Assembly: GCA_030634165.1 (NCBI GenBank)
Contig: DAOWBH010000001.1
Span: forward strand, 7,361-71,360
From: Spirochaetota bacterium
Lineage (GTDB): Bacteria > Spirochaetota > JAGLSM01
Direction of reading: 5' to 3'
DNA length: 64,000 bases
The notes beneath the pieces are model-generated. The model was given only the letters and a program-made list of their open reading frames with translations. It searched no databases and was not told the origin of the DNA. This document shows, piece by piece, positions 1-64,000 of the stretch. Positions within the stretch are counted from its first letter, which is position 1, and the number at the start of each line of letters is the position of its first letter. The translations under genes were made by a program, and so were the position numbers.

Positions 1-704
1 ATACCAAAATAACTTACAACCTTTCCCATGACAGGCCATATAAGCTTAATTCTGCGGTTTCTCGGGATCCTTCCAAAATACCTGCGACTTTGTCTATTGT
101 AAGATTTTCTCCATCGTTTTCTTTTTAAACTTCTTCTTACAGGTCTTTTTCCAAATTTGCGTATAGGCAGCTTTATTCTCTGTCCGGGGTAAATCCTTGA
201 TCTGTTGAGTCTTTTTAAACTTATGAGACTGACCCTGTACCTTCTTGAGATCTTCCACAGAGAGTCCCCCTTTCGGACTCTGTACCAGCGCCACCTTATT
301 GATTTGGCGGATACTGATTTATAATGACCGGAAACATTGACCAATTGCCCAGGATAAATACGGACTGAAGACATACTGTTAATTTTTATAAAACGTCTTT
401 TTGAAATCGAAAATTTCCGGCATATAGACCAAACAGTATCTCCATGTCTAACCCTGTAATACCTTTTTTTTGCCGTTCTGACTCTTCTTGAAACCCTGCC
501 CGGTATTTTAAGAGACATTCCTTTAAATATTCTGCTGTTTTTTAAATTATTCAGGCGTTTTAATGAAGATACTGATATCTTAAACCGCCTACTGATTCTC
601 CAAACCGTATCTCCCTTTGAAACCCTGTAAATTCTCAATGAATAAACAGGAAAAGATAAATACAGCAAAAAAAACAGTAAAAAAAACATTAACGACTGTT
701 TCAT
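1..704 (-). CDS. LysM-repeat peptidoglycan hydrolase with the beginning of an M23 peptidase domain (NlpD/LytM-like). Partial: the C-terminus lies beyond the window start.
   Basis: Minus-strand ATG at 704 is followed by a hydrophobic signal-like N-terminus (MKQSLMFFLLFFLLYLSF). Three LysM-like motifs follow: YRVSKGDTVWRIS, YYRVRHGDTVWSI, YRVRKGDSLWKIS. Near position 1 the frame reads PVMGKVVSYFG, which is the typical start of an M23 domain. The frame stays open to the window edge. It is absent from the ORF track because no stop codon lies inside the window. Confidence 0.6.
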   Translation of the reverse strand, partial: MKQSLMFFLLFFLLYLSFPVYSLRIYRVSKGDTVWRISRRFKISVSSLKRLNNLKNSRIFKGMSLKIPGRVSRRVRTAKKRYYRVRHGDTVWSICRKFSISKRRFIKINSMSSVRIYPGQLVNVSGHYKSVSAKSIRWRWYRVRKGDSLWKISRRYRVSLISLKRLNRSRIYPGQRIKLPIRKFGKRPVRRSLKRKRWRKSYNRQSRRYFGRIPRNRRIKLIWPVMGKVVSYFG

Positions 705-796
705 CCGTGAATTTTTTTTTGATTCCATTCCGATTCTAGTATCGATAAAAATCAAACAAATTATAAATTTTTAAGGGATTTATTTAATGGATTGAA

Positions 797-1078
797 TCAA
801 TAAGTAACCTCAAAATCGCTATAATCTCGTCTATCCGCAGTATTTATACTCTTAATAACTTCATCAATCCTTGAAAGAGGAGGCCCTTGCTCAAGATAGT
901 TTAAAAACATTTTTATCTGCTCGGATGTTCCTTCTGCAAATGTTTCTACCGAACCATCGGGACGGTTACGCACATATCCTGTAAGCCCGAGACTTTTTGC
1001 CTTAATTACCGTAGAATAACGAAAGCCTACTCCCTGAACTCTGCCTTTTACAACAAAATGTCCGCTTTTGAATTCCAT
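797..1078 (-). CDS. acyP: acylphosphatase
   Basis: 93 aa. Carries the VxGxVQGVGFR acylphosphatase signature (KGRVQGVGFRYST) and a size typical for the family. Confidence 0.8.
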   Translation of the reverse strand: MEFKSGHFVVKGRVQGVGFRYSTVIKAKSLGLTGYVRNRPDGSVETFAEGTSEQIKMFLNYLEQGPPLSRIDEVIKSINTADRRDYSDFEVTY

Positions 1079-1102
1079 ATTTGTAAATACTTTCTTTTTC
1101 CT

Positions 1103-2437
1103 TTATTCAAAAGAATCTATAACCAGAGAAGCAAGGGAACTCCGCTCACTCTTCTCCAGTTTGACATGACCCACAATTGCCTTATTTTTTAAATGTTCAA
1201 CTGCATATGTTAGTCCATTTGAATTTGAATCGAGATACGGATTGTCAATCTGCTGGGGATCTCCGGTCAGCACGATTTTAGTTCCATGTCCTGCTCTGCT
1301 CAATATGGTTTTAATTTCGTGCGGGGTAAGATTCTGCGCTTCATCGACTATCAAATACTGGTTCGGAATTGAACGTCCTCTGATATACGTCAGAGCTTCC
1401 AGTTCCAGCAAATTTGTATCCATGAGATAGCGTATCCTCTCTTCCGGTTTTTTATCTCCATCTTCATTACCAAATAAAAACCTGAGATTATCAAATATCG
1501 GCTGCATCCAGTGTAAAAGCTTCTCATCTTTAGTACCGGGTAAATAGCCAATATCTTTACCCATAGGTATAATCGGCCTTGTAACTAAAAGCCGTTTGTA
1601 CTTATTAAGATCAACTGTTTTTTTAAGTCCGGCAGCAATAGCAAGAAGGGTTTTCCCCGTACCCGCAGGTCCAACAAGAGTCACAAGCCTGAGATTATCA
1701 TCCAGAAGAAGATCAAAAGCAAATTCCTGCTGAAGATTCAATGCCTTTATTCCCCATAACTCCTGTTTTTCAAAATTCAATGGAAGAATAGCCTTTTTTT
1801 TGCCGGAATACCTCCCTATAGCGGATTTTGAAGGACTGCTTAAGCCGCGGAATAAAAAAAACTCATTGTCAATCGGAGGTTTATCCCCAACCGGAAGCTT
1901 CTTCATGAATCCTCCATCCTTATAATAGTTGTCAATCAGGGAATCATCAATATCAAGTTTACACCATCCTTTATAGAGTACGTCATAATCTACCTTCTGG
2001 CTTTCAAAATCCTGGGAAGTTATGCCAAGAGCATCCGCCTTAATCCTCGCGTTTAAATCCTTTGATACAAAAATTACCTTCTTTTTCGGATGGTCGTTTT
2101 TTAATTTAAGGGCAACCGAGAGTATAGCATTATCAGCCTTTGAAACATTATCCAGGACAGCACTGATGGAATTATGCTTGCTGCTTGCTATCGCGACCTG
2201 AATGATACCGCCGTTTTTCATCTCCACACCAATGCCCAGCGATCCAAGAGTCCTGTGATAGTCAAGCTGTCGTGCAACCATTCTCGCGTTTTTTCCTTTT
2301 TCATCGTTGTATGACTTGAACGTGTCCAACTCCTCAATGACCTGTATGGGAATAACTATATGGTTATCATCAAAAGCCTTGAGGGCAAATGGATTATGTA
2401 AAAGCACATTAGTATCGAGGATGTAAATCTTTTTCAA
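1103..2437 (-). CDS. PhoH-family ATPase with an N-terminal PIN domain (YlaK/PhoH2-like)
   Basis: N-terminus ILDTNVLLHNP is PIN-like. A Walker A motif GPAGTGKT is present, and the C-terminal region is PhoH-like. Confidence 0.75.
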   Translation of the reverse strand: MKKIYILDTNVLLHNPFALKAFDDNHIVIPIQVIEELDTFKSYNDEKGKNARMVARQLDYHRTLGSLGIGVEMKNGGIIQVAIASSKHNSISAVLDNVSKADNAILSVALKLKNDHPKKKVIFVSKDLNARIKADALGITSQDFESQKVDYDVLYKGWCKLDIDDSLIDNYYKDGGFMKKLPVGDKPPIDNEFFLFRGLSSPSKSAIGRYSGKKKAILPLNFEKQELWGIKALNLQQEFAFDLLLDDNLRLVTLVGPAGTGKTLLAIAAGLKKTVDLNKYKRLLVTRPIIPMGKDIGYLPGTKDEKLLHWMQPIFDNLRFLFGNEDGDKKPEERIRYLMDTNLLELEALTYIRGRSIPNQYLIVDEAQNLTPHEIKTILSRAGHGTKIVLTGDPQQIDNPYLDSNSNGLTYAVEHLKNKAIVGHVKLEKSERSSLASLVIDSFE

Positions 2438-2447
2438 AAGGAACTCC

Positions 2448-4688
2448 TTACCATAGTTTTTTTATTTTTTTGGGGATGTATCTATTAACACTTTTTTTAA
2501 CAGCCTTTTTTGCGTCATCATTAATTTTTTTCTTCATTTTTCTTTCTTCATTTTTCAACTTTTGTTTTGCGGCATTCTGCTTCGAAGAAAGAGCTGATTT
2601 TTTGTTATTCTGCTTTTTATCCATAGCCCTTCCCGAAGCGGATGTATCTCCTGATTTACCCGTCTTCCCTTTAAAACTGCTCAATAACGAATCCATCTTA
2701 ATTTCTTTACCTATAAAGTTTTTTATAAATCCTTCGGCTTTTTTTGCGGCGACAGGAAGAAGTCTATTGATAACAGATTTACCGGCAATCGCGAATTTCA
2801 GTTTGTCGGTTCTGCCTGAAACGGAAAATCCCAATGAAAGGTCTTTGTTCCCGTCTTCAAAAAGCGATGTAAACTCACTCTTATTGTATTTCTTATCAGC
2901 ATGAAGCAGAACCTTTAACGATAGAGAATCATCAAGTCCGTAGTAACCGTCCATTCGGACCCAAAAATCTTTAGCTTTTATCTTGAGTTTATTAATAAAA
3001 ACCTTGCCGTTTTTAAATTCCAATGTACTTCTTGCCTCTTTAAAATCGAGCTTCTTTTTCAAAAATGGAATCTCAACCTTGTACTTTTTGGCAGCCTTCT
3101 CGATTTTATTAATCCTGGCGAGGAATACTTTTTTTAACCTTGAAGCGTATCCTGATACATGATTCTGAAAATTCTTGTTCAAGTTATTTATAAACCTGCT
3201 GAAACCTGTCTTTGTTCTTCTAATGATTAGATCAAGATCCGAAGACAGAGAACCCTTTAAGCGGTTTGTAGTCCTTTTAAAATCATTTCTAACCCTATTT
3301 ATTATGACCTTAGCCTGATTGATGTATTTAGATTGCTTTAGCTTATTTTTTGCTCCAGGATAAAGTCTTGTAACCTTATTAAATATTCGTTTAACCGAAT
3401 CGTTGAATTTTTTGAGATCCTTTTCAACCATTACCATTGACCGTGTCACATCTTTTGAAAAACCGGAAATAATCTTTTTGCGTTTGTTTAAAAGCTTTTT
3501 ATATCCTGATTTAAAAGCAGTCTTAAACCCAGCCGTAATTTTATCAAGATTAGCCTGAGCTTTTTTTGTAAAAGCAGTCATCCTTTTTTTCAGGAGAGTT
3601 TCAAAAAGATGAATCTTCTTTTTAACCGCGTCTTTAATTCCCTTGAAAAAGTCCCTCTTTAGTTCTTCAAGAAAGGATGAAGCTGCTTTTAAAAAATGCT
3701 GCCCATAAAATTTCCCGTTCTCTGCTTTGAATACAATTGAACCGGTTGGATTAATCTGACCGTTTTTATCGGTTAAAATTATATCTCCTTCTATTACCGG
3801 CTGTATATTGAATGTTTTATCAGTCTTTTTCCTGCCTCCCATAATTTCAGTTAAAGAAATTTGAAAGTTAAATTTAAGCTTTAACGGTTTTCTGGCGGGC
3901 CAGTTAAAATCTTCAATAAGAAAATCAAGATTGTCCAGTCTGTAACTGTTTTTAAAATGAGCTGTTGCCGTGTCATCTATATTAACCACACCATTTTTCA
4001 TACCAAGTTCGGATATATGAATAGCAAGAGGAAGAGAGATCTTGTTCTTTTGCTTCGGCGCAGGATAATGATTTATTGAAGCAAGAAGAATATTTCTGTA
4101 AGGATCCATCATGACAGTTTTTTTATAAACCGGAGGATTTAAAAGATCATCGATACTTGTAACAGACTTGTTACCAACTTTGAATCTTTTTATATTGATG
4201 GTCGGCGAATCAAGAACCGCTTTGTAAATCACAAGATTGCCCGTTAATATGGGAAGTATCTTGTACGAGAGAATAAACGACTTCATTCTAATAAAAGTAC
4301 CCTTCCCGTTTCTTTCCCTGATATGAAGGTCATGCAGGCTGATTCCTTTCAGTATAGAAACACTGAGACTCTTAATACTCACAGGCCTGTTCAATGCCTT
4401 GCTCATTTCTTCCTGCATGATTTTTCTTACTGTTTCATTTGGAAAAAAGAAGGTAATAAAAAGAGTCGTACATACGAGAAAAATCAGTATGGATGCTATT
4501 ATGTCAACAGGTATGCTGATTATCTTTTTTTTAATAAATTTACCGACAATACTGACAGTAATTAAAACAAGACCCGGAAAAACTCCCAAAAAACCAATAC
4601 CGGTCATCAGTTCATTACTTCCCGCCAAACCGAACATAACTATCCCGACAGCAAGCATAATTATTCCTATTAATAATCCTTTTTTCAT
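2448..4688 (-). CDS. AsmA-family, membrane-anchored, Lys-rich large protein
   Basis: Two N-terminal TM helices. The segment after them (ALNRPVSIKSLSVSILKGISLHDLHIRERNG) resembles the conserved AsmA N-terminal region. The rest is a long basic, low-complexity stretch. Confidence 0.45.
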   Translation of the reverse strand: MKKGLLIGIIMLAVGIVMFGLAGSNELMTGIGFLGVFPGLVLITVSIVGKFIKKKIISIPVDIIASILIFLVCTTLFITFFFPNETVRKIMQEEMSKALNRPVSIKSLSVSILKGISLHDLHIRERNGKGTFIRMKSFILSYKILPILTGNLVIYKAVLDSPTINIKRFKVGNKSVTSIDDLLNPPVYKKTVMMDPYRNILLASINHYPAPKQKNKISLPLAIHISELGMKNGVVNIDDTATAHFKNSYRLDNLDFLIEDFNWPARKPLKLKFNFQISLTEIMGGRKKTDKTFNIQPVIEGDIILTDKNGQINPTGSIVFKAENGKFYGQHFLKAASSFLEELKRDFFKGIKDAVKKKIHLFETLLKKRMTAFTKKAQANLDKITAGFKTAFKSGYKKLLNKRKKIISGFSKDVTRSMVMVEKDLKKFNDSVKRIFNKVTRLYPGAKNKLKQSKYINQAKVIINRVRNDFKRTTNRLKGSLSSDLDLIIRRTKTGFSRFINNLNKNFQNHVSGYASRLKKVFLARINKIEKAAKKYKVEIPFLKKKLDFKEARSTLEFKNGKVFINKLKIKAKDFWVRMDGYYGLDDSLSLKVLLHADKKYNKSEFTSLFEDGNKDLSLGFSVSGRTDKLKFAIAGKSVINRLLPVAAKKAEGFIKNFIGKEIKMDSLLSSFKGKTGKSGDTSASGRAMDKKQNNKKSALSSKQNAAKQKLKNEERKMKKKINDDAKKAVKKSVNRYIPKKIKKLW

Positions 4689-4710
4689 TTTTTCCTCCAG
4701 TATTTTAAAT

Positions 4711-6729
4711 TTATATATCTGTACCTTTTTCCCTTATAAAAAATAAACGAACATCTCCCGGACTCAGTTTATCCAGATGTATTTTCCCTTCAGCGTCCAG
4801 CTCTACGTGATTTTCAGCACCTGTCTTACAATCAATTTCATCAACAACAGCCTCATCAAATCCATATTCCTTAAACGGGAAAATTTCAAGATCATTTATG
4901 GACTTTTTTTTCTTTGTAATTTCAGGATAACAGACACACATCAACCTCATTTTAAAACCGTCTTCACGGTCAATAAACCAGACCGCATAATCTTCTTGAT
5001 ACTCTGCTTCCTTAATATATGAATTACTCAAAGCAGTCTTAAATTTATCGTATACATCCTCAATAGAATTGTAATATGTAAAAAATTCTTTATTGTTCTC
5101 CCATTTTAAAGAAACAGGTTTGTTATTGGCTTCATATAAACCTGATGTAAGATCCTGATTGCCGATAACCTCATATTTCGGTCTTCGGCCTTTTCCACAA
5201 TTGGTAAAACGGCTCAAAAAATACCTGACAAACATCCCTTTCCAGCCGAATCTCGCAGGATTCGAATTAATTTCAGGATGACCGGTATCATGACTGTCTA
5301 CCGCAAACTGAATCGAAATCCTTTTTGAAAAGCTGCTGTTGTAATCTGATAACTGTCTGTTTATATCTATTGAAGATTTAATAAAATTCACATCAATATC
5401 ACGAACCATGTCTCCGCCAAGTATAAGATCAAAGCCGACAGAACCATAGTCCTTAAAGTCATAACCCATCCGTTCAGCAAGTGCTCCGGTATACGGCATC
5501 GCCTTTCTTGCCTGCGATATTACATTTTTAAGCAGCACGGGAGTACATCTGTCTGATACAGGAATATCACTTGTTCCTTCAAGCACAGAATCAAAAACAT
5601 GGTCAACATAATCAATACGGACATAGTCAAATCCATATTTTTTCTGCATTTGCGGAAATATCGATGAAAAGAAATCAATCCCTTTCTGCCATGGGACAGG
5701 ATGGCTCCTGTGCGTCGGCATAGTATTTACGTTCAGCTTAGTTGAAAACTTAACAGGTGTAAGCATCCCGAAGGCATGGCCGCTTTGATCCTCGCCATTT
5801 CTGTCAAGATACTCAAACTCCGGATAATTATACTCATCATTGTAAATACTGAATTCAGGTAAACCCACACCTCCCCAGGTATGGCTGGGAATTGTCCAGA
5901 TTCCTTTTTTAACAAGCTCACTGATAATTGCCGAGTGAACCTCTGTGCTTTTCTGTGAATCATCATTCTCAAGATTTTCAATTGAGGCTTTGCCTAAATG
6001 ATCCTGTACTATCTTTTTGACCTTATTGGTAATTATCTTTTGATTAGCTTCCAAAAGCATCGTATCCTGATCAAGCTCATTGGCCAAGCCCTTTCTATTC
6101 CGCGCAAGTTCAATCCATCTGAAATATTCAGGATGAGTCAGAACAACCCTTGAGAACTGAGAGGTATGCGGCTCAAGATCAAAACCCACCGTCATACCTA
6201 AGGCGTGAATTGCATCGATAAAAATTCTAAGCTGATTTTCAGCTTTTAAGCCCATATCCTTATAATTTTTATCAATGACTTCAGAAGCTATAGCGGATAA
6301 TGAATCAACAGCATAAACATTCCCAAACACACAGTTAAAAAAAGGAGCAAGATGAATTGAATTAACCCTGAGAAGGACAAGAAGCTTTAACGCATCCATA
6401 AAGGTTCCGGGTTTGGCAGTTTCAAGTCCGACTGCTCTTACGTTTAAAAAACAAAAGTCGCTGTCACACATCCAGGAAGAATCCCTGTAATCAGACACAG
6501 GTGAAAGTAGTGCTTTTCCTTTTATATCCTTTTTTAATAGAAGAGTATAAAATAAAGCAAACAAATAATCGGGTAATTTTAAAGCTTCCTCGGGAAGAAG
6601 AGGGATATATCCGTTTTTAAGATACAGTTCTAACCATTCTTTGGCTTTTTTTTCAGTGTTTTTTTGAGAAGCTTTCCTGTTACTTGAAATACTTAAATAC
6701 TTGTCCCAATATTCAGGTAACTTCGACAT
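4711..6729 (-). CDS. alpha-amylase-family (GH13-like) glycoside hydrolase, divergent
   Basis: GH13-like conserved regions: NSIHLAPFF, IHALGMTVGFDLEPHTSQ (region I-like), GFDYVRIDYVDH (region II-like, with the nucleophile Asp). Substrate specificity is unclear. Confidence 0.45.
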   Translation of the reverse strand: MSKLPEYWDKYLSISSNRKASQKNTEKKAKEWLELYLKNGYIPLLPEEALKLPDYLFALFYTLLLKKDIKGKALLSPVSDYRDSSWMCDSDFCFLNVRAVGLETAKPGTFMDALKLLVLLRVNSIHLAPFFNCVFGNVYAVDSLSAIASEVIDKNYKDMGLKAENQLRIFIDAIHALGMTVGFDLEPHTSQFSRVVLTHPEYFRWIELARNRKGLANELDQDTMLLEANQKIITNKVKKIVQDHLGKASIENLENDDSQKSTEVHSAIISELVKKGIWTIPSHTWGGVGLPEFSIYNDEYNYPEFEYLDRNGEDQSGHAFGMLTPVKFSTKLNVNTMPTHRSHPVPWQKGIDFFSSIFPQMQKKYGFDYVRIDYVDHVFDSVLEGTSDIPVSDRCTPVLLKNVISQARKAMPYTGALAERMGYDFKDYGSVGFDLILGGDMVRDIDVNFIKSSIDINRQLSDYNSSFSKRISIQFAVDSHDTGHPEINSNPARFGWKGMFVRYFLSRFTNCGKGRRPKYEVIGNQDLTSGLYEANNKPVSLKWENNKEFFTYYNSIEDVYDKFKTALSNSYIKEAEYQEDYAVWFIDREDGFKMRLMCVCYPEITKKKKSINDLEIFPFKEYGFDEAVVDEIDCKTGAENHVELDAEGKIHLDKLSPGDVRLFFIREKGTDI

Positions 6730-6789
6730 TTTCCCCCACCGATCCTGTCCCTAGTATTACCAAAACAAGACTGTCTGTCAATTACTATT

Positions 6790-6833
6790 TTGATGTATTT
6801 ATCCCGATCTATCGATCGGGATAAATACATCAA
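6790..6833. repeat. 44-bp perfect palindrome with 20-bp arms and a 4-nt loop (TTGATGTATTTATCCCGATC-TATC-GATCGGGATAAATACATCAA)
   Basis: Read directly from the sequence. It shares a TCCCGATC/GATCGGGA core with a second palindrome at 7167-7210. Confidence 0.9.
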
Positions 6834-6996
6834 TTGGAAAATATGAATCAACATCAGAATTAGTTGCACATCCTAACAAACAAAATTTTAGATGGATAAG
6901 TATCAGTTGCACAACCTCATTTTTTTTAAAAAGTGTAAGATTATTCTGTCTTATCAAAATGATTTTACATAACCGGAGTCAAACAAAGCGGAATCA

Positions 6997-7142
6997 GTTG
7001 CAGAACTTGATTTTTTTGAAAAATGCACTGCTTGAGTAACTAAATATTCAACTAGAAATTAAATTTTCACCTGCACACAACTTTCTTTATCTAATTAATT
7101 ATATACGAGTTTGCATTTTCAAAAAAATCAAGTTCTGCAACA
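6997..7142. mobile_element. MITE-like 146-bp element, copy 1, with perfect 26-bp terminal inverted repeats GTTGCAGAACTTGATTTTTTTGAAAA / TTTTCAAAAAAATCAAGTTCTGCAAC
   Basis: The TIRs are exact reverse complements. The element has no coding capacity. Two more full copies lie at 30735-30880 and 40934-41100. Degenerate left-end fragments (GTTGCACA...) sit at 6863 and 6906. Confidence 0.8.
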
Positions 7143-7166
7143 TCCTCATAAGCCATATTTTACCAT

Positions 7167-7210
7167 TTAAGCATTTTGTCCCGATCATCAGATCGGGACA
7201 AAATGCTTAA
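7167..7210. repeat. 44-bp perfect palindrome (TTAAGCATTTTGTCCCGATC-ATCA-GATCGGGACAAAATGCTTAA)
   Basis: 20-bp arms and a 4-nt loop, read from the sequence. It pairs with the palindrome at 6790-6833 to bracket the MITE cluster. Confidence 0.9.
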
Positions 7211-7303
7211 ATAAAAAATCATTGATATATTCATGAGTTTGTTATAAAATCTAATTAAAGTATCTGAATAAGCCGATTCAAATACTTTAAGGAGGACTGC
7301 TTA

Positions 7304-8020
7304 ATGGATTTTTTGAAAAACACACTTGAAGAAATTGTAATTAAAAAAGTTGAACAGGGTTTTAAAGACAATCCTGATATATGTCAAAGTCTGCAATGTA
7401 AAAAAGATGTAGCTGTATTAATATTAAACAAAATAAAACCCAGATATATAATTTCAGCAAGAGGGATGCTTCACCAGGCTGCAAATACTGCAGAGCAAAA
7501 AAGAATAAGCAAAGAAATTGACTCAGTTCTTCCCTCAGCTTTGAAACAAGTAAATGAACATAGAAGACCTAACTTCGACCATAGTAAAACATCCGGTAAT
7601 CTTATGGATTCTTTTGGCAAAAAAGAAAGATTTACAATGACTGATAGTTTTTTTATCAATTTCCCATTCTTCCTGGGAGAAGTACGCGACAGGACAACGG
7701 ATGAAATAATTTCAGATGTTAAAGTCTCAATGAGTGCAAATGAGAAAATACTTGATGGATATGACGGAAACTGGCCCAATCCTTATGAAACATCCGACAA
7801 ATCCGGGGGTAAATTTGCGTTCTGGCCCAAGTCAATACCCACAGAAAATGATCAGGCCCACCCGGAAAACTTCGATTTTAAACTGATATTTGAGAGTAAA
7901 AAATACAAAACCAAGGAAATTTCCTTTTCAATAGAACTTGAACCCGAAAAATTTACGGTAAATTTTGTGAGGACCGATTATTCAAAGGACATGGATATTG
8001 TAGCACTGGATCCGAAGTAA
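7304..8020 (+). CDS. ComFB-domain protein with a roughly 150-aa C-terminal extension
   Basis: The N-terminal 85 aa (NTLEEIVIKKVEQ...NPDICQSLQCKKDVAVLILNKIKPRYI) match the late-competence ComFB fold signature, including the two Cys. The C-terminal 150 aa has no family I recognise. Confidence 0.6.
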   Translation: MDFLKNTLEEIVIKKVEQGFKDNPDICQSLQCKKDVAVLILNKIKPRYIISARGMLHQAANTAEQKRISKEIDSVLPSALKQVNEHRRPNFDHSKTSGNLMDSFGKKERFTMTDSFFINFPFFLGEVRDRTTDEIISDVKVSMSANEKILDGYDGNWPNPYETSDKSGGKFAFWPKSIPTENDQAHPENFDFKLIFESKKYKTKEISFSIELEPEKFTVNFVRTDYSKDMDIVALDPK

Positions 8021-8029
8021 GGGGGGGTA

Positions 8030-8067
8030 GTTCATTTTTTTCTTTTTTGTAAAAGAAAAAAATGAAC
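8030..8067. terminator. Putative bidirectional terminator hairpin with a 17-bp perfect stem, between convergent comFB-like and aroK
   Basis: GTTCATTTTTTTCTTTT-ttgt-AAAAGAAAAAAATGAAC. It is AT-rich but long and is flanked by T/A runs on both strands. A G7 run immediately follows the comFB stop codon. Confidence 0.4.
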
Positions 8068-8102
8068 AATGAAACTCTTCCGAAGTGTCTGACCAGGCTT
8101 TT

Positions 8103-8621
8103 TTACCCTAAATATTTCCTGTATTCATCCTCAATAATTTTTAAACATTCATCTATATCAAACGTACCTGTATCAAGAGAAAAATCGGAGGTCTTTTTGT
8201 ATAGCGGATTTCTGTTTTCAAGAAGATGTTCTATTTCTTTTTTGGGATCAAGCCTGGTTAATGACGGCCGATTTGAATCTCCGTAAATCCTTTTATAAAT
8301 TACGTCAACATCTGCCTGGAGCCACACCACAAATCCCGATTCCTTGAGAAATTCTATATTCTCCCCGCGGCCTATTATACCCCCGCCGGTCGCGATTACA
8401 GTATTATCACGTCTATTGATCTCTTTTGCGGATTCAGTCTCAAGGTCACGAAAATACTTTTCTCCGGATTCATCAAAAATTTCAGGGATACTTCGTCCTT
8501 CTTTCTGAACTATCCATTGGTCAGTATCCATCAAGTCCATACCCATTAGTTCAGCCAGTCCTGAAGCAAGAACGGTTTTACCGGTTCCCCTGTATCCTAT
8601 AAGTACAATATTATGCTTCAT
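8103..8621 (-). CDS. aroK: shikimate kinase
   Basis: 172 aa with a P-loop GYRGTGKT. The size and motifs are those of shikimate kinase. Confidence 0.8.
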   Translation of the reverse strand: MKHNIVLIGYRGTGKTVLASGLAELMGMDLMDTDQWIVQKEGRSIPEIFDESGEKYFRDLETESAKEINRRDNTVIATGGGIIGRGENIEFLKESGFVVWLQADVDVIYKRIYGDSNRPSLTRLDPKKEIEHLLENRNPLYKKTSDFSLDTGTFDIDECLKIIEDEYRKYLG

Positions 8622-8628
8622 CCAAAGA

Positions 8629-10569
8629 TCACCTGTTTTTTCTTTTTTCAGGCTTTAGAATTACATACTGATACAAAGCAATACTGTCAAAATTATTACG
8701 GTTAACTATTTCCGCAACAGCCAGAGATTCGTCAACTTTGATTATCTTTATTTTACCGGAAATTTTCGCAGGTTTATTTTTCCCAAGCCCTGACAAATAC
8801 TGCTGACGGAATCCTGCTCCGGGTACAACTATAAGGGTCATCCCCTTTTTGATACCATGGAGCTTCCCAATATTTATTACAGCACGGTCGCCCCGCATCC
8901 TGATGATTTGTCCAAATACCGGAATGTCAGCCAATATTTTTTTTGATAAACTGACTGCCACTTCAAAAAGTCTGTTATTGCCTCTCCTTGACGCAGTATA
9001 ACGTTTTATAACCGCACCTGTCCGCGTAGTTCTAAGATATATCTCTATCTTAGTAAAGTTCTGTCCCTTGATATATCTGCCGTGAATGAAGTAATCAGCT
9101 CCTGCCTTCCTTGCCGCGATACGCGCATCTATCAATGAAGAAACCGAATGATCTTTCAGGCGTTTTAAACGGTATCTGTAGTTTGGAAAAATCGCATCAC
9201 GTATGATAGCCCCATAAACATTTTGAATCCCGAAATAATTATGACGCCTGTTGTATAAATCAAAAAGGTTAAACACCACTACAGAAGGAGTTACAGAATT
9301 CTGTTTATATTGATCGATTCGGGCTTTATATGAAGGCAACCTTTTTACAAGTTTCTTAAAAAAGGCAATTTTATCTTCCAGTCTTGTGTCATTTCTTTTT
9401 AATAGTTTTATAACCTTGAGTTCCCTGTAGTACAGATCCCAGTATTTCAAAATACGATACACATCAGCAAGCCCGCCCCTTGCGGATGTTGAAACCGGAT
9501 ATATACGAATAGCACGTTTATAAGCTACCTGAGCCCTGAAAAACAGGTTCCTTCCTGAATAAAAATTGCCCCTTTGATAGTGATGCGCGGACATACTTTT
9601 TCTTACAGCACTTCTGATTGGCACTTTTTTAATTAAGAATTCCTCAAAACGGTATCTTACAACCTCATCATTGTTCTGCATTTTTAAGGCAGCTTTAAAA
9701 TTATCAACAGCCGATTGTATATAAGAAGAATCTTTTTCCGCGAGTTTTATGTATACAAGAGCAAGGGTATACCGGTAGATGCTTTTATATGGAAACATCT
9801 TGATCAGGCTTATATAATTCTGCTCGGCGTCCTTCCATTGTTTCCTGTAAAACAGTACCCTGCCGTACAGGATAAGCGCGTCTTTGAATTCAGAATCAAT
9901 ATAAAGAGCCTTCTGTAAAAAGGGATAGGCTGACCCGTTGCGGCCCCGCAGATAAAAGTATCTGCCCATATGATAATGCGGCCATTTCGATATTGAATTA
10001 TAATGTATCGCGTTTCTGAAATTTGCCTCTGCCAGATTGTAATACTTTCCTGTATAATAAATCTGTCCAAGTTTTATGTATGTCCAGAAGTATCCAGGAA
10101 GTATTTTTTTTACCGTATTGAGTCTGCGGATCGCAATATCAGATCTCTTATTTGAAATGTGATACAAGGCATCTGTATACAGCGCTTCAGCATTTCTTGG
10201 CTTGGCAGTGAGTACTTTATCTATATAAGGTTTGGCCTTATTTTTCAATCCGAGTTTCATTAAGGTTCTTGCCATATAAAGATTGGTCTCAATATTGTCC
10301 GGCTGCTGGTACAACGCTTTTTGAAGAAATTTACGGGCCAGATTGTAATGTTCCAGTTTAACATAAGTTATACCAAGATGTCTGAGCGCTCTGAAAAAAT
10401 ACGGATTATCTTCCAATGCTTTTTTAAAAAAATTAACGGCCTTTTTTAATCCGGAGGTATTTCCTTTTTCATATTGTATTAAGCCTCTTTTATATTTTGC
10501 TAATGCTCCGGCATTTAAAACAGGGGTAATACATACAAATACTAATAATAGATACCTTAAAATTTTCAT
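8629..10569 (-). CDS. TPR-repeat protein with an N-terminal signal peptide
   Basis: Multiple TPR-like repeats (A/Y/L spacing patterns) and a signal peptide. Confidence 0.6.
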   Translation of the reverse strand: MKILRYLLLVFVCITPVLNAGALAKYKRGLIQYEKGNTSGLKKAVNFFKKALEDNPYFFRALRHLGITYVKLEHYNLARKFLQKALYQQPDNIETNLYMARTLMKLGLKNKAKPYIDKVLTAKPRNAEALYTDALYHISNKRSDIAIRRLNTVKKILPGYFWTYIKLGQIYYTGKYYNLAEANFRNAIHYNSISKWPHYHMGRYFYLRGRNGSAYPFLQKALYIDSEFKDALILYGRVLFYRKQWKDAEQNYISLIKMFPYKSIYRYTLALVYIKLAEKDSSYIQSAVDNFKAALKMQNNDEVVRYRFEEFLIKKVPIRSAVRKSMSAHHYQRGNFYSGRNLFFRAQVAYKRAIRIYPVSTSARGGLADVYRILKYWDLYYRELKVIKLLKRNDTRLEDKIAFFKKLVKRLPSYKARIDQYKQNSVTPSVVVFNLFDLYNRRHNYFGIQNVYGAIIRDAIFPNYRYRLKRLKDHSVSSLIDARIAARKAGADYFIHGRYIKGQNFTKIEIYLRTTRTGAVIKRYTASRRGNNRLFEVAVSLSKKILADIPVFGQIIRMRGDRAVINIGKLHGIKKGMTLIVVPGAGFRQQYLSGLGKNKPAKISGKIKIIKVDESLAVAEIVNRNNFDSIALYQYVILKPEKRKNR

Positions 10570-10605
10570 AATCCTACCTTTAAAGACACCTTACTTTCAG
10601 AAAAA

Positions 10606-11268
10606 TCAAAACACATACTTAATCAAAACAAATCCACCCGCTAACACTATCACAAATAAAAGAGACAACCAGTTAAAATACCTGTCTATGAAGCTTTTGA
10701 TTTTTTCTCCAAACAGGTATATGAGAAGTGAAACAGTAAAAAAACGCAAAGAACGTCCAATTACAGAAGCAGTCATAAAAGTGAAAAAATAAGCCGTATG
10801 ATCCCCTACAATCATCTTCCCTGAAGGGCCGGCAGAAGCAGCAACCATCCCGGCAGTTATGGTAAACACCTTATAAGGTATTGGAGTAATTGCCGCGATA
10901 AGTACAGCCCAGAAACTGTACTTTGCAAATGTACTAAAAAGCTTTTCAAACATAGGCGCCATATTGTAAAAGTCTATTATGGGTTTTCCAACCACATCCC
11001 ACAAAGCATAGCCGATGTAGTATCCGGCAACTCCGCCTATGACCGAAAAAAGTGAACATATAAAAGCAAAATAAAACGATTTTTTCGGCTTACCAAGGTC
11101 AAGCGCGATTAAAAGAACATCGGGAGGAATGGGGAAAAAAGACGACTCCGCAAATGCATTTAGCGCAAGCGCTGCTGTACTATACTTTGTATCAGCCCAA
11201 TGCAGAACCCAGTCGTACAATCTGCGTACAATATTTTTCTTTTTAACAGCCTGTTGTTCAATGCTCAT
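10606..11268 (-). CDS. YqaA/DedA-like integral membrane protein
   Basis: Several TM helices. Carries the conserved AFAESSFFPIPPDVLL motif of the YqaA (VTT-domain) family. Confidence 0.6.
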   Translation of the reverse strand: MSIEQQAVKKKNIVRRLYDWVLHWADTKYSTAALALNAFAESSFFPIPPDVLLIALDLGKPKKSFYFAFICSLFSVIGGVAGYYIGYALWDVVGKPIIDFYNMAPMFEKLFSTFAKYSFWAVLIAAITPIPYKVFTITAGMVAASAGPSGKMIVGDHTAYFFTFMTASVIGRSLRFFTVSLLIYLFGEKIKSFIDRYFNWLSLLFVIVLAGGFVLIKYVF

Positions 11269-11909
11269 CTTTGCCTCGCGTCTTTTATTAAGGGGACAAA
11301 CCGGCAGCCAATATCTTTAATAGTATGCAGTCTTCCGTTCTCCAACTTTTTTATAATAGTTAAATAATGAATATAAAACGATCCTAATGGAATAACAATC
11401 TTTCCGCCTTCCGCCAACTGTTCAATCAAATCTTTTGGAACTTCGTCTGTGCCTGCCGTTACAATTATTCCGTCATAGTATGAAAACTCCGGATATCCCA
11501 TGCTTCCGTCGCCGAAAATACAGGTGACTGAATCCGGATAATTTTTATTAAGAATCTCTTTTGCCTTGTCGTACAGCCGCTCTATCCGTTCAACAGTTAT
11601 AACCCGGGCACCCAATTCCGCGAGAACTGCTGCCTGATATCCCGATCCGGTACCGACTTCAAGTATCTTTTTCCCTTTTATACTGCCAAGCCTGTCTGTC
11701 ATAATCGCAACCATTAGCGGCTGCGATATGGTTTGTTTATCTCCAATTTGAACAGGGAAATCTCCGTATGCCTGTTCAAAGTCATCTATACCCGCATACA
11801 GATGTCTCGGCACCCGCTTCATTGCCTCAAAGATTTCCTCATTATTGACCAATCCTTTTTTACTTATGGTATTGATCATCTGCGCGGCATACCGGTTAAA
11901 ATCATTCAT
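11265..11909 (-). CDS. pcm: protein-L-isoaspartate O-methyltransferase
   Basis: SAM-binding motif LEVGTGSGYQAAVLA and a PCMT-like length. Confidence 0.8.
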   Translation of the reverse strand: MNDFNRYAAQMINTISKKGLVNNEEIFEAMKRVPRHLYAGIDDFEQAYGDFPVQIGDKQTISQPLMVAIMTDRLGSIKGKKILEVGTGSGYQAAVLAELGARVITVERIERLYDKAKEILNKNYPDSVTCIFGDGSMGYPEFSYYDGIIVTAGTDEVPKDLIEQLAEGGKIVIPLGSFYIHYLTIIKKLENGRLHTIKDIGCRFVPLIKDARQR

Positions 11910-11912
11910 AAT

Positions 11913-13943
11913 CTATCTCGGTATATAGTATCCAAATTTATCATATCCAAAAAGACCCTTATAATTAACCTCAACAGAGAACTCACGAAAACTGCCCTTA
12001 AGTTTTGGATGTACCACAGTACTGTAATAAAGCGAGTAGCTGGTAAGAGGTCTTTTGAAAACAAACTCCCTTAATTTATAAACAGATCCGGAAGTCAGCG
12101 GATTAAAAACACGGCCGCCTGTCTCTTTAGCAATATGTATCAGCTTTTTTGCACTTTTCCCATGTTTAAACAAAACAAGGTAAACCGGAATATCATTATT
12201 TTTTGCGTAATGAAGACAGGTTTGATAACCATAGGGTTTATAATCCTCATCTGAAAAATCCGCGGCAGTAAATAGAACAAGAGCCTTCCTGTAATCATAC
12301 TTGAACTGTTCTGAAACACCTTTGTAAAGGGCCCTGCCTATCATAGCCCTTTCCTCAAATTTTCCTTTTCCTGCACCTTCAAGCGGAGAAAGTATATTTG
12401 AAATATACCTCTGGCTTATCCACACCTTAGAATTAAAATTTATTACTTCAACCTTATCCCTGCCTGGAAGGTTTTTTAATAGCCCCTTCATAACCCTTCT
12501 AAGACTATCCTTGTATTGTATCATTGACTTGGACTTATCCACCAGGAACACCATCGACACCCTTTTCTTATGGCGGTATGTAGGATGTATATCCAAAGGA
12601 AAAACCCTGGCACCTCTCTCATAAACTCTAAAGTTTTCCTTTTTCAGCCCTGTAATTGGTCTTCCATCCCGGTCTCTAACCATTACAAACTGCTGAACCT
12701 TTGGAAAATTATACTCTAATGTTCTTGTAATCCTAACATCCAGGTTCACATATTTCAGACGTTCAGGAACAAAGACGCTTACCCTGTATGAGTCAAAATC
12801 AGCAACATACAGCATATTGTTTTTATCAGCGCATAATCCTACTGCCTTGTTGACTTTACCGGAGACTGTCTCAATCCTGTTCCATAATGAATTTTTAGGA
12901 TTGTATATAACAAGACCCTTACGTCCATCAGCTATAGCTACCCGGCCGTCCGCGAGAATTATAAGACCTCGGGGCATTGATAACTGCTGCTCCCCTATTA
13001 CCTTCAAAAAATTACCACTCTCATCAAAAAGCTGTATTCTGGAATTACCAAAATCGGTAACATAAATACGGCCGCTTTGCGAAACAGCAACATCAGAGGG
13101 ACGAAAGAATTCACCGTTTCTACTCCCCTTTTTGCCAAAAGCCATAATAAATTTTCCGTTTTGTGAAAACTTCTGAACCCTTGAATTACCACTGTCAACT
13201 ACATAGACATTACCATGTTTATCACAGCTTATCCCCTGTGGTCCGGCAAATGCAGCATTGGTATAACCAAAAGATCCAAACTGCATGAGATATGATCCAT
13301 CTGAATTGTATTTAACAATCCTGTCATTACCAAAATCCGAAACAAAAAATTTGCCGTCCGGTGTAATAACAATATCAAAAGGATTTTTTAAGCCGGTGAT
13401 ATTCTTTAAAATTTTTCCATTTGCATCGAGTATTGTAACTGTTCCTGACTTAAATCCAACAATGTATACTTTGTTTGAGGAATCAACAGCCACGCCTGTA
13501 GGTCTGTGAAAAAACAGCTTTTTATTCTTATAGCCTGAATAAGATCTGAGATATATAAACGGGGTACTATACTTTGCTGAATCTTCTTTTCCCTGTAGAA
13601 AATAAAGTGAGTTTATTTTATTTTTAAGGAGATTACCGCCTCCTCCAAGGTTGAGAGCGGTCTGCCATTCCGTCAGCGCATTTTTAAGAAATCCCGACAT
13701 AAAATATGACTGCCCAAGCCATATACGTGATCTATAGTCTTTTGGATTATAGGATATTGTTTTATCAAAAAAGTTTATTGCGGCGGCAAAGTTCCGCCTG
13801 TTATAGAAATAATAACCTGATTTGAAATTATTTTCGCCCTGTACCATCCTGTATATCCTGTTATGTGCCTGAGGCAGCAGATAGGCAGGAAGAGCCAATA
13901 ATATGAAAAAGATACATAATCTTTTATTTAAGCTGGGTTTCAT
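11913..13943 (-). CDS. Secreted multidomain protein: N-terminal TPR, NHL-repeat beta-propeller, and a C-terminal vWA-like domain
   Basis: Signal peptide. Repeated NHL-like units (PxGIAVD...YVxDxxNxRIQxF) are visible. The C-terminus has a VFLVDKSKSM vWA-like motif. Confidence 0.55.
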   Translation of the reverse strand: MKPSLNKRLCIFFILLALPAYLLPQAHNRIYRMVQGENNFKSGYYFYNRRNFAAAINFFDKTISYNPKDYRSRIWLGQSYFMSGFLKNALTEWQTALNLGGGGNLLKNKINSLYFLQGKEDSAKYSTPFIYLRSYSGYKNKKLFFHRPTGVAVDSSNKVYIVGFKSGTVTILDANGKILKNITGLKNPFDIVITPDGKFFVSDFGNDRIVKYNSDGSYLMQFGSFGYTNAAFAGPQGISCDKHGNVYVVDSGNSRVQKFSQNGKFIMAFGKKGSRNGEFFRPSDVAVSQSGRIYVTDFGNSRIQLFDESGNFLKVIGEQQLSMPRGLIILADGRVAIADGRKGLVIYNPKNSLWNRIETVSGKVNKAVGLCADKNNMLYVADFDSYRVSVFVPERLKYVNLDVRITRTLEYNFPKVQQFVMVRDRDGRPITGLKKENFRVYERGARVFPLDIHPTYRHKKRVSMVFLVDKSKSMIQYKDSLRRVMKGLLKNLPGRDKVEVINFNSKVWISQRYISNILSPLEGAGKGKFEERAMIGRALYKGVSEQFKYDYRKALVLFTAADFSDEDYKPYGYQTCLHYAKNNDIPVYLVLFKHGKSAKKLIHIAKETGGRVFNPLTSGSVYKLREFVFKRPLTSYSLYYSTVVHPKLKGSFREFSVEVNYKGLFGYDKFGYYIPR

Positions 13944-14000
13944 CAGTAATTCTTGCCGTGAAAACCTGTTTTAGAAACTCTTGTTTATGCTTATCGAGTC

Positions 14001-14273
14001 CTAAGCTTCTTTATTAAACATATTTCCGGTTTTCGGTACACCAATTTTTGAGATATAATCCTTGAACATTTTTTTGGAATTATTCTGTGTTCCAAGTATT
14101 AAAAGAAAATCATGAAGCTCAGATTTTGACATAATATTTTTCTTTATTTCAGTAATCGTCTTACGAACTTCTTTTTCAGTAATTTCCTTTTCTTTTCCCG
14201 GGACTTCAGAATCATGATTTACTGCAGAATTTGATAATTTAATACCAACACTTGTATCAATTCGGACATCCAT
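14001..14273 (-). CDS. hypothetical protein
   Basis: A 90-aa ORF with no recognisable motif. Confidence 0.3.
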   Translation of the reverse strand: MDVRIDTSVGIKLSNSAVNHDSEVPGKEKEITEKEVRKTITEIKKNIMSKSELHDFLLILGTQNNSKKMFKDYISKIGVPKTGNMFNKEA

Positions 14274-14352
14274 TTCCTTATCTCCTTATCATCCTTGATA
14301 AATAACTTTCTACTTCTATTATCGGTCAATTCAGCAATACTTTAGCGTTATT

Positions 14353-15039
14353 TTATGCTATATTCAGAACATCTCTCAGGTGTTCTTTTATTTCTTCATT
14401 GTCAGGATCAATCTCTAAAGCTTTCTTAAGGGTGTCTCTGGCAAGATCCTCCTTTCCTTTTTTGTAGTATATCCAACCTTCTGTATCCAGATAAGAATAA
14501 TTCGCGGGATTTTCCTTTAGCGCGATCTTTGCGTGTTCCAATGCGTCATCAAGATCCTCACCCATTTCACACATAACATACGCAAGGGAATTTCTGGCAT
14601 TATAATTTTCCGAATTTATTTTTATTGCTTTTTTAAGAAAAACAACAGCCTCTTCAAATTTACCGGTTTTATAATACACGTGTCCAAGCGCCGCCAGGGC
14701 TATATCATTGTTAAAATTAAAATCCAACACTCTGGTAAACGCATTTTCCGCGTCATGAAACATTTCAAGAACAGTATATACATAACCTAAGAGCATATAA
14801 GCCTGCTGAATATGAAGATAACTCATTTCAGAACTTACAATTATTTCAAGATATTTTTCGGCAAGGTGAAAATCTTCAGATTTTATGTAGGCAATGCCTA
14901 TCAGATAATGCGCTTCAGGATTGTCAGGATCCAGTTCAAGAACCTTCTTTAATCCCTTAATTGATACCGACAAACGATTCTCGTCGAGATCCTTTTGCGC
15001 AATCTTTATAAAACTGTCAATTTCTTTCTGCTGAACCAT
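14353..15039 (-). CDS. TPR-repeat protein
   Basis: Tandem TPR motifs spread across its 228 aa. Confidence 0.6.
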   Translation of the reverse strand: MVQQKEIDSFIKIAQKDLDENRLSVSIKGLKKVLELDPDNPEAHYLIGIAYIKSEDFHLAEKYLEIIVSSEMSYLHIQQAYMLLGYVYTVLEMFHDAENAFTRVLDFNFNNDIALAALGHVYYKTGKFEEAVVFLKKAIKINSENYNARNSLAYVMCEMGEDLDDALEHAKIALKENPANYSYLDTEGWIYYKKGKEDLARDTLKKALEIDPDNEEIKEHLRDVLNIA

Positions 15040-15126
15040 AAATCCCTCCTATTTATGATCCCTTAAGGTCTCATAATAGTTTTACATTATAAAACCATAA
15101 AGAGCAAGAACATAATATAATAAAAC

Positions 15127-15882
15127 CTAAAAAGGCATCTGCCTTTCAAGTTTATCAAGCGCCTTATAATCCATAGCATCCAGCATCAATGGAGTAACTG
15201 ATATATATCCATCTTTAATAGCATTAAAGTCACTGCCGTCCAGAGATTTATAAGATGGATTTTCTCCCCTTATAAAAAATGACCTGTTATCCTTTGTTTT
15301 CCCATCATGTTCAAGCCTGTCATAATATACCCTTTTCCCAAGCTTTGTGTATTTAGTACCCTTGATTTTGGTATTACTAAGATTCGGAACATTAACATTG
15401 AGAAGAACTCCCTCAGGGATAGGTTTTTCTAAAACCCTCTTCACAATTCCATGTGTTATAGCTGCGGCATATGAAAAATCAATATAACTGTCATTACTTG
15501 TAATATGTGATGACGCAATGCCGGGAAGCCCGTTAATCACAGCTTCTCTGGCCGCGGCAACCGTTCCCGAATAAAATATATCAACACCCATGTTCTCTCC
15601 AAGATTAATACCTGAAACAACAAGATCGATTTTTTCTTTTATATAGTTCAATCCAATTCTGACACAATCTGCCGGAGATCCGTCTATCGAATAAACATTT
15701 TCATCCAGATGCATAAGTTTTATTGGAGAATGAATATTTATGTTGTGACTGCTCGCGCTTCGCTGACCAACAGGCGCAACTATAAAAACCCGGATATCTG
15801 AATCTTTATTTAATACCCCGCGAAGCGCCTGAAGTCCCGGAGCGTCCACACCGTCATCGTTTGTCAAGAGTATATTCTTCAT
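15127..15882 (-). CDS. surE: 5'/3'-nucleotidase SurE
   Basis: N-terminal ILLTNDDGVDAPGL signature and a length matching SurE. Confidence 0.85.
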   Translation of the reverse strand: MKNILLTNDDGVDAPGLQALRGVLNKDSDIRVFIVAPVGQRSASSHNINIHSPIKLMHLDENVYSIDGSPADCVRIGLNYIKEKIDLVVSGINLGENMGVDIFYSGTVAAAREAVINGLPGIASSHITSNDSYIDFSYAAAITHGIVKRVLEKPIPEGVLLNVNVPNLSNTKIKGTKYTKLGKRVYYDRLEHDGKTKDNRSFFIRGENPSYKSLDGSDFNAIKDGYISVTPLMLDAMDYKALDKLERQMPF

Positions 15883-17292
15883 TTATTTAAATATATCCTT
15901 AAACCCGAGTTGAAATGCTTTCTGATTAATTTTCAATACTTCAGGTTTTTTAAACTGCTCCATTAATACAGAGTCTATAACATCTGATGAAAAATATCCA
16001 AAATGAGCTGAAATAGCACCAAGCATAACAATATTTGCTGACATGGAGGATCCCGCGTTATCTGCTAAATCTGAAGCCGGAACGCCAAAAGATTCAATTC
16101 CAGCACAATCAGGATTTTCAATAATTGATGAGTTGTATAAAATCACACCGTCATCATTAACCATAGGAGCAAATTTCTTCAACGAAGGTCCATTCATAGC
16201 AATCAGAATATCAATTTCTTCAACAGCAGGAGACCCGATAGTTTCTTCATCAATTACTACTGAACAATTAGCAGTACCGCCCCTCATCTCCGGTCCATAA
16301 GACGGCAGCCATGTAACATTATAACCATGTTTCATTCCTATCTTGGAAATAAGAGTTCCAAGCAGAAGTACTCCCTGACCTCCAAATCCGGCTGTTTTAA
16401 TTCCCTTTGATGTAAATTTATGATCTAATCCTCTTGGATCCTTATCTGTTTCTGAAATACCCAGAACTTCCTTCAATTTTTCCGGAGTATTATTGTGATG
16501 TTCCGTAAAGAAACCTTCTCTTTCATTGATATCATCCTTAAAAATACCAAGCGGGAAATATGGAAGCATATTTTTTATCATCCACTCAGTCTGATCCATA
16601 GGATCAACCTTCCACCCCATCGGGCATGGACTTAAAATTTCAACAAAAGAAAAACCCTTCCCGTCCACCTGACTCTTGATAGCTTTTTTTACTGCTGTTT
16701 TTGTTTTGATTCTGTTCGGCATATCATGCAGAGAAACTCTTGTTACATATACCGGGCTTTCCAGAGTAGCTATGAGTTCAGCCATTTTCAAAGGATAACC
16801 CTCGCCTCTAACCGCTCGTCCGTAGGGCGATGTTACAGTTTTCTGTCCTACATGGGATGTCGGGGCCATTTGTCCGCCGGTCATTCCATAGATCGCATTA
16901 TTCACAAAGAATATTGTCATCTTTTCACCACGATTGGCAGCATGAAGAATTTCAGCTGTACCTATGGCAGCAAGGTCACCGTCACCCTGGTATGAAATAA
17001 CATAATTATCAGGATTTGATCTGGTAACCCCTGTACCAACAGCAGGTGCCCGGCCATGTGCAGCCTGGACATTACCGCAGTCAAAGTAGTAATATCCGAA
17101 TACACTGCATCCTACAGGTGAAATAAAAATTGTTTTATCCCTGATTTCAAGATCATCCATTACTTCTGCTATCAGTTTGTGCACAACACCATGTCCGCAT
17201 CCGGGGCAGTAATGAGTACTTCTCTTGTCCTCTCCGGGTTTTCTCTCATATGTTTTATATAGTGATTCAGGTTTTTGTATTATTGTTTTCAT
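15883..17292 (-). CDS. 2-oxoacid:ferredoxin oxidoreductase beta subunit (TPP-binding) fused to the gamma subunit
   Basis: The N-terminal region has the beta-subunit Cys cluster and TPP region (CPGCGHG...GDGD). The C-terminal 180 aa (GFGGQGVLLLG...GPEMRGGTANC) is a gamma-subunit domain. Confidence 0.75.
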   Translation of the reverse strand: MKTIIQKPESLYKTYERKPGEDKRSTHYCPGCGHGVVHKLIAEVMDDLEIRDKTIFISPVGCSVFGYYYFDCGNVQAAHGRAPAVGTGVTRSNPDNYVISYQGDGDLAAIGTAEILHAANRGEKMTIFFVNNAIYGMTGGQMAPTSHVGQKTVTSPYGRAVRGEGYPLKMAELIATLESPVYVTRVSLHDMPNRIKTKTAVKKAIKSQVDGKGFSFVEILSPCPMGWKVDPMDQTEWMIKNMLPYFPLGIFKDDINEREGFFTEHHNNTPEKLKEVLGISETDKDPRGLDHKFTSKGIKTAGFGGQGVLLLGTLISKIGMKHGYNVTWLPSYGPEMRGGTANCSVVIDEETIGSPAVEEIDILIAMNGPSLKKFAPMVNDDGVILYNSSIIENPDCAGIESFGVPASDLADNAGSSMSANIVMLGAISAHFGYFSSDVIDSVLMEQFKKPEVLKINQKAFQLGFKDIFK

Positions 17293-17293
17293 A

Positions 17294-18340
17294 TTATTTT
17301 TCCCAATATTTCTTTATTGAGTCTATAAGTTCATTTGTATCGGGCAGTTTACCGCCATAGCTTGCATAGAAACCTATATCTCTTCCGTCATATATAGTAA
17401 GTTTTACATCATCAATCAGCATACCCATGCTCATTTCCACTACAAAGAGCTTTTTTACCTTGTCAGCAAGACTCTTCAATCCAATCTTTGGAAAGGGCCA
17501 AAGAGTAACCGGTCTGAATAATCCGGCCTTTATTCCCTGTTTACGAAGCTTATCCACAACAGTACGGGATTCGCGGCTTGATACACCATAGGCAATTAAT
17601 ACAATTTCAGCGTCATCAAGCATGTATCCTTCGAATTCCTGCTCAGCTGATTCTATTTCTTCATACTTCTTTAAGAGAGCTAAATTACGCCCCTCCAGTT
17701 CCTCAAAATCAAGGAAAATGGAAGTATGGCAGTTCTTTCTATATTCTTTACTTCCAGCAACCGCCCATGGTTTATCGGGAAATTTTGTCACAGGTTCAGG
17801 AAGCTCAAGAGGTTCCATCATCTGCCCGATTACCCCGTCGGCAAGTATAATCACAGGTATCCTGTACTTGTCAGCCAGGTCAAAGGCCTTAATTGTGAAA
17901 TCGCACATCTCCTGTACTGAATTCGGCGCAAGAACAATCAGACGATAGTTCCCATGCCCGCCGCCTTTAACTATTTGATTATAGTCACTCTGTTCAGGAC
18001 CAATATTCCCCAGTCCGGGTCCGGCCCTCATTATGTCCACAATTACACATGGAAGGTCTGTAGCCGCAAGATATGAAATACCTTCCATCTTAAGACTCAT
18101 TCCGGGACTTGATGAAGCTGTCATAGTACGTTCACCGGCAGCCGATGCCCCGTAAACCATATTTATTGCGGCAACTTCACTCTCAGCCTGGAGAAATACG
18201 CATCCCAACTGAGGAAAGAGTTTTGCCGCTGTATGAGAAATTTCACTGGCCGGAGTAATAGGATAGCCGTAATAGGATCTACAGCCCGCAAGAAGTGCCC
18301 CCATAACAACCGCCTCATTCCCTTTAGCTAGTCTTTTCAT
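17294..18340 (-). CDS. 2-oxoacid:ferredoxin oxidoreductase alpha subunit
   Basis: Alpha-subunit N-terminus [29 protein letters not shown]. The gene abuts the delta and beta genes. Confidence 0.75.
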
Positions 18341-18570
18341 TTCTTTTCTTCTTTCTTTTTTATATCTCTATGAATAATTATAGTATCCGGTTCAGGACAT
18401 GTATAGTAACACTTACCGCAGCCTATGCAGTTATCATTTGATGACTGTACATAGTTATAACCCTTGGAATTAAATTTCCCTGTAAAATCAAGCTGTTTGG
18501 TAGGACAAACCTGTATACACAGACCGCAGCCCTTGCAAATTTCAGGATCTATATCAGTACGTGAAGCCAC
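18337..18570 (-). CDS. 2-oxoacid:ferredoxin oxidoreductase delta subunit (2x[4Fe-4S] ferredoxin)
   Basis: Two CxxCxxCxxxCP motifs in 77 aa. It overlaps the alpha gene by 4 nt. Confidence 0.75.
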
Positions 18571-18634
18571 ACATTACTCCTTTTTTTATGGTGAAACATA
18601 GTCAATGAAATTCGCAAATTCAAGAGATAGAAGC

Positions 18635-19129
18635 TTATCTCTTCATCCGGTTAACGAGCTTATTGAGAAGTTCCTGCATCCTTATTCCGGTAACAACCGC
18701 TTCTCCGCCTGAGATTTCAGTTTGAATTCTCGCAGCTATCCAGACAACACCATCTATGACAAATGCCAGTTTTAAGCCAATATTATTTTTAGTTACCAGT
18801 GCGAGTTTTTTTGCACCTTCTTTTGTAAAAATGAGATAAAGGACTTTTTTACCGCTTATAACATTATCTTTGATAATACTATTTTTGAGATCAGACTTTG
18901 TAAAAAGAACTTTGTCACTCAAACGTATCTTTGTGCCTGATTCGATAAGATTAAACAATTTGCCGGGAACCACGGGGTTATTCTCTTCAAGCCTCATTTC
19001 AAATGTAGAATTATTCAGAACGCCTACTCTTCGTGAATTTCCTGCACATCCTGCTATAAAGAAAATAAGAAAAATTATACTGATAAATATTAAACGTTTC
19101 ACTTCATTCCTCCATTTAATCTGTGTCAA
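18635..19129 (-). CDS. lipoprotein, hypothetical, with a possible SecD-head-like periplasmic domain
   Basis: Signal peptide plus lipobox (IAGC). The C-terminal FVIDGVVWIAARIQTEISGGEAVVTG segment resembles the SecD/SecF GG motif. Confidence 0.35.
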   Translation of the reverse strand: MTQIKWRNEVKRLIFISIIFLIFFIAGCAGNSRRVGVLNNSTFEMRLEENNPVVPGKLFNLIESGTKIRLSDKVLFTKSDLKNSIIKDNVISGKKVLYLIFTKEGAKKLALVTKNNIGLKLAFVIDGVVWIAARIQTEISGGEAVVTGIRMQELLNKLVNRMKR

Positions 19130-19175
19130 AAAACTAAAATTGACAAACTGAAAATTTTTCAGTTTATATTAAATT

Positions 19176-19556
19176 CTACGGAGCTATAAAAGATACCTTA
19201 TCTGTTATCTCTTTTTCAATCTGCCTGATATCATACTCAACCTTGACTTTGTCAGGCTTGTCACTGTTAAGATTTTTATTGCTGTAAATAATGAAATAAT
19301 GATCAGTACCACCGGTTTTAATCCTGACTATCGTTCTCGGCCCAAAATCAATAGCGTTGATAGTTAATTTACCGCCGGTTTTAACGCCTCCGAGATTGAC
19401 CCTTGCCCATCCGGTTTTTCCAACAAATTTATCCTCAAGATAAGACCTGTCGAATTTCCTTATATCTGACTTCGAAGATTGAAAAAGACTGCATCCATTA
19501 ATTAAAAGAAAAACTGACATCCATATTAATATTTTTTTATACATGTAGAACTCCAT
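19176..19556 (-). CDS. lipoprotein, hypothetical
   Basis: Signal peptide and lipobox LINGCS. No other motif recognised. Confidence 0.35.
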   Translation of the reverse strand: MEFYMYKKILIWMSVFLLINGCSLFQSSKSDIRKFDRSYLEDKFVGKTGWARVNLGGVKTGGKLTINAIDFGPRTIVRIKTGGTDHYFIIYSNKNLNSDKPDKVKVEYDIRQIEKEITDKVSFIAP

Positions 19557-19803
19557 TATATTAAAATTATTTGTATATTATATCACCTTTCAGGATTTTT
19601 AAAGGAATATAAGCATTTTATCCAAGGAAATTGCATATAAAAAACTAACCAATAGCTCTTCCTTACCTGATTCCAGGCAAATTAACTGATTGAGAGGCTT
19701 AATTAAGAATATTTTGTATATTTTTTCTTGCTTATTTATAAATAACTTGTTAAACATTGAGTATGGTGTAAAGCCATAGTTATTTTTTTAAGGAGACATA
19801 AAA

Positions 19804-20010
19804 GTGGTAACAGGTACAGTAAAGTGGTTTAATAATCAAAAAGGTTATGGATTCATCACACCGGATGATGAAAGCAGTGATGTTTTCGTTCACTATTCAA
19901 ACATTAGTTCTGATGGTTTTCGAAGTCTTCAGGAAGGCCAAAAGGTCGAGTATGAATTAGGACAGGGACGTAAAGGTCCTGAAGCAACCAATGTTCTCAT
20001 AGGTGAGTAG
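19804..20010 (+). CDS. cspA: cold-shock protein (CspA family). A GTG start is likely.
   Basis: RNP motifs [12 protein letters not shown] and VFVHYS. A GGAG lies 8 nt upstream of the GTG. A long 5' UTR is typical for csp genes. Confidence 0.85.
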
Positions 20011-20266
20011 TATTTTTAATTTTAATGAAAAATACTAAATAGTTCAGGTACACCGCTAAGCAAGAACGATTAGAGAACCTCTTTTTTGAGATATTCCTGG
20101 ATCTTCTTGCTTTACGGCGTTTATCCCAAATCGGTTTATTTAAATATAAATTATCAATTACTTTTAAGTTTATAATTAAAAAGAACTAAAAAACCTTCAT
20201 ATTTTCCTTTACAAGATCAATCAAATCTATGTATCCTTTTATGTAGTAAGTTAAGGAAATAGCTGG

Positions 20267-22330
20267 ATGAAAATACTAACCGGGCTTCTCACCGGAGCCG
20301 TTATATTATGCGCTTCATGTTCAACATTGACAACTAAACCGGCATTTTATCAAAAATATAATGCTCGAATTTCTTTTAATACCATAAATAGACATTCAAT
20401 TGACAATGGACTTGAAAAAACCATTAAAAACGCTAACAAACAACTGGCTGGCATTATAAAAATCCCCGACAAACTTAGAACCTTGGAAAACACATTAATT
20501 GCTATAGACGATATTTCAAATCTCTTATGGAGATTCGGGGGGCCTGTTTATCTGATGGCATATGTTCATACAGACAAAGCTTTAAGGGATAAGTGCCAAA
20601 AAACAATCTCTTCACTTGAAGCTTTCTCGACAGGACTTTTTTTAAATAAAAAACTATACAATGCCCTTCTCTTGTTCTCAAAATTACCGGAAGCAAAACG
20701 CCTCAAGGGAGAATATGCCAAATATCTAAAAGACAGTCTGAGATCTTTTAGAAGAAACGGTATGGGACTCAACAATAAAAAAAGAAAATCCGTCAGGTTA
20801 ATAAGAAACAAACTCTCCAGGTTATCCCTGGCATTTCAACGAAATATAAATGAATACAGCAATCCTCTTATTCTGAATCAAAAACAGATGCAGGGAATGT
20901 CCGAGGCCTATAAAAACTCAAGAAAACAGAAAGACGGAACATATAAAATCGATCTTTCCTACCCTTCTTTTTTTCCATTTATGAGATACGCGATGAACAG
21001 TGAAGCCAGGAAAAAGCTGTTATACAAATTCAGAAATAAAGCTTGGAAAAAGAATCCGTCTATTCTCAAACAGGTTTTAATTCTAAGAAAACAACTCGCA
21101 AATCTATTAGGCTATAAAAACTACGCTCAATATGTTCTTGAAACACGAATGGCAAAAAAGCCGATAACCGTTATGAATTTTGAAAACAAACTCGAAAAAA
21201 GCCTGCAAATAAAGGCAAAAAAAGATATAGCAATCCTGCTGAAACTAAAAAAAGATAAAGTTAATAAGAATGCGTCTTTAGTTAACCCCTGGGATATATA
21301 CTATCTCAGCAATCTGGCAAAAAAGACTTATTACAACCTTGACTCAAAAAAAGTCAGGGAATACTTTACGGTTCCAAATACCGTAAAAGGACTTTTTTAT
21401 ATTACGCAAAAACTCTATGGGCTTTCATATAAAAAAATAAAAAGCAAAAATGTCTGGCACAAGGATGTCAGCCTTTATGAGGCATACAGAAAAAAGACAG
21501 GAAAACTCATTGGAAGATTCTACCTAGACCTTTATCCACGCAAGGGTAAATACGGTCATGCGGCAATGTTTGGTTTAATAAGCGGTAAAAAAACAACCAA
21601 GGGATACCAGATACCTATTACAGCACTTGTCTGCAATTTTCCAAGACCAACAAAGTTAAAACCCGGCCTGCTTAGCCATAATCAGGTAGAGACCTTTTTT
21701 CATGAATTCGGACACTGTCTTCACGATCTGTTAACTAAAGCACGTATATCCTCATTTGCCGGAACTTCAGTTTCAAGGGATTTTGTAGAAATGCCTTCAC
21801 AAATGTTTGAAAACTGGGTCTGGTCTCCAAAGATTCTTTCAATTTTTGCAAAGCACTATAAAACCGGTAAAACTATCCCGGGCGCACTAGTATTAAAAAT
21901 GTTAAAAACAAGAAATTTCCTGTCAGGATACAATAATCTTGTTCAAGTATTTTATGGTAAATATGATATGACATTAAATACAACATTCAATCCTCAGGAT
22001 AAACTCTCAACAAGTAAACTATATATAAATATGAGACATAAGATAACAGGTATAAAACCATTATCACGAATCCACGCGGACGCATCTTTTGGTCATCTAA
22101 TGGGTTACGCAGCAGGATATTACGGATATCTTTGGTCAAAAGTATATGCCGAGGACGTTTTTAATGTCTTTAAAAAACACGGCCTGTTAAACAGCAGGAT
22201 TGGCAGAAAATTTGCCGATACTATTCTTTCTAAAGGTTCTACTGAAGAACCACAGAAGCTTTTATACTCATTTTTAGGAAGAAAACCCAATGATAAAACC
22301 TTTTTAAGAAAGATAGGACTAATTAAATGA
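20267..22330 (+). CDS. M3-family zinc metallopeptidase (oligopeptidase/Dcp-like), lipoprotein
   Basis: HEFGH zinc motif (FHEFGHCLHDL). Size and helical pattern fit the M3 family. N-terminal lipobox LCASCS. Confidence 0.75.
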   Translation: MKILTGLLTGAVILCASCSTLTTKPAFYQKYNARISFNTINRHSIDNGLEKTIKNANKQLAGIIKIPDKLRTLENTLIAIDDISNLLWRFGGPVYLMAYVHTDKALRDKCQKTISSLEAFSTGLFLNKKLYNALLLFSKLPEAKRLKGEYAKYLKDSLRSFRRNGMGLNNKKRKSVRLIRNKLSRLSLAFQRNINEYSNPLILNQKQMQGMSEAYKNSRKQKDGTYKIDLSYPSFFPFMRYAMNSEARKKLLYKFRNKAWKKNPSILKQVLILRKQLANLLGYKNYAQYVLETRMAKKPITVMNFENKLEKSLQIKAKKDIAILLKLKKDKVNKNASLVNPWDIYYLSNLAKKTYYNLDSKKVREYFTVPNTVKGLFYITQKLYGLSYKKIKSKNVWHKDVSLYEAYRKKTGKLIGRFYLDLYPRKGKYGHAAMFGLISGKKTTKGYQIPITALVCNFPRPTKLKPGLLSHNQVETFFHEFGHCLHDLLTKARISSFAGTSVSRDFVEMPSQMFENWVWSPKILSIFAKHYKTGKTIPGALVLKMLKTRNFLSGYNNLVQVFYGKYDMTLNTTFNPQDKLSTSKLYINMRHKITGIKPLSRIHADASFGHLMGYAAGYYGYLWSKVYAEDVFNVFKKHGLLNSRIGRKFADTILSKGSTEEPQKLLYSFLGRKPNDKTFLRKIGLIK

Positions 22331-23814
22331 CAGTTTATCAAAACGGAGACTCTCTAATTGTAGAAGTTTTTGATAAAATTTTGAGCAGGGAAATAACAAC
22401 CTTTGCATCACTGCTTGAATGGCTGGGTCCTCTTAAAGCTCCCGGTAATTCCAGAAATATTGCACTTTCAAAAGGATACAACCTTATTAAGAAATTGTAT
22501 TGGGGAGTTTTCAAGGACCTTAATCCAAAGGATTACCCTATACTATGGAATCAAATAGCTATTCAGAATACCAGGTATCGGACTGCAGGAGATCTTAAGA
22601 GAAGTCTCTCAATTTCAAATATCTTCATCTCACTTCTTGACATACATGGATATACCGCGTTTTGCCGTCAAAGTAAAAAAAATATATCCAAACTTCACGA
22701 ACTTGATGAATTTCTCAGTACATCCATAAAAAACATTGCTAAGACTTACGGCTGTATCGGAAACAGAGAAAGGGGCGACGAGATACTCCTTGTGGCCGGA
22801 AGTGCGCTTGATGCTTTACAGGCTACCTGTGAAATCATTCAGGTATTTGCAAAAGAAATATTTTTCAGCAGTAAGTATATCGAAAAATTTAAAACCGAAA
22901 TAAATAACTTTCTCCCAAAATTTAATATTTCTGCCGGAATATCAGGAGGAAATCTTAATACACCAATGATAATAACTCAAAAAGGAGAAATATCAGGTTT
23001 TCTTCTCAATGTTGCCGCGAGACTTCAGTCCCGTGCCAATAAACTTTCGCCAAAAGCAACTAAGGTAATCATTGCCAAGACGGTCCAGACTTCATTCGAA
23101 AGAGAAGTCAAAAAAAATCATTCACCTGATTTTACTTCTTCCCTGGCTTTTCTGGATAACGGACAAATTACTTTTAAAGGGACATCCATTGCTAACCTTG
23201 AGGTTATATTTAAACAGAAAAACAAGTTCAAGCTCAACTATGAAAGCGCTCTTGCCGAGCTGCTTACATCTCTAAAAAGAAATTCTTGGAAAGACAGAAT
23301 CCTTATGGACCTGCTTCAACTCATATCAAAGGTTAACAAAACTCTTCCATCATTTTCCTTAAAAGTGATACTTCCAAGTCTCAATGATAAGACTGTAACA
23401 AACGATATTATCAGACAAAAAATAAACGTAATAAAAAATTTATTCACTATCCATGAAGATTATATAGGAACACTCGAACGGCTGCAGGAGTTGATCTATA
23501 TATTAAAAAAAATACCGGATTTCGAACCTCTTGCTATTGAATACGCGACTGAAATAATAAAACGATACGAAATCGTTATACCCGATTTCAAGCATGACCT
23601 TGACAAAATCATCGAAGAAAACAAATCAATCCTTCTGTCTCCCGACGAAGTAAAAGTATATGACTACTTAATAAAAAACCAGAAAGCTCTCACCGTCCTG
23701 ATTAATAAAACGCGCCGCAGCCCTAATCTTCCCAAAAAACGAATGTTATGGCATACTCATATTGAAATGAAAAAAAATCAGCTGGACTTCAGTTTATTCT
23801 CCGGAAAACAATAA
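22327..23814 (+). CDS. Class III nucleotidyl cyclase (CHD) domain protein with an uncharacterised roughly 260-aa C-terminal helical domain
   Basis: Motifs: FISLLDIHGYTAF (metal-binding Asp), GDEILLVAGSA (second Asp), ISGFLLNVAARLQSRAN (Asn/Arg transition-state residues). The start overlaps the M3 peptidase stop by 4 nt (ATGA). Confidence 0.5.
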   Translation: MTVYQNGDSLIVEVFDKILSREITTFASLLEWLGPLKAPGNSRNIALSKGYNLIKKLYWGVFKDLNPKDYPILWNQIAIQNTRYRTAGDLKRSLSISNIFISLLDIHGYTAFCRQSKKNISKLHELDEFLSTSIKNIAKTYGCIGNRERGDEILLVAGSALDALQATCEIIQVFAKEIFFSSKYIEKFKTEINNFLPKFNISAGISGGNLNTPMIITQKGEISGFLLNVAARLQSRANKLSPKATKVIIAKTVQTSFEREVKKNHSPDFTSSLAFLDNGQITFKGTSIANLEVIFKQKNKFKLNYESALAELLTSLKRNSWKDRILMDLLQLISKVNKTLPSFSLKVILPSLNDKTVTNDIIRQKINVIKNLFTIHEDYIGTLERLQELIYILKKIPDFEPLAIEYATEIIKRYEIVIPDFKHDLDKIIEENKSILLSPDEVKVYDYLIKNQKALTVLINKTRRSPNLPKKRMLWHTHIEMKKNQLDFSLFSGKQ

Positions 23815-23818
23815 ATTC

Positions 23819-25747
23819 TTACTTAATCAGTGTTTTAATATTCTCTTCCATAACATTGGAAAAAATACCGCTGAACTTATCAGGATTATCCAGTTTTCCG
23901 CCTTCGGCAATCAACGCCTGATTGTAGAGTAATACTATATAATCATCTGTCTTTTTTCTATCCTTCACGTATAGCTCGTTTAATAATTTTATTATACTGT
24001 GGTCCGGATTTAGTTCAAAAATTCTCTTTGTTTTTGGAACATTCTGATTCATTGACTTCATAAGCCGTTCCATACTTGAACTCATCCCGAATTCATCTGT
24101 CACAAGACAAGCCGGGCTGGATACAAGTCTGTTGGATAATCTTACCTCTTTTACATTTTCATCCAGTTTCTTTTGTATTAATTCCAATAATCCCTTGAAA
24201 GAGTCCTGCTTCTCAGACAATGCTTTTTTATTACTTTCCTTTTCCTCTTCCGTTGAAGACAAATCAAGATCACCCTTAAGAACTGATTTTATTTTTTTAC
24301 CTTCATATTCATTCATGTGCTGAGAAATAAGCTCATCAATAGAATCAGTAAGATATAAAACTTCAAATTTCTTTTTATTAAATGCTTCAAGATGAGGCGA
24401 ATTTTCAACTTCTGCTCTGGATTCTCCGGTAATATAGTATATCTCTTTTTGATCTGAAGGCATATTCTTTACATACTCATCAAGTGATACATACTCGCCG
24501 GGTTTTGTTGATGTGCTTTCAAAAAGAAGAAGTTCCATTATTTTTTTCTGATTTTCAAAATCCGAAGCCAAACCTTCTTTGAGAATACCGCCAAGTTCCT
24601 TGAAAAAATCGAGGTACTTGTCTTTATCCTTTTCTTTCTTTTGAGCAAGAGTATCAAGAACCTTTTTAACCAGGTTTGTCTTTATCTTTGCAAGAAGCTT
24701 ATCCTGCTGCAGGATTTCTCTTGATACATTAAGCGGTAAATCAGAAGAGTCTAGAACTCCCTTGACAAATCTAAGATACCTCGGCATTAAGGCCTCAGCG
24801 TCATCCATAATAAATATCCGTTTTACATACAGGTGAATACCTTTGAATTTTTCAGCAGCAAACATTAAATCAAAAGGAGCCTTTGCGGGTATAAACAACA
24901 GGGCAGTATATTCGGTTACACCTTCAACCCTGTAATGTATTTTTGCATAATGATCTGTATAATCATGGGTCAGCTGTTTGTAAAATTCCTTGTATTCATC
25001 CTCTTTTACTTCCTTAGGCGAACGCGTCCAGATTGCTTTTTGGGAATTAAGAGTTTCTTCTTCTATTTCTTTTTTCGGCTCTTTTTCATCGTCTTTTTTG
25101 GGAATGTACTTCTCAACATCCATTAAAACAGGATATTCAATATAATCTGAATACTTCTTAACTATTGATTTTATTTCGTAGTCTTCAAGGTATTTTTTAA
25201 ACTCATCTTTAAGATGAATGATTATATCTGTACCTCTGGTTTTTTTATCAATCTTATCAATCGTGAAACTACCGGATCCATCAGATTCCCACCTGAAAGA
25301 TTCTTCTTCGCCTGCTTTTCTTGTTTCAACAATAACTCTTGATGAAACCATAAACGATGAGTAAAAACCAACGCCGAACTGTCCTATTAATTCAATTTGT
25401 TCCGGATTGTCTTTTTTTTGTTTAAGTGATTCAAGGAAGTTTTTTGTACCGGATCTGGCAATTGTACCAAGATTATTTAACAGTTCTTCTTCGTTCATAC
25501 CTAAACCATTATCGGAAATGGTAAGTGTATTACTCTTTTCATCCCTGATTATTTTTATTTTAAAATCAGACTTTTCATTTTTTAAAGACTTGTCACTTAA
25601 CATTTGGAGTCTTAGACGGTCACATGCATCAGAAGCATTAGAAATTATCTCGCGCAAAAATATATCCGGATGAGAATAAAGAGAATGTATAACCAAATCC
25701 AGTAATTTTTGAGTTTCTGTTTTAAATTTATGCTTTTTAGCTGCCAT
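23819..25747 (-). CDS. htpG: molecular chaperone HtpG (Hsp90)
   Basis: N-terminal ATPase signature [29 protein letters not shown] and a length of 642 aa. Confidence 0.9.
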   Translation of the reverse strand: [642 protein letters not shown]

Positions 25748-25773
25748 GTCCTGCTCCTGTTATTGTTTGCAGA

Positions 25774-25803
25774 AAAATACTAAACATATGCTTAGCGGTC
25801 AAG
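25774..25803 (-). promoter_or_regulatory. Candidate sigma70-like promoter for htpG: -35 CTTGAC, 18-nt spacer, -10 TATTTT
   Basis: Read on the minus strand. It lies 26 nt upstream of the ATG, with a GGAG RBS in between. Confidence 0.3.
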
Positions 25804-26307
25804 CAGCTTGAACATTCTTTCATTATTTATATTTTTTTATCAGGTTACAATCATTTTATAAACAGGTTTTATACATATTTCTTATTTAGCGCATTTTATA
25901 AGTATCTTTGGATACCTCTCTCTTATAGGTCTTTGATCTAAATTTTAACTAAAATCATGAATACTTATATCTTTTTTCATTTAAAATTCAAGAAAATATT
26001 TTAGAATTACAGTAAATTTCAGCTTTTTTTGTAATTTTCTTATATTTTTTTTAAAATTAATTGAATAAGAAAGCAAATTTAGAATTATCTACACCTTATG
26101 TACACCTGAATGGCGGAATGTATTAGGTGTCTAATCCTTCATAGAATATATATATTTCATGAAATATATTGAAAATGTGATAATATAATGATATACCAAG
26201 AAGGATTGATTTTATCACATAGATCCCGATTCACATTTTGAAATAATTGGATTCGGGACAATCTATGACAGAAACTAACTGATACAGAACTGCATCCTGA
26301 GGGTAAT

Positions 26308-27264
26308 ATGAGAAAATATCTCAACCTGTTAATTATCACCATATTGGTTTTTAGTAAAGCGAACTCGATGCCCGCTACAAGCAGCGCGGCAGATTTTCTA
26401 AAAGTTGAAACAAGTGCCAAGGTAAATGCTCTTGGCGGAGCTTTTGTTGCAATAACGCAAGGCAGCGCGACTGCCATATACAATCCTGCCGGGTTGATAT
26501 TTCATAAGGAAAATATTTTGTCTTTTTCAGGTTTGCCCTGGATCGGCGGGACTATGTTTTCGTCTGTGACATATATCGAACCAATACCTAAATATCCGGG
26601 TATAACAATAGGTCTTGATCTAACAATGTTCTCAACTATGGAAATCAGGGAATACTCACTGACAGGGGAGGAATTAAGCTCAACTTCCCTTTTTGATATG
26701 TCCGCGAGTTTCTTTATAAGTTATCCGCTTATTAAAGATACTCTTGGAGTAGGCGCCGGAATTCATTTCATCCTCAGAGACCTTGTTGACACTTCTATTT
26801 TTGGAGCAGCTTTTGATATAGCAATTATTTACAAAACATCATTTCTTAGTTTTTACTCCCCGAAGGATAAGAACCTTACCCTGGGACTCGCCCTTAGAAA
26901 TATAGGTCCGCCTCTTTCATTTGATGAATTTTCTTCATCAGAGGGTAGTTCCGGGAGAATGCCGTCTTCTTTAAACATTGGTTTTATGTACCGTTTTTTA
27001 AAAACTGACAATTCTTCACTATACTTCACGGCTGAATTCACCTCCTATTTCAATGAAGGAGACAAAAGATATAAAATCGGATTCTCCTATTCTCCTTTTG
27101 GATTTTTATCTCTCAGGATGGGGTATCAAAATGGATTCGAACTAAAATCTTTATCAAGCGGATTTGGAATCAAAGCAGGAAAAATTACAATAGATTATGC
27201 TTTCATACCGTTAAACAGCGATATAGGTTTCATCCATTCATTCACAGCTTCTCTTAATTTCTAG
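26308..27264 (+). CDS. outer-membrane beta-barrel protein (FadL/PorV-like N-terminal NPAGL motif)
   Basis: Signal peptide. N-terminal motif SAKVNALGGAFVAITQGSATAIYNPAGL. Alternating hydrophobic strands. C-terminal ...SLNF ends in an aromatic residue. Confidence 0.55.
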   Translation: MRKYLNLLIITILVFSKANSMPATSSAADFLKVETSAKVNALGGAFVAITQGSATAIYNPAGLIFHKENILSFSGLPWIGGTMFSSVTYIEPIPKYPGITIGLDLTMFSTMEIREYSLTGEELSSTSLFDMSASFFISYPLIKDTLGVGAGIHFILRDLVDTSIFGAAFDIAIIYKTSFLSFYSPKDKNLTLGLALRNIGPPLSFDEFSSSEGSSGRMPSSLNIGFMYRFLKTDNSSLYFTAEFTSYFNEGDKRYKIGFSYSPFGFLSLRMGYQNGFELKSLSSGFGIKAGKITIDYAFIPLNSDIGFIHSFTASLNF

Positions 27265-27820
27265 AATCAGCATCAAGAACCAGCTCAATACTATCCTTCT
27301 TATTGGAAAATTTCACGCCGAAGTTCTTTTGTTTTTTCAGCGTAACAACCGGAAATTTCCTGTAAAAAACATGGAGAATAGTCTTATTTTCTTTGAAGAG
27401 TACTTTTGCGGGATAGGTCTTAATAGTTTTACCAACAGAGTCTTTAAAATAAAACTCCGCAGAAGTCGTCTTATCCAGGGAAAATTCAGCATTTCCTTTT
27501 TTACTTATTATCAGCCTTAATTCTGCGTATTTCTTTGTCAATTCCTTTTTAAAGACAAGCCTGTAACTCTTCCATATTACCGTTGTTTTTTTTAGTTTAC
27601 TTGAAACCGGCGGCTGTTTCTTTTTTACTACAACGCATTTATAAACTAAAAACAATAGAGCGATATCAAAAATAAGAATAATAATTCTGAATTTTTTCCG
27701 GTTTTCCGGTTTTGGGTAATTTTTAAGTTTTTTCCTCTCCTCCTTATCGTAATAAAAATGACCCGTAGTGTTGTTTTCAGAATTAACCGGCACATGTGAA
27801 TTTTCTTCATTTATAATCAT
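27254..27820 (-). CDS. membrane-anchored hypothetical protein
   Basis: Single TM helix and a Lys-rich sequence. It overlaps the nnr stop by 4 nt, which suggests co-transcription. Confidence 0.35.
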   Translation of the reverse strand: MIINEENSHVPVNSENNTTGHFYYDKEERKKLKNYPKPENRKKFRIIILIFDIALLFLVYKCVVVKKKQPPVSSKLKKTTVIWKSYRLVFKKELTKKYAELRLIISKKGNAEFSLDKTTSAEFYFKDSVGKTIKTYPAKVLFKENKTILHVFYRKFPVVTLKKQKNFGVKFSNKKDSIELVLDADSRN

Positions 27821-29364
27821 CTTAAGTCCTCAATAATTTTTGGTATTTTAACTGCCAGTTCAGCAGCTGTAAGGCCATCAGATCCACTTTCCTCAGAAAT
27901 ACAGCTTCCCGCAAGTCCATGTATGTAAGCCGCGAGAGGGCCCGCTGTTGAAGCAGATACGCCCCGTGCAAGCAAGGCACCTATAAATCCGGAAAGAACA
28001 TCGCCTGTTCCACCTTTGGCCATAGCAGGATGACCGCTATTAATCAGGTATATTCTCCCGTCCGGAATATATACACTTGTCACAGCATCTTTAAGAACCA
28101 GAATGTTCCCTGTATCCTTCACAAAATCTCCGGCATAGGACTGTTTATTTTTCTTAACCTTCATTTTGTCATTATTTCCCATAAGCCTGCAGAATTCCCC
28201 AAAATGAGGAGTGATAATAACATCGGTTTTAATTCTTTTGAGAATATCCTGCTTATCTGATAAGTGAAAAATCGCGTCAGCATCTATTACAACAGGAATA
28301 TTTATATTCTCCAGAACAGAAAAAATGAAATCAGCTGTTTCCTCTTTTCTTCCAATACCGGGACCAATAACAAGAGCGTCAGCAGGTTTTAAAGCTTCCA
28401 GGCACTCATTTATACTGAGTTTATTAAATGAACCTTCCCCATCATCCATTATTGATCTTGACAACAGATCAGGGTTAAACTGTGAAGGCGTCAAATCCAG
28501 ACTCCTCGGGAGAATAACTTCTGTTAAACCGCATCCCCCGTACAGTCCTCCGAGAGCTGACAGGACAGGCGCACCCTGAAGATTCCTTGACCCGCCAATA
28601 ACAGCAAGTCTACCCATGCTTCCCTTATGAACATCAGGTTTTCTCTTTGTAATTTTTGATAAAAACCAGTCCCTGTCTATCAACTCAGTTTTTAACGAAG
28701 GTGATTTTGTTAATTTATCCGGAAAACCAATATCAATGACTTCTATATCTCCGCAAAATGAGGCTCCGGGATAATCTATCATGGATTTTTTAATAAGACC
28801 TATCGCAAGAGTAGCATCCGCCTTTAGTATATCAGGCCCCTGTTCTTCTTCCCCGCAAACAAGTCCTGACGGAACATCAACAGCCAATTTAATAATACCA
28901 AGAGTGTTTAATTCCTCAATTACCTGTTTTTTATATCCCTTCACAGCTCCCTTAAGTCCTGTTCCAAAAATTGCATCTACTATTATTTTACTATGTTTTA
29001 TCCCTGATAAAGAACCCATGTAATCATCTATAGAAGAAATAAAATCACAGGGTATTCCAAGTGAAACACATGATTTGAAGTTAATAAGCGGGTCACCCTT
29101 TAAAGTTTTCTTATCCGCAAGTATGTAAATATAAGGTCTATATCCAAGAGTATTCAGATGACGGGCTATAACAAATCCGTCTCCGCCGTTGTTGCCGGAA
29201 CCTGAAAACACAGCAATTTTTGTATTGGTTTCGTATCTGCGATCTATCCATTGAGCTACGCTTCTACCGGCATTTTCCATCAATATCAGGGAAGGTATAT
29301 TAAAGTCATCGATTGTAGCTTTATCAATTTGCTGCATCTCTATCCGGTCAACAAGCTTCATCAT
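27817..29364 (-). CDS. nnr: bifunctional NAD(P)H-hydrate repair enzyme Nnr (epimerase + ADP-dependent dehydratase)
   Basis: YjeF-N motif SGSGNNGGDGFV and YjeF-C motif GGTGDVLSG. Length 515 aa. Confidence 0.85.
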   Translation of the reverse strand: MMKLVDRIEMQQIDKATIDDFNIPSLILMENAGRSVAQWIDRRYETNTKIAVFSGSGNNGGDGFVIARHLNTLGYRPYIYILADKKTLKGDPLINFKSCVSLGIPCDFISSIDDYMGSLSGIKHSKIIVDAIFGTGLKGAVKGYKKQVIEELNTLGIIKLAVDVPSGLVCGEEEQGPDILKADATLAIGLIKKSMIDYPGASFCGDIEVIDIGFPDKLTKSPSLKTELIDRDWFLSKITKRKPDVHKGSMGRLAVIGGSRNLQGAPVLSALGGLYGGCGLTEVILPRSLDLTPSQFNPDLLSRSIMDDGEGSFNKLSINECLEALKPADALVIGPGIGRKEETADFIFSVLENINIPVVIDADAIFHLSDKQDILKRIKTDVIITPHFGEFCRLMGNNDKMKVKKNKQSYAGDFVKDTGNILVLKDAVTSVYIPDGRIYLINSGHPAMAKGGTGDVLSGFIGALLARGVSASTAGPLAAYIHGLAGSCISEESGSDGLTAAELAVKIPKIIEDLR

Positions 29365-29370
29365 TAACCT

Positions 29371-30459
29371 CTAAGGTTTCCATGATACTACGTGAATGTT
29401 TTTTTGGAAAATTTTAAAATTAAACAAACGCCCGTCATTCGATAAATAAAAATTACGGTAAGCGCCGTTACCGGTATCAGCCTTAATAACTACCTTTTTG
29501 GTATCTCCTGAAACAGGTGAATAAATGTCAAAGTAGACATATACATACGGTTTTTTAACTCTTACATTTTTTGTAAAATAAATCATTCCGAATTCAGTAA
29601 TGCCCTTAATACCATACCATATATCTGTAGGAAGACTTACCGGCGTAAGCTTTGTTTTATGGATTAAATCCATCTTGTAAAGAACCTTTTTAAGCTTAAC
29701 CTTATCTTCCACGTATAAAATCTCAAACAATAAAACCTTATTACTATATGATGGAAAAACTGACATAATTTTCATCAGTTTTAACTTGCCTTTTAATTTC
29801 AAGACAAGACTCTTTTGAGGGATCGAATATGATTTAACCTTTTTATTTTTAATATTTACAATATCAATCCATTCAATCTGGACATCACTGTCAAAACGTG
29901 TCTCCCAAACCATGACTAATTGATCCTTAGACAACAAGAACATATTTCTGATTCTGGAAACCCCTTGTCTCAGATTTTTTAAACCAAAGGATTTTTTCAT
30001 TGAAACCCTGCGGGTAACTATTCTGTTCTTTTTTGTTTTATCAATCTGCCAGACTGTATAGACTGTATCATTTTTTATCCGAATCATTTCAAGGGAATAA
30101 ACACGGCCTGCTGAATCGTTATCCACAAATAAAAACTGACTTTTACCCTGAGGAATATCATTTTTATCCCGGTTAAGAACAAAATCCAGCTTTAATATAC
30201 CTGCGTAATCGAATTGAAGAATCTTAAAATTCGCATTATCCAGAAATGTTACAGTTCCATATTTACATGATATATAGCTTGTCAATAACTGTTGATCGTA
30301 AAGAAAGGCGGAATTTTTTGATTTATCGAGAATGCCCAGATGAGCTTTGCCGGATCCGAATGAAACTTTAAAATGAAACCTTTGTGTAAGTACATTTTCA
30401 CCCACACCGCAGGCATTTAACAATATCAGAATTAGAAGAATATAATACTTTAAAGGCAA
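29371..30459 (-). CDS. lipoprotein, hypothetical
   Basis: Signal peptide plus lipobox LLNACG. No recognisable domain. Confidence 0.35.
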   Translation of the reverse strand: MPLKYYILLILILLNACGVGENVLTQRFHFKVSFGSGKAHLGILDKSKNSAFLYDQQLLTSYISCKYGTVTFLDNANFKILQFDYAGILKLDFVLNRDKNDIPQGKSQFLFVDNDSAGRVYSLEMIRIKNDTVYTVWQIDKTKKNRIVTRRVSMKKSFGLKNLRQGVSRIRNMFLLSKDQLVMVWETRFDSDVQIEWIDIVNIKNKKVKSYSIPQKSLVLKLKGKLKLMKIMSVFPSYSNKVLLFEILYVEDKVKLKKVLYKMDLIHKTKLTPVSLPTDIWYGIKGITEFGMIYFTKNVRVKKPYVYVYFDIYSPVSGDTKKVVIKADTGNGAYRNFYLSNDGRLFNFKIFQKNIHVVSWKP

Positions 30460-30605
30460 GGAAATTTCCTGAATATAGATTTTATAGATACATAAAATTT
30501 ACAACATATCCAAGAATAGTCTATATTTTGATTCATGTATGTCAAGCTCTTTATCCAATATATGCAACAATCGCATATGTCAAAAAAAGTACTTTCATAC
30601 ACCAC

Positions 30606-30680
30606 CTAACCCTATCCCTTCCCTTGTTCGCTTCGCAGGGAAGGGGAACGTTGAAAATTAATATCGAGCATTTTTTTGGA
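30606..30680. repeat. Dispersed hairpin repeat, copy A (CCTAACCCTATCCCTTCCCT-loop-AGGGAAGGG...TTGAAAATTAATATCGAGCATTT)
   Basis: Near-identical to copy B at 56648-56715 except for the hairpin loop (12 nt here, 4 nt in copy B), which is the part expected to vary if the stem is selected. Intergenic. Confidence 0.7.
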
Positions 30681-30734
30681 ACTTATTAAGCTATTTCTTT
30701 ATCAATAAAGGATATGACTATCTGAATAAGAGAC

Positions 30735-30880
30735 TGTTGCACAACCTGATTTTTTTGAAAAATGACTGTTTGAGTAAATAAACCATCTATTAACAAATAA
30801 ATTTTATGCCCAACAAATGACTTCTTTAGATAATAAATTCAATACGAGTTTCATTTTCAAAAAAATCAGGTTGTGCAACA
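30735..30880. mobile_element. MITE-like element, copy 2 (146 bp; TIRs GTTGCACAACCTGATTTTTTTGAAAA / TTTTCAAAAAAATCAGGTTGTGCAAC)
   Basis: Perfect 26-bp TIRs. Its internal sequence is conserved with copy 1 (AATACGAGTTTCATTTTC). It ends 4 bp before the stop codon of the 30885-31985 gene. Confidence 0.8.
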
Positions 30881-30884
30881 TTAT

Positions 30885-31985
30885 CTAGAATCTAAGACCG
30901 GAACCAATACTGGTAAACAGCGTTCTGAAACCACTTGTATAATCAAGACCAATACTTATATCTGTCAGTAAAAATAAAATTGAATACCTCATACCAAGAC
31001 TTGTGGAGTATTTTGTGTTTGCTGAAGAATCAATAGTCATCCTCGATTCAAAACCTATCCCTGTTCTCCAATAAAACTGCCAGTTTCTATTGTAGTAATC
31101 ATTAACCAGAAAATGTAGTTCAAAATATGCAGAAATCTCTACCATCCTGTTTCTTTTTTCGTAAAACTTCCCCAGAAAACCAAAGGATAAAATAGTATTC
31201 TCCACATCAAATATAAAATCAGCTCCAAGAGCCGTTATTCCTGTATCCGGTACAGTGCTTAATAAACCCCATTGTGAAGCAAAAAGCTCCTTGGGAAGCG
31301 CCCAGTCATACCTGAATAGTACATTAAATGTAACCGATCTTGAGCGGGCATCACCCTTGTACTTGTTTCTCGCGTCATACTTCAGCTTTGAGTCCCTGTC
31401 TATTACGAGTTTTTTGTCTTTTTTCTTTTTACGCTGTTTTACTGCCTTATTTTTAATGGTCCTTTTTTTTACCGCATATACCGAAAATTTATATTTGGTT
31501 TTAAACAGATTTCTGACCTTACTTGTAAAATCAGAAAGTATTATATTTTTTTGAGCCAAAAAGTCAGAAATTGAAACCGTTGCAATAACCATTCCTGTTT
31601 TTATACTGAGAAGCCTTCCCTTAACACGGATAATACTTGAGTTTTTGAAATACTTTACTCTTCCGAAAAATATTAAATCTGCAGCAAGCCGCCTTCCAAA
31701 TCTCTGGAGAACAAGATCATTATCAAACTGTTGTTTGCTTGCTTTGTATTTTTTACGAAGTTCCAGGATATCTTCTTTTTCAACCAGATCAACATTCGGT
31801 AAATTTCTCAGAGAATTCTTTATAGAAATACTTATCTGATGAGTATAGTTTTTTATTACAGGATTTTTACCCTTATATTCCAAATCCATAATAGATACAA
31901 CCATAAACTCTTGCGCTTTTAAATTACCAAATATTAAAAGAACCAGAATAAGAATATACCCTGTTAAGAGTGAATACCTTTTCAT
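30885..31985 (-). CDS. outer-membrane beta-barrel protein, hypothetical, with a Lys-rich internal linker
   Basis: Signal peptide. C-terminal amphipathic strands ending ...GSGLRF. No catalytic motif. Confidence 0.4.
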   Translation of the reverse strand: MKRYSLLTGYILILVLLIFGNLKAQEFMVVSIMDLEYKGKNPVIKNYTHQISISIKNSLRNLPNVDLVEKEDILELRKKYKASKQQFDNDLVLQRFGRRLAADLIFFGRVKYFKNSSIIRVKGRLLSIKTGMVIATVSISDFLAQKNIILSDFTSKVRNLFKTKYKFSVYAVKKRTIKNKAVKQRKKKKDKKLVIDRDSKLKYDARNKYKGDARSRSVTFNVLFRYDWALPKELFASQWGLLSTVPDTGITALGADFIFDVENTILSFGFLGKFYEKRNRMVEISAYFELHFLVNDYYNRNWQFYWRTGIGFESRMTIDSSANTKYSTSLGMRYSILFLLTDISIGLDYTSGFRTLFTSIGSGLRF

Positions 31986-32914
31986 TTATTCTTCCCCTTT
32001 ATAATCATCCTTCTTTTAAAAAGAAACTTCGCTTTCACAAAAGAATTTTCCGCCAAAAAAAATTTCTGAGTTTTTAGATACATATTACCAAGATCAAGAT
32101 ATAGGTCAGGATCACTGGGATTCTTTTTAATATTCTTTTTTATTATTGCAATTTTATAAAGATCCTCATTGGTAAAGTAATTATCTTTGAATATATTCTT
32201 TGTTAATTCAGAATCCTTTTTTACCGATTTGTCTGTTATCTTGCCTTCCCTGCGGTTAATGGTATCAATTCCGAGTATAGCATACTGACGCAGTTCTTCC
32301 TTGTCCTTTGATTTATTATTTTCAACGATTTTTTTCAATTCTTTGATATTTGAGCTATCACCAAGCTTTGCTATAATTGCAATAGCGCTTTTGCGGATAT
32401 CACGGCTTTCACTGCTGTAGGATGATTCTTTTTTTAAAAGAGCCTCCAAATGAGGAACGCATGTCTTATCCCCTATTTTATGCAAAGCTGCAACCGCTGA
32501 CGATCGAATAATTGCGGACGGTGATAATAAATATGAAACAACCAATGAAGTATATGAAGAGTTCCCCTTTTCTCCAATAAAAGTAAGATATTCCTCAACT
32601 AAATATGGATACTTTTCAGCTTTTAGAAGTGCAACAACCTTATCCAGGCTTTTTCTATCTTCTTTCTTTACTATTAAATACATACCGAAAACAGCATTTC
32701 TCTTTACTGAATAAGTAACATTTAATTCAAGAATTTTTATGAGATAAGGAATTACCTTCTGTGTTTTAATATCCGTAAGTTTTCTCACAAACTTTATACG
32801 GTCTGTATCATTTTTCTGTTTTATAAAATCATTAAATAGATCATGCGCTTTATCAGAAGCAAAAACTGTCACAGAAAAGAGAATCAAGTAAATGATCATA
32901 ATTATTCTTCTCAT
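31982..32914 (-). CDS. HEAT/PBS-lyase-like repeat protein, secreted
   Basis: Signal peptide. Repeated HEAT-like units (e.g. RSSAVAALHKIGDKTCVPHLEALL). Confidence 0.55.
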   Translation of the reverse strand: MRRIIMIIYLILFSVTVFASDKAHDLFNDFIKQKNDTDRIKFVRKLTDIKTQKVIPYLIKILELNVTYSVKRNAVFGMYLIVKKEDRKSLDKVVALLKAEKYPYLVEEYLTFIGEKGNSSYTSLVVSYLLSPSAIIRSSAVAALHKIGDKTCVPHLEALLKKESSYSSESRDIRKSAIAIIAKLGDSSNIKELKKIVENNKSKDKEELRQYAILGIDTINRREGKITDKSVKKDSELTKNIFKDNYFTNEDLYKIAIIKKNIKKNPSDPDLYLDLGNMYLKTQKFFLAENSFVKAKFLFKRRMIIKGKNK

Positions 32915-33119
32915 TTTATCTCCTATAAATAGCCCTTGTTCAAAACCTCACGGTTAGAAAATATCAGGGTATTATTATTAAGTCTATATTCCTATACTAT
33001 AGTATATCGCAAAATTTCACTTACACCTGTAGTAAAAGCATTTTTTTCATTTACTGTTTATGGTTTAAATATACATAAGGGTCTCTATAAAAACCCAATA
33101 AAAGATCAGCGGAAATTCG

Positions 33120-33330
33120 TCCAATCCAGGCTGTCCCTTAACTGTGAAGACACCACATAATCTCAATAATTTGAGAAAATTGAGCTAATTTCAGCATATT
33201 TATAATCAAAATACTGGAAAAAACCTGCAATTTCACCTGAAATAAGTAGTTCTGAAGTATCCGATGAATTAAGGGACAGCCTGAATCCGTAAGATCCACG
33301 TTCTATCCCATTTAATTGATAGAACGCAGA
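33120..33330. ncRNA. Candidate structured RNA or leader: long-range inverted repeat (TCCAGGCTGTCCCTTAA ... TTAAGGGACAGCCTGAA) closing a roughly 160-nt domain, followed by an 8-bp hairpin
   Basis: The 15-bp perfect arms at 33124-33139 and 33268-33285 extend with a single mismatch. A second hairpin, GTTCTATC...GATAGAAC, lies at 33300-33328. Both sit inside a 580-bp non-coding region upstream of the giant kinase gene. Strand undetermined. Confidence 0.3.
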
Positions 33331-33497
33331 TCTTTATGGATGCAACTAATCTTTTCAATTATCTATAATACCAAAATAACCTCTTTATGCCTGAAACCAG
33401 GCTTGACTTTTCCAATAACTCGTTTATGATTTAATTACAAGTAGCTTTTAAAGCTATGAAATCAACCCAAAAAAAGCGAAAATAAAGAAACGATTTT

Positions 33498-36400
33498 ATG
33501 CTAAACAAGACAATCAATAAAAAGTATAAAATAATAGGAAATATAGGCGAAGGCGGGATGAGTAAAGTATATCTTGCCAGGAATATTCATGATGAAAAAA
33601 AAGTAGCAGTAAAGTTTCTCAAAACCGGAACAATATCCGACAGAATCGAAGACCTTATAAGGTTCCGCGGAGAAGCGGCAATCATATCTGTACTCAAGCA
33701 TCCAAACATAGTAAAAATCCTTGAAATAGGTGAATATCAAAAAAAACACTATATTGTTATGGAGTATCTCAATGGAGAAAGTTTATCCGATAAAATATTG
33801 CATAACAGAAAATTCAAGGTAGATGATGCCGTAGAAATAGTAAAGCAAATATGCAAAGCCCTTGCCTACATACATGGTTTAGATATAATACACATGGATT
33901 TAAAACCCGGTAACATTATAATAAACAGTAATGTGAAATTAATAGACTTTGCTCTCGCTCAAATTAAAGAATCTACTCAAATAAAAAACACGGATGAGAT
34001 TGTAGGCACATTCAGTTACATGTCTCCTGAACAAAGCGGTACTGTAAAAAGTGAAGTTGACCAGAGGAGCGATCTTTACTCTCTTGGAATAATATTTTAC
34101 CAGATGCTAAGCGGTAAACTCCCATATAGAGGAAAGAGTATAAGTTCAATTATTCACCAGCATATATCTAAAACTCCAATACCCCTTGACAAGGGAAACA
34201 GAGAGATACCTGAAATAATTCAGATGATTGTAAAAAAACTAATGGAAAAGGATCCTGACAAGAGGTATCAAAGTACCAAAGGATTATTATCTGATCTTAT
34301 AAGGTTTGAAAAGGGAGACAGATCATTTAATCTTGACCTGCTGAACATTTCTATAAAACTTACTTATAAAACCAAGCTTGTAGGAATAGATGATAAATTA
34401 AAAAAAATAAAAAGGCTTTTTGATCATAGTCTTGAAAAAAATGGTTCAGCATGTCTTATAAGCGGAGAAGCCGGATGCGGTAAGACACGGCTGTCAGAGG
34501 AATTGCATACTTATGTTTCTTCAAATGGAGGAAATTTCATTTCGGGAAAATGTTTTTCATCAGAGAATCCTGAACCATATGCTCCTTTTAAAGACGCGCT
34601 TAATATCTATATAAACAGGTTCAACAGGTATTCAGAAAACAAAAAAAAGAAAATTATAGGAAAAATAAAAAGCCGGACAGGAAACCTTGGAGAAGCCATA
34701 TTAAAGCTCAACCCGATGCTTAAGACAATAATCGGTAAAACCCCGCCCCTTGTTAAACTGGAACCTGAAAGAGAGAACGAAAGATTTCTGATGGTTGTGA
34801 GCAAATTCTTCCAGGCTCTGGGAGCAGCTGAAAACGGTCTTGTCCTGAAACTGCAGGACCTTCAATGGGCTGATGAAGGAAGCATAGAAATCCTGAGTTT
34901 CATACTTGATAATATAAACAATATTCCGTTATTCCTTATCGGCACTTACAGGGACAACGAAGTAAAACCGGGGGGGAGGCTCTCAGGTCTGATAACAACA
35001 GCAAAATCCCAACCTAAAAGTTCAGTTAAACAAAAAAAGTTTCACAAGATTCATCTGGACCTTTTTAACAAAAAAGAAATGAACAGCTTTGTATCGGATA
35101 TGCTGCGTGACAAACAGGAAAATATACAGGAGATTTCGCATTTTGTTTTCCGGAAGAGCAAGGGAAATCCGTTTTTTGCGACTGAACTGATAAAACAGCT
35201 TATACTGAACTCTGCAATTTTTTACAAAAGAAACCGTTGGCATATTAACAAGCCGGTCCTCAAGAAAACTCAAGTATCCGAATTGATAGCTGACATACTA
35301 CTTAACAGGATAAAGAATTTAAACAGGGTACAGAAAATAATACTGTCATATTCGGCAGTAATAGGCAAAAAACTGGACATATCCCTTTTATATACTCTTT
35401 TTACTAACTCAAAGAAAAAACGGATATATTTTTCAAAAGAGAGAATTAAGGAAGCTATTGATGACGCTGTTTCTCTTCAGCTGCTTGAAAAAAACAATCA
35501 GGATAGAGGAAATTCTCTTTTTATTCATGACAGAATAAAAGAAGCTTTTTACAAGAATATAAAATTAAAGAAGAGAAGACAGCTTCACCTTCAGATTGCC
35601 GGAGCCCTGGAAAATATAAATAAAACTGCACTTAAGAAGGATATTCAAAATTGTGAAGTACTGTTTGATCTGGCTCATCATTATATAGAAGCAAAGGCTC
35701 CTGAAAAATCTCTGGAATATTCTTACCAGGCAGGGATTAAATCCAAAAATAACTACGCAAATGAAAATGCCGTAAAGTACTTTACAATTGCAAGAAACAT
35801 TTTGCTAAGGAGTGGAGATAAAACCAGTAAAATGTGGATTAAATGTACTGAACATCTCGGAGAAATATACCTGACAACTGGAAATAATGACAAAGCTATC
35901 AGGATATTTAATGAGATCCTGGATTTGATGCAGACTAAGACACAGAAGGCAAACATTTATAGACAGATAAGCTCGGGATATTTTAAAAAAGGAGATCTTA
36001 AAAACTGTGAATACTACGGCAGAATCGCCTTAAAACTCCTTGGAGAAAGAGTTCCTAAAACAAAGATAATATTGATATTGAGTATGATAAAAGAAACATT
36101 CCTGCACATACTTCATTCAGTTTTTCCTGGAGTCTTCCTAAAAAAGAAAAATACTGCAAATAGTGAAAAAAGGTTGAGGCAAACACTGATAATCCAGACT
36201 TATAACTCATTAAGCTGGTCATATGTTCTATCAGATACATGGAATTTCATCAGAACCGTACTCAGAATGCTCAACATATCCGAAAGCAGAATAGGTAAAT
36301 CAAAAGAACTTGCTATGAGCATGGGATTTTATGCCGCCGGTTGTATGGCCATACCTCTTTTTAGCAGGTCGTTGAAGTATCATATCAGGGCGCTCAAAAT

Positions 36401-38114
36401 TAAGAATGAACTTGGAGATGAATGGGGATCTGCACAGTCTCTTCAATTTTTGGGATACCTCTTTGAATGGAAAGCCGATTTCCATAGAAGCATCGATTAT
36501 TTCAGTAAAAGTCTGGATATATTCAAAAAGATCGGGGACACTAAAGAAACAACAATGTCCCAAAACGGTTTAGTATCAAACTACTATAATTTATCCGATT
36601 ATAAAAAGACACTTGATATTGGTATTGAGTATTTAGATTATTGCAAGAATAGCCTGGATAAATTTGGCATAGGAGATTCATACAACAATTTTTCAAAATG
36701 CTATATTGCCATGGGTGATTTTAACAACGCCGAAAAATACGCCAGGCAGGCATTAAAAATAAGTAATGAAAAGAATATGAGTTTGAATTACTGTATTTCA
36801 AATATCTATCTCGGTGTAGTTAATATGAAAAGAAAAAATCATGATACCGCATTGAAGTATCTCAATATAGCAAAAGATGTTTTTAAAAAAAACAAGCTTC
36901 TTAAACAATATTCTGTATTCCTTTATTTTTATTTAGCTCAAGCCTATATTCAAAAGTATAGGGAAAGTTCCAATTCAAAAGTGCTACTAAAGAAAATAAA
37001 AAAAACATGCAGATCCGGAATTAAAAAATCAAAATCATGGCCGACCCACTACCCTGTAGCACTTAGAACTATGGCCAATTATTTTGCATTAATAGATAAA
37101 AGTAAAAAAGCAGAAAAACTCTTCATTGAGGCGATAAGCCTCTGCCGGAAAAGAAACCTGCAATATGATCTTGCTAAATCACTCTACGATTACGGACTTT
37201 TTCTAAAATACAAAGGCAGAGAGATTGATACCATGTTTAATCTTGAATATGCATACAAAATTTTTAAAGGAATTGATTCAAAACTATTCCTGCAAAAAAC
37301 CGGTGATCTTCTAGGCATTAAAGAAGAACATAGAGCCATTGACAGATTAAAAGACAAACAGAAACTCATTTCTCTAATCAAGGTAAGTCAGAATATCAGT
37401 TCAATTCTAAATCTCAATGATCTTTTAAAACAGATAATATCAAAAGCAATTGAAGTCACCGGTGCCCAAAGGGGACACTTATTTATTGTTAATGATAAAA
37501 CAAAAAAGCTTGAAATTAAAGCCAGCACAAGTCCATTAAATGGAAAAATCAAACATTACTCTACCAATATAGTAGAACAGACATTCAAGACCCATAAGGC
37601 CATTATAACAACAAATGCGGAAATCGAAAAAGAGTATAAACAGTTCAACAGCATTGTTGAATATGGGCTGAAATCAATCCTATGTATTCCCATTATCCGT
37701 CATAAGAAACTAATAGGCGTTTTTTATATTGATAACTATCTATCAAGCGGGGTTTTTTCCGACGAGGATGTTGAACTCTTAAATGTCTTTATGGTTCAGG
37801 CGGCAATCGCCATTGAAAACGCAATAGTATACAGCAAAATTGATAATCTGAATAAAAACCTGGAATTGGAAATATTAGACCATAAAAAGACAGGTAAAAA
37901 ACTGCTTAAAGCACGTGATCAATTGGCAAAACGTGTAGATACTCTTGAAGGTTTTCTCCCTATCTGTTCATTCTGTAAAAAAATTCGGGATGATGACGGA
38001 AAATGGAACAATATAGAAACATATATAACAAAAAGGTCAAAAGCCAAATTCAGTCACGGTCTTTGTCCTGACTGCCTGAAAAAAAACTATCCTGAACACT
38101 CAAATCTGGTTTAA
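33498..38114 (+). CDS. Giant signalling protein: Ser/Thr protein kinase + STAND-type P-loop NTPase + TPR-like array + GAF domain + C-terminal Cys/His motif
   Basis: Kinase: G-loop GNIGEGGMSKVY, VAVK Lys, catalytic HMDLKPGN, DFA in place of DFG, SPE. P-loop GEAGCGKT near 34463, followed by an hhhhD Walker B-like segment. A long helical TPR-like region follows. GAF domain at about aa 1290-1450. C-terminus CSFCKKIRDDDGKWNNIETYITKRSKAKFSHGLCPDC. Confidence 0.75.
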   Translation: MLNKTINKKYKIIGNIGEGGMSKVYLARNIHDEKKVAVKFLKTGTISDRIEDLIRFRGEAAIISVLKHPNIVKILEIGEYQKKHYIVMEYLNGESLSDKILHNRKFKVDDAVEIVKQICKALAYIHGLDIIHMDLKPGNIIINSNVKLIDFALAQIKESTQIKNTDEIVGTFSYMSPEQSGTVKSEVDQRSDLYSLGIIFYQMLSGKLPYRGKSISSIIHQHISKTPIPLDKGNREIPEIIQMIVKKLMEKDPDKRYQSTKGLLSDLIRFEKGDRSFNLDLLNISIKLTYKTKLVGIDDKLKKIKRLFDHSLEKNGSACLISGEAGCGKTRLSEELHTYVSSNGGNFISGKCFSSENPEPYAPFKDALNIYINRFNRYSENKKKKIIGKIKSRTGNLGEAILKLNPMLKTIIGKTPPLVKLEPERENERFLMVVSKFFQALGAAENGLVLKLQDLQWADEGSIEILSFILDNINNIPLFLIGTYRDNEVKPGGRLSGLITTAKSQPKSSVKQKKFHKIHLDLFNKKEMNSFVSDMLRDKQENIQEISHFVFRKSKGNPFFATELIKQLILNSAIFYKRNRWHINKPVLKKTQVSELIADILLNRIKNLNRVQKIILSYSAVIGKKLDISLLYTLFTNSKKKRIYFSKERIKEAIDDAVSLQLLEKNNQDRGNSLFIHDRIKEAFYKNIKLKKRRQLHLQIAGALENINKTALKKDIQNCEVLFDLAHHYIEAKAPEKSLEYSYQAGIKSKNNYANENAVKYFTIARNILLRSGDKTSKMWIKCTEHLGEIYLTTGNNDKAIRIFNEILDLMQTKTQKANIYRQISSGYFKKGDLKNCEYYGRIALKLLGERVPKTKIILILSMIKETFLHILHSVFPGVFLKKKNTANSEKRLRQTLIIQTYNSLSWSYVLSDTWNFIRTVLRMLNISESRIGKSKELAMSMGFYAAGCMAIPLFSRSLKYHIRALKIKNELGDEWGSAQSLQFLGYLFEWKADFHRSIDYFSKSLDIFKKIGDTKETTMSQNGLVSNYYNLSDYKKTLDIGIEYLDYCKNSLDKFGIGDSYNNFSKCYIAMGDFNNAEKYARQALKISNEKNMSLNYCISNIYLGVVNMKRKNHDTALKYLNIAKDVFKKNKLLKQYSVFLYFYLAQAYIQKYRESSNSKVLLKKIKKTCRSGIKKSKSWPTHYPVALRTMANYFALIDKSKKAEKLFIEAISLCRKRNLQYDLAKSLYDYGLFLKYKGREIDTMFNLEYAYKIFKGIDSKLFLQKTGDLLGIKEEHRAIDRLKDKQKLISLIKVSQNISSILNLNDLLKQIISKAIEVTGAQRGHLFIVNDKTKKLEIKASTSPLNGKIKHYSTNIVEQTFKTHKAIITTNAEIEKEYKQFNSIVEYGLKSILCIPIIRHKKLIGVFYIDNYLSSGVFSDEDVELLNVFMVQAAIAIENAIVYSKIDNLNKNLELEILDHKKTGKKLLKARDQLAKRVDTLEGFLPICSFCKKIRDDDGKWNNIETYITKRSKAKFSHGLCPDCLKKNYPEHSNLV

Positions 38115-38129
38115 AGTATGTTTAACTTA

Positions 38130-39215
38130 TTACAACTTGTTTAGAAATGCAGGGTTTGTTGGATTAGAAATATCATAAAGAACAACACCATCATTTCCTG
38201 TTAGAATCATAGTGTCGTCTGTAACAATTACATCATAACCATTATAACCCTGTAATCGAACCTCTTTTGACACATTGCTTACATCTGAAACATTAAATAT
38301 CTCCAAACCATCATATCCATCACAAACATAAGCATAAGCTCCGCTTACAGCCAATCCATATGGGGCATCCATTCCTATAATATCAGTAACAAACATGTTA
38401 GATATATCACTTATATTTATTACCTCAAAACGGCTGCTTGGACCGTCAATAAAAGAGCCGTCTCTTAATGTTACATAAGCAAAATTTGATTGTACGACTA
38501 CAGGATCATAGGACCGTGCGTGTGTAAGCCTGGACAAATAAACCGGATTTGCTCTATTAGAAATAGAATATACATAAACACCTTCATTACCGCCAAGAAA
38601 CAATAAATTCCTGTCTTTAACCGGAAAAATTGTTTCAATATCCCATCCAATTTCAGCATCTCCAACAGCATCAGGATTTGTTGGATTTGAAATAGAAAAC
38701 ACCTTCATTTGTGAATATTTTAATGAATACAAATAATTGTCAACAATGGAAAATCTCGCCATCGAGCCTCCAGTACTTGACAGCATGGTTGTAGCAGAAT
38801 CTGAACTGCATCCAACTCCACATCCAAACCCGGAGTCATCACCAAGATCACCGGTAGCGCCATAATAATTGCCGGTGGCATCCGGAATAATTCTAATTAG
38901 CCGGGGATCAGTAAGCATGCTAATATCATATACATGCAAATTTCCATAACTGTCAGCATATAAGGCATTACTATAAACAGCAATATCTATATTATTAGAA
39001 ATAGCTATTGTACTAAGCCGAATTGGATTTAATGGAGTAGAAATATTAAAAATATGAACACCGCGAAATCGATCATTTACAAATAATGTTGAACCTTTAA
39101 TCCAGATTTTTCCCGGCTCTGTTATTGTATTTGGATCAAGAACTGCCCGAGATTTACTATTCATCGCACTAACAAAAAATAAAAAGACTACTAAAAAACT
39201 AATTATACGTGACAT
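38130..39215 (-). CDS. secreted LVIVD-repeat beta-propeller protein
   Basis: Signal peptide. Repeated LVIVD-like units (IAVYSNALYADSYGNLHVYDIS; AYAYVCDGYDGLEIFNVSDVSNV). Convergent with the kinase gene, 15 bp apart. Confidence 0.55.
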   Translation of the reverse strand: MSRIISFLVVFLFFVSAMNSKSRAVLDPNTITEPGKIWIKGSTLFVNDRFRGVHIFNISTPLNPIRLSTIAISNNIDIAVYSNALYADSYGNLHVYDISMLTDPRLIRIIPDATGNYYGATGDLGDDSGFGCGVGCSSDSATTMLSSTGGSMARFSIVDNYLYSLKYSQMKVFSISNPTNPDAVGDAEIGWDIETIFPVKDRNLLFLGGNEGVYVYSISNRANPVYLSRLTHARSYDPVVVQSNFAYVTLRDGSFIDGPSSRFEVINISDISNMFVTDIIGMDAPYGLAVSGAYAYVCDGYDGLEIFNVSDVSNVSKEVRLQGYNGYDVIVTDDTMILTGNDGVVLYDISNPTNPAFLNKL

Positions 39216-39525
39216 AAAATTCCTCCAACTATTTAAGAAATGAAAGAGTCCTGGATACTGTCTATAAAATCTAATCGATTACTTCATTTCTTCTTGATAA
39301 ATCTGGTTTCCCACACCTAATTATACTATTATACATCATAAATGACGGCTTTTCAATTATTTCTCTGATTTAGAACAGCAAAATTAATATTATTAGCAAT
39401 ATTTTAACAAAAAATGTCAGGACTGAAAAGCAAGCAAATATTTATACAAAAATAAGATTTATCTAAGTATTTTTTTACTAATGTACTATAATTAAAGCAT
39501 AAGCTGGTAAACTGAGGTTAATAAG

Positions 39526-40191
39526 ATGATTAAAAAAGCTTTATTTGTTTTTTCTATTGTAATTCTACTAAACTCTGTCCTATTCGCTTCCAAGGGTTTT
39601 TATGTTCATTTTGGTCCATCATATGAAAATATCACTTTTACATATAATTCCTCTCCAAGTAATTCAATAAAATATGCTACAGAATATGCATTCGGGGCCG
39701 GAGCAGTTACTTTCGGCTATATGTTCAACTGGTTTTCATTTGATGTTTCATTATCTCTGGATACAATTTATACCTCAATGACCCTCTCCTCCGGCACTAA
39801 TCTTTCCAATTACACCTACACCGGTGATGAGCGACTGCATTATGGAGGAATATCCATTGACTTGAATTTCTATCCTCTGGAATTCTTTATAACTGATGGT
39901 TCTAGCAAAATCAAACCATACCTTGGGATAGGTTACGAGCTTCTCGCGTTTATTGACAATAATAACGGCGGGAACGGATTATTCGGATATTCAATAACAC
40001 TGGGTGCCGGCATAAAATGGTTCTTTGGTAAAAACGCAGAAGACTTTTATATCGGCTTCGGCTTCAAATACAGGCTTTTAACGTTAAACAACAATTATTC
40101 ATCAGGAGTCAGGTCTGATATTCCTTCGGGAGAATCTATTACAGATACAGCCTCATATAGTTTTTCTCTATATGCAGGGTATCTTTTCTAA
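39526..40191 (+). CDS. small outer-membrane beta-barrel protein, hypothetical
   Basis: Signal peptide. Alternating aromatic/Gly strands. C-terminal ...YAGYLF. Confidence 0.45.
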   Translation: MIKKALFVFSIVILLNSVLFASKGFYVHFGPSYENITFTYNSSPSNSIKYATEYAFGAGAVTFGYMFNWFSFDVSLSLDTIYTSMTLSSGTNLSNYTYTGDERLHYGGISIDLNFYPLEFFITDGSSKIKPYLGIGYELLAFIDNNNGGNGLFGYSITLGAGIKWFFGKNAEDFYIGFGFKYRLLTLNNNYSSGVRSDIPSGESITDTASYSFSLYAGYLF

Positions 40192-40215
40192 CAGCGGAGT
40201 AATTTCTGAAAGATA

Positions 40216-40874
40216 TATTCTTTATTCTTCCAAGTGAATCAGAGTACAATCCTGTAATAAAAAAGTTAACCCCAAAAATTCTGCCGGATTATAACTTTAT
40301 TTCTGTCATAGCAAATGACTCCTGCAATTTCTATTTTGTAAAATCAGGAATCGGAAAAAAGAAAGCAATATCAACCGTAAGAAAAATCTGCTCGGACTTC
40401 AAACCCCATCTTATAATATCTTCTGGATGCTGCGGAGGTTTAAAATCCTATATAAAACCATACAGTATTTTTTCACCGGTTGAAGCGCTGTCTGAAAATA
40501 ATAAGAGCTGCAGGCTTCTAAGCCTTAGAAGCAAAATATACAAATCCTCTATTTTTGAAGGAAAATCCTTTTCTGTTAAAAAACCCGCGGACAGGGGAAA
40601 AAAATTACTGATTGCAAAGTATCATCCTGAAGCTTTCTTTGTAGATATGGAAACATATTGGGTAGCAAAGACATCCAAAGATCTTGGCATCAGATGCTCT
40701 TCTTTAAGAATCTCTGTTGATAGTCTAAAAAATAATATTCCGACTTTTAGTAAAACACATATGTCTATAAGCAAAGTTAAAAACTTTTTTTTAAAACTTA
40801 TTTATAAACACAAAGCATCAAAGGCAATGAGAAAACTGTCAGGAATTATTGAAGAATTGCTTGTTCAATTTTGA
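40216..40874 (+). pseudogene. PNP/UDP-phosphorylase-family nucleosidase (MTA/SAH nucleosidase or futalosine hydrolase-like) broken by a -1 frameshift in an A7 run. There is no ATG start.
   Basis: The frame from about 40216 to 40644 encodes ...ISVIANDSCNF...LIISSGCCGGL..., matching the nucleosidase Gly-rich substrate loop. The frame from 40590 to 40874 encodes ...PEAFFVDMETYWVAKT...SLRISVD, matching the catalytic ME and RxSD region. The two frames overlap across AAAAAAA at 40608-40614. Adding one A would fuse them. A GGAG lies at 40205-40208, but only a CTG at 40216 is available as an in-frame start. Confidence 0.55.
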
Positions 40875-40933
40875 AGTTTATCTAAGAAGCTGTTGTATAA
40901 TCTGGCAAACAAAGTATTATGTGAAATTACATC

Positions 40934-41100
40934 AGTTGCAGAAACTCATTTTTTTGAAAATGCACTGTGTGAGTAGCAAATGACTCTATAAGCAAATAAA
41001 TTTACATCAACAGACATGCTTCTTTGGGTAATTAATTAAATACGTTTGCGAAGCAACTCCGAAGGAGAATTTCATTTTTAAAAAAATAGGGTTATGCAAC
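40934..41100. mobile_element. MITE-like element, copy 3 (167 bp; degenerate right TIR; about 21-bp internal insertion)
   Basis: Left TIR GTTGCAGAAACTCATTTTTTTGAAAA. Right TIR TTTTTAAAAAAATAGGGTTATGCAAC. It ends 6 bp before the hisF stop codon. Confidence 0.7.
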
Positions 41101-41106
41101 GCACCC

Positions 41107-41865
41107 CTAATCCAGTCTAACCGGAATGTCATTTTCCTTCAGATGATGCTTGACCTGATCAATACTGAGTTCACGAAAGTGAAACAATGAAGCAGCAAGA
41201 ACCGCATCCGCATGTCCATCCTGTATAACTTCAGAAAAATGAGAAAGATCTCCAGCTCCGCCTGAAGCAATTACCGGGATTTTCACTGCATCTGCTACAG
41301 CCCTGGTTAAGGCCACATCGTATCCGTTTTTAGTTCCGTCACAATCCATACTGGTTAATAGTATTTCTCCGGCACCTCTTTTTTCTACCTCAACAGCCCA
41401 CGAAACAACATCAATACCTGTCGGAGTTCTTCCTCCGTGTATATAGACTTCCCAATCTTCTGTATTTTTTTTGGCATCAATAGCAACAACAACAAATTGT
41501 GAACCAAATTGTTCAGCTCCATCGTTTATGAGCTGTGGATTTTTTACAGCCGCTGTATTTATTGATGTTTTATCCGCCCCGGCAAGAAGCATCATTCTCA
41601 TATCGTCTACGGTTCTTATTCCGCCGCCTACCGTAAAAGGAATATAAACCGATTCAGCTACCCTTTTCACAACATCTATCATTGTACCGCGGTTATCACT
41701 TGATGCTGTAATATCCAGGAATACCAGTTCATCCGCTTTCTCTTTATCATATTGAATGGCATTTTCGACCGGATCCCCAGCATCAACAATATTTACAAAG
41801 TTAACACCCTTAACCACACGGCCCTTGTCTACATCAAGACAAGGAATAATCCTCTTAGCAAGCAT
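41107..41865 (-). CDS. hisF: imidazole glycerol phosphate synthase cyclase subunit
   Basis: N-terminus [19 protein letters not shown] and a full-length (beta/alpha)8 pattern. Confidence 0.9.
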
Positions 41866-42586
41866 TATTCACCTCCGTAATTGCGTCCTGAAGAGTAAAC
41901 TTTTTTTCGTAAAGAGCAATACCAACCACTACACCCCACAGATTTTTTATATCCGCTCCCGCAAGGGTTTTTAAATCTTCAAGACTTGAAATGCCTCCTG
42001 AGGCAATCAGAGGATTATCGATGGATTTCCCCATCTCTCTCTGCGCTCTTATGTTTGGACCGCTTAGGGTGCCGTCGGTATCGATATCGGTAAAAAGGAT
42101 TCCGGCAAGTTCATCATTATTAAATGAGGCTGCAAAATCGTAACTGTCGATATCAGCTTCTTCCTGCCAACCGTGAACAGATATTTTTCCGTTTTTTGCA
42201 TCCGCGCCAACAATAATCCGACCGGGATAGTCTCTTGCTAATGAATGTACCAGTTCGGGATTTGTTACCGCCGATGTTCCAAGAATAATTCTGTCTATAC
42301 CAATATCAAGATAACGCACGGCATCTTCACGGCTTCGGATTCCTCCGCCTATCTCGAGAGAACAAGTCACAGTTTTTCTTATTTCTTTTATTATATTGAA
42401 ATTAACTTCTTTTCCATCTTTTGCACCATCAAGATCAACAAGGTGTATTATCTGCGCTCCGGAATCTTCCCAGAACCCTGCACGTCTTACAGGATCATCA
42501 TCATAAATTTTAACACGCTTATAATCACCTTTATAGAGACGGACACACTTACCATCAATCAAATCTATAGCAGGAATTATTTTCAT
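41855..42586 (-). CDS. hisA: ProFAR isomerase
   Basis: N-terminus [22 protein letters not shown]. Confidence 0.85.
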
Positions 42587-43188
42587 AAGAGTTTACCAAA
42601 TTGACTTATTATTGAGAGTCCCTTTCTCTGACTTTTTTCCGGATGAAACTGACAGGCAAAAACATTTTCCTTCGCGATAGAAGATGCGAAGGTATAGCCA
42701 TAGGATGTATTGGTAGCAATCAAAGTTTTGTCTTCCGGGACAACATAATAAGAATGAACAAAGTAAAAATAATCTCCGGTTTCTACTTCATTTAACAGCG
42801 TAGTATCCTTTGTTTTTTCAACCTGATTCCATCCCATATGAGGGATCTTAAGATCATGTTTGAATTTGCGGACTTTCCCCTTGAAAAGACCAAGCCCCTT
42901 TACCGAATGACCATCCTCATCACTGTCCTCAAATAAAAGCTGAAGGCCGAGACAAATACCAAGAAACGGACGGCCTGAATCTATAAATCCAAGAATAGCC
43001 TTGTCAAGTTTCAGATTTTTTATATTCTCTACGGCTTTACCAAAGGCTCCGACTCCCGGGAGGATTAAACCCTTTGCTTTCTTAACATCCTGCGGGCTGT
43101 CTGTTATTATTGTCTTTAAGCCCATCTTTTCAAGGGCCTTGGCAACACTTCGTAAGTTGCCCATACCATAGTCAATTATAGCAATCAA
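42583..43188 (-). CDS. hisH: imidazole glycerol phosphate synthase glutamine amidotransferase subunit
   Basis: N-terminus MIAIIDYGMGNLRSV. Class I GATase Cys (GICLG) and His (HPE) residues are present. Confidence 0.85.
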   Translation of the reverse strand: MIAIIDYGMGNLRSVAKALEKMGLKTIITDSPQDVKKAKGLILPGVGAFGKAVENIKNLKLDKAILGFIDSGRPFLGICLGLQLLFEDSDEDGHSVKGLGLFKGKVRKFKHDLKIPHMGWNQVEKTKDTTLLNEVETGDYFYFVHSYYVVPEDKTLIATNTSYGYTFASSIAKENVFACQFHPEKSQRKGLSIISQFGKLL

Positions 43189-43769
43189 TCCAGAACACCT
43201 TTTGATGACGGAACCGCGTTTCCTGGAATTATTGTAACAGCCTTTTTAAGAGCCCTGGCAAAAGCCTTGAATGATGCTTCTATCATGTGATGAAGGTTAT
43301 CACCTGATTCTACAATAACATGAAGGGTTATTCCCGCGTGCAGTGAAACAGCCTTGAAAAATTCGTGAGTCAACTCTCCGTCAAAATCACCGGTCTTACC
43401 CTTTAATTCAGGACCTTCATAACGGTAATGAGGCCGACCTGATATATCAACAAGAACCCTTGCTCTTGCTTCATCCATAGGAACAGAGAATGTCCCATAT
43501 CGATTAATTCCCTTTTTGTCGCCTATCGCAGTTTTAATACATCGGCCGATACATATCCCGATGTCTTCAACTGTATGATGATAATCAACTTCCACATCAC
43601 CTACAGCATCAACACTTAAATTAAAACCGGAGTGATGAAGTAATAAATCAAGCATATGCGTTAAAAACCCTACCGGAGTCTTTATCGTACCAATCCCTGA
43701 ACCCTCAATAGAAAGTTCTACTTTTATCTTTGTTTCATTTGTTTCTCTGTTAACAGTAGCTTTTCTCAT
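43185..43769 (-). CDS. hisB: imidazoleglycerol-phosphate dehydratase
   Basis: IGPD motifs (DxHH...E: VDYHHTVEDIGI). Length 194 aa. Confidence 0.85.
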   Translation of the reverse strand: MRKATVNRETNETKIKVELSIEGSGIGTIKTPVGFLTHMLDLLLHHSGFNLSVDAVGDVEVDYHHTVEDIGICIGRCIKTAIGDKKGINRYGTFSVPMDEARARVLVDISGRPHYRYEGPELKGKTGDFDGELTHEFFKAVSLHAGITLHVIVESGDNLHHMIEASFKAFARALKKAVTIIPGNAVPSSKGVLD

Positions 43770-43780
43770 TTTAATATCCT

Positions 43781-45088
43781 TTAAGCATCCTTGATTCTTA
43801 AGCTGATACTCTGCGCGTGCGCATCCAGACCTTCTGATTCCGCAAATTTTACTGATGTTTTAGAAAACCTTTGAAGATCAGTCCGCGAAAAACTTATTAT
43901 TGAACTTCGCTTCATAAAATCATAAACACCAAGCGGTGATGAAAAACGGGCAGTACCGGCAGTTGGAAGAGTGTGATTGGGTCCGGCAAGGTAATCTCCA
44001 ATCGCCTCCGGAGTAAATTCACCAATAAAAACAGCTCCCGCATTCTTAACAGACTGTATCACATTATCCCTGCTTTGTGTTGTAATTACTTCAAGATGTT
44101 CAGGCGCGTAGAGATTAATAATTTCATAGGCTTCTTTTTCAGAATTCACAATTACAGCCAGACCATTTTGATTGACTGCTTTTTTTATTATATCATACCT
44201 CTTTTGATCATTAAGTCTTTCATTCATTCTAATAATAACTCTTTTTAAAAGAGTTTTGGACTCTGTTACAAAAACAACTTTCGCGTCTTCATCATGTTCA
44301 GCCTGAGCAAAAAGATCTGCCGCTATATAATCAGGATCAGCAGAATCATCAGCATAGATAAGCACTTCAGAAGGTCCCGCTATCATATCAATATCTACAT
44401 AACCATACAGCAGTCTCTTAGCCTCAGCTACATATTTATTTCCCGGTCCGCAGATTTTGTCAACTGCACTAACTGAATCAGTACCTAAAGCCATAGCCGC
44501 AATAGCCTGAGCGCCTCCTATCTTGTATATTTCATCAATTCCTGATATGGAAGCAGCATACAATACAGCATCTGAAAGATTTCCTGTTTTATCAGGCGGA
44601 GTACACATGATAATACGAGGAACACCTGCTATTACAGCAGGAACAGCATTCATTAATACAGTAGATGGATAAGCGGCCTTACCTCCGGGAGCGTAAAGAC
44701 CAACAGAAGGAATCGGCCCGATTTTCTGACCAAGTAGAGACTGATTATCAGTATAATACCATGACTCCATTTTTTGATGGAGGTGATAATCGTAAATTCT
44801 CTTTTTTGCAGTATCAATGGCTTCTTTTAATTCAGAACTAATATTCCTGTGAGCATTATCCAGAGCTTCTTTGGAAACCATTATTGAGGCCGCGTCTAAA
44901 TCAACACCGTCAAATTTTTTGGTGAAAGAAAAAAGGGACTTATCCCCGTTATTTTTTATTTGATTGATTATATCGATAACTGTTTCAGTCACAGGTCCGT
45001 TAATTTCAAAATCATTTCTTTTTTTACGGAACCTTGTTACAGCAGACTTAAAAGATAATTCTTCAAGTTGAAGGATTGATTTATCCAT
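43781..45088 (-). CDS. hisD: histidinol dehydrogenase
   Basis: Length 435 aa. Conserved HisD regions, including a C-terminal ESEGLDAHA-like segment. Confidence 0.85.
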   Translation of the reverse strand: MDKSILQLEELSFKSAVTRFRKKRNDFEINGPVTETVIDIINQIKNNGDKSLFSFTKKFDGVDLDAASIMVSKEALDNAHRNISSELKEAIDTAKKRIYDYHLHQKMESWYYTDNQSLLGQKIGPIPSVGLYAPGGKAAYPSTVLMNAVPAVIAGVPRIIMCTPPDKTGNLSDAVLYAASISGIDEIYKIGGAQAIAAMALGTDSVSAVDKICGPGNKYVAEAKRLLYGYVDIDMIAGPSEVLIYADDSADPDYIAADLFAQAEHDEDAKVVFVTESKTLLKRVIIRMNERLNDQKRYDIIKKAVNQNGLAVIVNSEKEAYEIINLYAPEHLEVITTQSRDNVIQSVKNAGAVFIGEFTPEAIGDYLAGPNHTLPTAGTARFSSPLGVYDFMKRSSIISFSRTDLQRFSKTSVKFAESEGLDAHAQSISLRIKDA

Positions 45089-45094
45089 TTGATT

Positions 45095-45796
45095 TTATTT
45101 TTTTCTTCTGCTTTCTACTTCGTTATATAACTTGAATTTCATTGCCTGCTTCGACCACGCTGAGTTTGATTTTGCGATTTTATCAAAAATTGAATTTGCC
45201 TCCGCATATCTATTGGCACCTAGAAGCGCATGAGCTTTTTTCCATAATGCTGTATTATGAAAACCGCTTTGTGAGGATTTAGAAATTATTCTATCGTATG
45301 TTTTTACAGCATCATTAAATTTCTTCATCTGAAGATAGGCATTACCCATTGCAAGCAGAGATACGGAAAAAAGATAAGTACCGCTTCCATAGTCCGCGGC
45401 TTTTTTATAATTCTCTACAGCATTCTTAAATTTTTTATTAAAAGTATAATTAATATTACCCAGATAAAAATTTGCCTTTGCCGCAGCATAGGTCCCTGAG
45501 TAGCCTCTGATAACTTCTTTTAATTTACTATCAGCTTCACTTATTTTTTGTGTCACATTTTTACTTAATAAAATCTTGCCGGCTTCTCCAAGTAACGCGT
45601 CTGCACTGAGGTTTCTGGATGAGAGATTGGCAATATAGATAATTAGAATTAGTATGACCGCAGCAAATACAAGCAATAGATTTTTAATCTTTTTTTTGTT
45701 ATGTACAATATAGTGGCGTAAATTAATTACATGCTCAAGAAGCCAATTAACCTTTAGCTCAGATTTGCTCATTTTATGCTGTTTGTATTGATTCAT
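45095..45796 (-). CDS. membrane-anchored TPR-repeat protein
   Basis: One TM helix followed by TPR-like repeats. It lies 4 nt downstream of the rpsA stop. Confidence 0.5.
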   Translation of the reverse strand: MNQYKQHKMSKSELKVNWLLEHVINLRHYIVHNKKKIKNLLLVFAAVILILIIYIANLSSRNLSADALLGEAGKILLSKNVTQKISEADSKLKEVIRGYSGTYAAAKANFYLGNINYTFNKKFKNAVENYKKAADYGSGTYLFSVSLLAMGNAYLQMKKFNDAVKTYDRIISKSSQSGFHNTALWKKAHALLGANRYAEANSIFDKIAKSNSAWSKQAMKFKLYNEVESRRKK

Positions 45797-45799
45797 ACC

Positions 45800-47581
45800 T
45801 TAACCCTGATTCTTTTTTGATTCTGTTTTTGGTTTGTCTGTCTTTTTTTTATTGCCTTTATCATTGCCTTTATCATTGCCTTTATCATTGCCTTTATTAT
45901 TAATAGAAGACAGATCAATCATGTCTCCGAGTCTAAAAGTACCCTTATCCTCACTTTTATACTGGTTTACCAGTTCTTTTTCGACATCTTTATTATAATC
46001 CTTTATTGATAGAGAAATCTTAGAACTATTCATGTCAATATTAAGAAGCTTGACATTTACAGAGTCCCCGACCTTAACCACTTCTTCAACCTTATCTACT
46101 TTTTTATTAGATAATTTTGAAATATGAACCAGTCCTTCAATTCCAGGTGAAAGCTCAACAAAAGCTCCAAAGTCAGAAACCCTGGTCACCTTGCCTGTCA
46201 TCTTGGATCCCGGAGGGTTATTGTAACTAAAAACAGCAAGCGGATTCTCCTCAAGCTGTTTAATACCAAGCCCTATCTTTTTATTTTTTTTATCAATTGA
46301 AAGGATCTGCACCTCTACCATATCTTCAACAGAAAACTGCTTTTTTGCATCATTGTCTTTTTTATCCCAGCTTAGGTCTTCTTTCCTCACAAGTCCTTCT
46401 ATGCCGTTTGAAAGTTCAACAAAAATACCAAATTCTGTTATGTTTACAATTTTTCCGGTATGTTTTGAAGCAAGAGGGAAATCCTCTTCTATTGAATCAA
46501 ATGGATTCTGAAGTAATTGCCGGAAGCCCAGTGAAATCCTTCTCTTTTCCTTGTCAATTCCAAGAATTTTAACTTGTATCTCAGAACCTGTTTCGAGTAC
46601 CTGTTTAGGGTGATTAATCTTTTTTGTCCAGGATAGTTCTGATATATGAAGTAAACCCTCGATGCCTCCAGCCAGAGAAACAAAAGCACCAAAATTTTCA
46701 AGTTTAACAACTTTCCCCTCGACAACATCTCCAACGTTATGAGCTTCAGAAAAAGAATGTATTGGATCCGGTTCCAGATCCTTTAAGGATAATGACACCT
46801 GATGCTTTTCTGTATTAATTTTTAGAATTTTAACTTTAACTTTATCACCAATACTAACAAGAGAACTTGCCTTTGCCTGCTTATTCCATGAAAGATCTCC
46901 AAGAGAAATGAGTCCATCCATTCCGCCAATATCAACAAAAACTCCAAACCTGCTGATACCGCTGACAGTACCTTCTATTACATCTTTTTCTTTTATCCTG
47001 CTAAAAACCTCTTGTATGTCTTCTTCTCTCTTAGCAGACAGAATATCCCTTCTCGAAGCAACAACACTGAAATTCTTGCCCTTATCAACTTTTATTATTT
47101 TAAAATCAAAGATCTTTCCAATATATTGTTTAGGATCCTGTACCCGTGAAAGTTCGAGGTGACTTAATGGAACATAGCCCGGAACACCGTCAAATTCGGC
47201 CATCATTCCACCCTTGGCTTCCTTAACAATCTTGCCGGAAACAAGTGCTCCGGTTTCAAAAGCATCTTCAAGAGTTTTCCGCATAACCCTCGACAAAGCG
47301 CGTTTCTTTGATACAACAAGTTCCCCTGATTTTCCATGGGTTGTAAGAACCACTACCGGAAATTTTTCTCCCTCCACCGGAGGCGTATCAAACTCTTCAA
47401 GTAATATTTTACCTTCAGATTTATATCCGACATTGACCCATACGGATTCGTTGTCAACCATAACAACGGTACCTTCAATAACTGCACCTTTTTGGACTGA
47501 CTGCATTGTGGAATGTGCATCCAAATCGAGTGTGGCTGTTTCCATTGTCATATCTTCGCTGCTTTCAAGTTTTTCTTCCAA
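45800..47581 (-). CDS. rpsA: 30S ribosomal protein S1 with a C-terminal (GNDK)4 repeat tail
   Basis: Six S1 domains, with a recurring GxxVxGxVxxIxxFGAFVxL pattern. The C-terminus reads [19 protein letters not shown]. Confidence 0.85.
45852..45899. repeat. 12-bp tandem repeat x4 (TTGCCTTTATCA) inside the rpsA 3' end
   Basis: Direct read of the sequence. It encodes (GNDK)n on the minus strand. Confidence 0.85.
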
Positions 47582-47717
47582 AGCATACTCCTTTGTCTCT
47601 TAAAGCTAAAAAATAAGCATAAATACCTATCCAGGCAATCAAAGCAAAAATATTTATCTAAATCTATAAAAAATATCTTTAAAGGTTCATCTTTGGTTAA
47701 TTTATTTTTAGTTATAA

Positions 47718-48725
47718 TCATCCCTTAAGAACTGAATGAATTCTCTTAACCTTTTCAATAAGTGACGCAAATCTCCTGGGATACAATGACTGTGCTCCAT
47801 CTACCATTGCATTGTCAGGGTCATTGTGCACCTCTACCATTAATCCGTCTGCTCCGGCCGCAATAGCTGCCAGTGAAATTGGTTCCACATAGTCCCAGAT
47901 TCCTGCAGCATGACTTGGGTCCACAATTACAGGAAGATGTGTTTCTTTTTTTAGAACCGGTATGGAACATATGTCCATTGAATTCCGTGTCGAAGTCTCA
48001 AATGTTCTGATACCTCTTTCACATAGAATGACATTTTTATTTCCCTGCGCCAATATGTATTCAACAGACATTAAATATTCTTTTATCTTTGTCATCATAC
48101 CGCGTTTAAGGACTATAGGTTTTGCCTGCTTCCCAACTTCTTTGAGTAAGTCAAAATTCTGAACATTTCTGGCGCCAATCTGAATAAAATCTGCATACTC
48201 TTCGACTAATTCAACGTTCCTTGGATCCATCACCTCTGTTACAACCGGAAGACCGGTTAGTTTCTTGGCCTCCGCTAAAATTTCAAGACCTTTTTTGCCA
48301 AGGCCCTGGAACGCGTAAGGTGAAGTCCTTGGTTTGTAAGCACCGCCTCGTAGTCCATCGGCACCATATTTTTTTACTTCCTTTGCGATTTCAATTGTTT
48401 GATCTCTGCTCTCAATTGTGCATGGACCCGCAAATATTGTGAGATTTCCCCCGCCAATATTAAGTCCCGCGTAACTTATTACAGAATTTTCAGGATGAAA
48501 ATCACGGCTTGCCAGTTTATAAGGCTTGGAAATAGGAAAAACTCTTTCAACTCCGGATATTGCCTCGAGAGGTTGATCCATGAGCTTGGTTTCATCACCA
48601 ATTGCTCCTATGATTGTCTGGATCTCTCCTTTAGAAATATGCGCTTGAAGTCCCAGTTTTTCTATTCTCTCTACAATATGGTCTATCTCTTCCTGAGAAG
48701 TTTCAGGTTTTAATACTATAATCAT
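47718..48725 (-). CDS. 3-deoxy-7-phosphoheptulonate (DAHP) synthase, class I-beta, with an N-terminal ferredoxin-like regulatory domain
   Basis: The N-terminal roughly 70-aa FL domain is followed by a KDO8PS/DAHPS TIM-barrel (GPCTIES...). It lies next to pheA. Confidence 0.7.
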   Translation of the reverse strand: MIIVLKPETSQEEIDHIVERIEKLGLQAHISKGEIQTIIGAIGDETKLMDQPLEAISGVERVFPISKPYKLASRDFHPENSVISYAGLNIGGGNLTIFAGPCTIESRDQTIEIAKEVKKYGADGLRGGAYKPRTSPYAFQGLGKKGLEILAEAKKLTGLPVVTEVMDPRNVELVEEYADFIQIGARNVQNFDLLKEVGKQAKPIVLKRGMMTKIKEYLMSVEYILAQGNKNVILCERGIRTFETSTRNSMDICSIPVLKKETHLPVIVDPSHAAGIWDYVEPISLAAIAAGADGLMVEVHNDPDNAMVDGAQSLYPRRFASLIEKVKRIHSVLKG

Positions 48726-48742
48726 TTTTTTTCTCCAATTAT

Positions 48743-49867
48743 TTAAAGATCATCCCGCATTCCCAATGGGTAAGATCCAAGAATTTTCATAAATTGCGTT
48801 GTATGTTCAAGATTGGTCAGGGCTTTCTTTATTTTTTCATTATCCTTATGACCATCTACATCTATATAAAATAAGTATTCCCAGGCTTTTTTCTTTGTAG
48901 GACGGCTTTCAATTTTCGTCATGTTAATTCCTTCCCGGGAAAAAGCTGACAATAAATCATGCAGAGCGCCTGATTTGTCTTTCACAGAGCATACAATTGA
49001 TGTCTTGTCCTTTCCGGTAGGTTTACAAAACTCGTTGCCGATAACAAGAAATCTCGTAGTATTTTCCGGGTTATCCTCTATCCCGCTTGCAATTACATCT
49101 AATTCATAAACAGTAGCTGCAATTTTACCTGCGATAGCAGCCGAAAATTTATCCCATACAGCAACTGCTGCTGCCTTGGCATTGCTTGAAGTCTCATTTA
49201 TTTCCACATTCCGAAGATTATTCTCTATCCATATACGGCATTGAGCAATACTTTGAGGATGAGCATAAAGCTTTTTAACCGATTCAATATCCTTACATGA
49301 AGACAACAAACAATGTGAAATGTTCATGTAAATCTCGGAAACAATTTTTACCGGTGAATCAAGAAATTTGTCAAGTGTATGAGTAACCATTCCTTCGGTA
49401 GAATTTTCAACAGGTACTACACCATAATCGGATTTACCTGATTCAACAGATTTAAAAATATCCGAGATAGAATCAACCGGATATGTGTTTACAAAAGAAC
49501 CAAAATTTTGTAAAACAGCCATATGTGTGTATGTAGCCTTTGGACCAAGGTAAGAAACATTTAAAGGCCTTTGAAGCTCTCTGGAGACTGACATTATCTC
49601 GTTATATATAAGCTTCACAGCTTTGTCAGGGAATTCCCTGTTCTCATTTAGCGCAAAAACCTTCTCATATACCTCCTGCTCACGTTCAGGATGATATACC
49701 TTTAAATTATCACCTGTTTTTTCTTTGCCTATTTCAAGGGCAACCTTAACCCTCTCATTGAGAATGTCTATCAAAGAGGAGTCAAGAGTATCTATCTTTT
49801 TTCTCAGACCTTTTATTTTTTCATTTTTCATAGAAAACCCGTTTTTATTACTGTATTCCAGGAACAT
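48743..49867 (-). CDS. pheA: bifunctional chorismate mutase / prephenate dehydratase
   Basis: N-terminal chorismate-mutase helix (LRKKIDTLDSSLIDILNERVKVALEIGKEK), a PDT domain (YLGPKATYTHMA) and a C-terminal ACT domain. Confidence 0.8.
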   Translation of the reverse strand: MFLEYSNKNGFSMKNEKIKGLRKKIDTLDSSLIDILNERVKVALEIGKEKTGDNLKVYHPEREQEVYEKVFALNENREFPDKAVKLIYNEIMSVSRELQRPLNVSYLGPKATYTHMAVLQNFGSFVNTYPVDSISDIFKSVESGKSDYGVVPVENSTEGMVTHTLDKFLDSPVKIVSEIYMNISHCLLSSCKDIESVKKLYAHPQSIAQCRIWIENNLRNVEINETSSNAKAAAVAVWDKFSAAIAGKIAATVYELDVIASGIEDNPENTTRFLVIGNEFCKPTGKDKTSIVCSVKDKSGALHDLLSAFSREGINMTKIESRPTKKKAWEYLFYIDVDGHKDNEKIKKALTNLEHTTQFMKILGSYPLGMRDDL

Positions 49868-49972
49868 TCATCTAAACTATATCAATATTCATTCTGATAC
49901 CTATATTTCAAACTATCAGATATCCCGGTAACTAAAGTTAATCAAAAAAAACAACAATTAAAAAACTATTCT

Positions 49973-50512
49973 TCAGTCTGTTTTATTAAATTCCATTTCT
50001 TTTATTTCCCGAATCTGAGGCAAGTCTTTAACCGACTTTAAATTGAATATCTTGAGAAAATGTTTTGTTGTAGCAAGTTCAATCGGCCGTCCTACGGTTT
50101 CCCTTCTGCCGGCAATTGTTATAAGATCTTTTTCAAGAAGCTGCTTGATTGTTCTTTCTGTAGATACACCTCTTACAGACTCAATTTCAGCCCTTGTAAC
50201 GGGCTGTTTATACGCAATTATCGCAAGAACCTCTAATGATACTTTGGATAATTTGCTTTTGTTTTTAACCCCGTAGATTTTGGAAAGAATAAGCGAAAAC
50301 CGGGGATGAGCAATCATTTGATATCCCTCTGCAACCTCATTTATTAATAGACCGCTCTGCCTAACCTCATAATCGTCCTGAAGCTCTTTCATGTATTTTG
50401 CCATTTCAGATTTTGTTATATCAGCATGTTTGCATATAACACCGTAAGGTACCGGTTCATTCTCAATAAATAATAGAGCTTCAATCAGGGCTTTTTTTTC
50501 TTCAACACTCAA
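49973..50512 (-). CDS. scpB: segregation and condensation protein B
   Basis: EALLFIENEPV N-terminus and a winged-helix pattern. It lies downstream of scpA with a 4-nt overlap. Confidence 0.8.
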   Translation of the reverse strand: MSVEEKKALIEALLFIENEPVPYGVICKHADITKSEMAKYMKELQDDYEVRQSGLLINEVAEGYQMIAHPRFSLILSKIYGVKNKSKLSKVSLEVLAIIAYKQPVTRAEIESVRGVSTERTIKQLLEKDLITIAGRRETVGRPIELATTKHFLKIFNLKSVKDLPQIREIKEMEFNKTD

Positions 50513-51267
50513 AGTTTATCTCCTGTTACTGATTTTGGAAACAAAGTAATATCACCAAACATCTTATGCTGCTTTACCACAATAGACAGCCTCTTGATCA
50601 TGTGCAGTATTGCTAAAAATACTGTAATAATTTCTCCGCGTCTAACTTCAAATGAAAACAATTCATGAAAAAGGACTTTCCCCTTGATATCAAGAACAGA
50701 CTGTATCTGACGGATTTTTTCTTCAGGATCATAATCCTCTTCAATATCATCAAACACAGAAAAAGTTGGTTTGGTTTTACCTTCCTCACCAATTAACCGT
50801 GAAAAAGCATTTATTAAATCAAAGAGTTTTACTTCTACCCAGTTATCCTCATCATCAGGAAAATCCAGAAGTATCTGATCAGCCTTCCTCTCCAGAACTT
50901 CACTGTTAACTGCAAATGAACTATCCAGAGTACTGGCAGCTTCCTTGAATTTCTGATACTCAAGAAGCTGTTGAACAAGGTCGACCCTCGGATCGTCCTC
51001 CACTTCGAGATCTTCTTCTACAGGCAGCATCATCCTGGATTTTATCAGCATGAGATGGGCGGCCATAACAATAAATTCTGAAGCAATTTCAATATCCAGC
51101 TTTTTCATCAGTCCGATATATTCCAAAAATTGGTCAGTAATTTCTGAAATAGGTATATCGTAAATATTAATTTCGTAATTCCTGACTAAAAATAGAAGAA
51201 GATCCAACGGCCCTTCAAAATTCTGTGTCTTAATATTATAACCGGTATATGAGTTCTTATTATCCAA
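50509..51267 (-). CDS. scpA: segregation and condensation protein A
   Basis: FEGPLDLLLFLVRNYEINIYDIPISEITDQF signature. Confidence 0.8.
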   Translation of the reverse strand: MDNKNSYTGYNIKTQNFEGPLDLLLFLVRNYEINIYDIPISEITDQFLEYIGLMKKLDIEIASEFIVMAAHLMLIKSRMMLPVEEDLEVEDDPRVDLVQQLLEYQKFKEAASTLDSSFAVNSEVLERKADQILLDFPDDEDNWVEVKLFDLINAFSRLIGEEGKTKPTFSVFDDIEEDYDPEEKIRQIQSVLDIKGKVLFHELFSFEVRRGEIITVFLAILHMIKRLSIVVKQHKMFGDITLFPKSVTGDKL

Positions 51268-51275
51268 ATTAAGTA

Positions 51276-52160
51276 TTATCCTGCCTTTTCGTTTTGATTT
51301 CTATCATTATCAATTTTATTAACAAGAATATTATCAATAAGACGAGTGTTTCCAAAAAAAACAGCTAAAGCAACTAAAATTCCGTTTTTTGAATCAATTT
51401 TATTCTCAAGACTCACCGGATCAACAATCTCAAGATAATCAATAAGTACTTCCGACTGCATCTTAATTTTGTCAGCAATTCTTTGCTTTACTTCAACTGC
51501 AGAAACTCCCAACATCAGCATTTCTTCAGCTTCAATAAGACTCTTGTACAAAACCGGCGCCTGACCTCTCTGCTTTTTATTAAGCTTTACATTTCTGGAA
51601 CTCATTGCAAGACCGTCAGACTCTCTGACTATCGGCCCGGTGATTATTTTAACATCAATATTAAGATCCTGCACCATTTTTTTTATTACGGCCGCCTGTT
51701 GATAATCCTTTTCACCAAAAAAGGCATAATCAGGATTTATAATATTAAAAAGCTTCATAACAACAGTTGTAACACCCTTGAAATGAACAGGCCTGCTCTT
51801 GCCGCATAAAACGGAAGTGATTTCTGAGACCTCCACACTTGTCATGTGATCTTCTTTATACATTTGTTCATTACCGGGAACAAAAACAGCTGAAATCCCC
51901 ATTTTTTCAAGCAGCATCAAATCATTATCGAGGGTTCTTGGATAAGCATTTAAATCCTCGCCATGGCCAAACTGTGATGGATTCACATATATACTGACTA
52001 CTGTCTCATCGCATTTCGCAAGAGACATTTTAACAAGTGAAAGATGTCCTTCATGCAGCGCGCCCATTGTAGGAACAAAACCTATACTTTTATCTTTTTT
52101 CTTTATGCTTTTACAGTATTGTCTTATTTTTTCGGGTATTTTTTCAACTATCATCGACAC
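51276..52160 (-). CDS. panC: pantoate--beta-alanine ligase
   Basis: GFVPTMGALHEGHLSL HIGH-type motif. Confidence 0.85.
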   Translation of the reverse strand: MSMIVEKIPEKIRQYCKSIKKKDKSIGFVPTMGALHEGHLSLVKMSLAKCDETVVSIYVNPSQFGHGEDLNAYPRTLDNDLMLLEKMGISAVFVPGNEQMYKEDHMTSVEVSEITSVLCGKSRPVHFKGVTTVVMKLFNIINPDYAFFGEKDYQQAAVIKKMVQDLNIDVKIITGPIVRESDGLAMSSRNVKLNKKQRGQAPVLYKSLIEAEEMLMLGVSAVEVKQRIADKIKMQSEVLIDYLEIVDPVSLENKIDSKNGILVALAVFFGNTRLIDNILVNKIDNDRNQNEKAG

Positions 52161-52948
52161 TAGAATATATTTCCTTCTTCAGGAAATTTTCCCTGCCTTA
52201 CATCGTTTACAAATTCCTCAACTGCAGTCTTTCCTGTATCAAAAAAATTCGCGTAACATTTGTTATGTCTTGGAACCTTACCTTCAGTCATTCCAAGCAT
52301 ATCAGATATAACAAGAACCTGCCCGTCTACATCTCTACCCGCGCCAATTCCGATTGTTGGAACATGAATCTTTTTAGTAATTTTTGCAGCCAGGCCTTCA
52401 GGAATACATTCCAAAACCAGGGCAAATATTCCTGCTTCTTCAAGTGCAAGCGCAGTATTTTTCATCAATTTTTCATCATCCGTATTTTTCCCCTGAACAA
52501 ACATCCCGCCGTATACATTTACACGCTGAGGCATGAGACCTAAATGACCCATTACAGGTATACCGGCATAAACAAGCTCTCTCACAAGAGGAATGATTTC
52601 CATTCCTCCTTCAATCTTCACAGCATTACAGCCGGCTTCCTTTAATGCACGCCCGCAATTCAAAACAGCCTGAGCAATCTCACCTCTATATGATAGAAAC
52701 GGCATGTCAAATACAAGAAAACAGCCTGAGCTTTTTCTTTTTACCGCTTTAGCATGATGAAGCATCTCATCTAATGTTACAGGAAGCGTATTATCCATGC
52801 CAAGAGCTGTATTTGCAAGAGAATCTCCCACAAGGATTATATCAACACCACCCTTACTTGCAAGATCAGCAGTAATTGCGTCATAAGCAGTAAGCATAAC
52901 GATAGGTTTTTTTTCATTCTTTTTAGTCTGAATATCAATTACAGTCAT
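52160..52948 (-). CDS. panB: 3-methyl-2-oxobutanoate hydroxymethyltransferase
   Basis: IVMLTAYDAITA...VGDSLANTALGMDNT signature. Confidence 0.85.
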   Translation of the reverse strand: MTVIDIQTKKNEKKPIVMLTAYDAITADLASKGGVDIILVGDSLANTALGMDNTLPVTLDEMLHHAKAVKRKSSGCFLVFDMPFLSYRGEIAQAVLNCGRALKEAGCNAVKIEGGMEIIPLVRELVYAGIPVMGHLGLMPQRVNVYGGMFVQGKNTDDEKLMKNTALALEEAGIFALVLECIPEGLAAKITKKIHVPTIGIGAGRDVDGQVLVISDMLGMTEGKVPRHNKCYANFFDTGKTAVEEFVNDVRQGKFPEEGNIF

Positions 52949-52967
52949 TTTAACACCAACCTGATAA

Positions 52968-53447
52968 TCATATATTAGTAAACCTCAGAGATTCAGGTCC
53001 ACAGAAAAGTTTTAATTTTTGTTTTTTTACAGATGCTTTTATTTTAAAAGTATCCGGAACAATTTCGTTTACAGGTTTCACAACAAAATATCTTTTCTCC
53101 GCTTCTTTATGCGGAATAGTAAGATTAGTTCTCGAATATTCTCCACCTGACCAGTTAATTATATCAATATCAATCTGCCTGGGCTGCATTTTTTCTTCGT
53201 GGTTCCGCCCCAGATTAGTTTCTATATACTTAATGTATGAGAGCATCTGCTCGGGCATAAGATAAGTTCTATAGTAGACCGCGCAGTTTAAAAAATCACT
53301 CTGGCCTTCAACACCAATGGGTTCTGTTTCATAAACTGAAGATAGAGCAATCAATTCGCCCTTTCTGATCAGAAAAATAACAGACTTAGCAATTGCATCC
53401 AATCGGTCTCCAAGATTTGAACCTAGTGATAATATGTATTTGTTCAT
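52968..53447 (-). CDS. folK: 6-hydroxymethyl-7,8-dihydropterin pyrophosphokinase (HPPK)
   Basis: LSLGSNLGDR motif. The start is chosen at the internal Met (MNKYIL) so that the gene abuts the dapB stop. The longer ORF in the track (to 53504) would overlap dapB by 60 nt. Confidence 0.75.
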   Translation of the reverse strand: MNKYILSLGSNLGDRLDAIAKSVIFLIRKGELIALSSVYETEPIGVEGQSDFLNCAVYYRTYLMPEQMLSYIKYIETNLGRNHEEKMQPRQIDIDIINWSGGEYSRTNLTIPHKEAEKRYFVVKPVNEIVPDTFKIKASVKKQKLKLFCGPESLRFTNI

Positions 53448-54247
53448 TTTAGTTCTAAAACATCCTGCATATTGTACAAACCCGGATCCTTTGAATTTAC
53501 CCAAAGAGCAGCTCTTAGGGCGCCATTACCAAAGGTCATTCTTGATCTTGCCTTATGGCTAAGTTCTACACTCTCTCCTTCGGCAATAAACTGAACCGAG
53601 TGTTCACCTACTATATCTCCGCCGCGTATCGCGTGAATTGCAATTTCATCCCGGGGTCTTTCACCAAGCATCCCTTCCCTGCCGTATAAAACACATTTAT
53701 TCAAGTCACGCCCCATAGCTTCTGCGGCAGCTTCAGCAAGCTGGAGAGCCGTACCGGATGGAGCATCCTTTTTATTGTGATGATGAGCTTCTATTATTTC
53801 AAGGTCAAAACCCTTATTTAGTACCTTTGCCGCCCTGCCAACCAGAAAAGTAAGAAGAGTAATACCGGTGCTGAAGTTCCTCGCATAAACCACAGGAAAT
53901 TTCGCAGAAAATCCTTCAATAAGCCGATAGTCATTATCATCCAACCCGGTAATCCCAATAACAACAGGTTTACCAACAGCCTGTATTAAAGAAATGTTCT
54001 TAGCAAAAGAGTCTTTGCTTGAAAAATCGATTAAAACGTCTGAAGCCCCGGCAGCTTCATCAACAGAACTTGTGATTAAAATTCCCGAAGCTGTTAGACC
54101 GGCAATCACAGACGCATCATTACCAATATCAGGGTGACCTTCAAATTCCACTGCTGCAGAAAGTACCGCTCCGCTATTCTGTGTTACGGCATTTATAAGG
54201 ATCTTCCCCATTCTGCCGCATGCTCCAATTATTCCAATTTTTACCAT
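53444..54247 (-). CDS. dapB: 4-hydroxy-tetrahydrodipicolinate reductase
   Basis: N-terminal MVKIGIIGACGRMGK NAD(P)-binding motif. Length 267 aa. Confidence 0.85.
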   Translation of the reverse strand: MVKIGIIGACGRMGKILINAVTQNSGAVLSAAVEFEGHPDIGNDASVIAGLTASGILITSSVDEAAGASDVLIDFSSKDSFAKNISLIQAVGKPVVIGITGLDDNDYRLIEGFSAKFPVVYARNFSTGITLLTFLVGRAAKVLNKGFDLEIIEAHHHNKKDAPSGTALQLAEAAAEAMGRDLNKCVLYGREGMLGERPRDEIAIHAIRGGDIVGEHSVQFIAEGESVELSHKARSRMTFGNGALRAALWVNSKDPGLYNMQDVLELK

Positions 54248-54381
54248 AACATCACCTGTTTTCTAAGTTACGGGCACCTCAAAACCCGATGCTTCGACAA
54301 AAGCTCAGTACACGTAAAAGAGGGTTTTTACCTCTTTTTTGCCCGCAAGGGTACCTTCAAATTAAGTAAATAGAGGTATCC
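54248..54381 (-). promoter_or_regulatory. Structured intergenic RNA segment between dapA and dapB (several GC-rich stem-loops; possible attenuator or leader)
   Basis: On the minus strand: UUGCGGGCA pairs with UGCCCGUAA, AGAGG-loop-CCUCUUUU, and CGGG-loop-CCCG. There is no room for a full-length riboswitch I can recognise. Confidence 0.25.
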
Positions 54382-55260
54382 TTATAAAATACCAAAAATT
54401 TTCATTTCTTTTTCCAGAAGCTTCTTTTTGGAATCAGACATTGCAGTAAGGGGCATCCTGATTTCAGATGATATTTTCCCCATTAAATTAAGCGCCGCCT
54501 TAACCGGAATAGGATTTGTTTCCAGAAAAAGAGTATTGCTAAGAGCCAGCTGATTCAAGTGAATATCCCTGGCAGAATTTATATCGCCAGTTTCGAAGAA
54601 TTTTATCATATCACTCATAGACTTTGGAGCTATATTTGCTAAAACAGATATTACACCTGCCCCGCCTGCTGCAAGCAAAGGAAGCACAATCGCGTCATCA
54701 CCCGAAAGAAGACAAAAATCCTCGCCTCTTAAGAGACTGAGCGTTTTACTTGCCTGTTCCACAGAACCGGTCGCATCCTTTAATCCAACAATGTTTTTAA
54801 ATTCCTTCACCAGTTGTGCTGCAGTTTCAGGCAGCATATTGACAGCAGTCCTACCGGGAACATTGTATAGAATTATTGGAATATCGGTATTCTCTGCAAT
54901 AGCTTTATAATGAAGATAAAGCCCCTGTTGTGTCGGTTTATTGTAATATGGCGTAATTATCAAGGCTGCATCGGCACCCGCTTCCTGTGCGTGCTTTGTC
55001 AATTTTATCGCTGTTTCTGTAGAATTTGATCCGGTTCCCGCAATAACAGGAACCCTTTTGTTTACTTTTTTTATTACGAATTCAATAACAGACTTATGCT
55101 CTTCTTCAGTCAGGGTTGCAGACTCGCCGGTTGTTCCGCAAGGCACTATACCGGCGGTTCCGTTATTAATCTGAAATTCTATTAATTCGGATAACTTATC
55201 AAAATCTATCTTTCCGCCGCTTAATGGGGTTACAATTGCAACAAAACTTCCTTTAAACAT
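54382..55260 (-). CDS. dapA: 4-hydroxy-tetrahydrodipicolinate synthase
   Basis: GTTGESATLT motif and a Schiff-base Lys region. Length 292 aa. Confidence 0.85.
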   Translation of the reverse strand: MFKGSFVAIVTPLSGGKIDFDKLSELIEFQINNGTAGIVPCGTTGESATLTEEEHKSVIEFVIKKVNKRVPVIAGTGSNSTETAIKLTKHAQEAGADAALIITPYYNKPTQQGLYLHYKAIAENTDIPIILYNVPGRTAVNMLPETAAQLVKEFKNIVGLKDATGSVEQASKTLSLLRGEDFCLLSGDDAIVLPLLAAGGAGVISVLANIAPKSMSDMIKFFETGDINSARDIHLNQLALSNTLFLETNPIPVKAALNLMGKISSEIRMPLTAMSDSKKKLLEKEMKIFGIL

Positions 55261-55296
55261 AAAATACCTCCGGATTTAATAATAGCCGCCGGTGAA

Positions 55297-56505
55297 TTAT
55301 TCCGTACGACGGTCTCTAAGCGCAGCATACTTAACCTGTAAACCAAATAAATTGATAAAACCTTCCGCGTCTTTCTGGTTATAAACATCATCTTCTTCGA
55401 ATGTGGCAAGAGCCTCATCATACATGCTGTATTTACTCTTACGCCCCATAACAATTACATTCCCCTTATACAGCCGCATCTTAACAAGACCTGTTACCTT
55501 CTCCTGGGTTTTTTCAATAAACGCGTCCAGGGCTTCTTTGAGAGGAGTAAACCATTCACCATTATATATCATTTCAGCATATTTTATAGCTATTTGCTGT
55601 TTGTAATGCATAGTAGACTTATCAAGAACGAGACTCTCAATCTGCTGATGTGCTGAATACAGAATAGTTGATCCCGGAGTCTCATATACACCCCTGCTTT
55701 TTATCCCGACAAGACGGTTTTCAACTATATCCACACGGCCTATCCCATGCCTTCCGCCAATCTTATTGAGTTCAATTAAGAGTTCCATCGGCTCCATCTT
55801 TTTACCGTTTATTGAAACCACAATACCCTTTTCAAAACCAAGTTCTATATCCTCATATTCATCAGGAGTATCCATAAGATTATTTGATAAAACAAACATA
55901 TCATCATTGGGGGGATTCCATGGATCTTCCAGAACTCCTCCCTCAAAGGAAATGTGCATGAGATTTCTGTCACTTGAATAAGGTTTGGATTTTGTAACCG
56001 GAACCGGAATCCCCTTCTCTTTCGCATAATCTATTAAATCGCTGCGTGATTTCATATCCCATATTCTCCATGGGGATATTATCTCAAGATCCGGAGCAAG
56101 CGCTTTGAAAGTTAATTCAAAACGAACCTGATCATTACCCTTTCCGGTACAGCCATGCGCGATTGCAACGGCACCCTCTTTGCGCGCGATCTCAACCTGT
56201 CTTTTCGCGATTATCGGGCGGGCAAGAGATGTACCAAGAAGGTAAAGATCTTCATAAACAGCATGCGCCTTTACGGCCTGAAATACATAATCTTCAACGA
56301 ATTCTTTTCTAAGATCCTCAATGTAAATCTTGCTTGCTCCGGTATTTTTTGCTTTTTCTTCAAGCCCTGTTAAATCCTCACCCAGCCCTACCTCCGCGGC
56401 ATAGGCAATAACCTCCGCATCATATGTATCCTTGAGCCATGTAAGTATAACAGAAGTATCAAGTCCTCCGGAATACGCAAGCACAATCTTCTTTTTTGCT
56501 GCCAT
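55297..56505 (-). CDS. argG: argininosuccinate synthase
   Basis: N-terminal [12 protein letters not shown]-loop. Length 402 aa. Confidence 0.9.
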
Positions 56506-56647
56506 TTAAAACTCCATAACATCTATAATAAATTCAAAAAAATATCAATAGTAAACGCCCATAAAAATTATATAAAATAAAAGAATAAACCAATTAATTT
56601 ATTGGAGAATGATTTTTATTTTAGGCAAAAATATGAGTTCTTATCAA

Positions 56648-56715
56648 CCGCTGACCTAACCCTATCCCTTCCCTCGAAGGGAAGGGTACTGTTGAAAATT
56701 AATTTCGAGCATTTC
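56648..56715. repeat. Dispersed hairpin repeat, copy B (CCTAACCCTATCCCTTCCCT-CGAA-GGGAAGGG...TTGAAAATTAATTTCGAGCATTT)
   Basis: Matches copy A at 30606-30680, with a shorter loop. Intergenic between argG and argF. Confidence 0.7.
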
Positions 56716-56770
56716 TTTATCTATAGGGGCTAAGGGGAATAGGTAAATCTACCTATATCTAAAGACTGCA

Positions 56771-57706
56771 TCACCCCATTAATAATGCAAGTACAGCTTT
56801 TTGAGCATGGAGTCTGTTTTCGGACTGATCAAATACAACAGAATGACTTCCGTCAATAACATCAGCACTGATCTCTTCTCCACGATGAGCCGGCAGACAG
56901 TGCATAACAATAACATCATCCTTGGCATTTGCAAGCAAAGATTCATTAACGCAGTAGTTTTTAAAAATTTCAGTTCTTTTTTCTTTTTCGGACTCCTGCC
57001 CCATACTTGTCCATACATCAGTGTATATAACATCAGCATCCTTTACAGCAGCCGTATAATCACTGGTAATCTCAAGTTTTGCACCGGAAACATCAGCCTT
57101 GTCAGCAACAGAATCGAGGAGTTTTCTATCCAGCATATATCCTTCAGGAGAAACAGATACAAAATTCATTCCGGCATGGGCACAAGCAAAGGCCAGCGAT
57201 ACAGCAACATTATTACCGTCTCCCACATAAACAAGCTTCTTTCCCTTTAAACTTCCTTTATGCTCTTGAATTGTAAGAACATCAGCAAGAGCCTGGCATG
57301 GATGAGAAAAATCTGAAAGGCCGTTAATAACAGGAATAGACGCGGATTTCCCCATCTTTATAACATTATCGTGAGCGTATGTCCTTAACATAATTCCATC
57401 TGTCCATCTCTCAAGATTTTTGGCTACATCGCTTACCGACTCTCTCTCTCCAAGTTTAAAATTTGTCTGCGACAGGGATATTGAGGCACCGCCCAGGTGA
57501 AGCATCGCAACTTCAAAAGTAACTCTGGTCCTTAAAGATGCTTTTTCAAAAATCATTGCCAGAGTTTTGCCTTTTAAAATTGGTTTATTTGATCTTTTTT
57601 TCTTCCACTCTGCTTTTAATTTTTTTGCTGTTTCCAGAATAAGGTGAAATTCATCAGTTGTTATCCTGTCAAGACTAATAAGGTCTTTGTTGTTTAATCT
57701 TTTCAT
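56771..57706 (-). CDS. argF: ornithine carbamoyltransferase
   Basis: S(L)RTR carbamoyl-phosphate motif and the HCLP motif. Confidence 0.85.
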   Translation of the reverse strand: MKRLNNKDLISLDRITTDEFHLILETAKKLKAEWKKKRSNKPILKGKTLAMIFEKASLRTRVTFEVAMLHLGGASISLSQTNFKLGERESVSDVAKNLERWTDGIMLRTYAHDNVIKMGKSASIPVINGLSDFSHPCQALADVLTIQEHKGSLKGKKLVYVGDGNNVAVSLAFACAHAGMNFVSVSPEGYMLDRKLLDSVADKADVSGAKLEITSDYTAAVKDADVIYTDVWTSMGQESEKEKRTEIFKNYCVNESLLANAKDDVIVMHCLPAHRGEEISADVIDGSHSVVFDQSENRLHAQKAVLALLMG

Positions 57707-57789
57707 CGTGAACCCCGGTTTTGATTATTTTTTATACCCAAAATAGTTTTATTACAAATTTTTACAAATGACGGTTATATGATTTTGTA

Positions 57790-58653
57790 TTAGATATGAA
57801 ACTCGGTACCTATCCCGCCGGTTGTAAACACTTCCAGGAGCAGGGAATGCTCTAGTGTTCCATTGATTATATGAACTTTTTTGACTCCGGCATCTATACT
57901 GCCAATAATAGAGTTGACCTTTGGAAGCATTCCGCCGCTTATAATACCATCTTTCATCAGCTTAATCGATTCATCTTTTGAAATGGATGAAATAAGATCC
58001 TTCTTATTTTCAAAATCCCTGAATATCCCCTGTACATCTGTAAGAAAGATAAGCTTTTCAGCGCCGATTGCCTCGGCAATTTTACCGGCGACAATATCCG
58101 CATTAACATTATAGGTCTTGCCGTCATTCCCGCCCGCAATAGGAGAAATGACAGGAATAAAACTGCCCTTTTCCAGATTCTGTAAAATTGCGGTATCGAC
58201 ACTATCAATAGTACCGACATGTCCGTAATCATAGCCCTTACTATCACGGTATGCGGAAGCATATAAAAAAGGACCATCCTTACCTGAAATACCTACAGCA
58301 TTGCCGCCATGCTTATTTATTAGAGTAACTATGTCCTTGTTTGCCTTACCGGATAAGACCATCTCAACAACACCAATTTCATCATCACCTGTTACTCTCA
58401 GACCATCCCTGAATTCTGATTCAAACCCAAATTTATCGAGAACATCTGATATATGCTTCCCGCCTCCATGGACAACAACCACATTTATTCCTACAAGTTT
58501 TAATAATACAAGATCCTGAGCAACCATTTCCTTTAATTCAGGATTGATCATCGCACTCCCGCCGTATTTTATAACAAAAGTTTTTCCATAAAATTCCCTG
58601 ATATATGGAAGAACCTCAAGAAGTACCTTAGCTTTTTTAATTTTTTCCTGCAT
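57790..58653 (-). CDS. argB: acetylglutamate kinase
   Basis: Amino-acid-kinase fold motifs (VIKYGGSAM, VVVHGGG). Confidence 0.85.
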   Translation of the reverse strand: MQEKIKKAKVLLEVLPYIREFYGKTFVIKYGGSAMINPELKEMVAQDLVLLKLVGINVVVVHGGGKHISDVLDKFGFESEFRDGLRVTGDDEIGVVEMVLSGKANKDIVTLINKHGGNAVGISGKDGPFLYASAYRDSKGYDYGHVGTIDSVDTAILQNLEKGSFIPVISPIAGGNDGKTYNVNADIVAGKIAEAIGAEKLIFLTDVQGIFRDFENKKDLISSISKDESIKLMKDGIISGGMLPKVNSIIGSIDAGVKKVHIINGTLEHSLLLEVFTTGGIGTEFHI

Positions 58654-58661
58654 TTGAATTC

Positions 58662-59894
58662 CTAAGAATAATGTGAATTAATTTTAACATAATCATAAGT
58701 CAGGTCTGTTGTATATACATAATCACTTGCATGACCAATACCCAGATTTACCAGTAAATCAATACTTCTCTTATTTAACAACTGACGTCCCTCAACTCTG
58801 CTGAGACCGCATCCCGCACCGCCAAGACAAATGGCGGTATTATTAATAAAAATGTCTATCTTATCAGGTTTTATTGAAACACCCGATGCTCCAATAGCCT
58901 GCATAATTCTTCCCCAGTTTGAGGATTGCCCGTAAAAAGCAGTCTTAACCAAAGGAGAATTTGCGATTTCCCGTGCAATTTTTTCAGCGTCAGTTTTTTT
59001 TGAGGCGCCTTTGACCCGGATTTTAATAACCTTGCTGACACCTTCTCCATCATTTACGATATCATGAGCCAGAGCCTCGCAAATCTGCAGCAGAGCATTT
59101 TCAAAAATAGAATAATTACTCCCATCCCTATTAATTAGAACATTATTCTGAACGCTGTTGGCAATAAGAAAGACAGAATCATTTGTACTCATCTGTCCAT
59201 CAACAGTTATTTTGTTAAATGAATGCTTTACCGAATAGCGGAGAGCCTTGTGCATCATATCCGTAGATATATTTGCATCTGTGGTTAAAAAGGCCAGCAT
59301 GGTTGCCATATTGGGGTTTATCATCCCGGAACCCTTTGCAATACCGCCTATGGTAATTGTTTTCCCGCCAATTTTACAAACTACCTTTGCAATTTTCCTT
59401 CTTGTATCAGTTGTCATTATCGCGTCTGTAGCGTTTCTGACGTTATTCTCTATCATTATTTTTCTTTTTATTTTTGTGATGCCGTAATCAACGGACTGCA
59501 TAGGAAGATTAACGCCAATTACTCCGGTTGATGCTACAAGCGTTGAACCCGGGGGAGTTTCAAAAATCTCACAGGTTTTTTTTACCATAGCTCTTGCGTC
59601 TTTCATCCCTTGTTTACCTGTACAGGCATTAGCATTACCACTATTACAGATAATAGTATGAATTTTGTTATTTATATTGGATTTGGAAACCCTTAATGGG
59701 GCTGCTTTGATCTTATTTGTAGTAAATACAGCTGTCGCATTGCATTTATCTTTGGAATAAATAATACAAAGATCTTTCTTTCCACTTTGTTTGATACCGC
59801 ATGATATGCCGTTTGCTATAAATCCGGATGGAGCGATAACTCCTCCTTCATTTTTATAAAGAATTATACTGTCTAAAATTTTTTTATTAACCAT
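58662..59894 (-). CDS. argJ: bifunctional glutamate N-acetyltransferase / amino-acid acetyltransferase
   Basis: ATML autoprocessing site (MATMLAFLTTDA). Length 410 aa. Confidence 0.85.
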   Translation of the reverse strand: MVNKKILDSIILYKNEGGVIAPSGFIANGISCGIKQSGKKDLCIIYSKDKCNATAVFTTNKIKAAPLRVSKSNINNKIHTIICNSGNANACTGKQGMKDARAMVKKTCEIFETPPGSTLVASTGVIGVNLPMQSVDYGITKIKRKIMIENNVRNATDAIMTTDTRRKIAKVVCKIGGKTITIGGIAKGSGMINPNMATMLAFLTTDANISTDMMHKALRYSVKHSFNKITVDGQMSTNDSVFLIANSVQNNVLINRDGSNYSIFENALLQICEALAHDIVNDGEGVSKVIKIRVKGASKKTDAEKIAREIANSPLVKTAFYGQSSNWGRIMQAIGASGVSIKPDKIDIFINNTAICLGGAGCGLSRVEGRQLLNKRSIDLLVNLGIGHASDYVYTTDLTYDYVKINSHYS

Positions 59895-60075
59895 AATATC
59901 CCCATTCCAATTCGTATAATCCCTTAATAAATTGAGCCGGTTTCATTCAGTAAACAAATGTCTGATGCCCTATTATTATAATAGGTCGGCAAAAAAGTTC
60001 AATAATCCTTCTTTTTTTCTTTTAAAAAAACACAGCTTTTAAGACAACTCCAAAAGAAATTATTCAGAATCATGC

Positions 60076-61119
60076 TTAAATAAGAGCTTCTCTTTCATCA
60101 AAACCAAACCGGACATTGAAGTTCTGTACGGCTTGTCCCGCGGCACCTTTTATAAGATTATCAATAGCGCTTATTGCTATCAGCGTCCCAGGCTGCCCGG
60201 AAGGTACAACAGTCATCCAGCAAAGATTGGTCCCTTCAACCTTACCGGTTTGCGGAAGCTCCTTTTGTGTTACCCTGATAAACGGCTCCCCTTCGTATTT
60301 TTTAGCCAGAAGTTCGATACAATCTTCAGCCTTCTTTGAAGAATTGAAATAAATGGTAGACAGTATACCTCTTTTCATGGGAACAAGATGCGGAGTAAAA
60401 ATTGTTTTGAAGACACCATTTTTTATCAGGGAAATTTCCTGGGAAATTTCAGGTGTATGCCTGTGAGTTCCAATAGCATATGCTCTGAAATTTTCATATA
60501 TTTCCATAAAGGTTGCATCAGAATTAACCTTACGCCCCATACCTGAAACAGCTGATTTTGAATCGATAATGATTAAACCCGGATCAATAAATTCTGACTG
60601 AATGAGAGGCAGTAACGGCAATAACGCGCTTGTAGGATAGCATCCCGGATTAGCTATGATTTTAGCATTTTTTACAGAGTCACGATAAAGCTCTGTTAAA
60701 CCATAGACTGCATCCTCCAAAATTCCGGTCTGTGTATGCTCATGTTTGTAATATGCTTCATATACAGACTTGTCCTTAATTCTGAAACCCGCGGACAAGT
60801 CTATCACAACAGAATCTTTCAGGAATACTTCAGCATTCTGTATTGATACTTCAGCCGGAAGAGCAAAAAACACAACATCAGCAAGACCGGCCTGTTTATG
60901 CGGATTGAGATTTTCGAATTCCATTTCCGCCATTGTCATATCTGTACTGCCGGAAGAATAATTAAGCAATTCCGGAAGAAATTCAACAATCTTTCTCCCC
61001 GCGAACCTCTCGGAAGTAAGAAAAACAAGTTCAGCATTCTTATGGGCCGCAAGAATCTTTACGAGTTCAAGACCGCTAAAACCTGCCGCGCCCAGTATTC
61101 CTACTTTGATCCTTTTCAA
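60076..61119 (-). CDS. argC: N-acetyl-gamma-glutamyl-phosphate reductase
   Basis: N-terminal GILGAAGFSGLEL Rossmann motif and a catalytic Cys region (PGCYPT). Confidence 0.85.
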   Translation of the reverse strand: MKRIKVGILGAAGFSGLELVKILAAHKNAELVFLTSERFAGRKIVEFLPELLNYSSGSTDMTMAEMEFENLNPHKQAGLADVVFFALPAEVSIQNAEVFLKDSVVIDLSAGFRIKDKSVYEAYYKHEHTQTGILEDAVYGLTELYRDSVKNAKIIANPGCYPTSALLPLLPLIQSEFIDPGLIIIDSKSAVSGMGRKVNSDATFMEIYENFRAYAIGTHRHTPEISQEISLIKNGVFKTIFTPHLVPMKRGILSTIYFNSSKKAEDCIELLAKKYEGEPFIRVTQKELPQTGKVEGTNLCWMTVVPSGQPGTLIAISAIDNLIKGAAGQAVQNFNVRFGFDEREALI

Positions 61120-62190
61120 CTAGTTCGCGCTCCCTGCTGCCAAAGGCTGTTCTGCCGAAACCTTCTTTGTTTCGGTATCCTTACCGGGGACTGACGGCAT
61201 ATCGTATTCAGCCCTTACAAGCTTCTCAACTTCCTTTAATATTTCAGGGCGTTCCATAAAGTATTTGCGGACACTTTCCTTTCCCTGTCCTATCCTTTCA
61301 GAACGGAAAGAATACCATGTCCCGCTTTTTTCTATAATATCATGTTTAACTGCAAGGTTGAGCAGGTCAGCTTCCTTTGAAATACCCTTACCGTAAATTA
61401 TTTCAAACTCGGCTTGTTTAAATGGAGGAGATACTTTGTTTTTAACAACCTTTACCCTGACCATGTTGCCGTATGCTTCCTGCCCATTTTTCAGGGTCTC
61501 TATCCTGCGGATATCCATTCTAATGGTGGCGTAAAACTTCAAGGCATTTCCACCTGTAGTTGTCTCAGGATTTCCAAAGAATACTCCTATCTTCATTCTG
61601 ATCTGGTTTATAAAAATAACAGCAGTTTTTGATTTATTTATAGAAGCAGTAAGCTTTCTAAGTGCCTGTGACATTAGACGTGCCTGAAGACCCATGTGAG
61701 AATCGCCCATTTCACCGGAAAGTTCCGCCTTTGGAACAAGAGCAGCTACAGAGTCAATAACTATTATATCCACAGCCCCGCTTCTTATAAGTGAATCAAC
61801 TATCTCAAGAGCCTGCTCCCCGGTGTCAGGTTGAGCAACCAAAAGATTGTCTGTATCAACCCCAAGGTTTTTCGCGTAAATTGGATCCAATGCATGTTCA
61901 GCATCAACAAATGCCGCAATTCCTCCGGCTTTCTGAGCTTCAGCAAGAATATGAAGCGCAATCGTCGTTTTACCGGATGATTCAGGACCATATATCTCTG
62001 TCACACGGCCCCTGGGTATTCCGCCAACACCAAGAGCAACATCAAGCGAAATAGCTCCGGTTGATATGGCAGGAACTGCCTCTTTTTTATCATCGCCAAG
62101 ACGCATGATTGAACCCTTGCCGTGTTGTTTCTCAATCTGAAGCATTGTAGCCTCAAGCGCCTGCATTTTTCCATTTGAATTATCAGCCAT
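61120..62190 (-). CDS. recA: recombinase RecA
   Basis: [23 protein letters not shown]-terminus and Walker [10 protein letters not shown]. Length 356 aa. Confidence 0.9.
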
Positions 62191-62346
62191 TAAAACACCT
62201 CTTTTGTATTTTATTTCTTTCTATATCGTTATACTGTTATTCAACACAAAAAGGGGCAGAATTTATTCATTTTTTTAACCCCTGATTTCAAAAAAAATAA
62301 CAATGTCTTAAAACTAAAGGTAACAGCGAAAGTCCACCAAGTTAAA

Positions 62347-63549
62347 TTATTTTTTAGCATCATTTTTTATTTTTTGCCTGTTTCTAAGCAGCATATTTAA
62401 AATATCAGATCGTCCGAATTTTTGAGCTATACTAAGAGGTGTTGACCCTTTCGGGAATCCATCAACCTTTTTTAAAGTTTTAAAATATGCTGAAGCGCCA
62501 TTATCAAGAAGAAGATTCATTATCTTAAGCTTTTTGTAAATCACCGCATAATGAAGAGCCGTAAATCCGAATTCACTCTCTACATCGTTGATATTTGCTC
62601 CTTTCTTAAGTAATAGAAGAGCTATTCTATAACTGCCCTTTGCGACAGCCCTGTGAAGGGGGGTTATATCGTACTTTGCCTTTTTATTGACGTCAGCCCC
62701 TTTCTGAATTAAAAGGGAAGCCGAACCGTAACTATCCTTCCAGCTTGCCTGGTGAAGCGGGGTTGTCCCGTTTTTTGCTGCGGCATTGACATCAGCACCT
62801 GATTTAATAAGAAAACGGACAACATCGAGACTATCTTTCCAACTCGCGTAATGAAGAAGTGTGACCCCTTCTGAATCCGTATCGGTTACTTTTCCTCCCA
62901 CTTTCAAAAGGAGTTTTAAAATCTTCAGACGCCCGTGCAGAGCCGCATAATGCATAGGAAGAAGCCCGTATTTTTTTGTCCTTGCCGTTACTGACGCTTT
63001 TTTCTTAAGAAGCATTTTTATGATTTTCATATTGTCTTTAATGACTGCATAGTGAAGAGGTGTCTTTCCATTCTTCATCTTTGCGTTTACTTGCGCCCCC
63101 TTTTTTAAGAGAAAACCAGCGATCTGATAATGAAGCCTCTTCACAGCAAAATGAAGCGGTGTCTCGCCTGTATATGTCTGATAATTTTTATCCGCACCGC
63201 TATTTATCAGAATTGAAGCAGTTGAAATGCTGTTAATCCATGATGAATAATGGAGAGGAGTCCATCCGTCAAAGTCTCTTGCGTTTAAATCAGCTTTATG
63301 CTTTACAAGCAGCTTAATCATTGAGGTATACCCCTTCATTACAGCTATATGAAGAGGAGTCCATCCATATTTTTTCTCGGCAAAACTTACCTTTGCCCCC
63401 GCGGCAATTTGTTTTTTCACCATTGAAAGGCTGCCTGATTTTACCGCCTTTACTAAATCATTATTAAGGTCAGCCAGAACCAGGGACAATGAAAAAAATA
63501 TGAATATAGAAACCGTAAAAATTATTCTTAAAAATCCGGGCCTTTTCAA
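62347..63549 (-). CDS. secreted ankyrin-repeat protein (about 10 repeats)
   Basis: Signal peptide. Repeated GxTPLHxAxxxGxxxxxxxLLxxGAdvN units. Confidence 0.65.
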   Translation of the reverse strand: MKRPGFLRIIFTVSIFIFFSLSLVLADLNNDLVKAVKSGSLSMVKKQIAAGAKVSFAEKKYGWTPLHIAVMKGYTSMIKLLVKHKADLNARDFDGWTPLHYSSWINSISTASILINSGADKNYQTYTGETPLHFAVKRLHYQIAGFLLKKGAQVNAKMKNGKTPLHYAVIKDNMKIIKMLLKKKASVTARTKKYGLLPMHYAALHGRLKILKLLLKVGGKVTDTDSEGVTLLHYASWKDSLDVVRFLIKSGADVNAAAKNGTTPLHQASWKDSYGSASLLIQKGADVNKKAKYDITPLHRAVAKGSYRIALLLLKKGANINDVESEFGFTALHYAVIYKKLKIMNLLLDNGASAYFKTLKKVDGFPKGSTPLSIAQKFGRSDILNMLLRNRQKIKNDAKK

Positions 63550-63609
63550 TTTAGCTGCTCCTCAAATTGAATATTGAAAGATTATTACAAATTCCGGAAT
63601 TAACTGCCC

Positions 63610-64000
63610 CTATAGTCCCTGTCCACCGTCAACATAGACAATCTGCCCTGTGAGATATTCATTATGCAGCAAAAACCCTATCGAATCCAGTAAATTTTTT
63701 ATTTTGCCCTGTTTTTTTAACGGGATTTTATCGATGAGGATTTTTTCATAGCCGTCCTCATGATCTTCAGGAAGCAGAAGGAATCCCGGAGCAAGTCCAT
63801 TGACTCTAATAGAAGGCGCGAATTCCAAAGCAGCCATTTTAGTAAATTCCGCCAGCACCTTCTTGGATAGAGTGTATGAAGAATAAAGCGATGAATTATT
63901 GTTAATCTTTGTGTCAAGTATATTGATTATATGACCGCTTGAGAAATTCAAAGCGTAAGCCCTGGATAGAAAAAATGGAGCTCTAAAATTAATGGCCATA
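63610..64000 (-). CDS. short-chain dehydrogenase/reductase (SDR), C-terminal part only. The N-terminus lies beyond the window end.
   Basis: C-terminal SDR region (VNGLAPGFLLLPEDHE...GQIVYVDGG). The listed Met at 63999 is probably internal. Confidence 0.5.
   Translation of the reverse strand, partial: MAINFRAPFFLSRAYALNFSSGHIINILDTKINNNSSLYSSYTLSKKVLAEFTKMAALEFAPSIRVNGLAPGFLLLPEDHEDGYEKILIDKIPLKKQGKIKNLLDSIGFLLHNEYLTGQIVYVDGGQGL

What the first reader, a model, noticed from the sequence alone, without database searches (positions are those of the whole stretch)
6790..7210. Two 44-bp perfect palindromes with a shared core bracket the MITE cluster in a divergent promoter region
The palindromes at 6790-6833 and 7167-7210 each have 20-bp perfect arms and a 4-nt loop. 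They share the core TCCCGATC/GATCGGGA. Together they bracket about 330 bp that contains the MITE copy and its fragments. Perfect 20-bp arms are too long for a typical operator. They could be a second small palindromic element family, boundaries of a composite insertion, or strong bidirectional terminators or insulators.
Basis: seen in the sequence. Interest (0 to 1): 0.55.

Follow-up and report, generated by a model that had tools for sequence, protein, structure and literature searches.

The report
Hairpin junctions of a variable insert
Two long perfect DNA palindromes in an uncultured spirochaete mark the two edges where conserved promoter DNA meets a variable block of miniature-transposon debris, and each looks half host DNA and half inverted copy of it, which is unusual but probably has no regulatory role.

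Summary
P1 (6790-6833) has 20-bp perfect arms. P2 has 22-bp arms (7165-7212), not 20. Both have 4-nt loops and the core TCCCGATC-N4-GATCGGGA. They are the longest perfect hairpins in the 64 kb.

They are not intrinsic terminators: no T-tract follows, and the arm polarity is the reverse of a terminator's. They are not a known RNA family and not an artefact, since they appear in independent assemblies.

They bracket extra DNA. Distant relatives have 149-214 bp between the same divergent genes; here there are 574 bp.

The decisive result is a second allele in a 99.2%-identical strain (L154). Its homology to the window stops exactly at 6801/6802, between P1's outer 12 nt and the core. Outside the core the arms of P1 and P2 match only at chance level (6/12). 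The core (8/8) and a 12-nt tail just inside each palindrome (11/12, inverted) are conserved.

Best reading (confidence about 0.4): the core hairpin plus tail are the inverted-repeat ends of a variable insert, and 12 nt of adjacent flank was copied in inverted orientation at each end. The main rival is a REP/REPIN-like pair.

Genome-wide copy number could not be tested.

The parts
6790..6833 (.). Palindrome P1: 20-bp perfect arms with the 4-nt loop TATC. It consists of the outer 12 nt (6790-6801), the core hairpin (6802-6821) and the inner 12 nt (6822-6833).
6790..6801 (.). Outer AT-rich part of P1's left arm (TTGATGTATTTA). This is conserved flank and is also present in the alternative allele L154, where no palindrome follows it.
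6802..6821 (.). Shared core hairpin TCCCGATC-TATC-GATCGGGA: the first bases of the variable segment and the proposed left terminus of the insert.
6822..6833 (.). Inner 12 nt of P1 (TAAATACATCAA), a perfect inverted copy of 6790-6801.
   Evidence: interpretation by inference
6834..6845 (+). Left tail TTGGAAAATATG, an inverted repeat of 7154-7166.
   Evidence: p = 0.0024
6853..6874 (+). Short fragment of a MITE end (ATCAGAATTAGTTGCACATCCT).
6892..6973 (+). Partial direct copy (left ~80 nt) of the GTTGCA-type MITE.
6997..7141 (+). Full 145-bp MITE with 26-bp perfect terminal inverted repeats (GTTGCAGAACTTGATTTTTTTGAAAA). Other copies lie at 30736-30879 and 40935-41100.
7154..7166 (-). Right tail: CATATTTTACCAT on the plus strand, ATGGTAAAATATG on the minus strand.
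7165..7212 (.). Palindrome P2: 22-bp perfect arms with the loop ATCA. The 44-bp unit comparable to P1 is 7167-7210. The inner 12 nt are 7167-7178, the core hairpin 7179-7198 and the outer 12 nt 7199-7210.
6753..6781 (-). Sigma-70-like promoter match (TTGACA-17-AATACT) for the 672-aa gene. Its -35 box lies 8 bp from P1.
   Evidence: a consensus match only; such matches occur at chance frequency window-wide
7222..7250 (+). Sigma-70-like promoter match (TTGATA-17-TAAAAT) for the ComFB gene. Its -35 box lies 9 bp from P2.
   Evidence: The relative L003 has TTGACA-17-TACAAT at a similar distance from its ATG (read by eye).
4711..6729 (-). Flanking gene: a conserved 672-aa protein with no Pfam domain.
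7304..8020 (+). Flanking gene: a 238-aa protein with an N-terminal ComFB domain.

Best explanation
Each palindrome is a junction structure. It lies where conserved host DNA, just upstream of the -35 box of one of two back-to-back promoters, meets a roughly 400-bp non-coding, variable insert made largely of miniature-transposon debris.

The true ends of that insert are an imperfect terminal inverted repeat. Each end is a 20-bp GC-clamped hairpin (TCCCGATC-N4-GATCGGGA) followed by a 12-13-nt tail (TGG(T)AAAATATG). Between hairpin and tail, each end carries a perfect inverted copy of the 12 nt of host DNA lying just outside it. That copy lengthens the stem from 8 bp to 20 bp (22 bp in P2, where 2 more bp pair, by chance under this model).

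Shown: the anatomy, the polymorphism, and the breakpoint at the core edge.

Inferred: the inverted copies were made at the DNA level by fold-back or template-switch synthesis nucleated by the terminal hairpin. This is the known route by which imperfect inverted repeats become more perfect. It could have happened at insertion or during later replication.

The block sits in the 17-bp gap between the two -35 boxes, plausibly because that is the one place in a compact divergent promoter region where an insertion destroys neither promoter.

The palindromes are not terminators. Because a sister strain lacks P1, they are not indispensable operators either. Their likely effects are hairpin- or cruciform-prone DNA next to both promoters and a hot spot for rearrangement.
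For: 1. Homology between the window and allele L154 (99.2% identical over 6.5 kb) ends exactly at 6801/6802, the outer-arm/core junction. L154 keeps TTGATGTATTTA but has no core and no inner arm.

2. Between P1 and P2 the core is 8/8 identical and the tails 11/12. The 12-nt arm segments are only 6/12 identical, which is chance level (P = 0.10 at 29% expected identity). This heterogeneity gives Fisher p = 0.015. It is what one expects if the arms are copies of two unrelated flanks.

3. The tails begin immediately inside the 12-nt inner arms at both ends (anchored alignment p = 0.0024). With the inner arms removed, the ends form a 33-column inverted repeat with 28 matches (my count).

4. All 42 stem pairs are Watson-Crick, with no G-T pair. 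This fits copying at the DNA level better than selection on an RNA.

5. The 423-bp block accounts for the length difference from relatives: 574 - 423 = 151 bp, against 149, 184 and 214 bp.

6. The Logan contig L001 starts at 7200, 1 nt inside P2's core/outer-arm junction. That is where an assembly-graph branch would fall if another haplotype diverges there (the branch is an inference).

7. [quoted passage not shown]
Against: Only one locus and one alternative allele were available. L154 is not an empty site. It carries 142 bp of different, MITE-derived DNA, so the direction of change is not established; a hairpin-stimulated deletion in L154 is possible.

No other copy of the core or the tail was found anywhere, so mobility of the insert is unproven. 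No target-site duplication flanks 6802-7198, and no transposase gene lies in the 64 kb.

Copies of exactly 12 nt at both ends suggest a fixed-length mechanism, which simple template switching does not predict.

A 13-mer identical to P2's arm sits inside the L154-specific DNA and is not explained by this model.

The promoter assignments are consensus matches only.
Confidence: 0.4

Rival explanations
1. P1 and P2 are two copies, in opposite orientation, of a self-contained REP/REPIN-like hairpin element of about 56 nt (a 44-bp palindrome plus a 12-nt tag). It would be mobilised in trans, perhaps as single-stranded DNA. The stems diverged but stayed perfectly paired. The L154 allele then arose by a hairpin-stimulated deletion or replacement.
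For: Both units are 20-4-20, with TT...AA termini and 14/20 identical arm positions. All six differences are mirrored in the opposite arm. The tails are inverted, as in REP dimers (PMC3733652, PMC3116915). P1 is flanked by TT/TT and the 44-bp P2 unit by AT/AT. L154's junction abuts a truncated MITE, which looks like a deletion endpoint.
Against: No further copy exists in 64 kb. A more specific pattern (core plus TTT/AAA) found nothing in JGI metagenomes, and BLAST of the whole block found nothing in plasmids or phages. The unpaired GTAG or CGTC tag typical of REPs is absent, and the position upstream of divergent genes is atypical for REPs (PMC3733652). All the divergence is concentrated in the 12-nt arm segment while core and tail are conserved (Fisher p = 0.015). 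The L154 breakpoint would have to coincide with the core edge by chance, about 1 in 20.
Confidence: 0.25
2. The palindromes are cis-regulatory DNA. A dimeric regulator would bind the 8-N4-8 core upstream of both -35 boxes to co-regulate the divergent genes. Alternatively, or in addition, the perfect stems extrude as cruciforms under the negative supercoiling generated between divergent promoters and so tune or insulate them.
For: The placement is symmetric, 8 and 9 bp upstream of the two -35-like hexamers. The perfect arms, 4-nt loops and AT-rich surroundings favour extrusion. A cruciform in an intergenic region that is attenuated by a regulator is documented in Vibrio parahaemolyticus exsBA/HlyU (PMC10325908). 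The intergenic region is invariant in four spanning assemblies.
Against: Strain L154 lacks P1 altogether yet keeps the same gene and promoter. Relatives with the same gene pair have no such site and no long hairpin. A protein-binding site does not explain 12-14 further perfectly paired, non-conserved base pairs. The position is equally well explained as the only spot that tolerates an insertion.
Confidence: 0.1
3. The palindromes act as RNA hairpins. They would be 3'-end barriers, RNase III targets or U-tract-independent terminators for transcripts that start inside the MITE block, shielding the two promoters from read-through.
For: The RNA stems are very stable (-32 to -38 kcal/mol) and about two helical turns long. 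Canonical hairpin-plus-T-tract terminators are not enriched in this genome. A third perfect hairpin lies between the convergent ComFB and shikimate kinase genes.
Against: No T-tract follows on either strand. No outward promoter match was found inside the block. The 42 stem pairs contain no G-U pair and no mismatch, which is atypical for RNA structures under selection. No Rfam family matches. P1 is absent in L154.
Confidence: 0.07
4. The palindromes are a chance occurrence or an assembly artefact.
For: None. Contigs from de Bruijn-graph assemblers do tend to break near this region.
Against: Shuffled sequence gives stems of at most 13 bp. The sequence is identical in independent assemblies from several samples and pipelines that differ from the window by SNPs elsewhere.
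Confidence: 0.01

Closest known systems
Bacterial MITEs (miniature inverted-repeat transposable elements)
   Same: A short, non-coding, AT-rich insert in an intergenic region, bounded by imperfect inverted-repeat ends. It is nested with copies of another MITE, absent from relatives and polymorphic between strains.
   Different: No target-site duplication and no second copy were found. Each end starts with a self-complementary 20-bp hairpin. The adjoining host DNA is repeated in inverted rather than direct orientation.
REP / REPIN elements mobilised by RAYT transposases (PMC3116915, PMC3337134, PMC3733652)
   Same: Hairpin-forming extragenic palindromes with an unpaired tail at one end, occurring as a pair in opposite orientation. 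Stem changes are mirrored in both arms.
   Different: The units are 44-48 bp rather than 20-40 bp. There is no GTAG or CGTC tag. They lie upstream of divergent genes rather than downstream of genes. The spacer is 300 bp. No other copies and no RAYT gene were seen.
Ends-only derivatives (PATEs) of IS200/IS605 elements (PMC7290912)
   Same: A short element with no gene and a hairpin at each end. The two hairpins share sequence, as expected if one enzyme recognises folded DNA.
   Different: IS200/IS605 hairpins are short and imperfect, and the elements have no terminal inverted repeats. Here the stems are perfect and the tails are inverted. No conserved target tetranucleotide could be shown.
Quasipalindrome template-switch mutation (PMC7202029, PMC3820800)
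   Same: A mechanism that copies one arm of an inverted repeat onto the other and so extends perfect pairing. It explains the all-Watson-Crick stems and arms that match local flank.
   Different: Described events correct a few bases. Here 12 nt would have been added at each of two sites, and the length is identical at both.
Cruciform-forming regulatory palindrome in Vibrio parahaemolyticus exsBA (PMC10325908)
   Same: An inverted repeat capable of forming a cruciform in an AT-rich intergenic regulatory region.
   Different: That site has a known binding protein (HlyU) and a short imperfect stem. Here no regulator is known, and the palindrome is dispensable in a sister strain.

Membership tests
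Intrinsic (Rho-independent) bidirectional terminator | A GC-rich stem followed by a T-tract, with an A-tract in front for bidirectional action | tested here: not met
   The scan found no terminator-like site in 6500-8300. The arms are T-rich 5' and A-rich 3' (T minus A = +5 and +4). Among the 44 perfect hairpins of 14 bp or more in 1 Mb of other bacterial DNA, almost all have the opposite polarity.
Intrinsic (Rho-independent) bidirectional terminator | Position downstream of a transcription unit | tested here: not met
   Both palindromes lie upstream of the start codons and of the likely -35 boxes of divergent genes.
MITE | Terminal inverted repeats | tested here: met
   In inverted orientation, 6798-6846 aligns with 7154-7202 over 50 columns including 3 gaps. 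The tails match with p = 0.0024. Core plus tail match at 28 of 33 columns once the inner arms are removed (my count).
MITE | Direct target-site duplication | tested here: not met
   No direct repeat flanks 6790-7212 or 6802-7198. Only 2-bp TT/TT and AT/AT repeats flank the individual 44-bp units, and these are not significant.
MITE | Multiple copies in the genome | tested here: inconclusive
   No other copy exists in 64 kb.
MITE | Presence/absence or structural polymorphism between close strains | tested here: met
   The L154 allele lacks the left end and carries different DNA.
REP / REPIN | A 20-40-bp palindrome with an unpaired GTAG or CGTC tag (PMC3733652) | tested here: not met
   The units are 44-48 bp. 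The flanks are ACTATT / TTGGAA and TTACC / AAAAAA, and contain neither tag.
REP / REPIN | High copy number and an associated RAYT gene | tested here: inconclusive
   No further copy and no Y1/HUH transposase gene occur in 64 kb.
IS200/IS605 ends-only element (PATE) | A hairpin at each end, no terminal inverted repeats and no target duplication (PMC7290912) | tested here: inconclusive
   Hairpins at both ends and the absence of a duplication fit. The inverted tails and the perfect 20-22-bp stems do not fit.
IS200/IS605 ends-only element (PATE) | Insertion 3' of a fixed tetra- or pentanucleotide | tested here: inconclusive
   TTAC lies 4 nt to the left of P1 and 1-3 nt to the left of P2. However, similarity between the two left flanks is not significant (p = 0.25).
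Invertible promoter segment (inverton) | Both orientations present in the population and a recombinase gene nearby | tested here: not met
   All four spanning assemblies are colinear with the window. No recombinase gene lies in the window.
Site-specific recombinase core sites (lox/FRT/hix type) | Identical central spacer in partner sites and identical protein-binding arms | tested here: not met
   The spacers are TATC and ATCA (or TGAT on the other strand). The arms beyond 8 bp differ at 6 of 12 positions.
Replicated hairpin-telomere / telomere-resolvase site | Perfect two-fold symmetry through the centre | tested here: not met
   The 4-nt centres are asymmetric.
Known RNA family (Rfam 15) | A match at the family's gathering score | tested here: not met
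   No match at gathering thresholds in the whole window. In E-value mode nearly all matches over the palindromes are generic miRNA-precursor hairpin families, all far below threshold.

The most novel reading that the evidence does not exclude
The ends of this element build their long hairpins by copying a fixed 12 nt of host flank in inverted orientation at both junctions. That would be an 'inverted target-site duplication', a junction footprint not described for any bacterial transposon family. It would imply an insertion or repair step in which a hairpin-tipped DNA end folds back and primes on the target.
Probability: 0.15. Interest if true: 0.7.

Novelty: new variant of a known kind. Interest (0 to 1): 0.42.

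Why it matters
If the reading is right, these perfect palindromes are not designed regulatory sites. They are by-products of how a small hairpin-tipped mobile element joins to, or is replicated next to, host DNA.

That gives a concrete, testable example of how long perfect palindromes can arise in a compact bacterial genome, where they are rare and destabilising. It also shows that a 17-bp gap between two back-to-back promoters can act as a landing pad for nested mobile DNA, and that this DNA differs between strains that are 99% identical.

If the 12-nt inverted flank copies prove to be a regular feature of other copies, it would point to an undescribed insertion mechanism. If not, this is one more lineage-specific small repeat.

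Tried and rejected
1. The core pattern scanned in viral contigs gave 11 hits, which are short stems or ordinary terminators.

Every long-armed hit had A-tract/stem/T-tract terminator polarity, and none resembled P1 or P2.

3. The more specific pattern TTTNTCCCGATCNNNNGATCGGGANAAA in JGI metagenomes gave 0 hits. The MITE terminal-repeat pattern there gave 9 chance hits.

4. BLAST of the block against plasmids and phages found nothing. Rfam found nothing. A full-text search for TCCCGATC returned only unrelated papers among those listed.

5. DNA uptake sequence or methylation-site cluster: the 7-mer CCCGATC is not enriched (6 observed against 3.4 expected), and GATC is slightly under-represented.

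6. Operator conserved in relatives: no comparable inverted repeat occurs in the orthologous regions.

7. Excision footprints made of palindromic P-nucleotides, or telomere-resolution sites: rejected because the 4-nt centres are asymmetric.

8. Inversion between P1 and P2 as the origin of the L154 allele: rejected because L154 has no core at all.

9. Simple insertion of core plus inner arm into an L154-like sequence: not supported. The DNA after TTGATGTATTTA in L154 is not significantly similar to the DNA after P1 in the window (p = 0.09-0.24).

Full report
**1. Observation**

P1 (6790-6833) has 20-bp perfectly complementary arms and the loop TATC.

Both carry TCCCGATC-N4-GATCGGGA next to the loop. 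That pattern occurs nowhere else in the window even with three mismatches allowed (0.11 expected).

They are the longest perfect hairpins in 64 kb, and shuffled sequence gives at most 13 bp. As single strands they fold at -32 to -38 kcal/mol as RNA and -20 to -25 kcal/mol as DNA, with z-scores of -8.5 to -14.

They bracket 331 bp containing three pieces of one MITE family:
- a complete 145-bp MITE (6997-7141) with 26-bp perfect terminal repeats, which has two other copies at 30736 and 40935;
- a partial direct copy (6892-6973);
- an end fragment (6853-6874).

**2. Context and organism**

The flanking genes diverge. One encodes a 672-aa protein with no Pfam domain (4711-6729, minus strand). The other encodes a 238-aa ComFB-domain protein (7304-8020, plus strand).

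The 672-aa protein is identical to MCK4907005.1 from an uncultured 'Spirochaetes bacterium' MAG (GCA_023135745.1). More distant homologues are mainly from Spirochaetota and Brevinematia MAGs.

The rest of the window is ordinary chromosome: his, arg, dap and aro genes, recA, scpAB and rpsA. It contains no transposase, recombinase or HUH gene. No tRNA and no Rfam family were found.

**3. Real, and extra relative to relatives**

Four other assemblies of the same species span the whole intergenic region. They are one NCBI MAG and three ENA metagenome scaffolds. They differ from the window by 8-24 SNPs elsewhere, yet are identical over all 574 intergenic bases. P2 is also present in two further contigs of a strain about 1.2% diverged in ComFB.

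The nearest other species are distant (55-61% amino-acid identity). They keep the same divergent gene pair with 149, 184 and 214 bp between the genes, and they have no long hairpins. Here the spacer is 574 bp, and removing 6790-7212 leaves 151 bp.

**4. Not terminators**

No T-tract follows either hairpin on either strand, and the scan finds no terminator-like site.

The 5' arms are T-rich and the 3' arms A-rich. The reference-genome hits that share the same core and have long arms all show the A-tract/stem/T-tract polarity of bidirectional terminators. In 1 Mb of other bacterial DNA, 39 of 44 perfect hairpins of at least 14 bp do not have a T-rich 5' arm, and only one is as strongly reversed as P1 and P2.

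The best sigma-70-like matches in the region lie outside the palindromes and point outwards:
- TTGACA-17-AATACT at 6781-6753 on the minus strand, with 8 bp between P1 and the -35 box;
- TTGATA-17-TAAAAT at 7222-7250 on the plus strand, with 9 bp between P2 and the -35 box.

These are consensus matches only, and such matches occur at shuffle frequency across the window. They do sit where each gene needs a promoter, and by eye the relative L003 has TTGACA-17-TACAAT at a similar distance from its ATG. Without the block, the two -35 boxes would be 17 bp apart.

**5. Anatomy of the two palindromes**

Treated as 44-bp units, P1 and P2 share 14 of 20 arm positions. These are the 8-bp core plus 6 of the 12 outer positions. 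All six differences are mirrored in the opposite arm, and there is no G-T pair or mismatch in either stem.

Six of 12 is what unrelated AT-rich 12-mers give (P = 0.10).

Just inside each palindrome lies a tail: TTGGAAAATATG after P1 and, inverted, ATGGTAAAATATG before P2. The tails match at 11 of 12 positions plus one gap. In an alignment anchored at the palindrome edge, this gives p = 0.0024 against intergenic 16-mers.

So similarity between the two ends is high in the core and the tail and at chance level in the 12 nt between them (Fisher p = 0.015).

**6. A second allele**

L154 is a scaffold from another sample of the same study and represents the most divergent strain (99.2% identity, 52 SNPs over window 315-6801). 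It matches the window up to 6801, which includes the promoter region and TTGATGTATTTA. It then departs exactly where the core begins.

Next come 142 bp that are absent from the window. Most of this is an inverted, truncated, degenerate copy of the GTTGCA MITE. Homology then resumes for 79 bp at window 6977-7055 (96%). After that the contig leaves the window's sequence again, inside the MITE.

Three conclusions follow:
- The centre of this intergenic region is structurally polymorphic within the species.
- P1 is not needed by the neighbouring gene.
- The outer 12 nt of P1 belong to the conserved flank, while the core and inner arm belong to the variable DNA.

On the other side, the Logan contig L001 begins at 7200, one base inside P2's core/outer-arm junction. 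That is where a de Bruijn graph would branch if another haplotype diverges there. This is an inference, not an observation.

**7. Best explanation (confidence about 0.4)**

The variable insert ends on each side in a 20-bp GC-clamped hairpin plus a 12-nt tail. Together these form an imperfect terminal inverted repeat, with 28 of 33 columns identical once the inner arms are taken out.

Between hairpin and tail, each end carries a perfect inverted copy of the 12 nt of flank just outside: 6822-6833 copies 6790-6801, and 7167-7178 copies 7199-7210.

The simplest known process is intramolecular template switching at a hairpin, which extends identity between the arms of an inverted repeat (PMC7202029, PMC3820800). 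This accounts for the shared core, the unrelated but perfectly paired arms, the absence of G-T pairs, the tails starting right after the inner arms, and the L154 breakpoint.

It does not explain why both copies are exactly 12 nt. It also does not explain why a 13-mer identical to P2's arm lies within the L154-specific MITE remnant and also ends at the arm/core boundary.

The location is explained by tolerance: the gap between two back-to-back -35 boxes is the one place where about 400 bp can be inserted without breaking a promoter.

**8. Rivals**

- **REP/REPIN-like pair (0.25).** Two self-contained 56-nt hairpin elements in opposite orientation, with L154 derived by a hairpin-stimulated deletion. 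In favour: the mirrored changes, the equal 20-4-20 size, and the truncated MITE at L154's junction. Against: the concentration of divergence in the 12-nt arm segment, the coincidence of the breakpoint with the core edge, the missing GTAG/CGTC tag and atypical position (PMC3733652), and the absence of other copies.
- **Regulatory operator or cruciform (0.1).** The placement is symmetric, and there is a precedent in Vibrio (PMC10325908). Against: P1 is absent in L154, and relatives lack any such site.
- **RNA hairpins (0.07).** Against: no inward promoter, no U-tract and no G-U pairs.
- **Artefact or chance (0.01).** Excluded.

**9. What could not be done**

JGI metagenomes do not contain this species.

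Genome-wide copy number is the key test between the best explanation and its main rival, and it remains open.

**10. Verdict**

The 'terminator' reading is rejected. The 'palindromic element family' reading is untested.

I class it as a new variant of a known kind: a small non-autonomous mobile or repeat DNA with unusual hairpin junctions. It is of moderate interest.

Noticed in passing
window 8030-8067: A third perfect palindrome (17-bp arms, loop TTGT, an almost pure T 5' arm and A 3' arm, no shared core). It lies between the convergent ComFB stop (8020) and shikimate kinase stop (8103). Relatives have 0-26 bp there against 82 bp here. It is identical in strain L001. It has the same reversed polarity as P1 and P2 and no T-tract.
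   Followed up: partly
window 7255-7290: A 14-pair hairpin (1 mismatch, 6-nt loop) in the likely 5' UTR of the ComFB gene, ending directly at the GGAGG ribosome-binding site. All four long hairpins of the 64-kb window lie within 1.3 kb around this one gene.
   Followed up: partly
window 6997-7141, 30736-30879, 40935-41100: A 145-bp MITE family with 26-30-bp terminal repeats (GTTGCAGAACTTGATTTTTTTGAAAA) and about 76% identity between copies. Two copies abut the stop codons of minus-strand genes. No consistent target duplication was seen, and the terminal-repeat pattern gave only chance hits in JGI metagenomes.
   Followed up: partly
L154 227-239 (plus strand of the locus; 6518-6530 of its reverse complement): A 13-mer TTTAAGCATTTTG identical to P2's arm, ending exactly at the position of the arm/core boundary. 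It lies inside the allele-specific inverted MITE remnant, 30 nt from the P1 outer-arm sequence. It is unexplained.
   Followed up: partly
window 30604-30680 and 56651-56720: Another two-copy repeat of about 75 bp, with a GC-rich hairpin (CCCTTCCC...GGGAAGGG) followed by GTTGAAAATTAATnTCGAGCATTT. Both copies lie between same-strand genes.
   Followed up: no
window 1-60000: Canonical hairpin-plus-T-tract terminator matches and sigma-70-like promoter matches are both close to shuffle level over 60 kb. The excess exceeds 2 sd only for terminator-like sites in 20001-40000. This organism may not rely on classical intrinsic terminators.
   Followed up: no
window 7584-7891: SNPs between strains cluster in the C-terminal half of the ComFB gene (10-11 differences in about 300 bp in L001 and L002), while the adjacent intergenic DNA is invariant among strains carrying the window's allele.
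   Followed up: no
window 4711-6729: The 672-aa protein has no Pfam domain. It lies divergently next to the ComFB gene in the three related MAG contigs where both genes could be read (L003/L004, L005, L137), and it has homologues in many Spirochaetota and Brevinematia MAGs. This is a conserved gene pair of unknown function.
   Followed up: no
whole window: CTAG (16 observed against 54-212 expected) and ACGT (48 against 62-212 expected) are under-represented. GATC is only mildly under-represented (186 against 212-244 expected).
   Followed up: no

What the first reader, a model, noticed from the sequence alone, without database searches (positions are those of the whole stretch)
6997..7142. Unannotated MITE-like element family with perfect 26-bp terminal inverted repeats (3 full copies in 64 kb)
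The sequence at 6997-7142 is bounded by exact 26-bp reverse-complementary ends, GTTGCAGAACTTGATTTTTTTGAAAA and TTTTCAAAAAAATCAAGTTCTGCAAC. It has no ORF. Near-identical 146-167 bp copies recur at 30735-30880 and 40934-41100. Three copies in one window implies a high genomic copy number, and so a cognate transposase encoded elsewhere in the genome. Each element can fold end to end into a long hairpin.
Basis: seen in the sequence. Interest (0 to 1): 0.7.

Follow-up and report, generated by a model that had tools for sequence, protein, structure and literature searches.

The report
MITE-like palindromic repeat family, cold-seep spirochaete
A real family of about 145-base non-coding repeats with 26-base inverted ends is scattered between housekeeping genes of an uncultured cold-seep spirochaete; it behaves like an ordinary miniature transposon relic, a kind already known to be common in this phylum.

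Summary
The three copies are c1 6997-7141, c2 30736-30879 and c3 40935-41100. A lone end lies at 6906-6931. c1 and c2 each have perfect 26/26 inverted ends. c3 has 21/26 and a 23-nt internal insert. The copies are 73-75% alike, not near-identical.

The window is core chromosome of a 'Spirochaetes bacterium' MAG from a South China Sea cold seep. It contains no transposase.

- **Signs of mobility:** a fourth copy (c4) sits in a variant strain where the window has none. Another variant lacks c3, and homology stops within 4 nt of both c3 ends. Relatives at 75-79% HisF identity lack c2 and c3. Other assemblies repeatedly break inside c2 and c3.
- **Against a textbook MITE:** there are no target-site duplications and no partner transposase was found. 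Sequence outside the left end is also shared between copies. The family is absent from every public collection I could scan.
- **Hairpin:** the two end differences between c1 and c2 are mirrored in both arms, so end-to-end complementarity is maintained.

The best reading is a lineage-specific non-autonomous mobile repeat resembling Correia or ERIC elements (confidence about 0.6). It is a new member of a known kind, of modest interest. Genome-wide copy number could not be measured.

The parts
6997..7141 (+). Copy c1, 145 nt. Its terminal inverted repeats 6997-7022 and 7116-7141 are 26/26 complementary. It lies in the divergent spacer between a 672-aa gene (-) and a ComFB-domain gene (+).
6906..6931 (+). 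Solitary left-type terminal repeat (GTTGCACAACCTCATTTTTTTTAAAA) with no partner arm. It is probably the remnant of an older copy.
6863..6905 (+). Box resembling the terminal repeat (GTTGCACATCCTAA, then CAAACAAA ... ATCA), lying directly upstream of the solitary end. It is 71% identical, together with the adjoining end, to 40885-40960.
   Evidence: (family D6)
30736..30879 (+). Copy c2, 144 nt. Its terminal inverted repeats 30736-30761 and 30854-30879 are 26/26 complementary. They differ from c1 at positions 7 and 11, in both arms. It lies 5 nt after the stop codon of the 366-aa gene 30885..31985 (-).
40935..41100 (+). Copy c3, 166 nt. Its terminal inverted repeats 40935-40960 and 41075-41100 are 21/26 complementary. 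It lies 6 nt after the hisF stop codon (41107..41865, -), and 60 nt after the stop of a convergent PNP_UDP_1-like ORF (40281-40874).
41045..41067 (+). 23-nt internal insert TTTGCGAAGCAACTCCGAAGGAG, made of two mini-hairpins. It is identical, with its flanks (37 nt in all), in copy c4 of another strain (L131:2564-2730).
40892..40934 (+). Box resembling the terminal repeat (GTTGTATAATC, the same as the first 11 nt of c4's left end, then GGCAAACAAAG ... ATCA), lying upstream of c3. It is retained, at 74% identity, in the variant strain that lacks c3.

Best explanation
These are copies of a lineage-specific, non-autonomous mobile repeat, a MITE in the broad sense. Each copy has a core of about 95-115 nt between 26-bp terminal inverted repeats of the form GTTGCA.AA....ATTTTTTTGAAAA.

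- **Inferred, not shown:** the ends are recognised in trans by a transposase encoded elsewhere in the genome, or one that was once present. That enzyme has placed copies into A+T-rich intergenic DNA, often just after stop codons.
- **Shown:** the copies are modular and exchange segments with each other.
- **Inferred:** the close inverted arms stay complementary through selection for transposable ends together with arm-to-arm correction (quasipalindrome template switching). When a copy is transcribed with its neighbouring gene, it would form a hairpin with a stem of about 26-28 bp. That hairpin could affect mRNA processing or stability, as described for Correia and ERIC elements.
For: - **Dispersed copies.** Three full copies and one solitary end lie at unrelated loci in 64 kb of housekeeping chromosome.
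- **Conserved ends.** Between c1 and c2 the ends match at 24/26 positions, while the interiors are 63% identical.
- **No coding capacity**.
- **Copy c4.** A fourth copy at L131:2564-2730 (right end also at L132:1-44) lies between the LVIVD gene and the 221-aa gene. The window (39365-39440) and strain L130 have no copy there.
- **c3 missing in variants.** In variant strains, homology to the window ends at 41100 (L006, L007) and at 40938 (L130). Those positions are within 4 nt of the two c3 ends, and a different insert follows.
- **Absent in relatives.** In relatives at 75-79% HisF identity, hisF abuts the convergent PNP-like gene. The orthologue of the 362-aa gene has a 115-nt upstream spacer. 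Neither place holds an element.
- **Mosaic copies.** c4 is 85% identical to c2 but carries c3's 23-nt insert at 100% identity. L133 joins the hisF-proximal two thirds of c3, with no differences, to a different left end and different downstream genes.
- **Assembly breaks.** Independent assemblies stop inside c2 (30837 twice, 30842) and inside c3 (41049 twice, 40985).
- **Precedent in the phylum.** Spirochaete genomes are reported to average about 145 MITEs each (PMC11602168).
- **Definition.** The features that define a MITE are taken from PMC3184786.
Against: - No direct repeat flanks any of c1-c4.
- No transposase or integrase domain occurs in the window or in the fetched contigs.
- Shared sequence extends beyond the left end. 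c1, c3, the solitary end and the L133 junction share CAAACAAAG...ATCA, and c2 and c4 share AAAGGAT..GAATAA. The right end carries 2 nt that differ by subfamily. A clean cut-and-paste element would not show this.
- Neither polymorphic site offers a clean empty site. The flanks of c4 are diverged, and c3 is replaced by another insert.
- Only five or six loci were seen, and genome-wide abundance is unmeasured.
- These assemblies also break at places with no repeat (for example 51865 and 30241), so contig ends are weak evidence.
- The arms co-vary: four pairs changed on both sides. This fits selection on pairing as well as it fits recognition by a transposase.
Confidence: 0.6

Rival explanations
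1. A host-selected structural element. The long hairpin itself is the functional unit, as a + strand RNA or as a single-stranded DNA or cruciform structure. It might process or stabilise mRNA 3' ends, act as an antisense RNA against the ends of the minus-strand genes, or act as an insulator. On this reading the family spreads by recombination rather than transposition.
For: - c1 and c2 keep 26/26 pairing although they differ at two stem positions, and both differences are compensated.
- Over c1-c4, 96.2% of stem cells pair on the + strand (6 of 500 shuffles reach this), against 91.3% on the - strand (32 of 500). The difference is all G·U pairs, 6 against 1.
- c2 lies 5 nt and c3 6 nt after a stop codon.
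- There are no target-site duplications.
Against: - No interior structure is supported, and the covariation term is positive, which is unfavourable.
- The better-pairing + strand is antisense to the genes that c2 and c3 follow.
- No promoter-like or terminator-like site lies inside the elements.
- c3 and c4 tolerate five mismatches in the stem.
- No Rfam family matches.
- Copies are gained and lost between strains and are absent in relatives.
- Six G·U against one is not significant (about p = 0.06). A C-to-T mutation bias could also produce it.
Confidence: 0.2
2. A mobile element that inserts in one orientation, without target-site duplication, by a single-strand or hairpin mechanism (in the manner of IS200/IS605-type or IS110-type elements) or by targeting sequences that resemble its own ends.
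For: - No target-site duplications.
- All five independent ends or copies have the same polarity in a region that lies in one replichore. GC skew is negative throughout and most genes are on the - strand.
- Three of six left junctions follow ATCA.
- Boxes resembling the terminal repeat sit 43-44 nt upstream of two left ends.
- DNA folding of c1 gives -28.7 kcal/mol, z -6.8.
Against: - IS200/IS605 elements carry small subterminal hairpins, not 26-bp terminal inverted repeats (my own knowledge).
- The junction tetranucleotide is not constant: it is ATCA, GACT, TTAA or ATAA.
- Polarity of 5 out of 5 has p of about 0.06.
- No HUH or other transposase was seen.
Confidence: 0.12
3. Binding sites or operators for a DNA-binding protein, conserved as cis-regulatory elements of the flanking genes.
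For: - c1 lies in a divergent promoter region.
- The outer GTTGCA and the A/T tract are invariant in nearly all ends.
Against: - c2 and c3 lie at gene 3' ends.
- The neighbouring genes are functionally unrelated.
- The sites are not conserved in relatives or across strains.
- A conserved 95-nt core and a solitary end are not expected of operators.
Confidence: 0.05

Closest known systems
Correia elements (CREE/NEMIS) of Neisseria
   Same: Both are about 104-157 bp non-coding repeats with 26-bp terminal inverted repeats. Both are intergenic and close to genes, have internal insertion or deletion variants, fold into long hairpins, and differ in position between close strains (PMC3184786).
   Different: The host phylum differs. 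By my recollection the end sequences are unrelated; no Correia reference was available to align. Correia elements duplicate a TA target, and no such duplication is seen here. IHF sites and outward promoters are described for Correia, and no promoter-like sites were found inside these copies.
ERIC / IRU elements of Enterobacteriaceae
   Same: Both are imperfect palindromes of about 127 bp in transcribed intergenic regions, often downstream of genes. Both have internal insertions at fixed points and show evidence for constraint on pairing (PMC3184786; the pairing constraint is from my own knowledge).
   Different: ERIC-type elements are described with target duplications and flanking TA. There is no sequence relationship. 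Here the copies vary between strains at 95-98% identity.
MITEs counted in Spirochaetes genomes (Leptospira, Sediminispirochaeta, Treponema)
   Same: Same phylum. High MITE loads are reported, averaging 145 per genome, mostly intergenic (PMC11602168).
   Different: That census required terminal inverted repeats plus target-site duplications, which this family lacks. I could not compare sequences with that catalogue.
Nezha, Chunjie and RUP type MITEs that have an identified parent IS
   Same: Similar size, terminal inverted repeats, stable predicted hairpin, and filled-versus-empty site differences between relatives.
   Different: Those families share ends and direct repeats with a known insertion sequence. 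No parent IS was found here.

Membership tests
Bacterial MITE (non-autonomous class II element; definitions in PMC3184786 and PMC11602168) | Small size (generally under 200 bp; range 50-800 bp) | tested here: met
   The copies are 144, 145, 166 and 167 nt long.
Bacterial MITE | Terminal inverted repeats of at least 10-15 bp | tested here: met
   The terminal inverted repeats are 26 bp. They are 26/26 complementary in c1 and c2, and 21/26 in c3 and c4.
Bacterial MITE | No transposase gene in the core | tested here: met
   All six frames are interrupted by stops. Only 21-29 aa ORFs cross the ends.
Bacterial MITE | Several copies at non-homologous sites | tested here: met
   c1, c2, c3 and a solitary end lie in the window. 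c4 lies in L131, and a further left end lies in L133.
Bacterial MITE | Target-site duplication (2-10 bp direct repeat) at both ends | tested here: not met
   The last 5-7 nt before each copy and the first 6 nt after it are: GGAATCA / ATCCTC (c1), GAGACT / ATTATC (c2), ACATCA / GCACCC (c3) and TTTAA / GCTTCC (c4). No direct repeat is present under any register tried.
Bacterial MITE | A parent insertion sequence with the same ends, or a transposase acting in trans | tested here: inconclusive
   None is present in the 64-kb window or in about 150 kb of fetched contigs. The remainder of the genome could not be searched.
Bacterial MITE | Filled versus empty sites in close relatives | tested here: inconclusive
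   c4 is present in L131 and L132, and absent in the window and L130. c3 is absent in L006, L007 and L130. However, the flanks of c4 are diverged, and the c3 site holds another insert, so no clean empty site is available.
Bacterial MITE | Folds into a long, stable stem-loop | tested here: met
   z-scores are -8.8 (c1), -7.1 (c2) and -3.0 (c3).
Correia element (Neisseria) | TA target duplication and the Correia 26-bp end sequence | tested here: not met
   No TA flanks any copy. The ends start with GTTGCA. The Correia sequence itself was not available for alignment, so the statement that the ends are unrelated rests on my own knowledge.
REP/BIME (RAYT-associated) | 20-40 nt G+C-rich palindrome tagged by GTAG or CGTC | tested here: not met
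   The unit is 145 nt, the stem is A+T-rich, and there is no GTAG or CGTC tag at the ends. The definition comes from the abstract of PMC3733652.
IS200/IS605-derived palindrome-associated elements | No terminal inverted repeats, no target-site duplication, insertion 3' of a fixed 4-5 nt target, strand bias | tested here: inconclusive
   No target-site duplication and uniform polarity agree with this family. The long terminal inverted repeats and the variable junction tetranucleotide do not.
Integron attC site | RYYYAAC at the start and GTTRRRY at the end, downstream of a cassette ORF, with an integrase nearby | tested here: not met
   GTT and AAC sit at the outermost ends, in the reverse arrangement. 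hisF is an operon gene with conserved synteny. No integrase lies in the window. The attC consensus is from my own knowledge.
Any Rfam RNA family | Score at or above the family's gathering threshold | tested here: not met
   The window has no matches at gathering scores. Below threshold there are only generic hairpin matches, such as plant miRNA precursors.

The most novel reading that the evidence does not exclude
The elements are not cut-and-paste MITEs. They are hairpin-dependent elements that insert in one fixed orientation relative to replication, without target duplication. Their arms are kept complementary because the folded single strand (+ strand DNA or RNA) is the active form. The same hairpin sites act as landing pads for other retro-elements: a putative group II intron occupies the exact c3 position in a sister strain.
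Probability: 0.12. Interest if true: 0.55.

Novelty: new member of a known kind. Interest (0 to 1): 0.3.

Why it matters
- **Practical.** The family fragments short-read assemblies of this cold-seep spirochaete, because contigs end inside copies. It also marks places where strains differ in structure. Any pangenome or strain analysis of these MAGs should mask or model it.
- **Biological.** It adds a family from an uncultured deep-sea lineage to the already MITE-rich Spirochaetes.
- **One less ordinary feature.** It offers a small, clean example of inverted ends that co-vary between copies while lacking target duplications. That combination would only become interesting if genome-wide data confirmed it.

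Tried and rejected
- **Two-end pattern.** Scanning GTDB representative genomes and JGI metagenomes for both ends together gave 0 hits.
- **Single-end pattern.** The single 26-mer pattern gave 32 and 78 loci. All were single hits in unrelated taxa, and nhmmer found no match to the interior, so they are chance matches. IMG/VR gave 0.
- **BLAST.** blastn of c2 against PLSDB plasmids and against phage records found nothing.
- **Rfam.** The gathering-threshold scan found nothing, and the E-value scans returned only generic hairpin hits.
- **Peptide trick.** I concatenated six-frame peptides of the element and searched 5.8 billion proteins, hoping to find spurious ORFs called across other copies. 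Nothing scored at E <= 10.
- **Extending the window.** Edge-protein look-ups returned no exact records.
- **Target-site duplications.** None was found in any register.
- **Promoters and terminators.** None lies inside the elements.
- **Interior RNA structure.** No support.
- **attC-like reading.** Rejected because the core sites are in the wrong arrangement.
- **PNP pseudogene idea.** I first thought the PNP-like ORF next to c3 was a pseudogene. The frame is open over 197 codons and only the TTG start has become CTG, so I withdrew that idea.
- **Related elements in sister species.** None was found in L118 or L119.

Full report
**What is in the sequence**

The window holds three full copies of a repeat, all in the same orientation.
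- c1 is 6997-7141 (145 nt).
- c2 is 30736-30879 (144 nt).
- c3 is 40935-41100 (166 nt).

c1 and c2 each end in perfectly complementary 26-nt arms. c3's arms agree at 21 of 26 positions, and c3 carries a 23-nt internal insert at 41045-41067.

A solitary left-type end lies at 6906-6931. Boxes resembling the terminal repeat, each followed by CAAACAAA(G)...ATCA, lie upstream of that solitary end (6863-6905) and of c3 (40892-40934).

The degenerate 26-mer matches six times, against none in 100 shuffles. The copies are 73-75% identical overall and 63-69% in the interior, so 'near-identical' is an overstatement. No ORF longer than 29 aa touches an element.

As RNA, c1 folds at -44.6 kcal/mol (z -8.8) and c2 at -42.1 (z -7.1). 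c3 is weaker, at -37.4 (z -3.0) on the + strand and -32.3 (z -2.3) on the - strand.

**Where it comes from**

The HisF protein of the window is 100% identical to one annotated in a 'Spirochaetes bacterium' MAG (GCA_023135745.1). It also occurs in assemblies of samples SAMN18200490-96. Those samples belong to the South China Sea Site-F cold-seep data set (PMC9357000).

The window is A+T-rich (34-39% G+C) and has negative GC skew throughout. Most of its genes are on the - strand. It encodes housekeeping functions: his, aro, pan, dap and arg genes, recA, htpG and pyruvate:ferredoxin oxidoreductase. It has no transposase or integrase.

**Position of the copies**

- c1 lies in a 575-nt divergent spacer between a 672-aa gene and a ComFB-domain gene.
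- c2 begins 5 nt after the stop codon of a 366-aa gene, and lies 276 nt upstream of the next co-directional gene.
- c3 begins 6 nt after the hisF stop, and lies 60 nt after the stop of a convergent PNP_UDP_1-like ORF.

**Evidence on mobility**

1. *Relatives.* In relatives at 75-79% HisF identity (L118, L119) the his operon is syntenic. There hisF abuts or overlaps the convergent PNP-like gene, and no element is present. The orthologue of the 362-aa gene downstream of c2 has only a 115-nt upstream spacer, again with no element. The copies are therefore not conserved cis-elements at orthologous positions.
2. *A copy the window lacks.* In strains 95-98% identical to the window, a fourth copy, c4 (L131:2564-2730, 167 nt; right end also at L132:1-44), lies between the LVIVD gene and the 221-aa gene. 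The window (39365-39440) and strain L130 have no copy there.
3. *A strain without c3.* In strains L006, L007 and L130, homology to the window stops at 41100 on the hisF side and at 40938 on the other side. Both points are within 4 nt of the ends of c3. A different sequence follows, and its hisF-proximal end starts GTGCGGCCGAGCAAGGTCGCA. Its best Rfam hit is the first 28 positions of group-II-D1D4-4, but that hit is weak (12 bits, E 0.39).
4. *A recombinant or chimeric junction.* Scaffold L133 (HisF 99%) carries the hisF-proximal two thirds of c3 with no differences. It then switches to a different left end (GTGGTACACCCTCA...) and to different downstream genes. This implies either recombination or an assembly join with a further, closely related copy.
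5. *Assembly breaks.* Independent assemblies end inside c2 (30837 twice, 30842) and inside c3 (41049 twice, 40985). This evidence is weak, because the same assemblies also break at places with no repeat.

Within the population closest to the window, c1, c2 and c3 are identical in every contig that spans them.

**Features that do not fit a textbook MITE**

- No direct repeat flanks c1-c4 in any register.
- Similarity extends beyond the left end, in a way that differs by subfamily. c1, c3, the solitary end and the L133 junction share CAAACAAAG...ATCA. c2 and c4 share AAAGGAT..GAATAA. The two bases after the right end also follow subfamily: AT in c1 and c2, GC in c3 and c4.
- The box upstream of c3 is still present in the strain that lacks c3. 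There it is 74% identical, next to a gene that is about 96% identical. It is therefore a separate, fast-changing repeat unit or a preferred target, not part of the inserted segment.
- Copies are mosaic. c4 is closest to c2 (85%), yet it shares c3's insert and its flanks at 100% over 37 nt.

**The hairpin**

c1 and c2 differ at two positions of the terminal repeat (7 and 11), and both differences are mirrored in the opposite arm.

Over c1-c4 the 26-bp stem pairs in 96.2% of cells on the + strand. Six of 500 shuffles reach that value. On the - strand the figure is 91.3%, reached by 32 of 500 shuffles. Four pairs show changes on both sides. The + strand advantage is entirely G·U pairs (6 against 1), which is not significant and could reflect a C-to-T bias.

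No interior helix is supported, and no Rfam family matches.

Mirrored changes can arise without selection on an RNA. Two routes are selection for transposable ends in diverging master copies, and template-switch correction of close inverted repeats. The second is established knowledge, not tested here.

**Distribution**

- The two-end pattern has no match in GTDB representative genomes or JGI metagenomes.
- All hits to the single-end pattern lack the interior, so they are chance matches.
- IMG/VR, PLSDB and phage records hold nothing.
- A peptide-based search for other copies failed.
- The rest of this genome could not be reached, so copy number is unknown. Three copies in 64 kb would extrapolate to roughly a hundred or more in a genome of a few megabases. 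That is an extrapolation, not a result.

**Interpretation**

The best reading (confidence about 0.6) is a lineage-specific, non-autonomous mobile repeat of the Correia or ERIC kind. It has conserved ends, a drifting and modular core, decayed remnants, and gain and loss between strains. It also contributes to local rearrangement.

The transposase, the termini at single-base resolution, and any effect of the hairpin on neighbouring transcripts are inferred, not shown.

The rivals are:
- a host-selected hairpin element (0.2);
- a single-strand or hairpin-type mobile element that leaves no target duplication and inserts in one orientation (0.12);
- protein-binding sites (0.05).

**Novelty and score**

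MITEs are well known, and Spirochaetes are reported to average about 145 per genome (PMC11602168). This is a new member of a known kind. Interest is 0.3. The missing target duplications, the co-varying arms and the coincidence with a putative group II intron site are worth a look once a complete genome is available.

Noticed in passing
window 30604-30677 and 56654-56718; L133 3467-3990: A second repeat family. It is a G+C-rich hairpin, CCCTTCCCT-loop-AGGGAAGGG, with shared flanks (CTAACCCTAT before; GTTGAAAATTAAT.TCGAGCATTT after). One copy lies 60 nt from c2, one lies in the argF-argG spacer, and three more lie in scaffold L133.
   Followed up: partly
window 6790-6833 and 7165-7212: Two perfect palindromes (20-bp and 22-bp stems, 4-nt loops) share the core CCCGATC-N4-GATCGGG. 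They bracket the c1 cluster. Each sits about 9 nt upstream of an outward-facing promoter-like site (6781->6753 on the - strand; 7222->7250 on the + strand). Neither is followed by a T run, so they are not classic terminators. c4 in L131 is likewise followed, 21 nt later, by a palindrome with a 15-bp stem.
   Followed up: partly
L006 10766-10814, L007 3' end, L130 3682-3729 (corresponding to window 40935-41100): Strains about 96-98% identical to the window carry a different insert exactly where c3 lies. Its hisF-proximal end starts with GTGCG and weakly matches the 5' part of Rfam group-II-D1D4-4 (12 bits, E 0.39). It is possibly a multi-copy group II intron, because the contigs end in it.
   Followed up: partly
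window 33124-33141 / 33269-33286: An 18-nt inverted repeat (17/18 complementary, arms 127 nt apart) lies in the 583-nt divergent spacer upstream of the 1538-aa kinase gene. Four other assemblies end within this spacer (33028, 33175, 33229, 33259). It may be a different small palindromic element.
   Followed up: no
window 30885-40191: Compared with L118 and L119, the window has about 9.3 kb of extra genes between the PNP-like ORF and the 362-aa gene. They are a 221-aa gene, an LVIVD-repeat gene, a 1538-aa Ser/Thr kinase with AAA_16 and GAF domains, a HEAT-repeat gene and a 366-aa gene. c2 sits at one edge of this block, and c4 (in another strain) lies inside it.
   Followed up: partly
window 40281-40874: A PNP_UDP_1-like ORF is open for 197 codons and 97% identical to the gene called in L130. 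Its TTG start is CTG in the window, so only a 75-aa ORF (40647..40874) is listed or annotated there.
   Followed up: yes
window 45845-45892: A 12-nt tandem repeat (TTTATCATTGCC, 3-4 units) lies inside the 593-aa S1-domain gene. The variant strain encodes 589 aa.
   Followed up: no
window 8030-8067: A perfect 17-bp palindrome made almost entirely of A and T lies between the convergent ComFB-domain and shikimate kinase genes. It is probably a bidirectional terminator.
   Followed up: no

What the first reader, a model, noticed from the sequence alone, without database searches (positions are those of the whole stretch)
30606..30680. Second dispersed repeat family: a GC-rich hairpin whose loop differs between copies while the stem is conserved
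Copy A at 30606-30680 and copy B at 56648-56715 share CCTAACCCTATCCCTTCCCT ... GGGAAGGG(N)AC(N)TTGAAAATTAAT(A/T)TCGAGCATTT. The loop is TGTTCGCTTCGCA in A and CGAA in B, while the stem and flanks are conserved. That pattern fits a selected hairpin, such as a small RNA, a protein-binding element or a REP-like repeat. Both copies lie on the plus strand between minus-strand genes. A TTGAAA plus 17-nt spacer follows each hairpin, which could be a -35-like box.
Basis: seen in the sequence. Interest (0 to 1): 0.55.

Follow-up and report, generated by a model that had tools for sequence, protein, structure and literature searches.

The report
BoxC-like triplex-motif intergenic DNA repeat
The two copies are real: each is a short intergenic DNA repeat whose GC-rich core has the same three-part "hairpin plus G-rich third strand" layout as the BoxC/PIT/TM_ECO elements of E. 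coli, so this is a new example of a known, functionally obscure kind of repeat, not a small RNA or a promoter.

Summary
There are two same-strand copies, A at 30604-30677 and B at 56654-56718. They are about 91% identical apart from a 9-nt indel in the hairpin loop. No further copy exists in about 72 kb of this genome, and no shuffle reproduces the match.

The "conserved left flank" is part of the structure. Read on the minus strand, each copy is CCCTTCCCT - loop 1 - AGGGAAGGG - ATA - GGGTTAGGT. That is a pyrimidine arm, a purine arm and a G-rich third domain that mirrors the purine arm in 8 of 9 positions. This is the class II purine-motif "potential intrastrand triplex" layout described for E. 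coli BoxC/PIT/TM_ECO (PMC4666352), where loops also vary more than stems. The same E. coli sequence has also been read as a G-quadruplex/hairpin switch (PMC5100583).

These are the only G/C-rich motifs of this kind in the window (0 in 100 shuffles). In viral contigs, where only the hairpin was required, 45% of such hairpins carry a compatible third domain, against 2% at random positions. GGGTTAGG is the commonest form.

Relatives with the same argB-argF-argG synteny have a 62-64 nt spacer without the element; here the spacer is 265 nt. This points to a lineage-specific insertion.

There is no Rfam match and no terminator. No plus-strand promoter is called at the element.

Verdict: a new member of a known kind. 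Function remains unknown, as for BoxC.

The parts
30604..30677 (-). Copy A, whole repeat unit (triplex-motif core plus AT-rich tail)
30637..30645 (-). Copy A pyrimidine arm (Y), CCCTTCCCT on the minus strand
30625..30636 (-). Copy A loop 1, 12 nt. It contains a tandem TTCGC-TTCGC on the + strand and exceeds the ITxF loop limit of 6 nt.
30616..30624 (-). Copy A purine arm (R), AGGGAAGGG on the minus strand
30613..30615 (-). Copy A loop 2, ATA
30604..30612 (-). Copy A third (reverse-Hoogsteen) domain, GGGTTAGGT. It runs antiparallel to R; 8 of 9 triads are allowed (G.G-C, T.A-T) and one is a mismatch (A opposite G).
   Evidence: triad rules from PMC4666352
30646..30677 (-). Copy A conserved AT-rich tail (+ strand GAACGTTGAAAATTAATATCGAGCATTTTTTT)
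56654..56718 (-). Copy B, whole repeat unit
56678..56686 (-). Copy B pyrimidine arm (Y), CCCTTCCCT on the minus strand
56675..56677 (-). Copy B loop 1, 3 nt (TCG on the minus strand)
56666..56674 (-). Copy B purine arm (R), AGGGAAGGG
56663..56665 (-). Copy B loop 2, ATA
56654..56662 (-). Copy B third (reverse-Hoogsteen) domain, GGGTTAGGT
56687..56718 (-). Copy B conserved AT-rich tail (+ strand TACTGTTGAAAATTAATTTCGAGCATTTCTTT)

Best explanation
The two copies belong to a short (65-74 bp) dispersed, non-coding intergenic DNA repeat. Its GC-rich core is a class II purine-motif 'potential intrastrand triplex' element of the BoxC/PIT/TM_ECO kind. On the G-rich (minus) strand the order is: pyrimidine arm CCCTTCCCT, variable loop 1, purine arm AGGGAAGGG, loop ATA, third domain GGGTTAGGT.

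Shown here: the three-part anatomy; its non-random occurrence; the intergenic position; the absence of the element from the orthologous argF-argG spacer of relatives; and the recurrence of the same hairpin plus third-domain combination in unrelated metagenomic and viral contigs.

Inferred from work on the E. coli elements: when the G-rich strand is transiently single-stranded during replication or transcription, the two arms form a 9-bp hairpin. The third domain can then fold back into the hairpin's major groove, or the G-tracts can form a quadruplex-like fold. In duplex DNA the element is mostly B-form. It acts as a DNA-level structural or 'selfish' repeat and makes its neighbourhood prone to slippage and indels; the 9-nt loop indel, with TTCGC duplicated in copy A, fits this. 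It is not a dedicated sRNA, promoter, terminator or operator. How it spreads is unknown.
For: The exact three-part pattern CCCTTCCCT-N-AGGGAAGGG-ATA-GGGTTAGGT occurs twice and in 0 of 100 shuffles.

[quoted passage not shown] In 100 dinucleotide shuffles the count was 0 for 9-nt stems and a mean of 0.01 for 8-nt stems.

The ssDNA hairpin is predicted on both strands (-8.7 to -10.7 kcal/mol; z -4.3 for B and -2.2 for A).

The third domain is a real part of the class. Among 119 distinct viral CCCTTCCC...GGGAAGGG hairpins, where no third domain was required, 53 (45%) have a mirror third domain with at most 1 mismatch, against 2% at random positions. GGGTTAGG, the window's version, is the commonest (22). 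Among 43 distinct metagenome or GTDB sequences, 18 fit all five unforced third-domain positions, against 0.36% expected.

Two of the three GTDB hits to the 19-mer flank also carry the hairpin, in an Aggregatilineales MAG and an uncultured bacterium.

Syntenic relatives have a 62-64 nt argF-argG spacer without the element, against 265 nt here.

Published properties of TM_ECO match: always intergenic, loops less conserved than stems, no strand bias, occasional inverted pairs, no promoter or terminator activity, and association with local indels (PMC4666352). I also saw inverted pairs and tandem arrays in metagenome relatives. The E. coli element is confirmed in 5409 of 5426 genomes, in stretches with no annotated feature under the match in the rows listed.
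Against: Only two copies are visible, and the rest of the genome could not be reached. 'Dispersed family' therefore rests on two copies plus indirect hints.

The third domain has one non-canonical triad (A opposite G-C). Copy A's loop 1 (12 nt) exceeds the 1-6 nt used by ITxF.

The exact TM_ECO pattern is not matched.

Even for E. coli TM_ECO, triplex formation was shown only for isolated single strands in vitro and was not detected by in vivo DMS footprinting (PMC4666352).

The conserved 32-nt AT-rich tail is unexplained by the triplex model.

Both copies have the G-rich strand in the sense orientation of the flanking genes and lie 145-149 nt upstream of a start codon. This could hint at an RNA-level or regulatory role, although two copies are too few to judge.
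Confidence: 0.65

Rival explanations
1. A hairpin-only, REP-like element acting at the RNA level. It would be transcribed as part of the minus-strand operon mRNAs, and the 9-bp GC hairpin would block 3'-5' exonucleases or create a processing site. That would uncouple the stability of the upstream transcript (argF; ORF 30885-31985) from the downstream gene. Under this view the G-rich third domain is incidental.
For: Both copies sit between co-directional genes, 52 nt (B) and 207 nt (A) after the upstream stop codon, and both are in the same orientation relative to transcription. A stable hairpin is predicted in RNA on the minus strand. In low-GC metagenome loci, related elements lie mostly at gene 3' ends, often between convergent genes.
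Against: The third domain is enriched about 20-fold next to this hairpin in an unbiased sample, so it is not incidental. In related loci the orientation relative to flanking genes is mixed. No U-tract follows the hairpin and no terminator is called on either strand. E. coli PIT elements showed no terminator activity according to PMC4666352.
Confidence: 0.15
2. A G-quadruplex/hairpin switch. The G-tracts of the purine arm plus the third domain would fold into a quadruplex that competes with the hairpin, as proposed for the same E. coli sequence (HPG1/HPG2). This would modulate transcription or replication.
For: The minus strand reads GGG-AA-GGG-ATA-GGG-TTA-GG. Many relatives have four full G3 tracts, and 30 of the 53 viral triplex-compatible cases also fit the canonical quadruplex pattern. 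Kaplan et al. showed by CD that the E. coli motif switches between hairpin and quadruplex depending on the ion (PMC5100583).
Against: Neither window copy matches the canonical (G3+N1-7)x4 pattern, because the fourth tract is only GG. In the viral sample, 23 triplex-compatible cases lack a canonical quadruplex, while only 5 show the reverse. The commonest third domain, GGGTTAGG, ends in GG.
Confidence: 0.08
3. A cis-regulatory module for the downstream genes. The AT-rich, partly palindromic tail (TTGAAAATTAATWTCGAG) would bind a regulator or nucleoid protein, or the element would bring a promoter to argG and ORF 29371-30459.
For: Both copies lie 145-149 nt upstream of a minus-strand start codon. 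Minus-strand promoter-like sites lie just downstream of each copy: TTGATA-18-TAAAAT at 56647-56618 and TTGACA-16-TAGACT at 30545-30518. The tail is 27/32 identical overall and 25/27 over its palindrome-containing part, GTTGAAAATTAAT.TCGAGCATTT.TTT.
Against: The promoter-like sites lie outside the conserved unit and are not shared between copies. The two downstream genes are functionally unrelated. Relatives run argF-argG with a 62-64 nt spacer and no such site. No promoter is called within the element itself.
Confidence: 0.06
4. A small plus-strand RNA gene, or a chance or purely local duplication.
For: The copies are on the strand opposite to all neighbouring genes. A T-run follows copy A about 30 nt after the hairpin. 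A promoter-like site (TTTACA-18-TATATT, 30498-30527) lies about 77 nt upstream of copy A on the + strand.
Against: There is no Rfam match. Copy B has no plus-strand promoter call, and neither copy has a terminator call. The T-run is not conserved in B. Chance is excluded by the shuffles. A local duplication is unlikely because the copies are 26 kb apart in otherwise unrelated spacers, and the region between them is housekeeping and syntenic with a relative.
Confidence: 0.04

Closest known systems
E. coli BoxC / PIT (potential intrastrand triplex) element / TM_ECO (Hoyne and Maher 2000, as cited in Holder et al. 2015, PMC4666352)
   Same: The layout on the G-rich strand is the same: a 9-nt pyrimidine arm, a short variable loop, a 9-nt purine arm, a 3-nt loop, and a 9-nt G-rich third domain mirroring the purine arm (class II purine motif). 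Both are G/C-rich, strictly intergenic and multi-copy, with loops less conserved than stems, and neither has promoter or terminator features. Relatives of the window element also occur as inverted pairs, like TM_ECO types A+B (the E. coli example is).
   Different: The sequence differs: CCCTTCCCT/AGGGAAGGG/GGGTTAGGT with loop ATA, against CCCTCNCCC/GGGNGAGGG/GGGNGAGGG with loop TTA or CCG. The TM_ECO pattern is not matched. The third domain has one mismatch, and copy A has a 12-nt loop 1. The host is an AT-rich (about 36% GC) uncultured bacterium, possibly Spirochaetota, not a proteobacterium. The unit carries a 32-nt AT-rich tail that has no counterpart in the TM_ECO motif as described in PMC4666352.
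HPG1/HPG2 G-quadruplex-hairpin-duplex switch of E. coli (Kaplan et al. 2016, PMC5100583)
   Same: This is the same E. coli element read as four G-tracts preceded by a conserved C-rich flank that can form a hairpin. It is found mostly between tandem or convergent gene pairs.
   Different: The window copies have only three G3 tracts plus GG, so they do not meet the canonical quadruplex pattern.
REP/BIME repetitive extragenic palindromes and REPINs mobilised by RAYT transposases (background knowledge; REP and BIME are defined in the introduction of PMC4666352)
   Same: Both are short GC-rich imperfect palindromes dispersed in intergenic regions, often within operons. Relatives form clusters and arrays (L051, L067).
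   Different: No conserved GTAG-type head precedes the palindrome. No RAYT or other transposase was seen among the window ORFs that were scanned. The defining extra feature here is the third G-rich domain, which REPs lack.

Membership tests
G/C-rich class II intrastrand triplex motif (ITxF definition, PMC4666352) | Watson-Crick hairpin of a pyrimidine arm (5') and a homopurine arm, stem 6-15 nt, at most one mismatch | tested here: met
   A perfect 9-bp stem, CCCTTCCCT/AGGGAAGGG, is present in both copies.
G/C-rich class II intrastrand triplex motif (ITxF definition, PMC4666352) | Third domain 3' of the purine arm, antiparallel to it, forming G.G-C, A.A-T or T.A-T triads, with at most one mismatched triplet | tested here: met
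   GGGTTAGGT gives 8 of 9 allowed triads and one mismatch in both copies. No such motif appeared in 100 shuffles.
G/C-rich class II intrastrand triplex motif (ITxF definition, PMC4666352) | Both loops 1-6 nt | tested here: inconclusive
   Copy B meets the criterion with loops of 3 and 3 nt. Copy A has a loop 2 of 3 nt but a loop 1 of 12 nt, outside the ITxF range.
G/C-rich class II intrastrand triplex motif (ITxF definition, PMC4666352) | The isolated strand actually folds into a triplex (CD/NMR) | not testable with these tools
   This needs oligonucleotide biophysics. For TM_ECO it was shown in vitro but not in vivo.
E. coli TM_ECO / BoxC sequence family | Pattern CCCTCNCCC N3-6 GGGNGAGGG N3 GGGNGAGGG | tested here: not met
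   The pattern has 0 matches in the window. The element is analogous in architecture but is not a member of this sequence family.
E. coli TM_ECO / BoxC sequence family | Intergenic and multi-copy, with stems more conserved than loops | tested here: met
   Both copies are intergenic. The stems are identical and loop 1 differs by a 9-nt indel. Only two copies are visible.
Canonical G-quadruplex motif | Four runs of at least three G separated by 1-7 nt | tested here: not met
   The regular expression fails on both copies, which have three G3 runs plus GG.
REP / REPIN with RAYT | Conserved GTAG-like tetranucleotide at the foot of the palindrome, and a cognate RAYT gene in the genome | tested here: inconclusive
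   The bases 5' of the hairpin differ between copies (ACGTT in A, CAGTA in B) and there is no shared GTAG. No transposase was found among the 19 window ORFs scanned. The rest of the genome is not available.
Intrinsic (rho-independent) terminator | GC-rich hairpin followed directly by a T/U run | tested here: not met
   No terminator-like site is called on either strand in either spacer.
Any curated RNA family (Rfam 15) | Covariance-model match at or near the gathering score | tested here: not met
   There are no matches at gathering thresholds. In permissive mode only chance-level hits appear.

The most novel reading that the evidence does not exclude
The CCCTTCCC / GGGAAGGG / GGGTTAGG(T) module could be more than a convergent structural motif. 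It could be a horizontally spreading DNA element, or the recognition structure of an unidentified trans-acting protein such as a single-strand-specific transposase or a structure-specific nuclease. The observations that prompt this reading are: near-identical 30-40 nt versions occur in unrelated bacterial phyla and in phage contigs; some phage contigs carry 2-5 copies in a single orientation; and in this genome the module is embedded in a longer conserved unit with an AT-rich tail.
Probability: 0.1. Interest if true: 0.6.

Novelty: new member of a known kind. Interest (0 to 1): 0.3.

Why it matters
The finding extends the BoxC/PIT/TM type of repeat to an AT-rich, uncultured, probably spirochaete-like lineage. 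This type has been studied almost only in E. coli and noted in cyanobacteria and a few pathogens. The searches also show that one specific version, CCCTTCCC/GGGAAGGG with a GGGTTAGG or GGG[AT][AT]GGG third domain, recurs across metagenomes and phage contigs far more often than chance allows. For annotation, such elements should be masked as structural repeats rather than called as sRNAs, promoters or small ORFs. They can also coincide with breaks in short-read assemblies, as seen here. The finding does not by itself settle the long-standing question of what these elements do.

Tried and rejected
- **Known RNA families.** Rfam at gathering thresholds over the whole window and in permissive mode over both spacers gave nothing meaningful. 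No tRNA or tmRNA was found.
- **Promoter and terminator scans.** No terminators are called.
- **ArgR operator.** I considered this because copy B sits upstream of argG. I rejected it because copy A's neighbours are unrelated to arginine metabolism and syntenic relatives lack the site.
- **attL/attR of a 26-kb island.** I rejected this because the interval is housekeeping (argG-dapA-dapB-folK-panBC-scpAB...hisD) and collinear with relative L012.
- **Similarity to plasmids and phages.** blastn against both gave only chance-level hits. A viral scan for the AT-rich tail gave 0 hits.
- **More of the same genome.** Two look-ups with TTG-start ORFs failed. Two others added only about 7.5 kb beyond the window start, with no new copy. 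Proteins from fetched loci cannot be used to walk further.
- **Orientation relative to genes.** A crude stop-to-stop ORF analysis of related loci is unreliable in GC-rich contigs, and it was mixed in low-GC ones.
- **Pyrimidine-motif triplex on the C-rich strand.** I checked this by hand and it does not fit, because A lies opposite A where T is required.

Full report
**1. Observation**

The two copies exist as described. The left block CCTAACCCTATCCCTTCCCT and the right block TTGAAAATTAATWTCGAGCATTT each occur exactly twice in the window. No extra match appears with up to three mismatches, and no shuffle gave two matches.

The shared unit is 30604-30677 (copy A) and 56654-56718 (copy B), both on the + strand. 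Outside the loop, 59 of 65 aligned positions are identical. The 9-bp stem CCCTTCCCT/AGGGAAGGG is identical in both. Loop 1 is 12 nt in A and 3 nt in B, a 9-nt indel plus one substitution. In A the loop contains a tandem TTCGC-TTCGC, which looks like a slippage duplication; this is read directly from the sequence.

A profile built from the two copies finds nothing else in the window or in about 7.5 kb of additional sequence from the same organism.

**2. Anatomy**

On the minus strand each copy reads 5'-CCCTTCCCT-(loop 1)-AGGGAAGGG-ATA-GGGTTAGGT-3'. The third block runs antiparallel to the purine arm. It gives G.G-C or T.A-T triads at 8 of 9 positions, with one mismatch (A opposite a G-C pair).

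This is the class II purine-motif intrastrand triplex layout: pyrimidine domain, purine domain, reverse-Hoogsteen domain. The triad rules come from Holder et al. 2015 (PMC4666352).

I wrote an ITxF-style scanner with stems of 8 or 9 nt, at most one mismatched triplet, loop 1 up to 12 nt and loop 2 up to 6 nt. It finds these two sites as the only G/C-rich motifs in 64 kb. In 100 dinucleotide shuffles it found none with 9-nt stems and a mean of 0.01 with 8-nt stems.

The hairpin itself is predicted for single-stranded DNA on either strand. Energies are -8.7 to -10.7 kcal/mol, with z -4.3 for B and -2.2 for A.

A conserved 32-nt AT-rich tail lies 5' of the pyrimidine arm on the minus strand. The triplex model does not account for it.

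**3. Context**

The window is about 36% GC, with negative GC skew on the + strand throughout and nearly all genes on the minus strand.

- Copy A lies between an unknown 366-aa ORF (30885-31985) and a 362-aa LIC_12708-like ORF (29371-30459).
- Copy B lies between argF (56771-57706) and argG (55297-56505).
- Each copy is 145-149 nt upstream of the next start codon.
- Each copy has its G-rich strand in the sense orientation of the flanking genes.

No terminator-like site is called in either spacer. No promoter-like site is called at or within either copy; the one + strand call nearby (30498-30527) lies about 77 nt upstream of copy A. The minus-strand promoter-like sites (56647-56618 and 30545-30518) lie outside the repeat unit and are not shared between copies. 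There is no Rfam match at any threshold and no tRNA.

**4. Comparison with relatives**

The closest ArgG homologues are only about 70% identical, so this is a poorly sampled lineage. One close homologue is named as a Spirochaetota MAG and shares the recA-argC-argB-argF-argG order. This placement is weak evidence.

In two syntenic relatives the argF-argG spacer is 62-64 nt and contains no such element (L012, L013). In the window the spacer is 265 nt. The element is therefore a lineage-specific addition to an operon spacer, not a conserved regulatory site.

The 26 kb between the copies is housekeeping and collinear with L012. This rules out the reading of the copies as att sites flanking an island.

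Independent assemblies of the same population break inside or next to the element. Logan contigs L005 and L007 start within the hairpins, and ENA scaffold_694 ends 58 nt from copy A. The two copies share fewer than 31 consecutive bases. The breaks therefore hint at further copies, population heterogeneity or coverage loss at the structure. This evidence is weak.

**5. The wider class**

The 19-mer CCTAACCCTATCCCTTCCC hits three GTDB representative genomes. Two of them, an Aggregatilineales MAG and an uncultured bacterium, also carry the hairpin partner a few bases on.

A metagenome scan that fixed both arms, the ATA loop and the first GGG of the third domain returned 47 loci. Counting these together with the matching GTDB, viral and window sequences gives 43 distinct sequences. 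Of these, 18 fit all five unforced third-domain positions ([AT][AT]GGG), where composition predicts 0.36%. A further 11 fit four of the five.

An unbiased test required only the hairpin CCCTTCCC-N3-8-GGGAAGGG in viral contigs.

| Set (viral contigs, hairpin only required) | Third domain with at most 1 mismatch |
|---|---|
| 119 distinct hairpins | 53 (45%) |
| Random positions in the same contigs | 2% |

GGGTTAGG, the window's version, was the commonest third domain (22 cases). Of the 53 compatible cases, 23 do not fit the canonical G-quadruplex pattern. Only 5 hairpins fit the quadruplex pattern without being triplex-compatible.

In low-GC loci the elements are intergenic and often lie between convergent genes. 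Their orientation relative to genes is mixed. Some occur as inverted pairs about 55 nt apart (L037, L044, L064) or in tandem arrays with a period of about 81 nt (L051, L067).

**6. What is known**

Holder et al. 2015 (PMC4666352) describe exactly this kind of element. TM_ECO (CCCTCNCCC N3-6 GGGNGAGGG N3 GGGNGAGGG) was earlier named BoxC and then PIT. Its reported properties are:

- It is always intergenic and shows no strand bias.
- Its loops are less conserved than its stems.
- It is sometimes found in inverted pairs.
- It has no promoter or terminator activity.
- It forms a triplex as an isolated strand in vitro, but this was not detected by in vivo DMS footprinting.
- It is statistically associated with local indels and rearrangements between strains.

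Kaplan et al. 2016 (PMC5100583) read the same E. coli sequence (GGGAGAGGGTTAGGGTGAGGG preceded by a C-rich flank) as a G-quadruplex/hairpin/duplex switch.

I confirmed the E. coli element directly. A 34-mer matches 5409 of 5426 complete genomes, with a median of 18 places per genome and no annotated feature under the match in the listed rows. One example lies between lldD and trmL with an inverted partner.

**7. Interpretation**

The best-supported reading is a BoxC/PIT-like dispersed structural DNA repeat (confidence 0.65).

*Shown:* the three-part anatomy; non-random occurrence; intergenic position; insertion relative to relatives; class-wide enrichment of the third domain.

*Inferred from the E. 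coli work:* transient hairpin or triplex folding of the G-rich strand when it is single-stranded. Here that strand is the non-template strand of the flanking genes and, judging from GC skew, probably the lagging-strand template. A tendency to local slippage is also inferred. The mode of spread is unknown.

*Rivals:*

| Rival | Confidence | Main argument against |
|---|---|---|
| Hairpin-only RNA-level stabiliser | 0.15 | The third domain is enriched and orientation in related loci is mixed |
| Quadruplex switch | 0.08 | Neither window copy has a fourth G3 tract |
| Regulatory site or promoter carrier | 0.06 | Downstream genes are unrelated, relatives lack it, and the promoter-like sites lie outside the unit |
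| Plus-strand sRNA, or chance | 0.04 | No Rfam match, no shared promoter or terminator, and shuffles exclude chance |

**8. Membership and novelty**

The element meets the structural definition of a G/C-rich class II intrastrand triplex motif. Copy B meets it fully. Copy A fails only the ITxF loop-1 length limit.

It does not match the TM_ECO sequence pattern. It is therefore an analogue in a different lineage, not a member of that sequence family. It fails the canonical quadruplex pattern, the intrinsic-terminator pattern and every Rfam model. Whether it is a REP/RAYT-type element could not be decided.

It is a new member of a known kind. Interest is modest, because the function stays as obscure as that of BoxC itself.

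**9. Limits**

Only about 72 kb of this genome could be examined. Two copies give no statistics on orientation or spacing. The viral and metagenome hits are not phylogenetically independent. No structural or expression experiment is possible with these tools.

Noticed in passing
It is an element of about 145 nt with terminal inverted repeats GTTGCACAACCTGATTTTTTTGAAAAATG ... CATTTTCAAAAAAATCAGGTTGTGCAAC, and it looks like a MITE. One copy lies 58 nt from copy A, directly after the stop codon of ORF 30885-31985. Rfam gave only weak miRNA-like hits.
   Followed up: partly
window 30628-30637: Loop 1 of copy A contains a tandem TTCGC-TTCGC. The 9-nt difference from copy B therefore looks like a slippage duplication inside the hairpin loop.
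   Followed up: partly
window 56724-56756: Between the argF stop codon and copy B there is a + strand G-tract segment, TAGGGGCTAAGGGGAATAGG (56724-56743). It overlaps a small hairpin, ATAGGTA-AATC-TACCTAT (56739-56756). It could be a degenerate inverted partner of the triplex motif, like the E. coli A+B pairs, but no convincing alignment was found.
   Followed up: partly
window 62347-63549 (about 62394-62507): Four independent metagenome assemblies of this organism all end within this ORF. The ORF encodes a protein with about nine ankyrin repeats, and the internal repeats probably cause the breaks.
   Followed up: partly
window 45845-45892: A 12-nt tandem repeat, TTTATCATTGCC (3-4 units), lies near the 3' end of the minus-strand ORF 45800-47581.
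   Followed up: no
window 33498-38114: A large 1538-aa ORF combines a Ser/Thr protein kinase, an AAA ATPase, TPR repeats and a GAF domain. It is one of the few + strand genes in the window.
   Followed up: no
L051 185-376; L067 708-897: GC-rich metagenome contigs carry three tandem units, with a period of about 81 nt, each holding a perfect triplex motif (CCCTTCCCC-ACGTA-GGGGGAAGGG-ATA-GGGATGGGG on the G-rich strand). These arrays resemble BIMEs.
   Followed up: no
L075, L077, L146, L158, L165 (IMG/VR contigs): Putative phage contigs hold 2-5 copies of the CCCTTCCC/GGGAAGGG hairpin. In L077, L146, L158 and L165 each copy has its third domain on the same strand. This suggests a link between orientation and transcription or replication in phages.
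   Followed up: partly
L008 7380-7465 (also L022, L066): A viral contig has two different triplex-type hairpins in tandem, immediately upstream of a gene start. One is TM_ECO-like (CCCCTCTCC/GGAGAGGGG with a CACCCCTAA flank) and the other is of the window type (CCCTTCCCC/GGGGAAGGGG).
   Followed up: no

What the first reader, a model, noticed from the sequence alone, without database searches (positions are those of the whole stretch)
30735..30880. MITE copies end 4-6 bp from minus-strand stop codons (possible domesticated terminators)
Copy 2 ends at 30880 and the stop codon of the 30885-31985 gene sits at 30885-30887. Copy 3 ends at 41100 and the hisF stop sits at 41107-41109. In both cases the minus-strand gene would transcribe straight into the element. 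Its 26-bp TIRs form a very long hairpin flanked by U/A runs. This looks like target preference for gene 3' ends, or reuse as intrinsic terminators. Copy 2 also lies 55 bp from a copy of the second repeat family.
Basis: partly seen in the sequence, partly recalled or inferred. Interest (0 to 1): 0.55.

Follow-up and report, generated by a model that had tools for sequence, protein, structure and literature searches.

The report
Small palindromic repeat beside two stop codons
A 145-bp hairpin-forming repeat, seen so far only in one uncultured spirochaete lineage, sits 5-6 bases after two stop codons, but other copies lie elsewhere, so this is an ordinary MITE-like element and at most one copy looks like a borrowed terminator.

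Summary
Three full copies of a 144-166 bp element with 26-31 bp terminal inverted repeats lie at 6997-7141, 30736-30879 and 40935-41100, and a solo repeat arm lies at 6906-6932. Copy 2 ends 5 nt from the TAG of an orphan 366-aa gene. Copy 3 ends 6 nt from the hisF TAG.

I recovered about 19 kb more of the same organism. It holds a fourth copy 71 and 172 nt from the nearest stops, and possibly a degenerate arm in a divergent spacer. Copy 1 and the solo arm also lie between divergently transcribed genes. So 2 of 4 full copies abut a stop, which is not a family-wide preference for 3' ends.

The whole-element hairpin is strong in copies 1 and 2 (about -49 and -52 kcal/mol) but lost in copy 3. The T7/A7 runs lie inside the stem, not beside it. 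Only at hisF does the flank plus repeat arm form a hairpin (-8.5 kcal/mol) followed by U7, like a canonical terminator.

The two arms covary at 5 of 30 stem pairs. No target duplication, parent transposase or relative outside this lineage was found. Verdict: a new member of a known kind, of low to moderate interest.

The parts
30736..30879 (.). Copy 2 of the MITE-like element (144 bp). Arms are 30736-30762 and 30853-30879, with 1 mismatch. Weaker complementarity continues to 30729 and 30886, into the stop codon.
30885..30887 (-). TAG stop of the orphan 366-aa gene (30885-31985), 5 nt from copy 2.
40935..41100 (.). Copy 3 (166 bp). It carries a private 23-nt insertion and a degenerate hisF-side arm. 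No whole-element hairpin forms.
41080..41109 (-). Terminator-like structure at the flank/arm junction. The RNA UAGGGGUGC-GUU-GCAUAACCCUA (41087-41109, including the hisF stop) is followed by U7 (41080-41086).
41107..41865 (-). hisF, last gene of the hisD-B-H-A-F run. Its stop TAG is at 41107-41109.
40281..40874 (+). PNP_UDP_1-like ORF convergent with hisF, probably 5'-truncated. Its stop lies 60 nt from the left end of copy 3.
6997..7141 (.). Copy 1 (145 bp, perfect 26-bp arms), in the divergent spacer between the 672-aa gene (start at 6729) and the ComFB gene (start at 7304).
6906..6932 (+). Solo repeat arm, the remnant of another copy, in the same divergent spacer.
30602..30678 (+). Second repeat family (9-bp GC hairpin CCCTTCCCT/AGGGAAGGG), 55-57 nt from copy 2.
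30518..30545 (-). Promoter-like site (TTGACA-16-TAGACT) upstream of the next gene (29371-30459). It is compatible with an operon boundary at copy 2. This is a consensus match only.

Best explanation
These are copies of a small, non-coding, palindromic interspersed repeat. It is MITE-like: 144-166 bp, with 26-31 bp terminal inverted repeats that begin GTTGCAS and contain a T7 run. So far it has been seen only in one uncultured Spirochaetota lineage.

Shown:
- Copies persist in intergenic spacers of every kind: divergent, tandem and convergent.
- Two copies happen to abut stop codons. At hisF this is largely because the convergent spacer was tiny.

Inferred:
- When the upstream gene is transcribed, the element becomes the start of its 3' UTR.
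- In copy 2 the RNA can fold into a near-perfect duplex of 27-30 bp whose base reaches the stop codon. Such a duplex would more likely act as an RNase III substrate, a 3' protective structure or a roadblock than as a canonical intrinsic terminator.
- In copy 3 the whole-element hairpin has decayed. The hisF stop plus 6 nt of flank instead pair with the first 14 nt of the arm, and the arm's T7 run supplies a U tract. This gives a plausible intrinsic terminator for the his operon.
- Any terminator role is therefore local and opportunistic, not a property or targeting rule of the family.
For: Family, boundaries and multicopy status:
- In a strain whose HisF is 98% identical (L087/L088), homology to the window stops exactly at the element terminus, 41100.
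- Short-read contigs from several samples break 43-58 nt into copies 2 and 3.

No coding capacity: ORFs inside the elements are 41 aa or shorter.

Distribution across about 83 kb of this organism:
- Copy 1 and the solo arm lie in a divergent spacer.
- Copy 2 lies 5 nt from a stop, and copy 3 lies 6 nt from a stop.
- Copy XY lies 172 nt from the ino1 stop and 71 nt from the Ank/NlpC-P60 stop, beyond a native AT-rich hairpin.
- A weak remnant lies in another divergent spacer.

The small spacer at hisF:
- The window ORF 40281-40874 is orthologous to a convergent gene that abuts hisF with 0 nt between them in a relative.

Structures:
- Copies 1 and 2 fold at -49 and -52 kcal/mol (z about -8). Copy 3 does not fold this way.
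- The copy 3 junction hairpin is -8.5 kcal/mol and is followed by U7.
- Native hairpin-plus-U-tract terminators occur after other genes in the window.

Arms kept complementary:
- 95.8% of stem cells are paired.
- 5 of 30 pairs have changed on both sides among 4 copies. Only 1 of 500 shuffles reaches this, and versions with the 3' partner shifted by 1-3 columns give 0-1 such pairs.

Precedent for each proposed effect: Correia elements (RNase III, promoters, IHF), ERIC at 3' ends, and SPRITE/BOX near or over stop codons (PMC10969869, PMC2649163, PMC3049150).
Against: - No target-site duplication flanks any of the four full copies (read directly).
- No clean empty site was found.
- No parent IS or transposase was found, either in the window or by TIR scans of genome, metagenome, viral and plasmid collections. 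Mobility is therefore inferred, not shown.
- Two of four full copies within 6 nt of a stop is still nominally unlikely under uniform intergenic insertion (P about 0.01-0.03, and my arithmetic). Some bias cannot be excluded.
- Both stops are TAG, which makes up 21% of stops in the window.
- Arm covariation could mean the hairpin is under selection, which would favour a functional reading.
- All RNA-level effects are predictions. No expression data were available.
Confidence: 0.6

Rival explanations
1. The family is a mobile or domesticated terminator. The element as such stops transcription, and copies are retained or targeted at gene 3' ends for that reason, like the proposal made for pneumococcal SPRITE.
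For: - Two copies start 5-6 nt after stops and face them with the same end.
- The nominal probability is 0.007 for 2 of 3.
- The copy 3 junction is terminator-like.
- The tail after copy 2's hairpin (AGUCUCUUAU) is moderately U-rich.
- A promoter-like site for the next gene lies downstream of copy 2.
- Arm covariation suggests the hairpin matters.
- SPRITE is a precedent.
Against: - Copy 1, the solo arm and a possible remnant lie in divergent promoter spacers. Copy XY lies 71 and 172 nt from stops, beyond a native hairpin.
- The T7 run is inside the stem, not after it.
- Copy 2 has no hairpin before its U7, and its stem encloses a loop of about 90 nt.
- In copy 3 the whole-element hairpin is lost.
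- The hisF junction hairpin depends on the flank and arises with 2.4% of random flanks.
Confidence: 0.15
2. The element is an RNA processing or stability element. The 27-30 bp perfect duplex in transcripts is cut or bound by RNase III, or blocks 3' exonucleases. This sets the 3' end and half-life of the upstream mRNA, as shown for Correia and ERIC elements.
For: - Copies 1 and 2 form near-perfect duplexes of 26-30 bp, long enough for RNase III.
- The arms covary so that pairing is kept.
- Correia and ERIC are precedents.
- The duplex starts 5 nt after the stop. By established ribosome-footprint knowledge, a terminating ribosome would have to melt its base. An effect of REP elements within about 15 nt of a stop on translation has been reported in E. 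coli (Liang, Rudd and Deutscher 2015; recalled from memory, not retrieved here).
Against: - There is no transcript evidence.
- Copy 3 has lost the duplex yet is retained.
- Nothing requires a function. Complementary arms may simply reflect how subfamilies arose.
Confidence: 0.25
3. The insertion machinery prefers sequence or structure found right after stop codons, for example terminator hairpins or a TAG-containing motif. Stop proximity would then reflect targeting rather than selection.
For: - Both stops are TAG.
- In another strain a different, GC-rich sequence begins at exactly the same position after hisF. It gives a weak group II intron hit. This hints at a hot spot.
Against: - Flanks of the copies show no significant similarity, apart from c3 with X.
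- There is no shared motif next to the arms and no target duplication.
- Four of six insertion events are not near stops.
Confidence: 0.08
4. The repeats are structure-specific recombination sites (attC-like) or REP/RAYT-type hairpin repeats rather than TIR transposon derivatives.
For: - Arm structure is conserved through compensatory changes while sequence drifts.
- There is no target duplication.
- The termini GTT...AAC loosely recall integron core sites.
- Two copies lie directly after ORFs.
Against: - The window has no cassette array and no integrase or RAYT gene.
- The core-like motifs are in the opposite order to attC (5'-GTTGCAS...STGCAAC-3' against 5'-RYYYAAC...GTTRRRY-3'; consensus from memory).
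- Copies are 10-24 kb apart among housekeeping genes, and one is in a promoter spacer.
- At 145 bp the element is far longer than a REP.
Confidence: 0.03

Closest known systems
Correia repeat enclosed elements (CREE/NEMIS) of Neisseria
   Same: - Both are non-coding elements of about 105-155 bp with 26-bp terminal inverted repeats and many dispersed intergenic copies.
- Solo arms occur as deletion remnants in both.
- In both, the transcript forms a long duplex.
- CREE are documented to act as RNase III sites, promoters and IHF sites (PMC2649163; PMC10969869).
   Different: - The sequences are unrelated and the phylum is different.
- CREE duplicate their target, whereas none is seen here.
- No IHF-like site was identified.
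- No functional data exist for this element.
SPRITE and BOX repeats of Streptococcus pneumoniae
   Same: - These are interspersed repeats enriched close to CDS 3' ends.
- SPRITE was proposed to have been co-opted as a terminator.
- BOX supplies the stop codon of 36 genes.
- Repeats of different families cluster together (PMC3049150), as the MITE and the second family do here.
   Different: - SPRITE itself has an 18-bp stem followed by a U-rich tract. Here the U run lies inside the stem, and only one copy gains a terminator-like shape, through its flank.
- No family-wide 3' enrichment is seen in the about 83 kb examined.
ERIC/IRU elements at 3' ends of Yersinia genes
   Same: These are palindromic MITE-like repeats that are co-transcribed at gene 3' ends and change mRNA stability (PMC10969869).
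   Different: - The sequence and host are unrelated.
- The ERIC effect works through an RNase E site, and nothing comparable was tested here.
Canonical intrinsic (Rho-independent) terminator
   Same: The copy 3 junction has a 9-bp stem with a 3-nt loop (-8.5 kcal/mol) immediately followed by U7, as seen after other genes in this window.
   Different: - Half of the stem and the whole U tract come from a repeat arm.
- Copies 1 and 2 lack this arrangement.

Membership tests
Bacterial MITE | Small (under about 500 bp) with no coding capacity | tested here: met
   The elements are 144-166 bp and the longest internal ORFs are 41 aa or shorter.
Bacterial MITE | Terminal inverted repeats | tested here: met
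   The arms are 26-31 bp. They are perfect in copy 1, have 1 mismatch in copy 2, and are degenerate in copy 3.
Bacterial MITE | Several dispersed copies in one genome | tested here: met
   About 83 kb holds four full copies or copies that were once full, plus 1-2 solo arms. Assemblies break inside the element.
Bacterial MITE | Target-site duplication flanking each copy | tested here: not met
   No direct repeat of 2 bp or more adjoins the arms of c1, c2, c3 or XY (flanks read). Flank comparisons are not significant.
Bacterial MITE | Evidence of mobility (filled versus empty sites) | tested here: inconclusive
   The strain of L087/L088 diverges exactly at the element terminus, but what follows is other sequence, not a clean empty site. 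All other strain contigs carry the copies.
Bacterial MITE | Autonomous IS with matching TIRs | tested here: not met
   The window encodes no transposase. TIR scans of genome, metagenome, viral and plasmid collections gave only single chance matches or none. The rest of this genome could not be searched.
Intrinsic terminator | Stable short-loop hairpin immediately followed by a U tract, downstream of a stop | tested here: inconclusive
   The feature is met in silico at the copy 3/hisF junction. It is not met at copy 2 or copy 1. A random flank gives it 2.4% of the time.
Intrinsic terminator | Transcript 3' ends map to the U tract | not testable with these tools
   No RNA data were available.
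Repeat family co-opted as terminators (SPRITE-like) | Family-wide enrichment immediately 3' of CDSs | tested here: not met
   Only 2 of 4 full copies (2 of 6 events) lie next to stops, and 3 events lie in divergent spacers. The sample is small.
Correia element (CREE) | Correia 26-bp repeat sequence and characteristic core, in Neisseria | tested here: not met
   The sequences are unrelated and Rfam returns no family at gathering score. The host is a spirochaete MAG.
Integron attC site | R''/R' core sites in attC order, a cassette array, and an IntI nearby | tested here: not met
   The core-like motifs are in the opposite order (from reading the sequence; attC consensus from memory). Copies are 10-24 kb apart among housekeeping genes. 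No integrase appears among the ORFs scanned.

The most novel reading that the evidence does not exclude
The hairpin itself is under selection. Five of the 30 stem pairs have changed on both sides among only four copies, while the interior has drifted by about 25%. On this reading the family would be a structure-selected 3'-UTR module that the lineage spreads and keeps as a terminator, RNA-processing site or translation-termination modulator. It would work through hairpins that sequester the stop codon, rather than being a passive transposon relic.
Probability: 0.12. Interest if true: 0.5.

Novelty: new member of a known kind. Interest (0 to 1): 0.25.

Why it matters
It adds an undescribed MITE-like repeat family from an uncultured Spirochaetota lineage.

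It also gives one concrete candidate for how a repeat arm can supply half a stem and the U tract of an operon terminator, at hisF.

Practically, the element explains why short-read assemblies of this organism break at these loci, and why one scaffold (L089/L107) is chimeric.

Conceptually, repeats at 3' ends acting as terminators or RNA-processing sites are already known from SPRITE, BOX, ERIC and Correia elements. The finding would matter only if a genome-wide census and transcript mapping showed systematic use.

Tried and rejected
- TIR pattern scans of genome contigs and metagenome contigs returned 4 and 78 single matches. nhmmer with the full-element profile showed that none extends beyond the arm, so they are chance hits.
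- The viral scan and a plasmid blastn found nothing.
- Rfam found nothing at gathering score. At permissive E-values it gave only plant miRNA-precursor models, far below threshold, which reflects the long hairpin and nothing more.
- The 366-aa gene has no homologues outside its own cluster, so no allele free of the MITE could be compared.
- I searched strain variants of the flanking genes for empty sites. Every contig either carries the copy or ends just before or inside it.
- A left-flank motif, CAAACAAAG, looked shared between copies. Only c3 against X is significant, so I did not extend the element boundary.
- I considered that copy 3's arm had mutated adaptively to build the hisF hairpin. 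I rejected this because the hisF flank pairs about as well with a consensus copy-2-type arm.
- The scaffold L089/L107 seemed to place hisF next to ino1. It is a chimera joined through homology between copy 3 and copy X, and it contains a run of Ns.
- I also considered attC-like and REP/RAYT readings. These are dealt with under rival explanations.

Full report
**What is there**

The window is low in GC (34-40%). It belongs to an uncultured 'Spirochaetes bacterium' known only from MAGs and ZHAN22-2 metagenome assemblies.

A direct-repeat search and a TIR pattern search find three full copies of one element:
- copy 1 at 6997-7141 (145 bp);
- copy 2 at 30736-30879 (144 bp);
- copy 3 at 40935-41100 (166 bp).

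There is also one solo arm at 6906-6932. Five arms match with 3 mismatches or fewer, against 0 expected by chance. The copies align end to end at 78% mean column identity. Copy 3 carries a private 23-nt insertion.

The arms read GTTGCASAACYTGATTTTTTTGAAAA. They are perfect over 26 bp in copy 1 and have one mismatch in copy 2. Internal ORFs are 41 aa or shorter. Rfam has no matching family.

**Checking the observation**

- The right arm of copy 2 ends at 30879. The TAG of the 366-aa ORF (30885-31985) is at 30885-30887, a gap of 5 nt.
- Copy 3 ends at 41100 and the hisF TAG is at 41107-41109, a gap of 6 nt.
- The second-family repeat lies 55 nt from copy 2.

So the coordinates are right to within 1 nt. 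Two statements need correcting.

First, the long hairpin exists in copy 2 (-51.9 kcal/mol, z = -8.3) and in copy 1 (-48.9 kcal/mol, z = -8.1). It does not exist in copy 3, whose hisF-side arm has diverged (z = -0.68).

Second, the T7/A7 runs lie within the arms and pair with each other. They do not flank the hairpin.

**A missed gene changes the odds at hisF**

An ORF is open from 40281 to 40874 on the + strand. It matches PNP_UDP_1 (E = 2.7e-8). It is the orthologue (BLASTP E = 7e-31) of a gene that lies convergent to hisF in a related organism whose HisF is 79% identical (L091). There the two stop codons abut with no spacer.

In the window, the hisF/PNP-like spacer is 232 nt, of which 166 nt are the element. 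Before insertion only about 66 nt were available, so any insertion there had to be close to a stop.

**Boundaries and polymorphism**

In a strain whose HisF is 98% identical (L087/L088), homology to the window runs through the hisF stop and ends exactly at the element terminus, window position 41100. It is followed by an unrelated GC-rich sequence.

This has two consequences:
- The element boundary coincides with the end of the arm.
- The hisF stop codon is native, not supplied by the element.

That GC-rich sequence gives only a weak partial match to a group II intron model (E = 0.39). It is not a clean empty site.

Every other strain contig I could fetch either carries the copies or ends just before or inside them. 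Short-read contigs typically break 43-58 nt into copies 2 and 3, as expected for a multicopy repeat.

**More copies from the same organism**

By walking from a chimeric scaffold (L089/L107), I fetched about 19 kb of further sequence from this organism.

It holds a fourth copy, XY, in the convergent spacer between an inositol-1-phosphate synthase gene and an Ank/NlpC-P60 gene.
- Its left 106 nt lie 172 nt downstream of the ino1 stop.
- Its right 57 nt lie 71 nt downstream of the other stop, beyond a native 13-bp AT-rich hairpin.
- The copy is split at TTAATTAA by an unidentified element.

A weak possible arm remnant lies in another divergent spacer (L110 1387-1449).

The tally is 2 of 4 full copies, or 2 of 6 insertion events, next to a stop. 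Three events lie in divergent promoter spacers.

Under uniform insertion into spacers, p(6 nt or less from a stop) is 0.05 and P(at least 2 of 3) is 0.007. With the larger tally, my arithmetic gives about 0.014 to 0.03. These values are nominal, post hoc and based on very few events.

Both stops are TAG, which makes up 11 of 53 stops in the window. Flanks share no significant motif apart from c3 with X. No copy has a target-site duplication.

**Terminator test**

This genome does use hairpin-plus-U-tract terminators. Examples lie after the genes ending at 54382, 19176, 62347 and 8020.

At hisF, the RNA reads UAGGGGUGC-GUU-GCAUAACCCUA. Its 5' half is the stop codon plus flank, and its 3' half is the first 14 nt of the arm. 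It forms a 9-bp stem with a 2-nt bulge (-8.5 kcal/mol) and is followed at once by the arm's U7. That is a credible intrinsic terminator for the his operon.

The evidence is limited in two ways:
- The same flank pairs about as well with a consensus arm, so no adaptive change of the arm needs to be invoked.
- 2.4% of random flanks give an equivalent hairpin.

At copy 2, nothing folds ahead of the U7 (-0.5 kcal/mol). The only strong structure is the whole-element duplex, which has a loop of about 90 nt and is followed by AGUCUCUUAU. This is not a canonical terminator.

A near-perfect duplex of 27-30 bp that begins 5 nt after the stop (weaker pairing reaches into the stop) resembles an RNase III substrate or a 3' protective structure. 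That is what was shown for Correia elements and, through RNase E, for ERIC.

A promoter-like site for the next gene (30545-30518) is compatible with an operon boundary here, but it is only a consensus match.

**Arm covariation**

I aligned copies 1, 2, 3 and the reconstructed XY and counted pairs in the 30-bp terminal stem.
- 95.8% of cells are paired.
- 5 pairs have changed on both sides.
- Only 1 of 500 shuffles reaches that number, and 0 of 500 reach the percentage paired.
- Versions with the 3' partner shifted by 1-3 columns give 0-1 such pairs.

So the two arms are kept complementary while their sequence drifts. There are two possible reasons. The hairpin may be under selection. Alternatively, each subfamily may descend from a founder with perfect arms, or the arms may be homogenised. 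With four sequences these cannot be separated.

**Comparison with known systems**

By structure, this is a bacterial MITE-like element. Its closest analogue in architecture is the Correia element: 26-bp arms, about 105-155 bp, and solo arms as remnants.

Two defining MITE features were tested and not met: a target-site duplication and a matching autonomous IS. Mobility is not proven. I therefore call it 'MITE-like' rather than a MITE.

The idea that such repeats sit at gene 3' ends and are co-opted as terminators is already published for SPRITE. BOX elements supply stop codons for 36 pneumococcal genes. The 2024 review lists terminator formation as a conceivable MITE role.

attC-like and REP/RAYT readings were considered and rejected. 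There is no array, no integrase and no RAYT, and the core order is opposite to attC.

**Verdict**

The family is a new member of a known kind. Terminator reuse is plausible at one locus (hisF), and there it depends on the flank. It is not supported as a family property, and neither is targeting of 3' ends. Interest is low to moderate.

Noticed in passing
window 30602-30678 and 56651-56722; L104 11916-11992; L106 6456-6532 and 6712-6788; L109 2422-2498 and 2678-2749: A second interspersed repeat of about 75 nt. It has a 9-bp GC hairpin (CCCTTCCCT / AGGGAAGGG) with a variable loop. One copy starts 15 nt after the ino1 stop, and it is tandemly duplicated with a unit of about 256 nt in some strains. 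It lies near MITE copies 2 and XY, so the two repeat families cluster.
   Followed up: partly
window 6790-6833 and 7165-7212: Two perfect palindromes of 20-22 bp share the core CCCGATC-N4-GATCGGG. They bracket copy 1 and the solo arm in the divergent spacer 6730-7303. They could be operator sites or a third small repeat family.
   Followed up: no
window 8030-8067: A perfect 17-bp AT-rich palindrome lies between the convergent ComFB and shikimate kinase genes. It looks like a bidirectional terminator.
   Followed up: no
window 40281-40874 (+): A PNP_UDP_1-like ORF has no ATG, GTG or TTG start before 40647. It lacks about 42 N-terminal residues relative to its orthologue in L091, so it is probably a 5'-truncated pseudogene.
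   Followed up: partly
L087 4760-4814 and L088 4757-4779: In a strain whose HisF is 98% identical, the sequence after the hisF stop diverges exactly where the MITE begins in the window. It continues as GC-rich GCCGAGCAAGGTCGCATACTCTAACGGGTGTGAATCCCG..., which gives a weak partial match to Rfam group-II-D1D4-4 (E = 0.39). Both contigs end there.
   Followed up: partly
L106 6975-7023; L111 5290-5365; L112 2932-3007: MITE copy XY is split at TTAATTAA, which is present on both sides as an apparent 8-bp duplication. The interrupting element is unidentified and has inverted ends CATGATTAWGYAGTTARCTC. All contigs end inside it.
   Followed up: partly
L089 / L107 (ENA scaffold_12798): This scaffold joins hisF to the ino1 region through homology between copy 3 and copy X, and it contains a run of Ns. 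It is a repeat-induced chimera, not a real rearrangement.
   Followed up: yes
window 33124-33141 and 33269-33286: An 18-bp inverted repeat pair (94% complementary, 127 nt apart) lies in the spacer upstream of the 1538-aa kinase gene. It was seen only at this locus in the sequences held.
   Followed up: partly
window 41047-41069 (approximate): Copy 3 has a private 23-nt insertion containing a CTCC-GAA-GGAG mini-hairpin. Logan contigs break inside it.
   Followed up: no
L109 2750-3007: One strain has a different, GC-richer spacer and a shorter Ank/NlpC-P60 gene (401 aa against 430 aa) where the other strains carry MITE copy XY. The region is structurally polymorphic.
   Followed up: partly
window 3-770 (-): An ORF with repeated LysM-like motifs (YRVxKGDTxWxISRR) runs off the left end of the window, so the source contig continues to the left. 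The LysM assignment comes from reading the translation and was not tested against Pfam.
   Followed up: no
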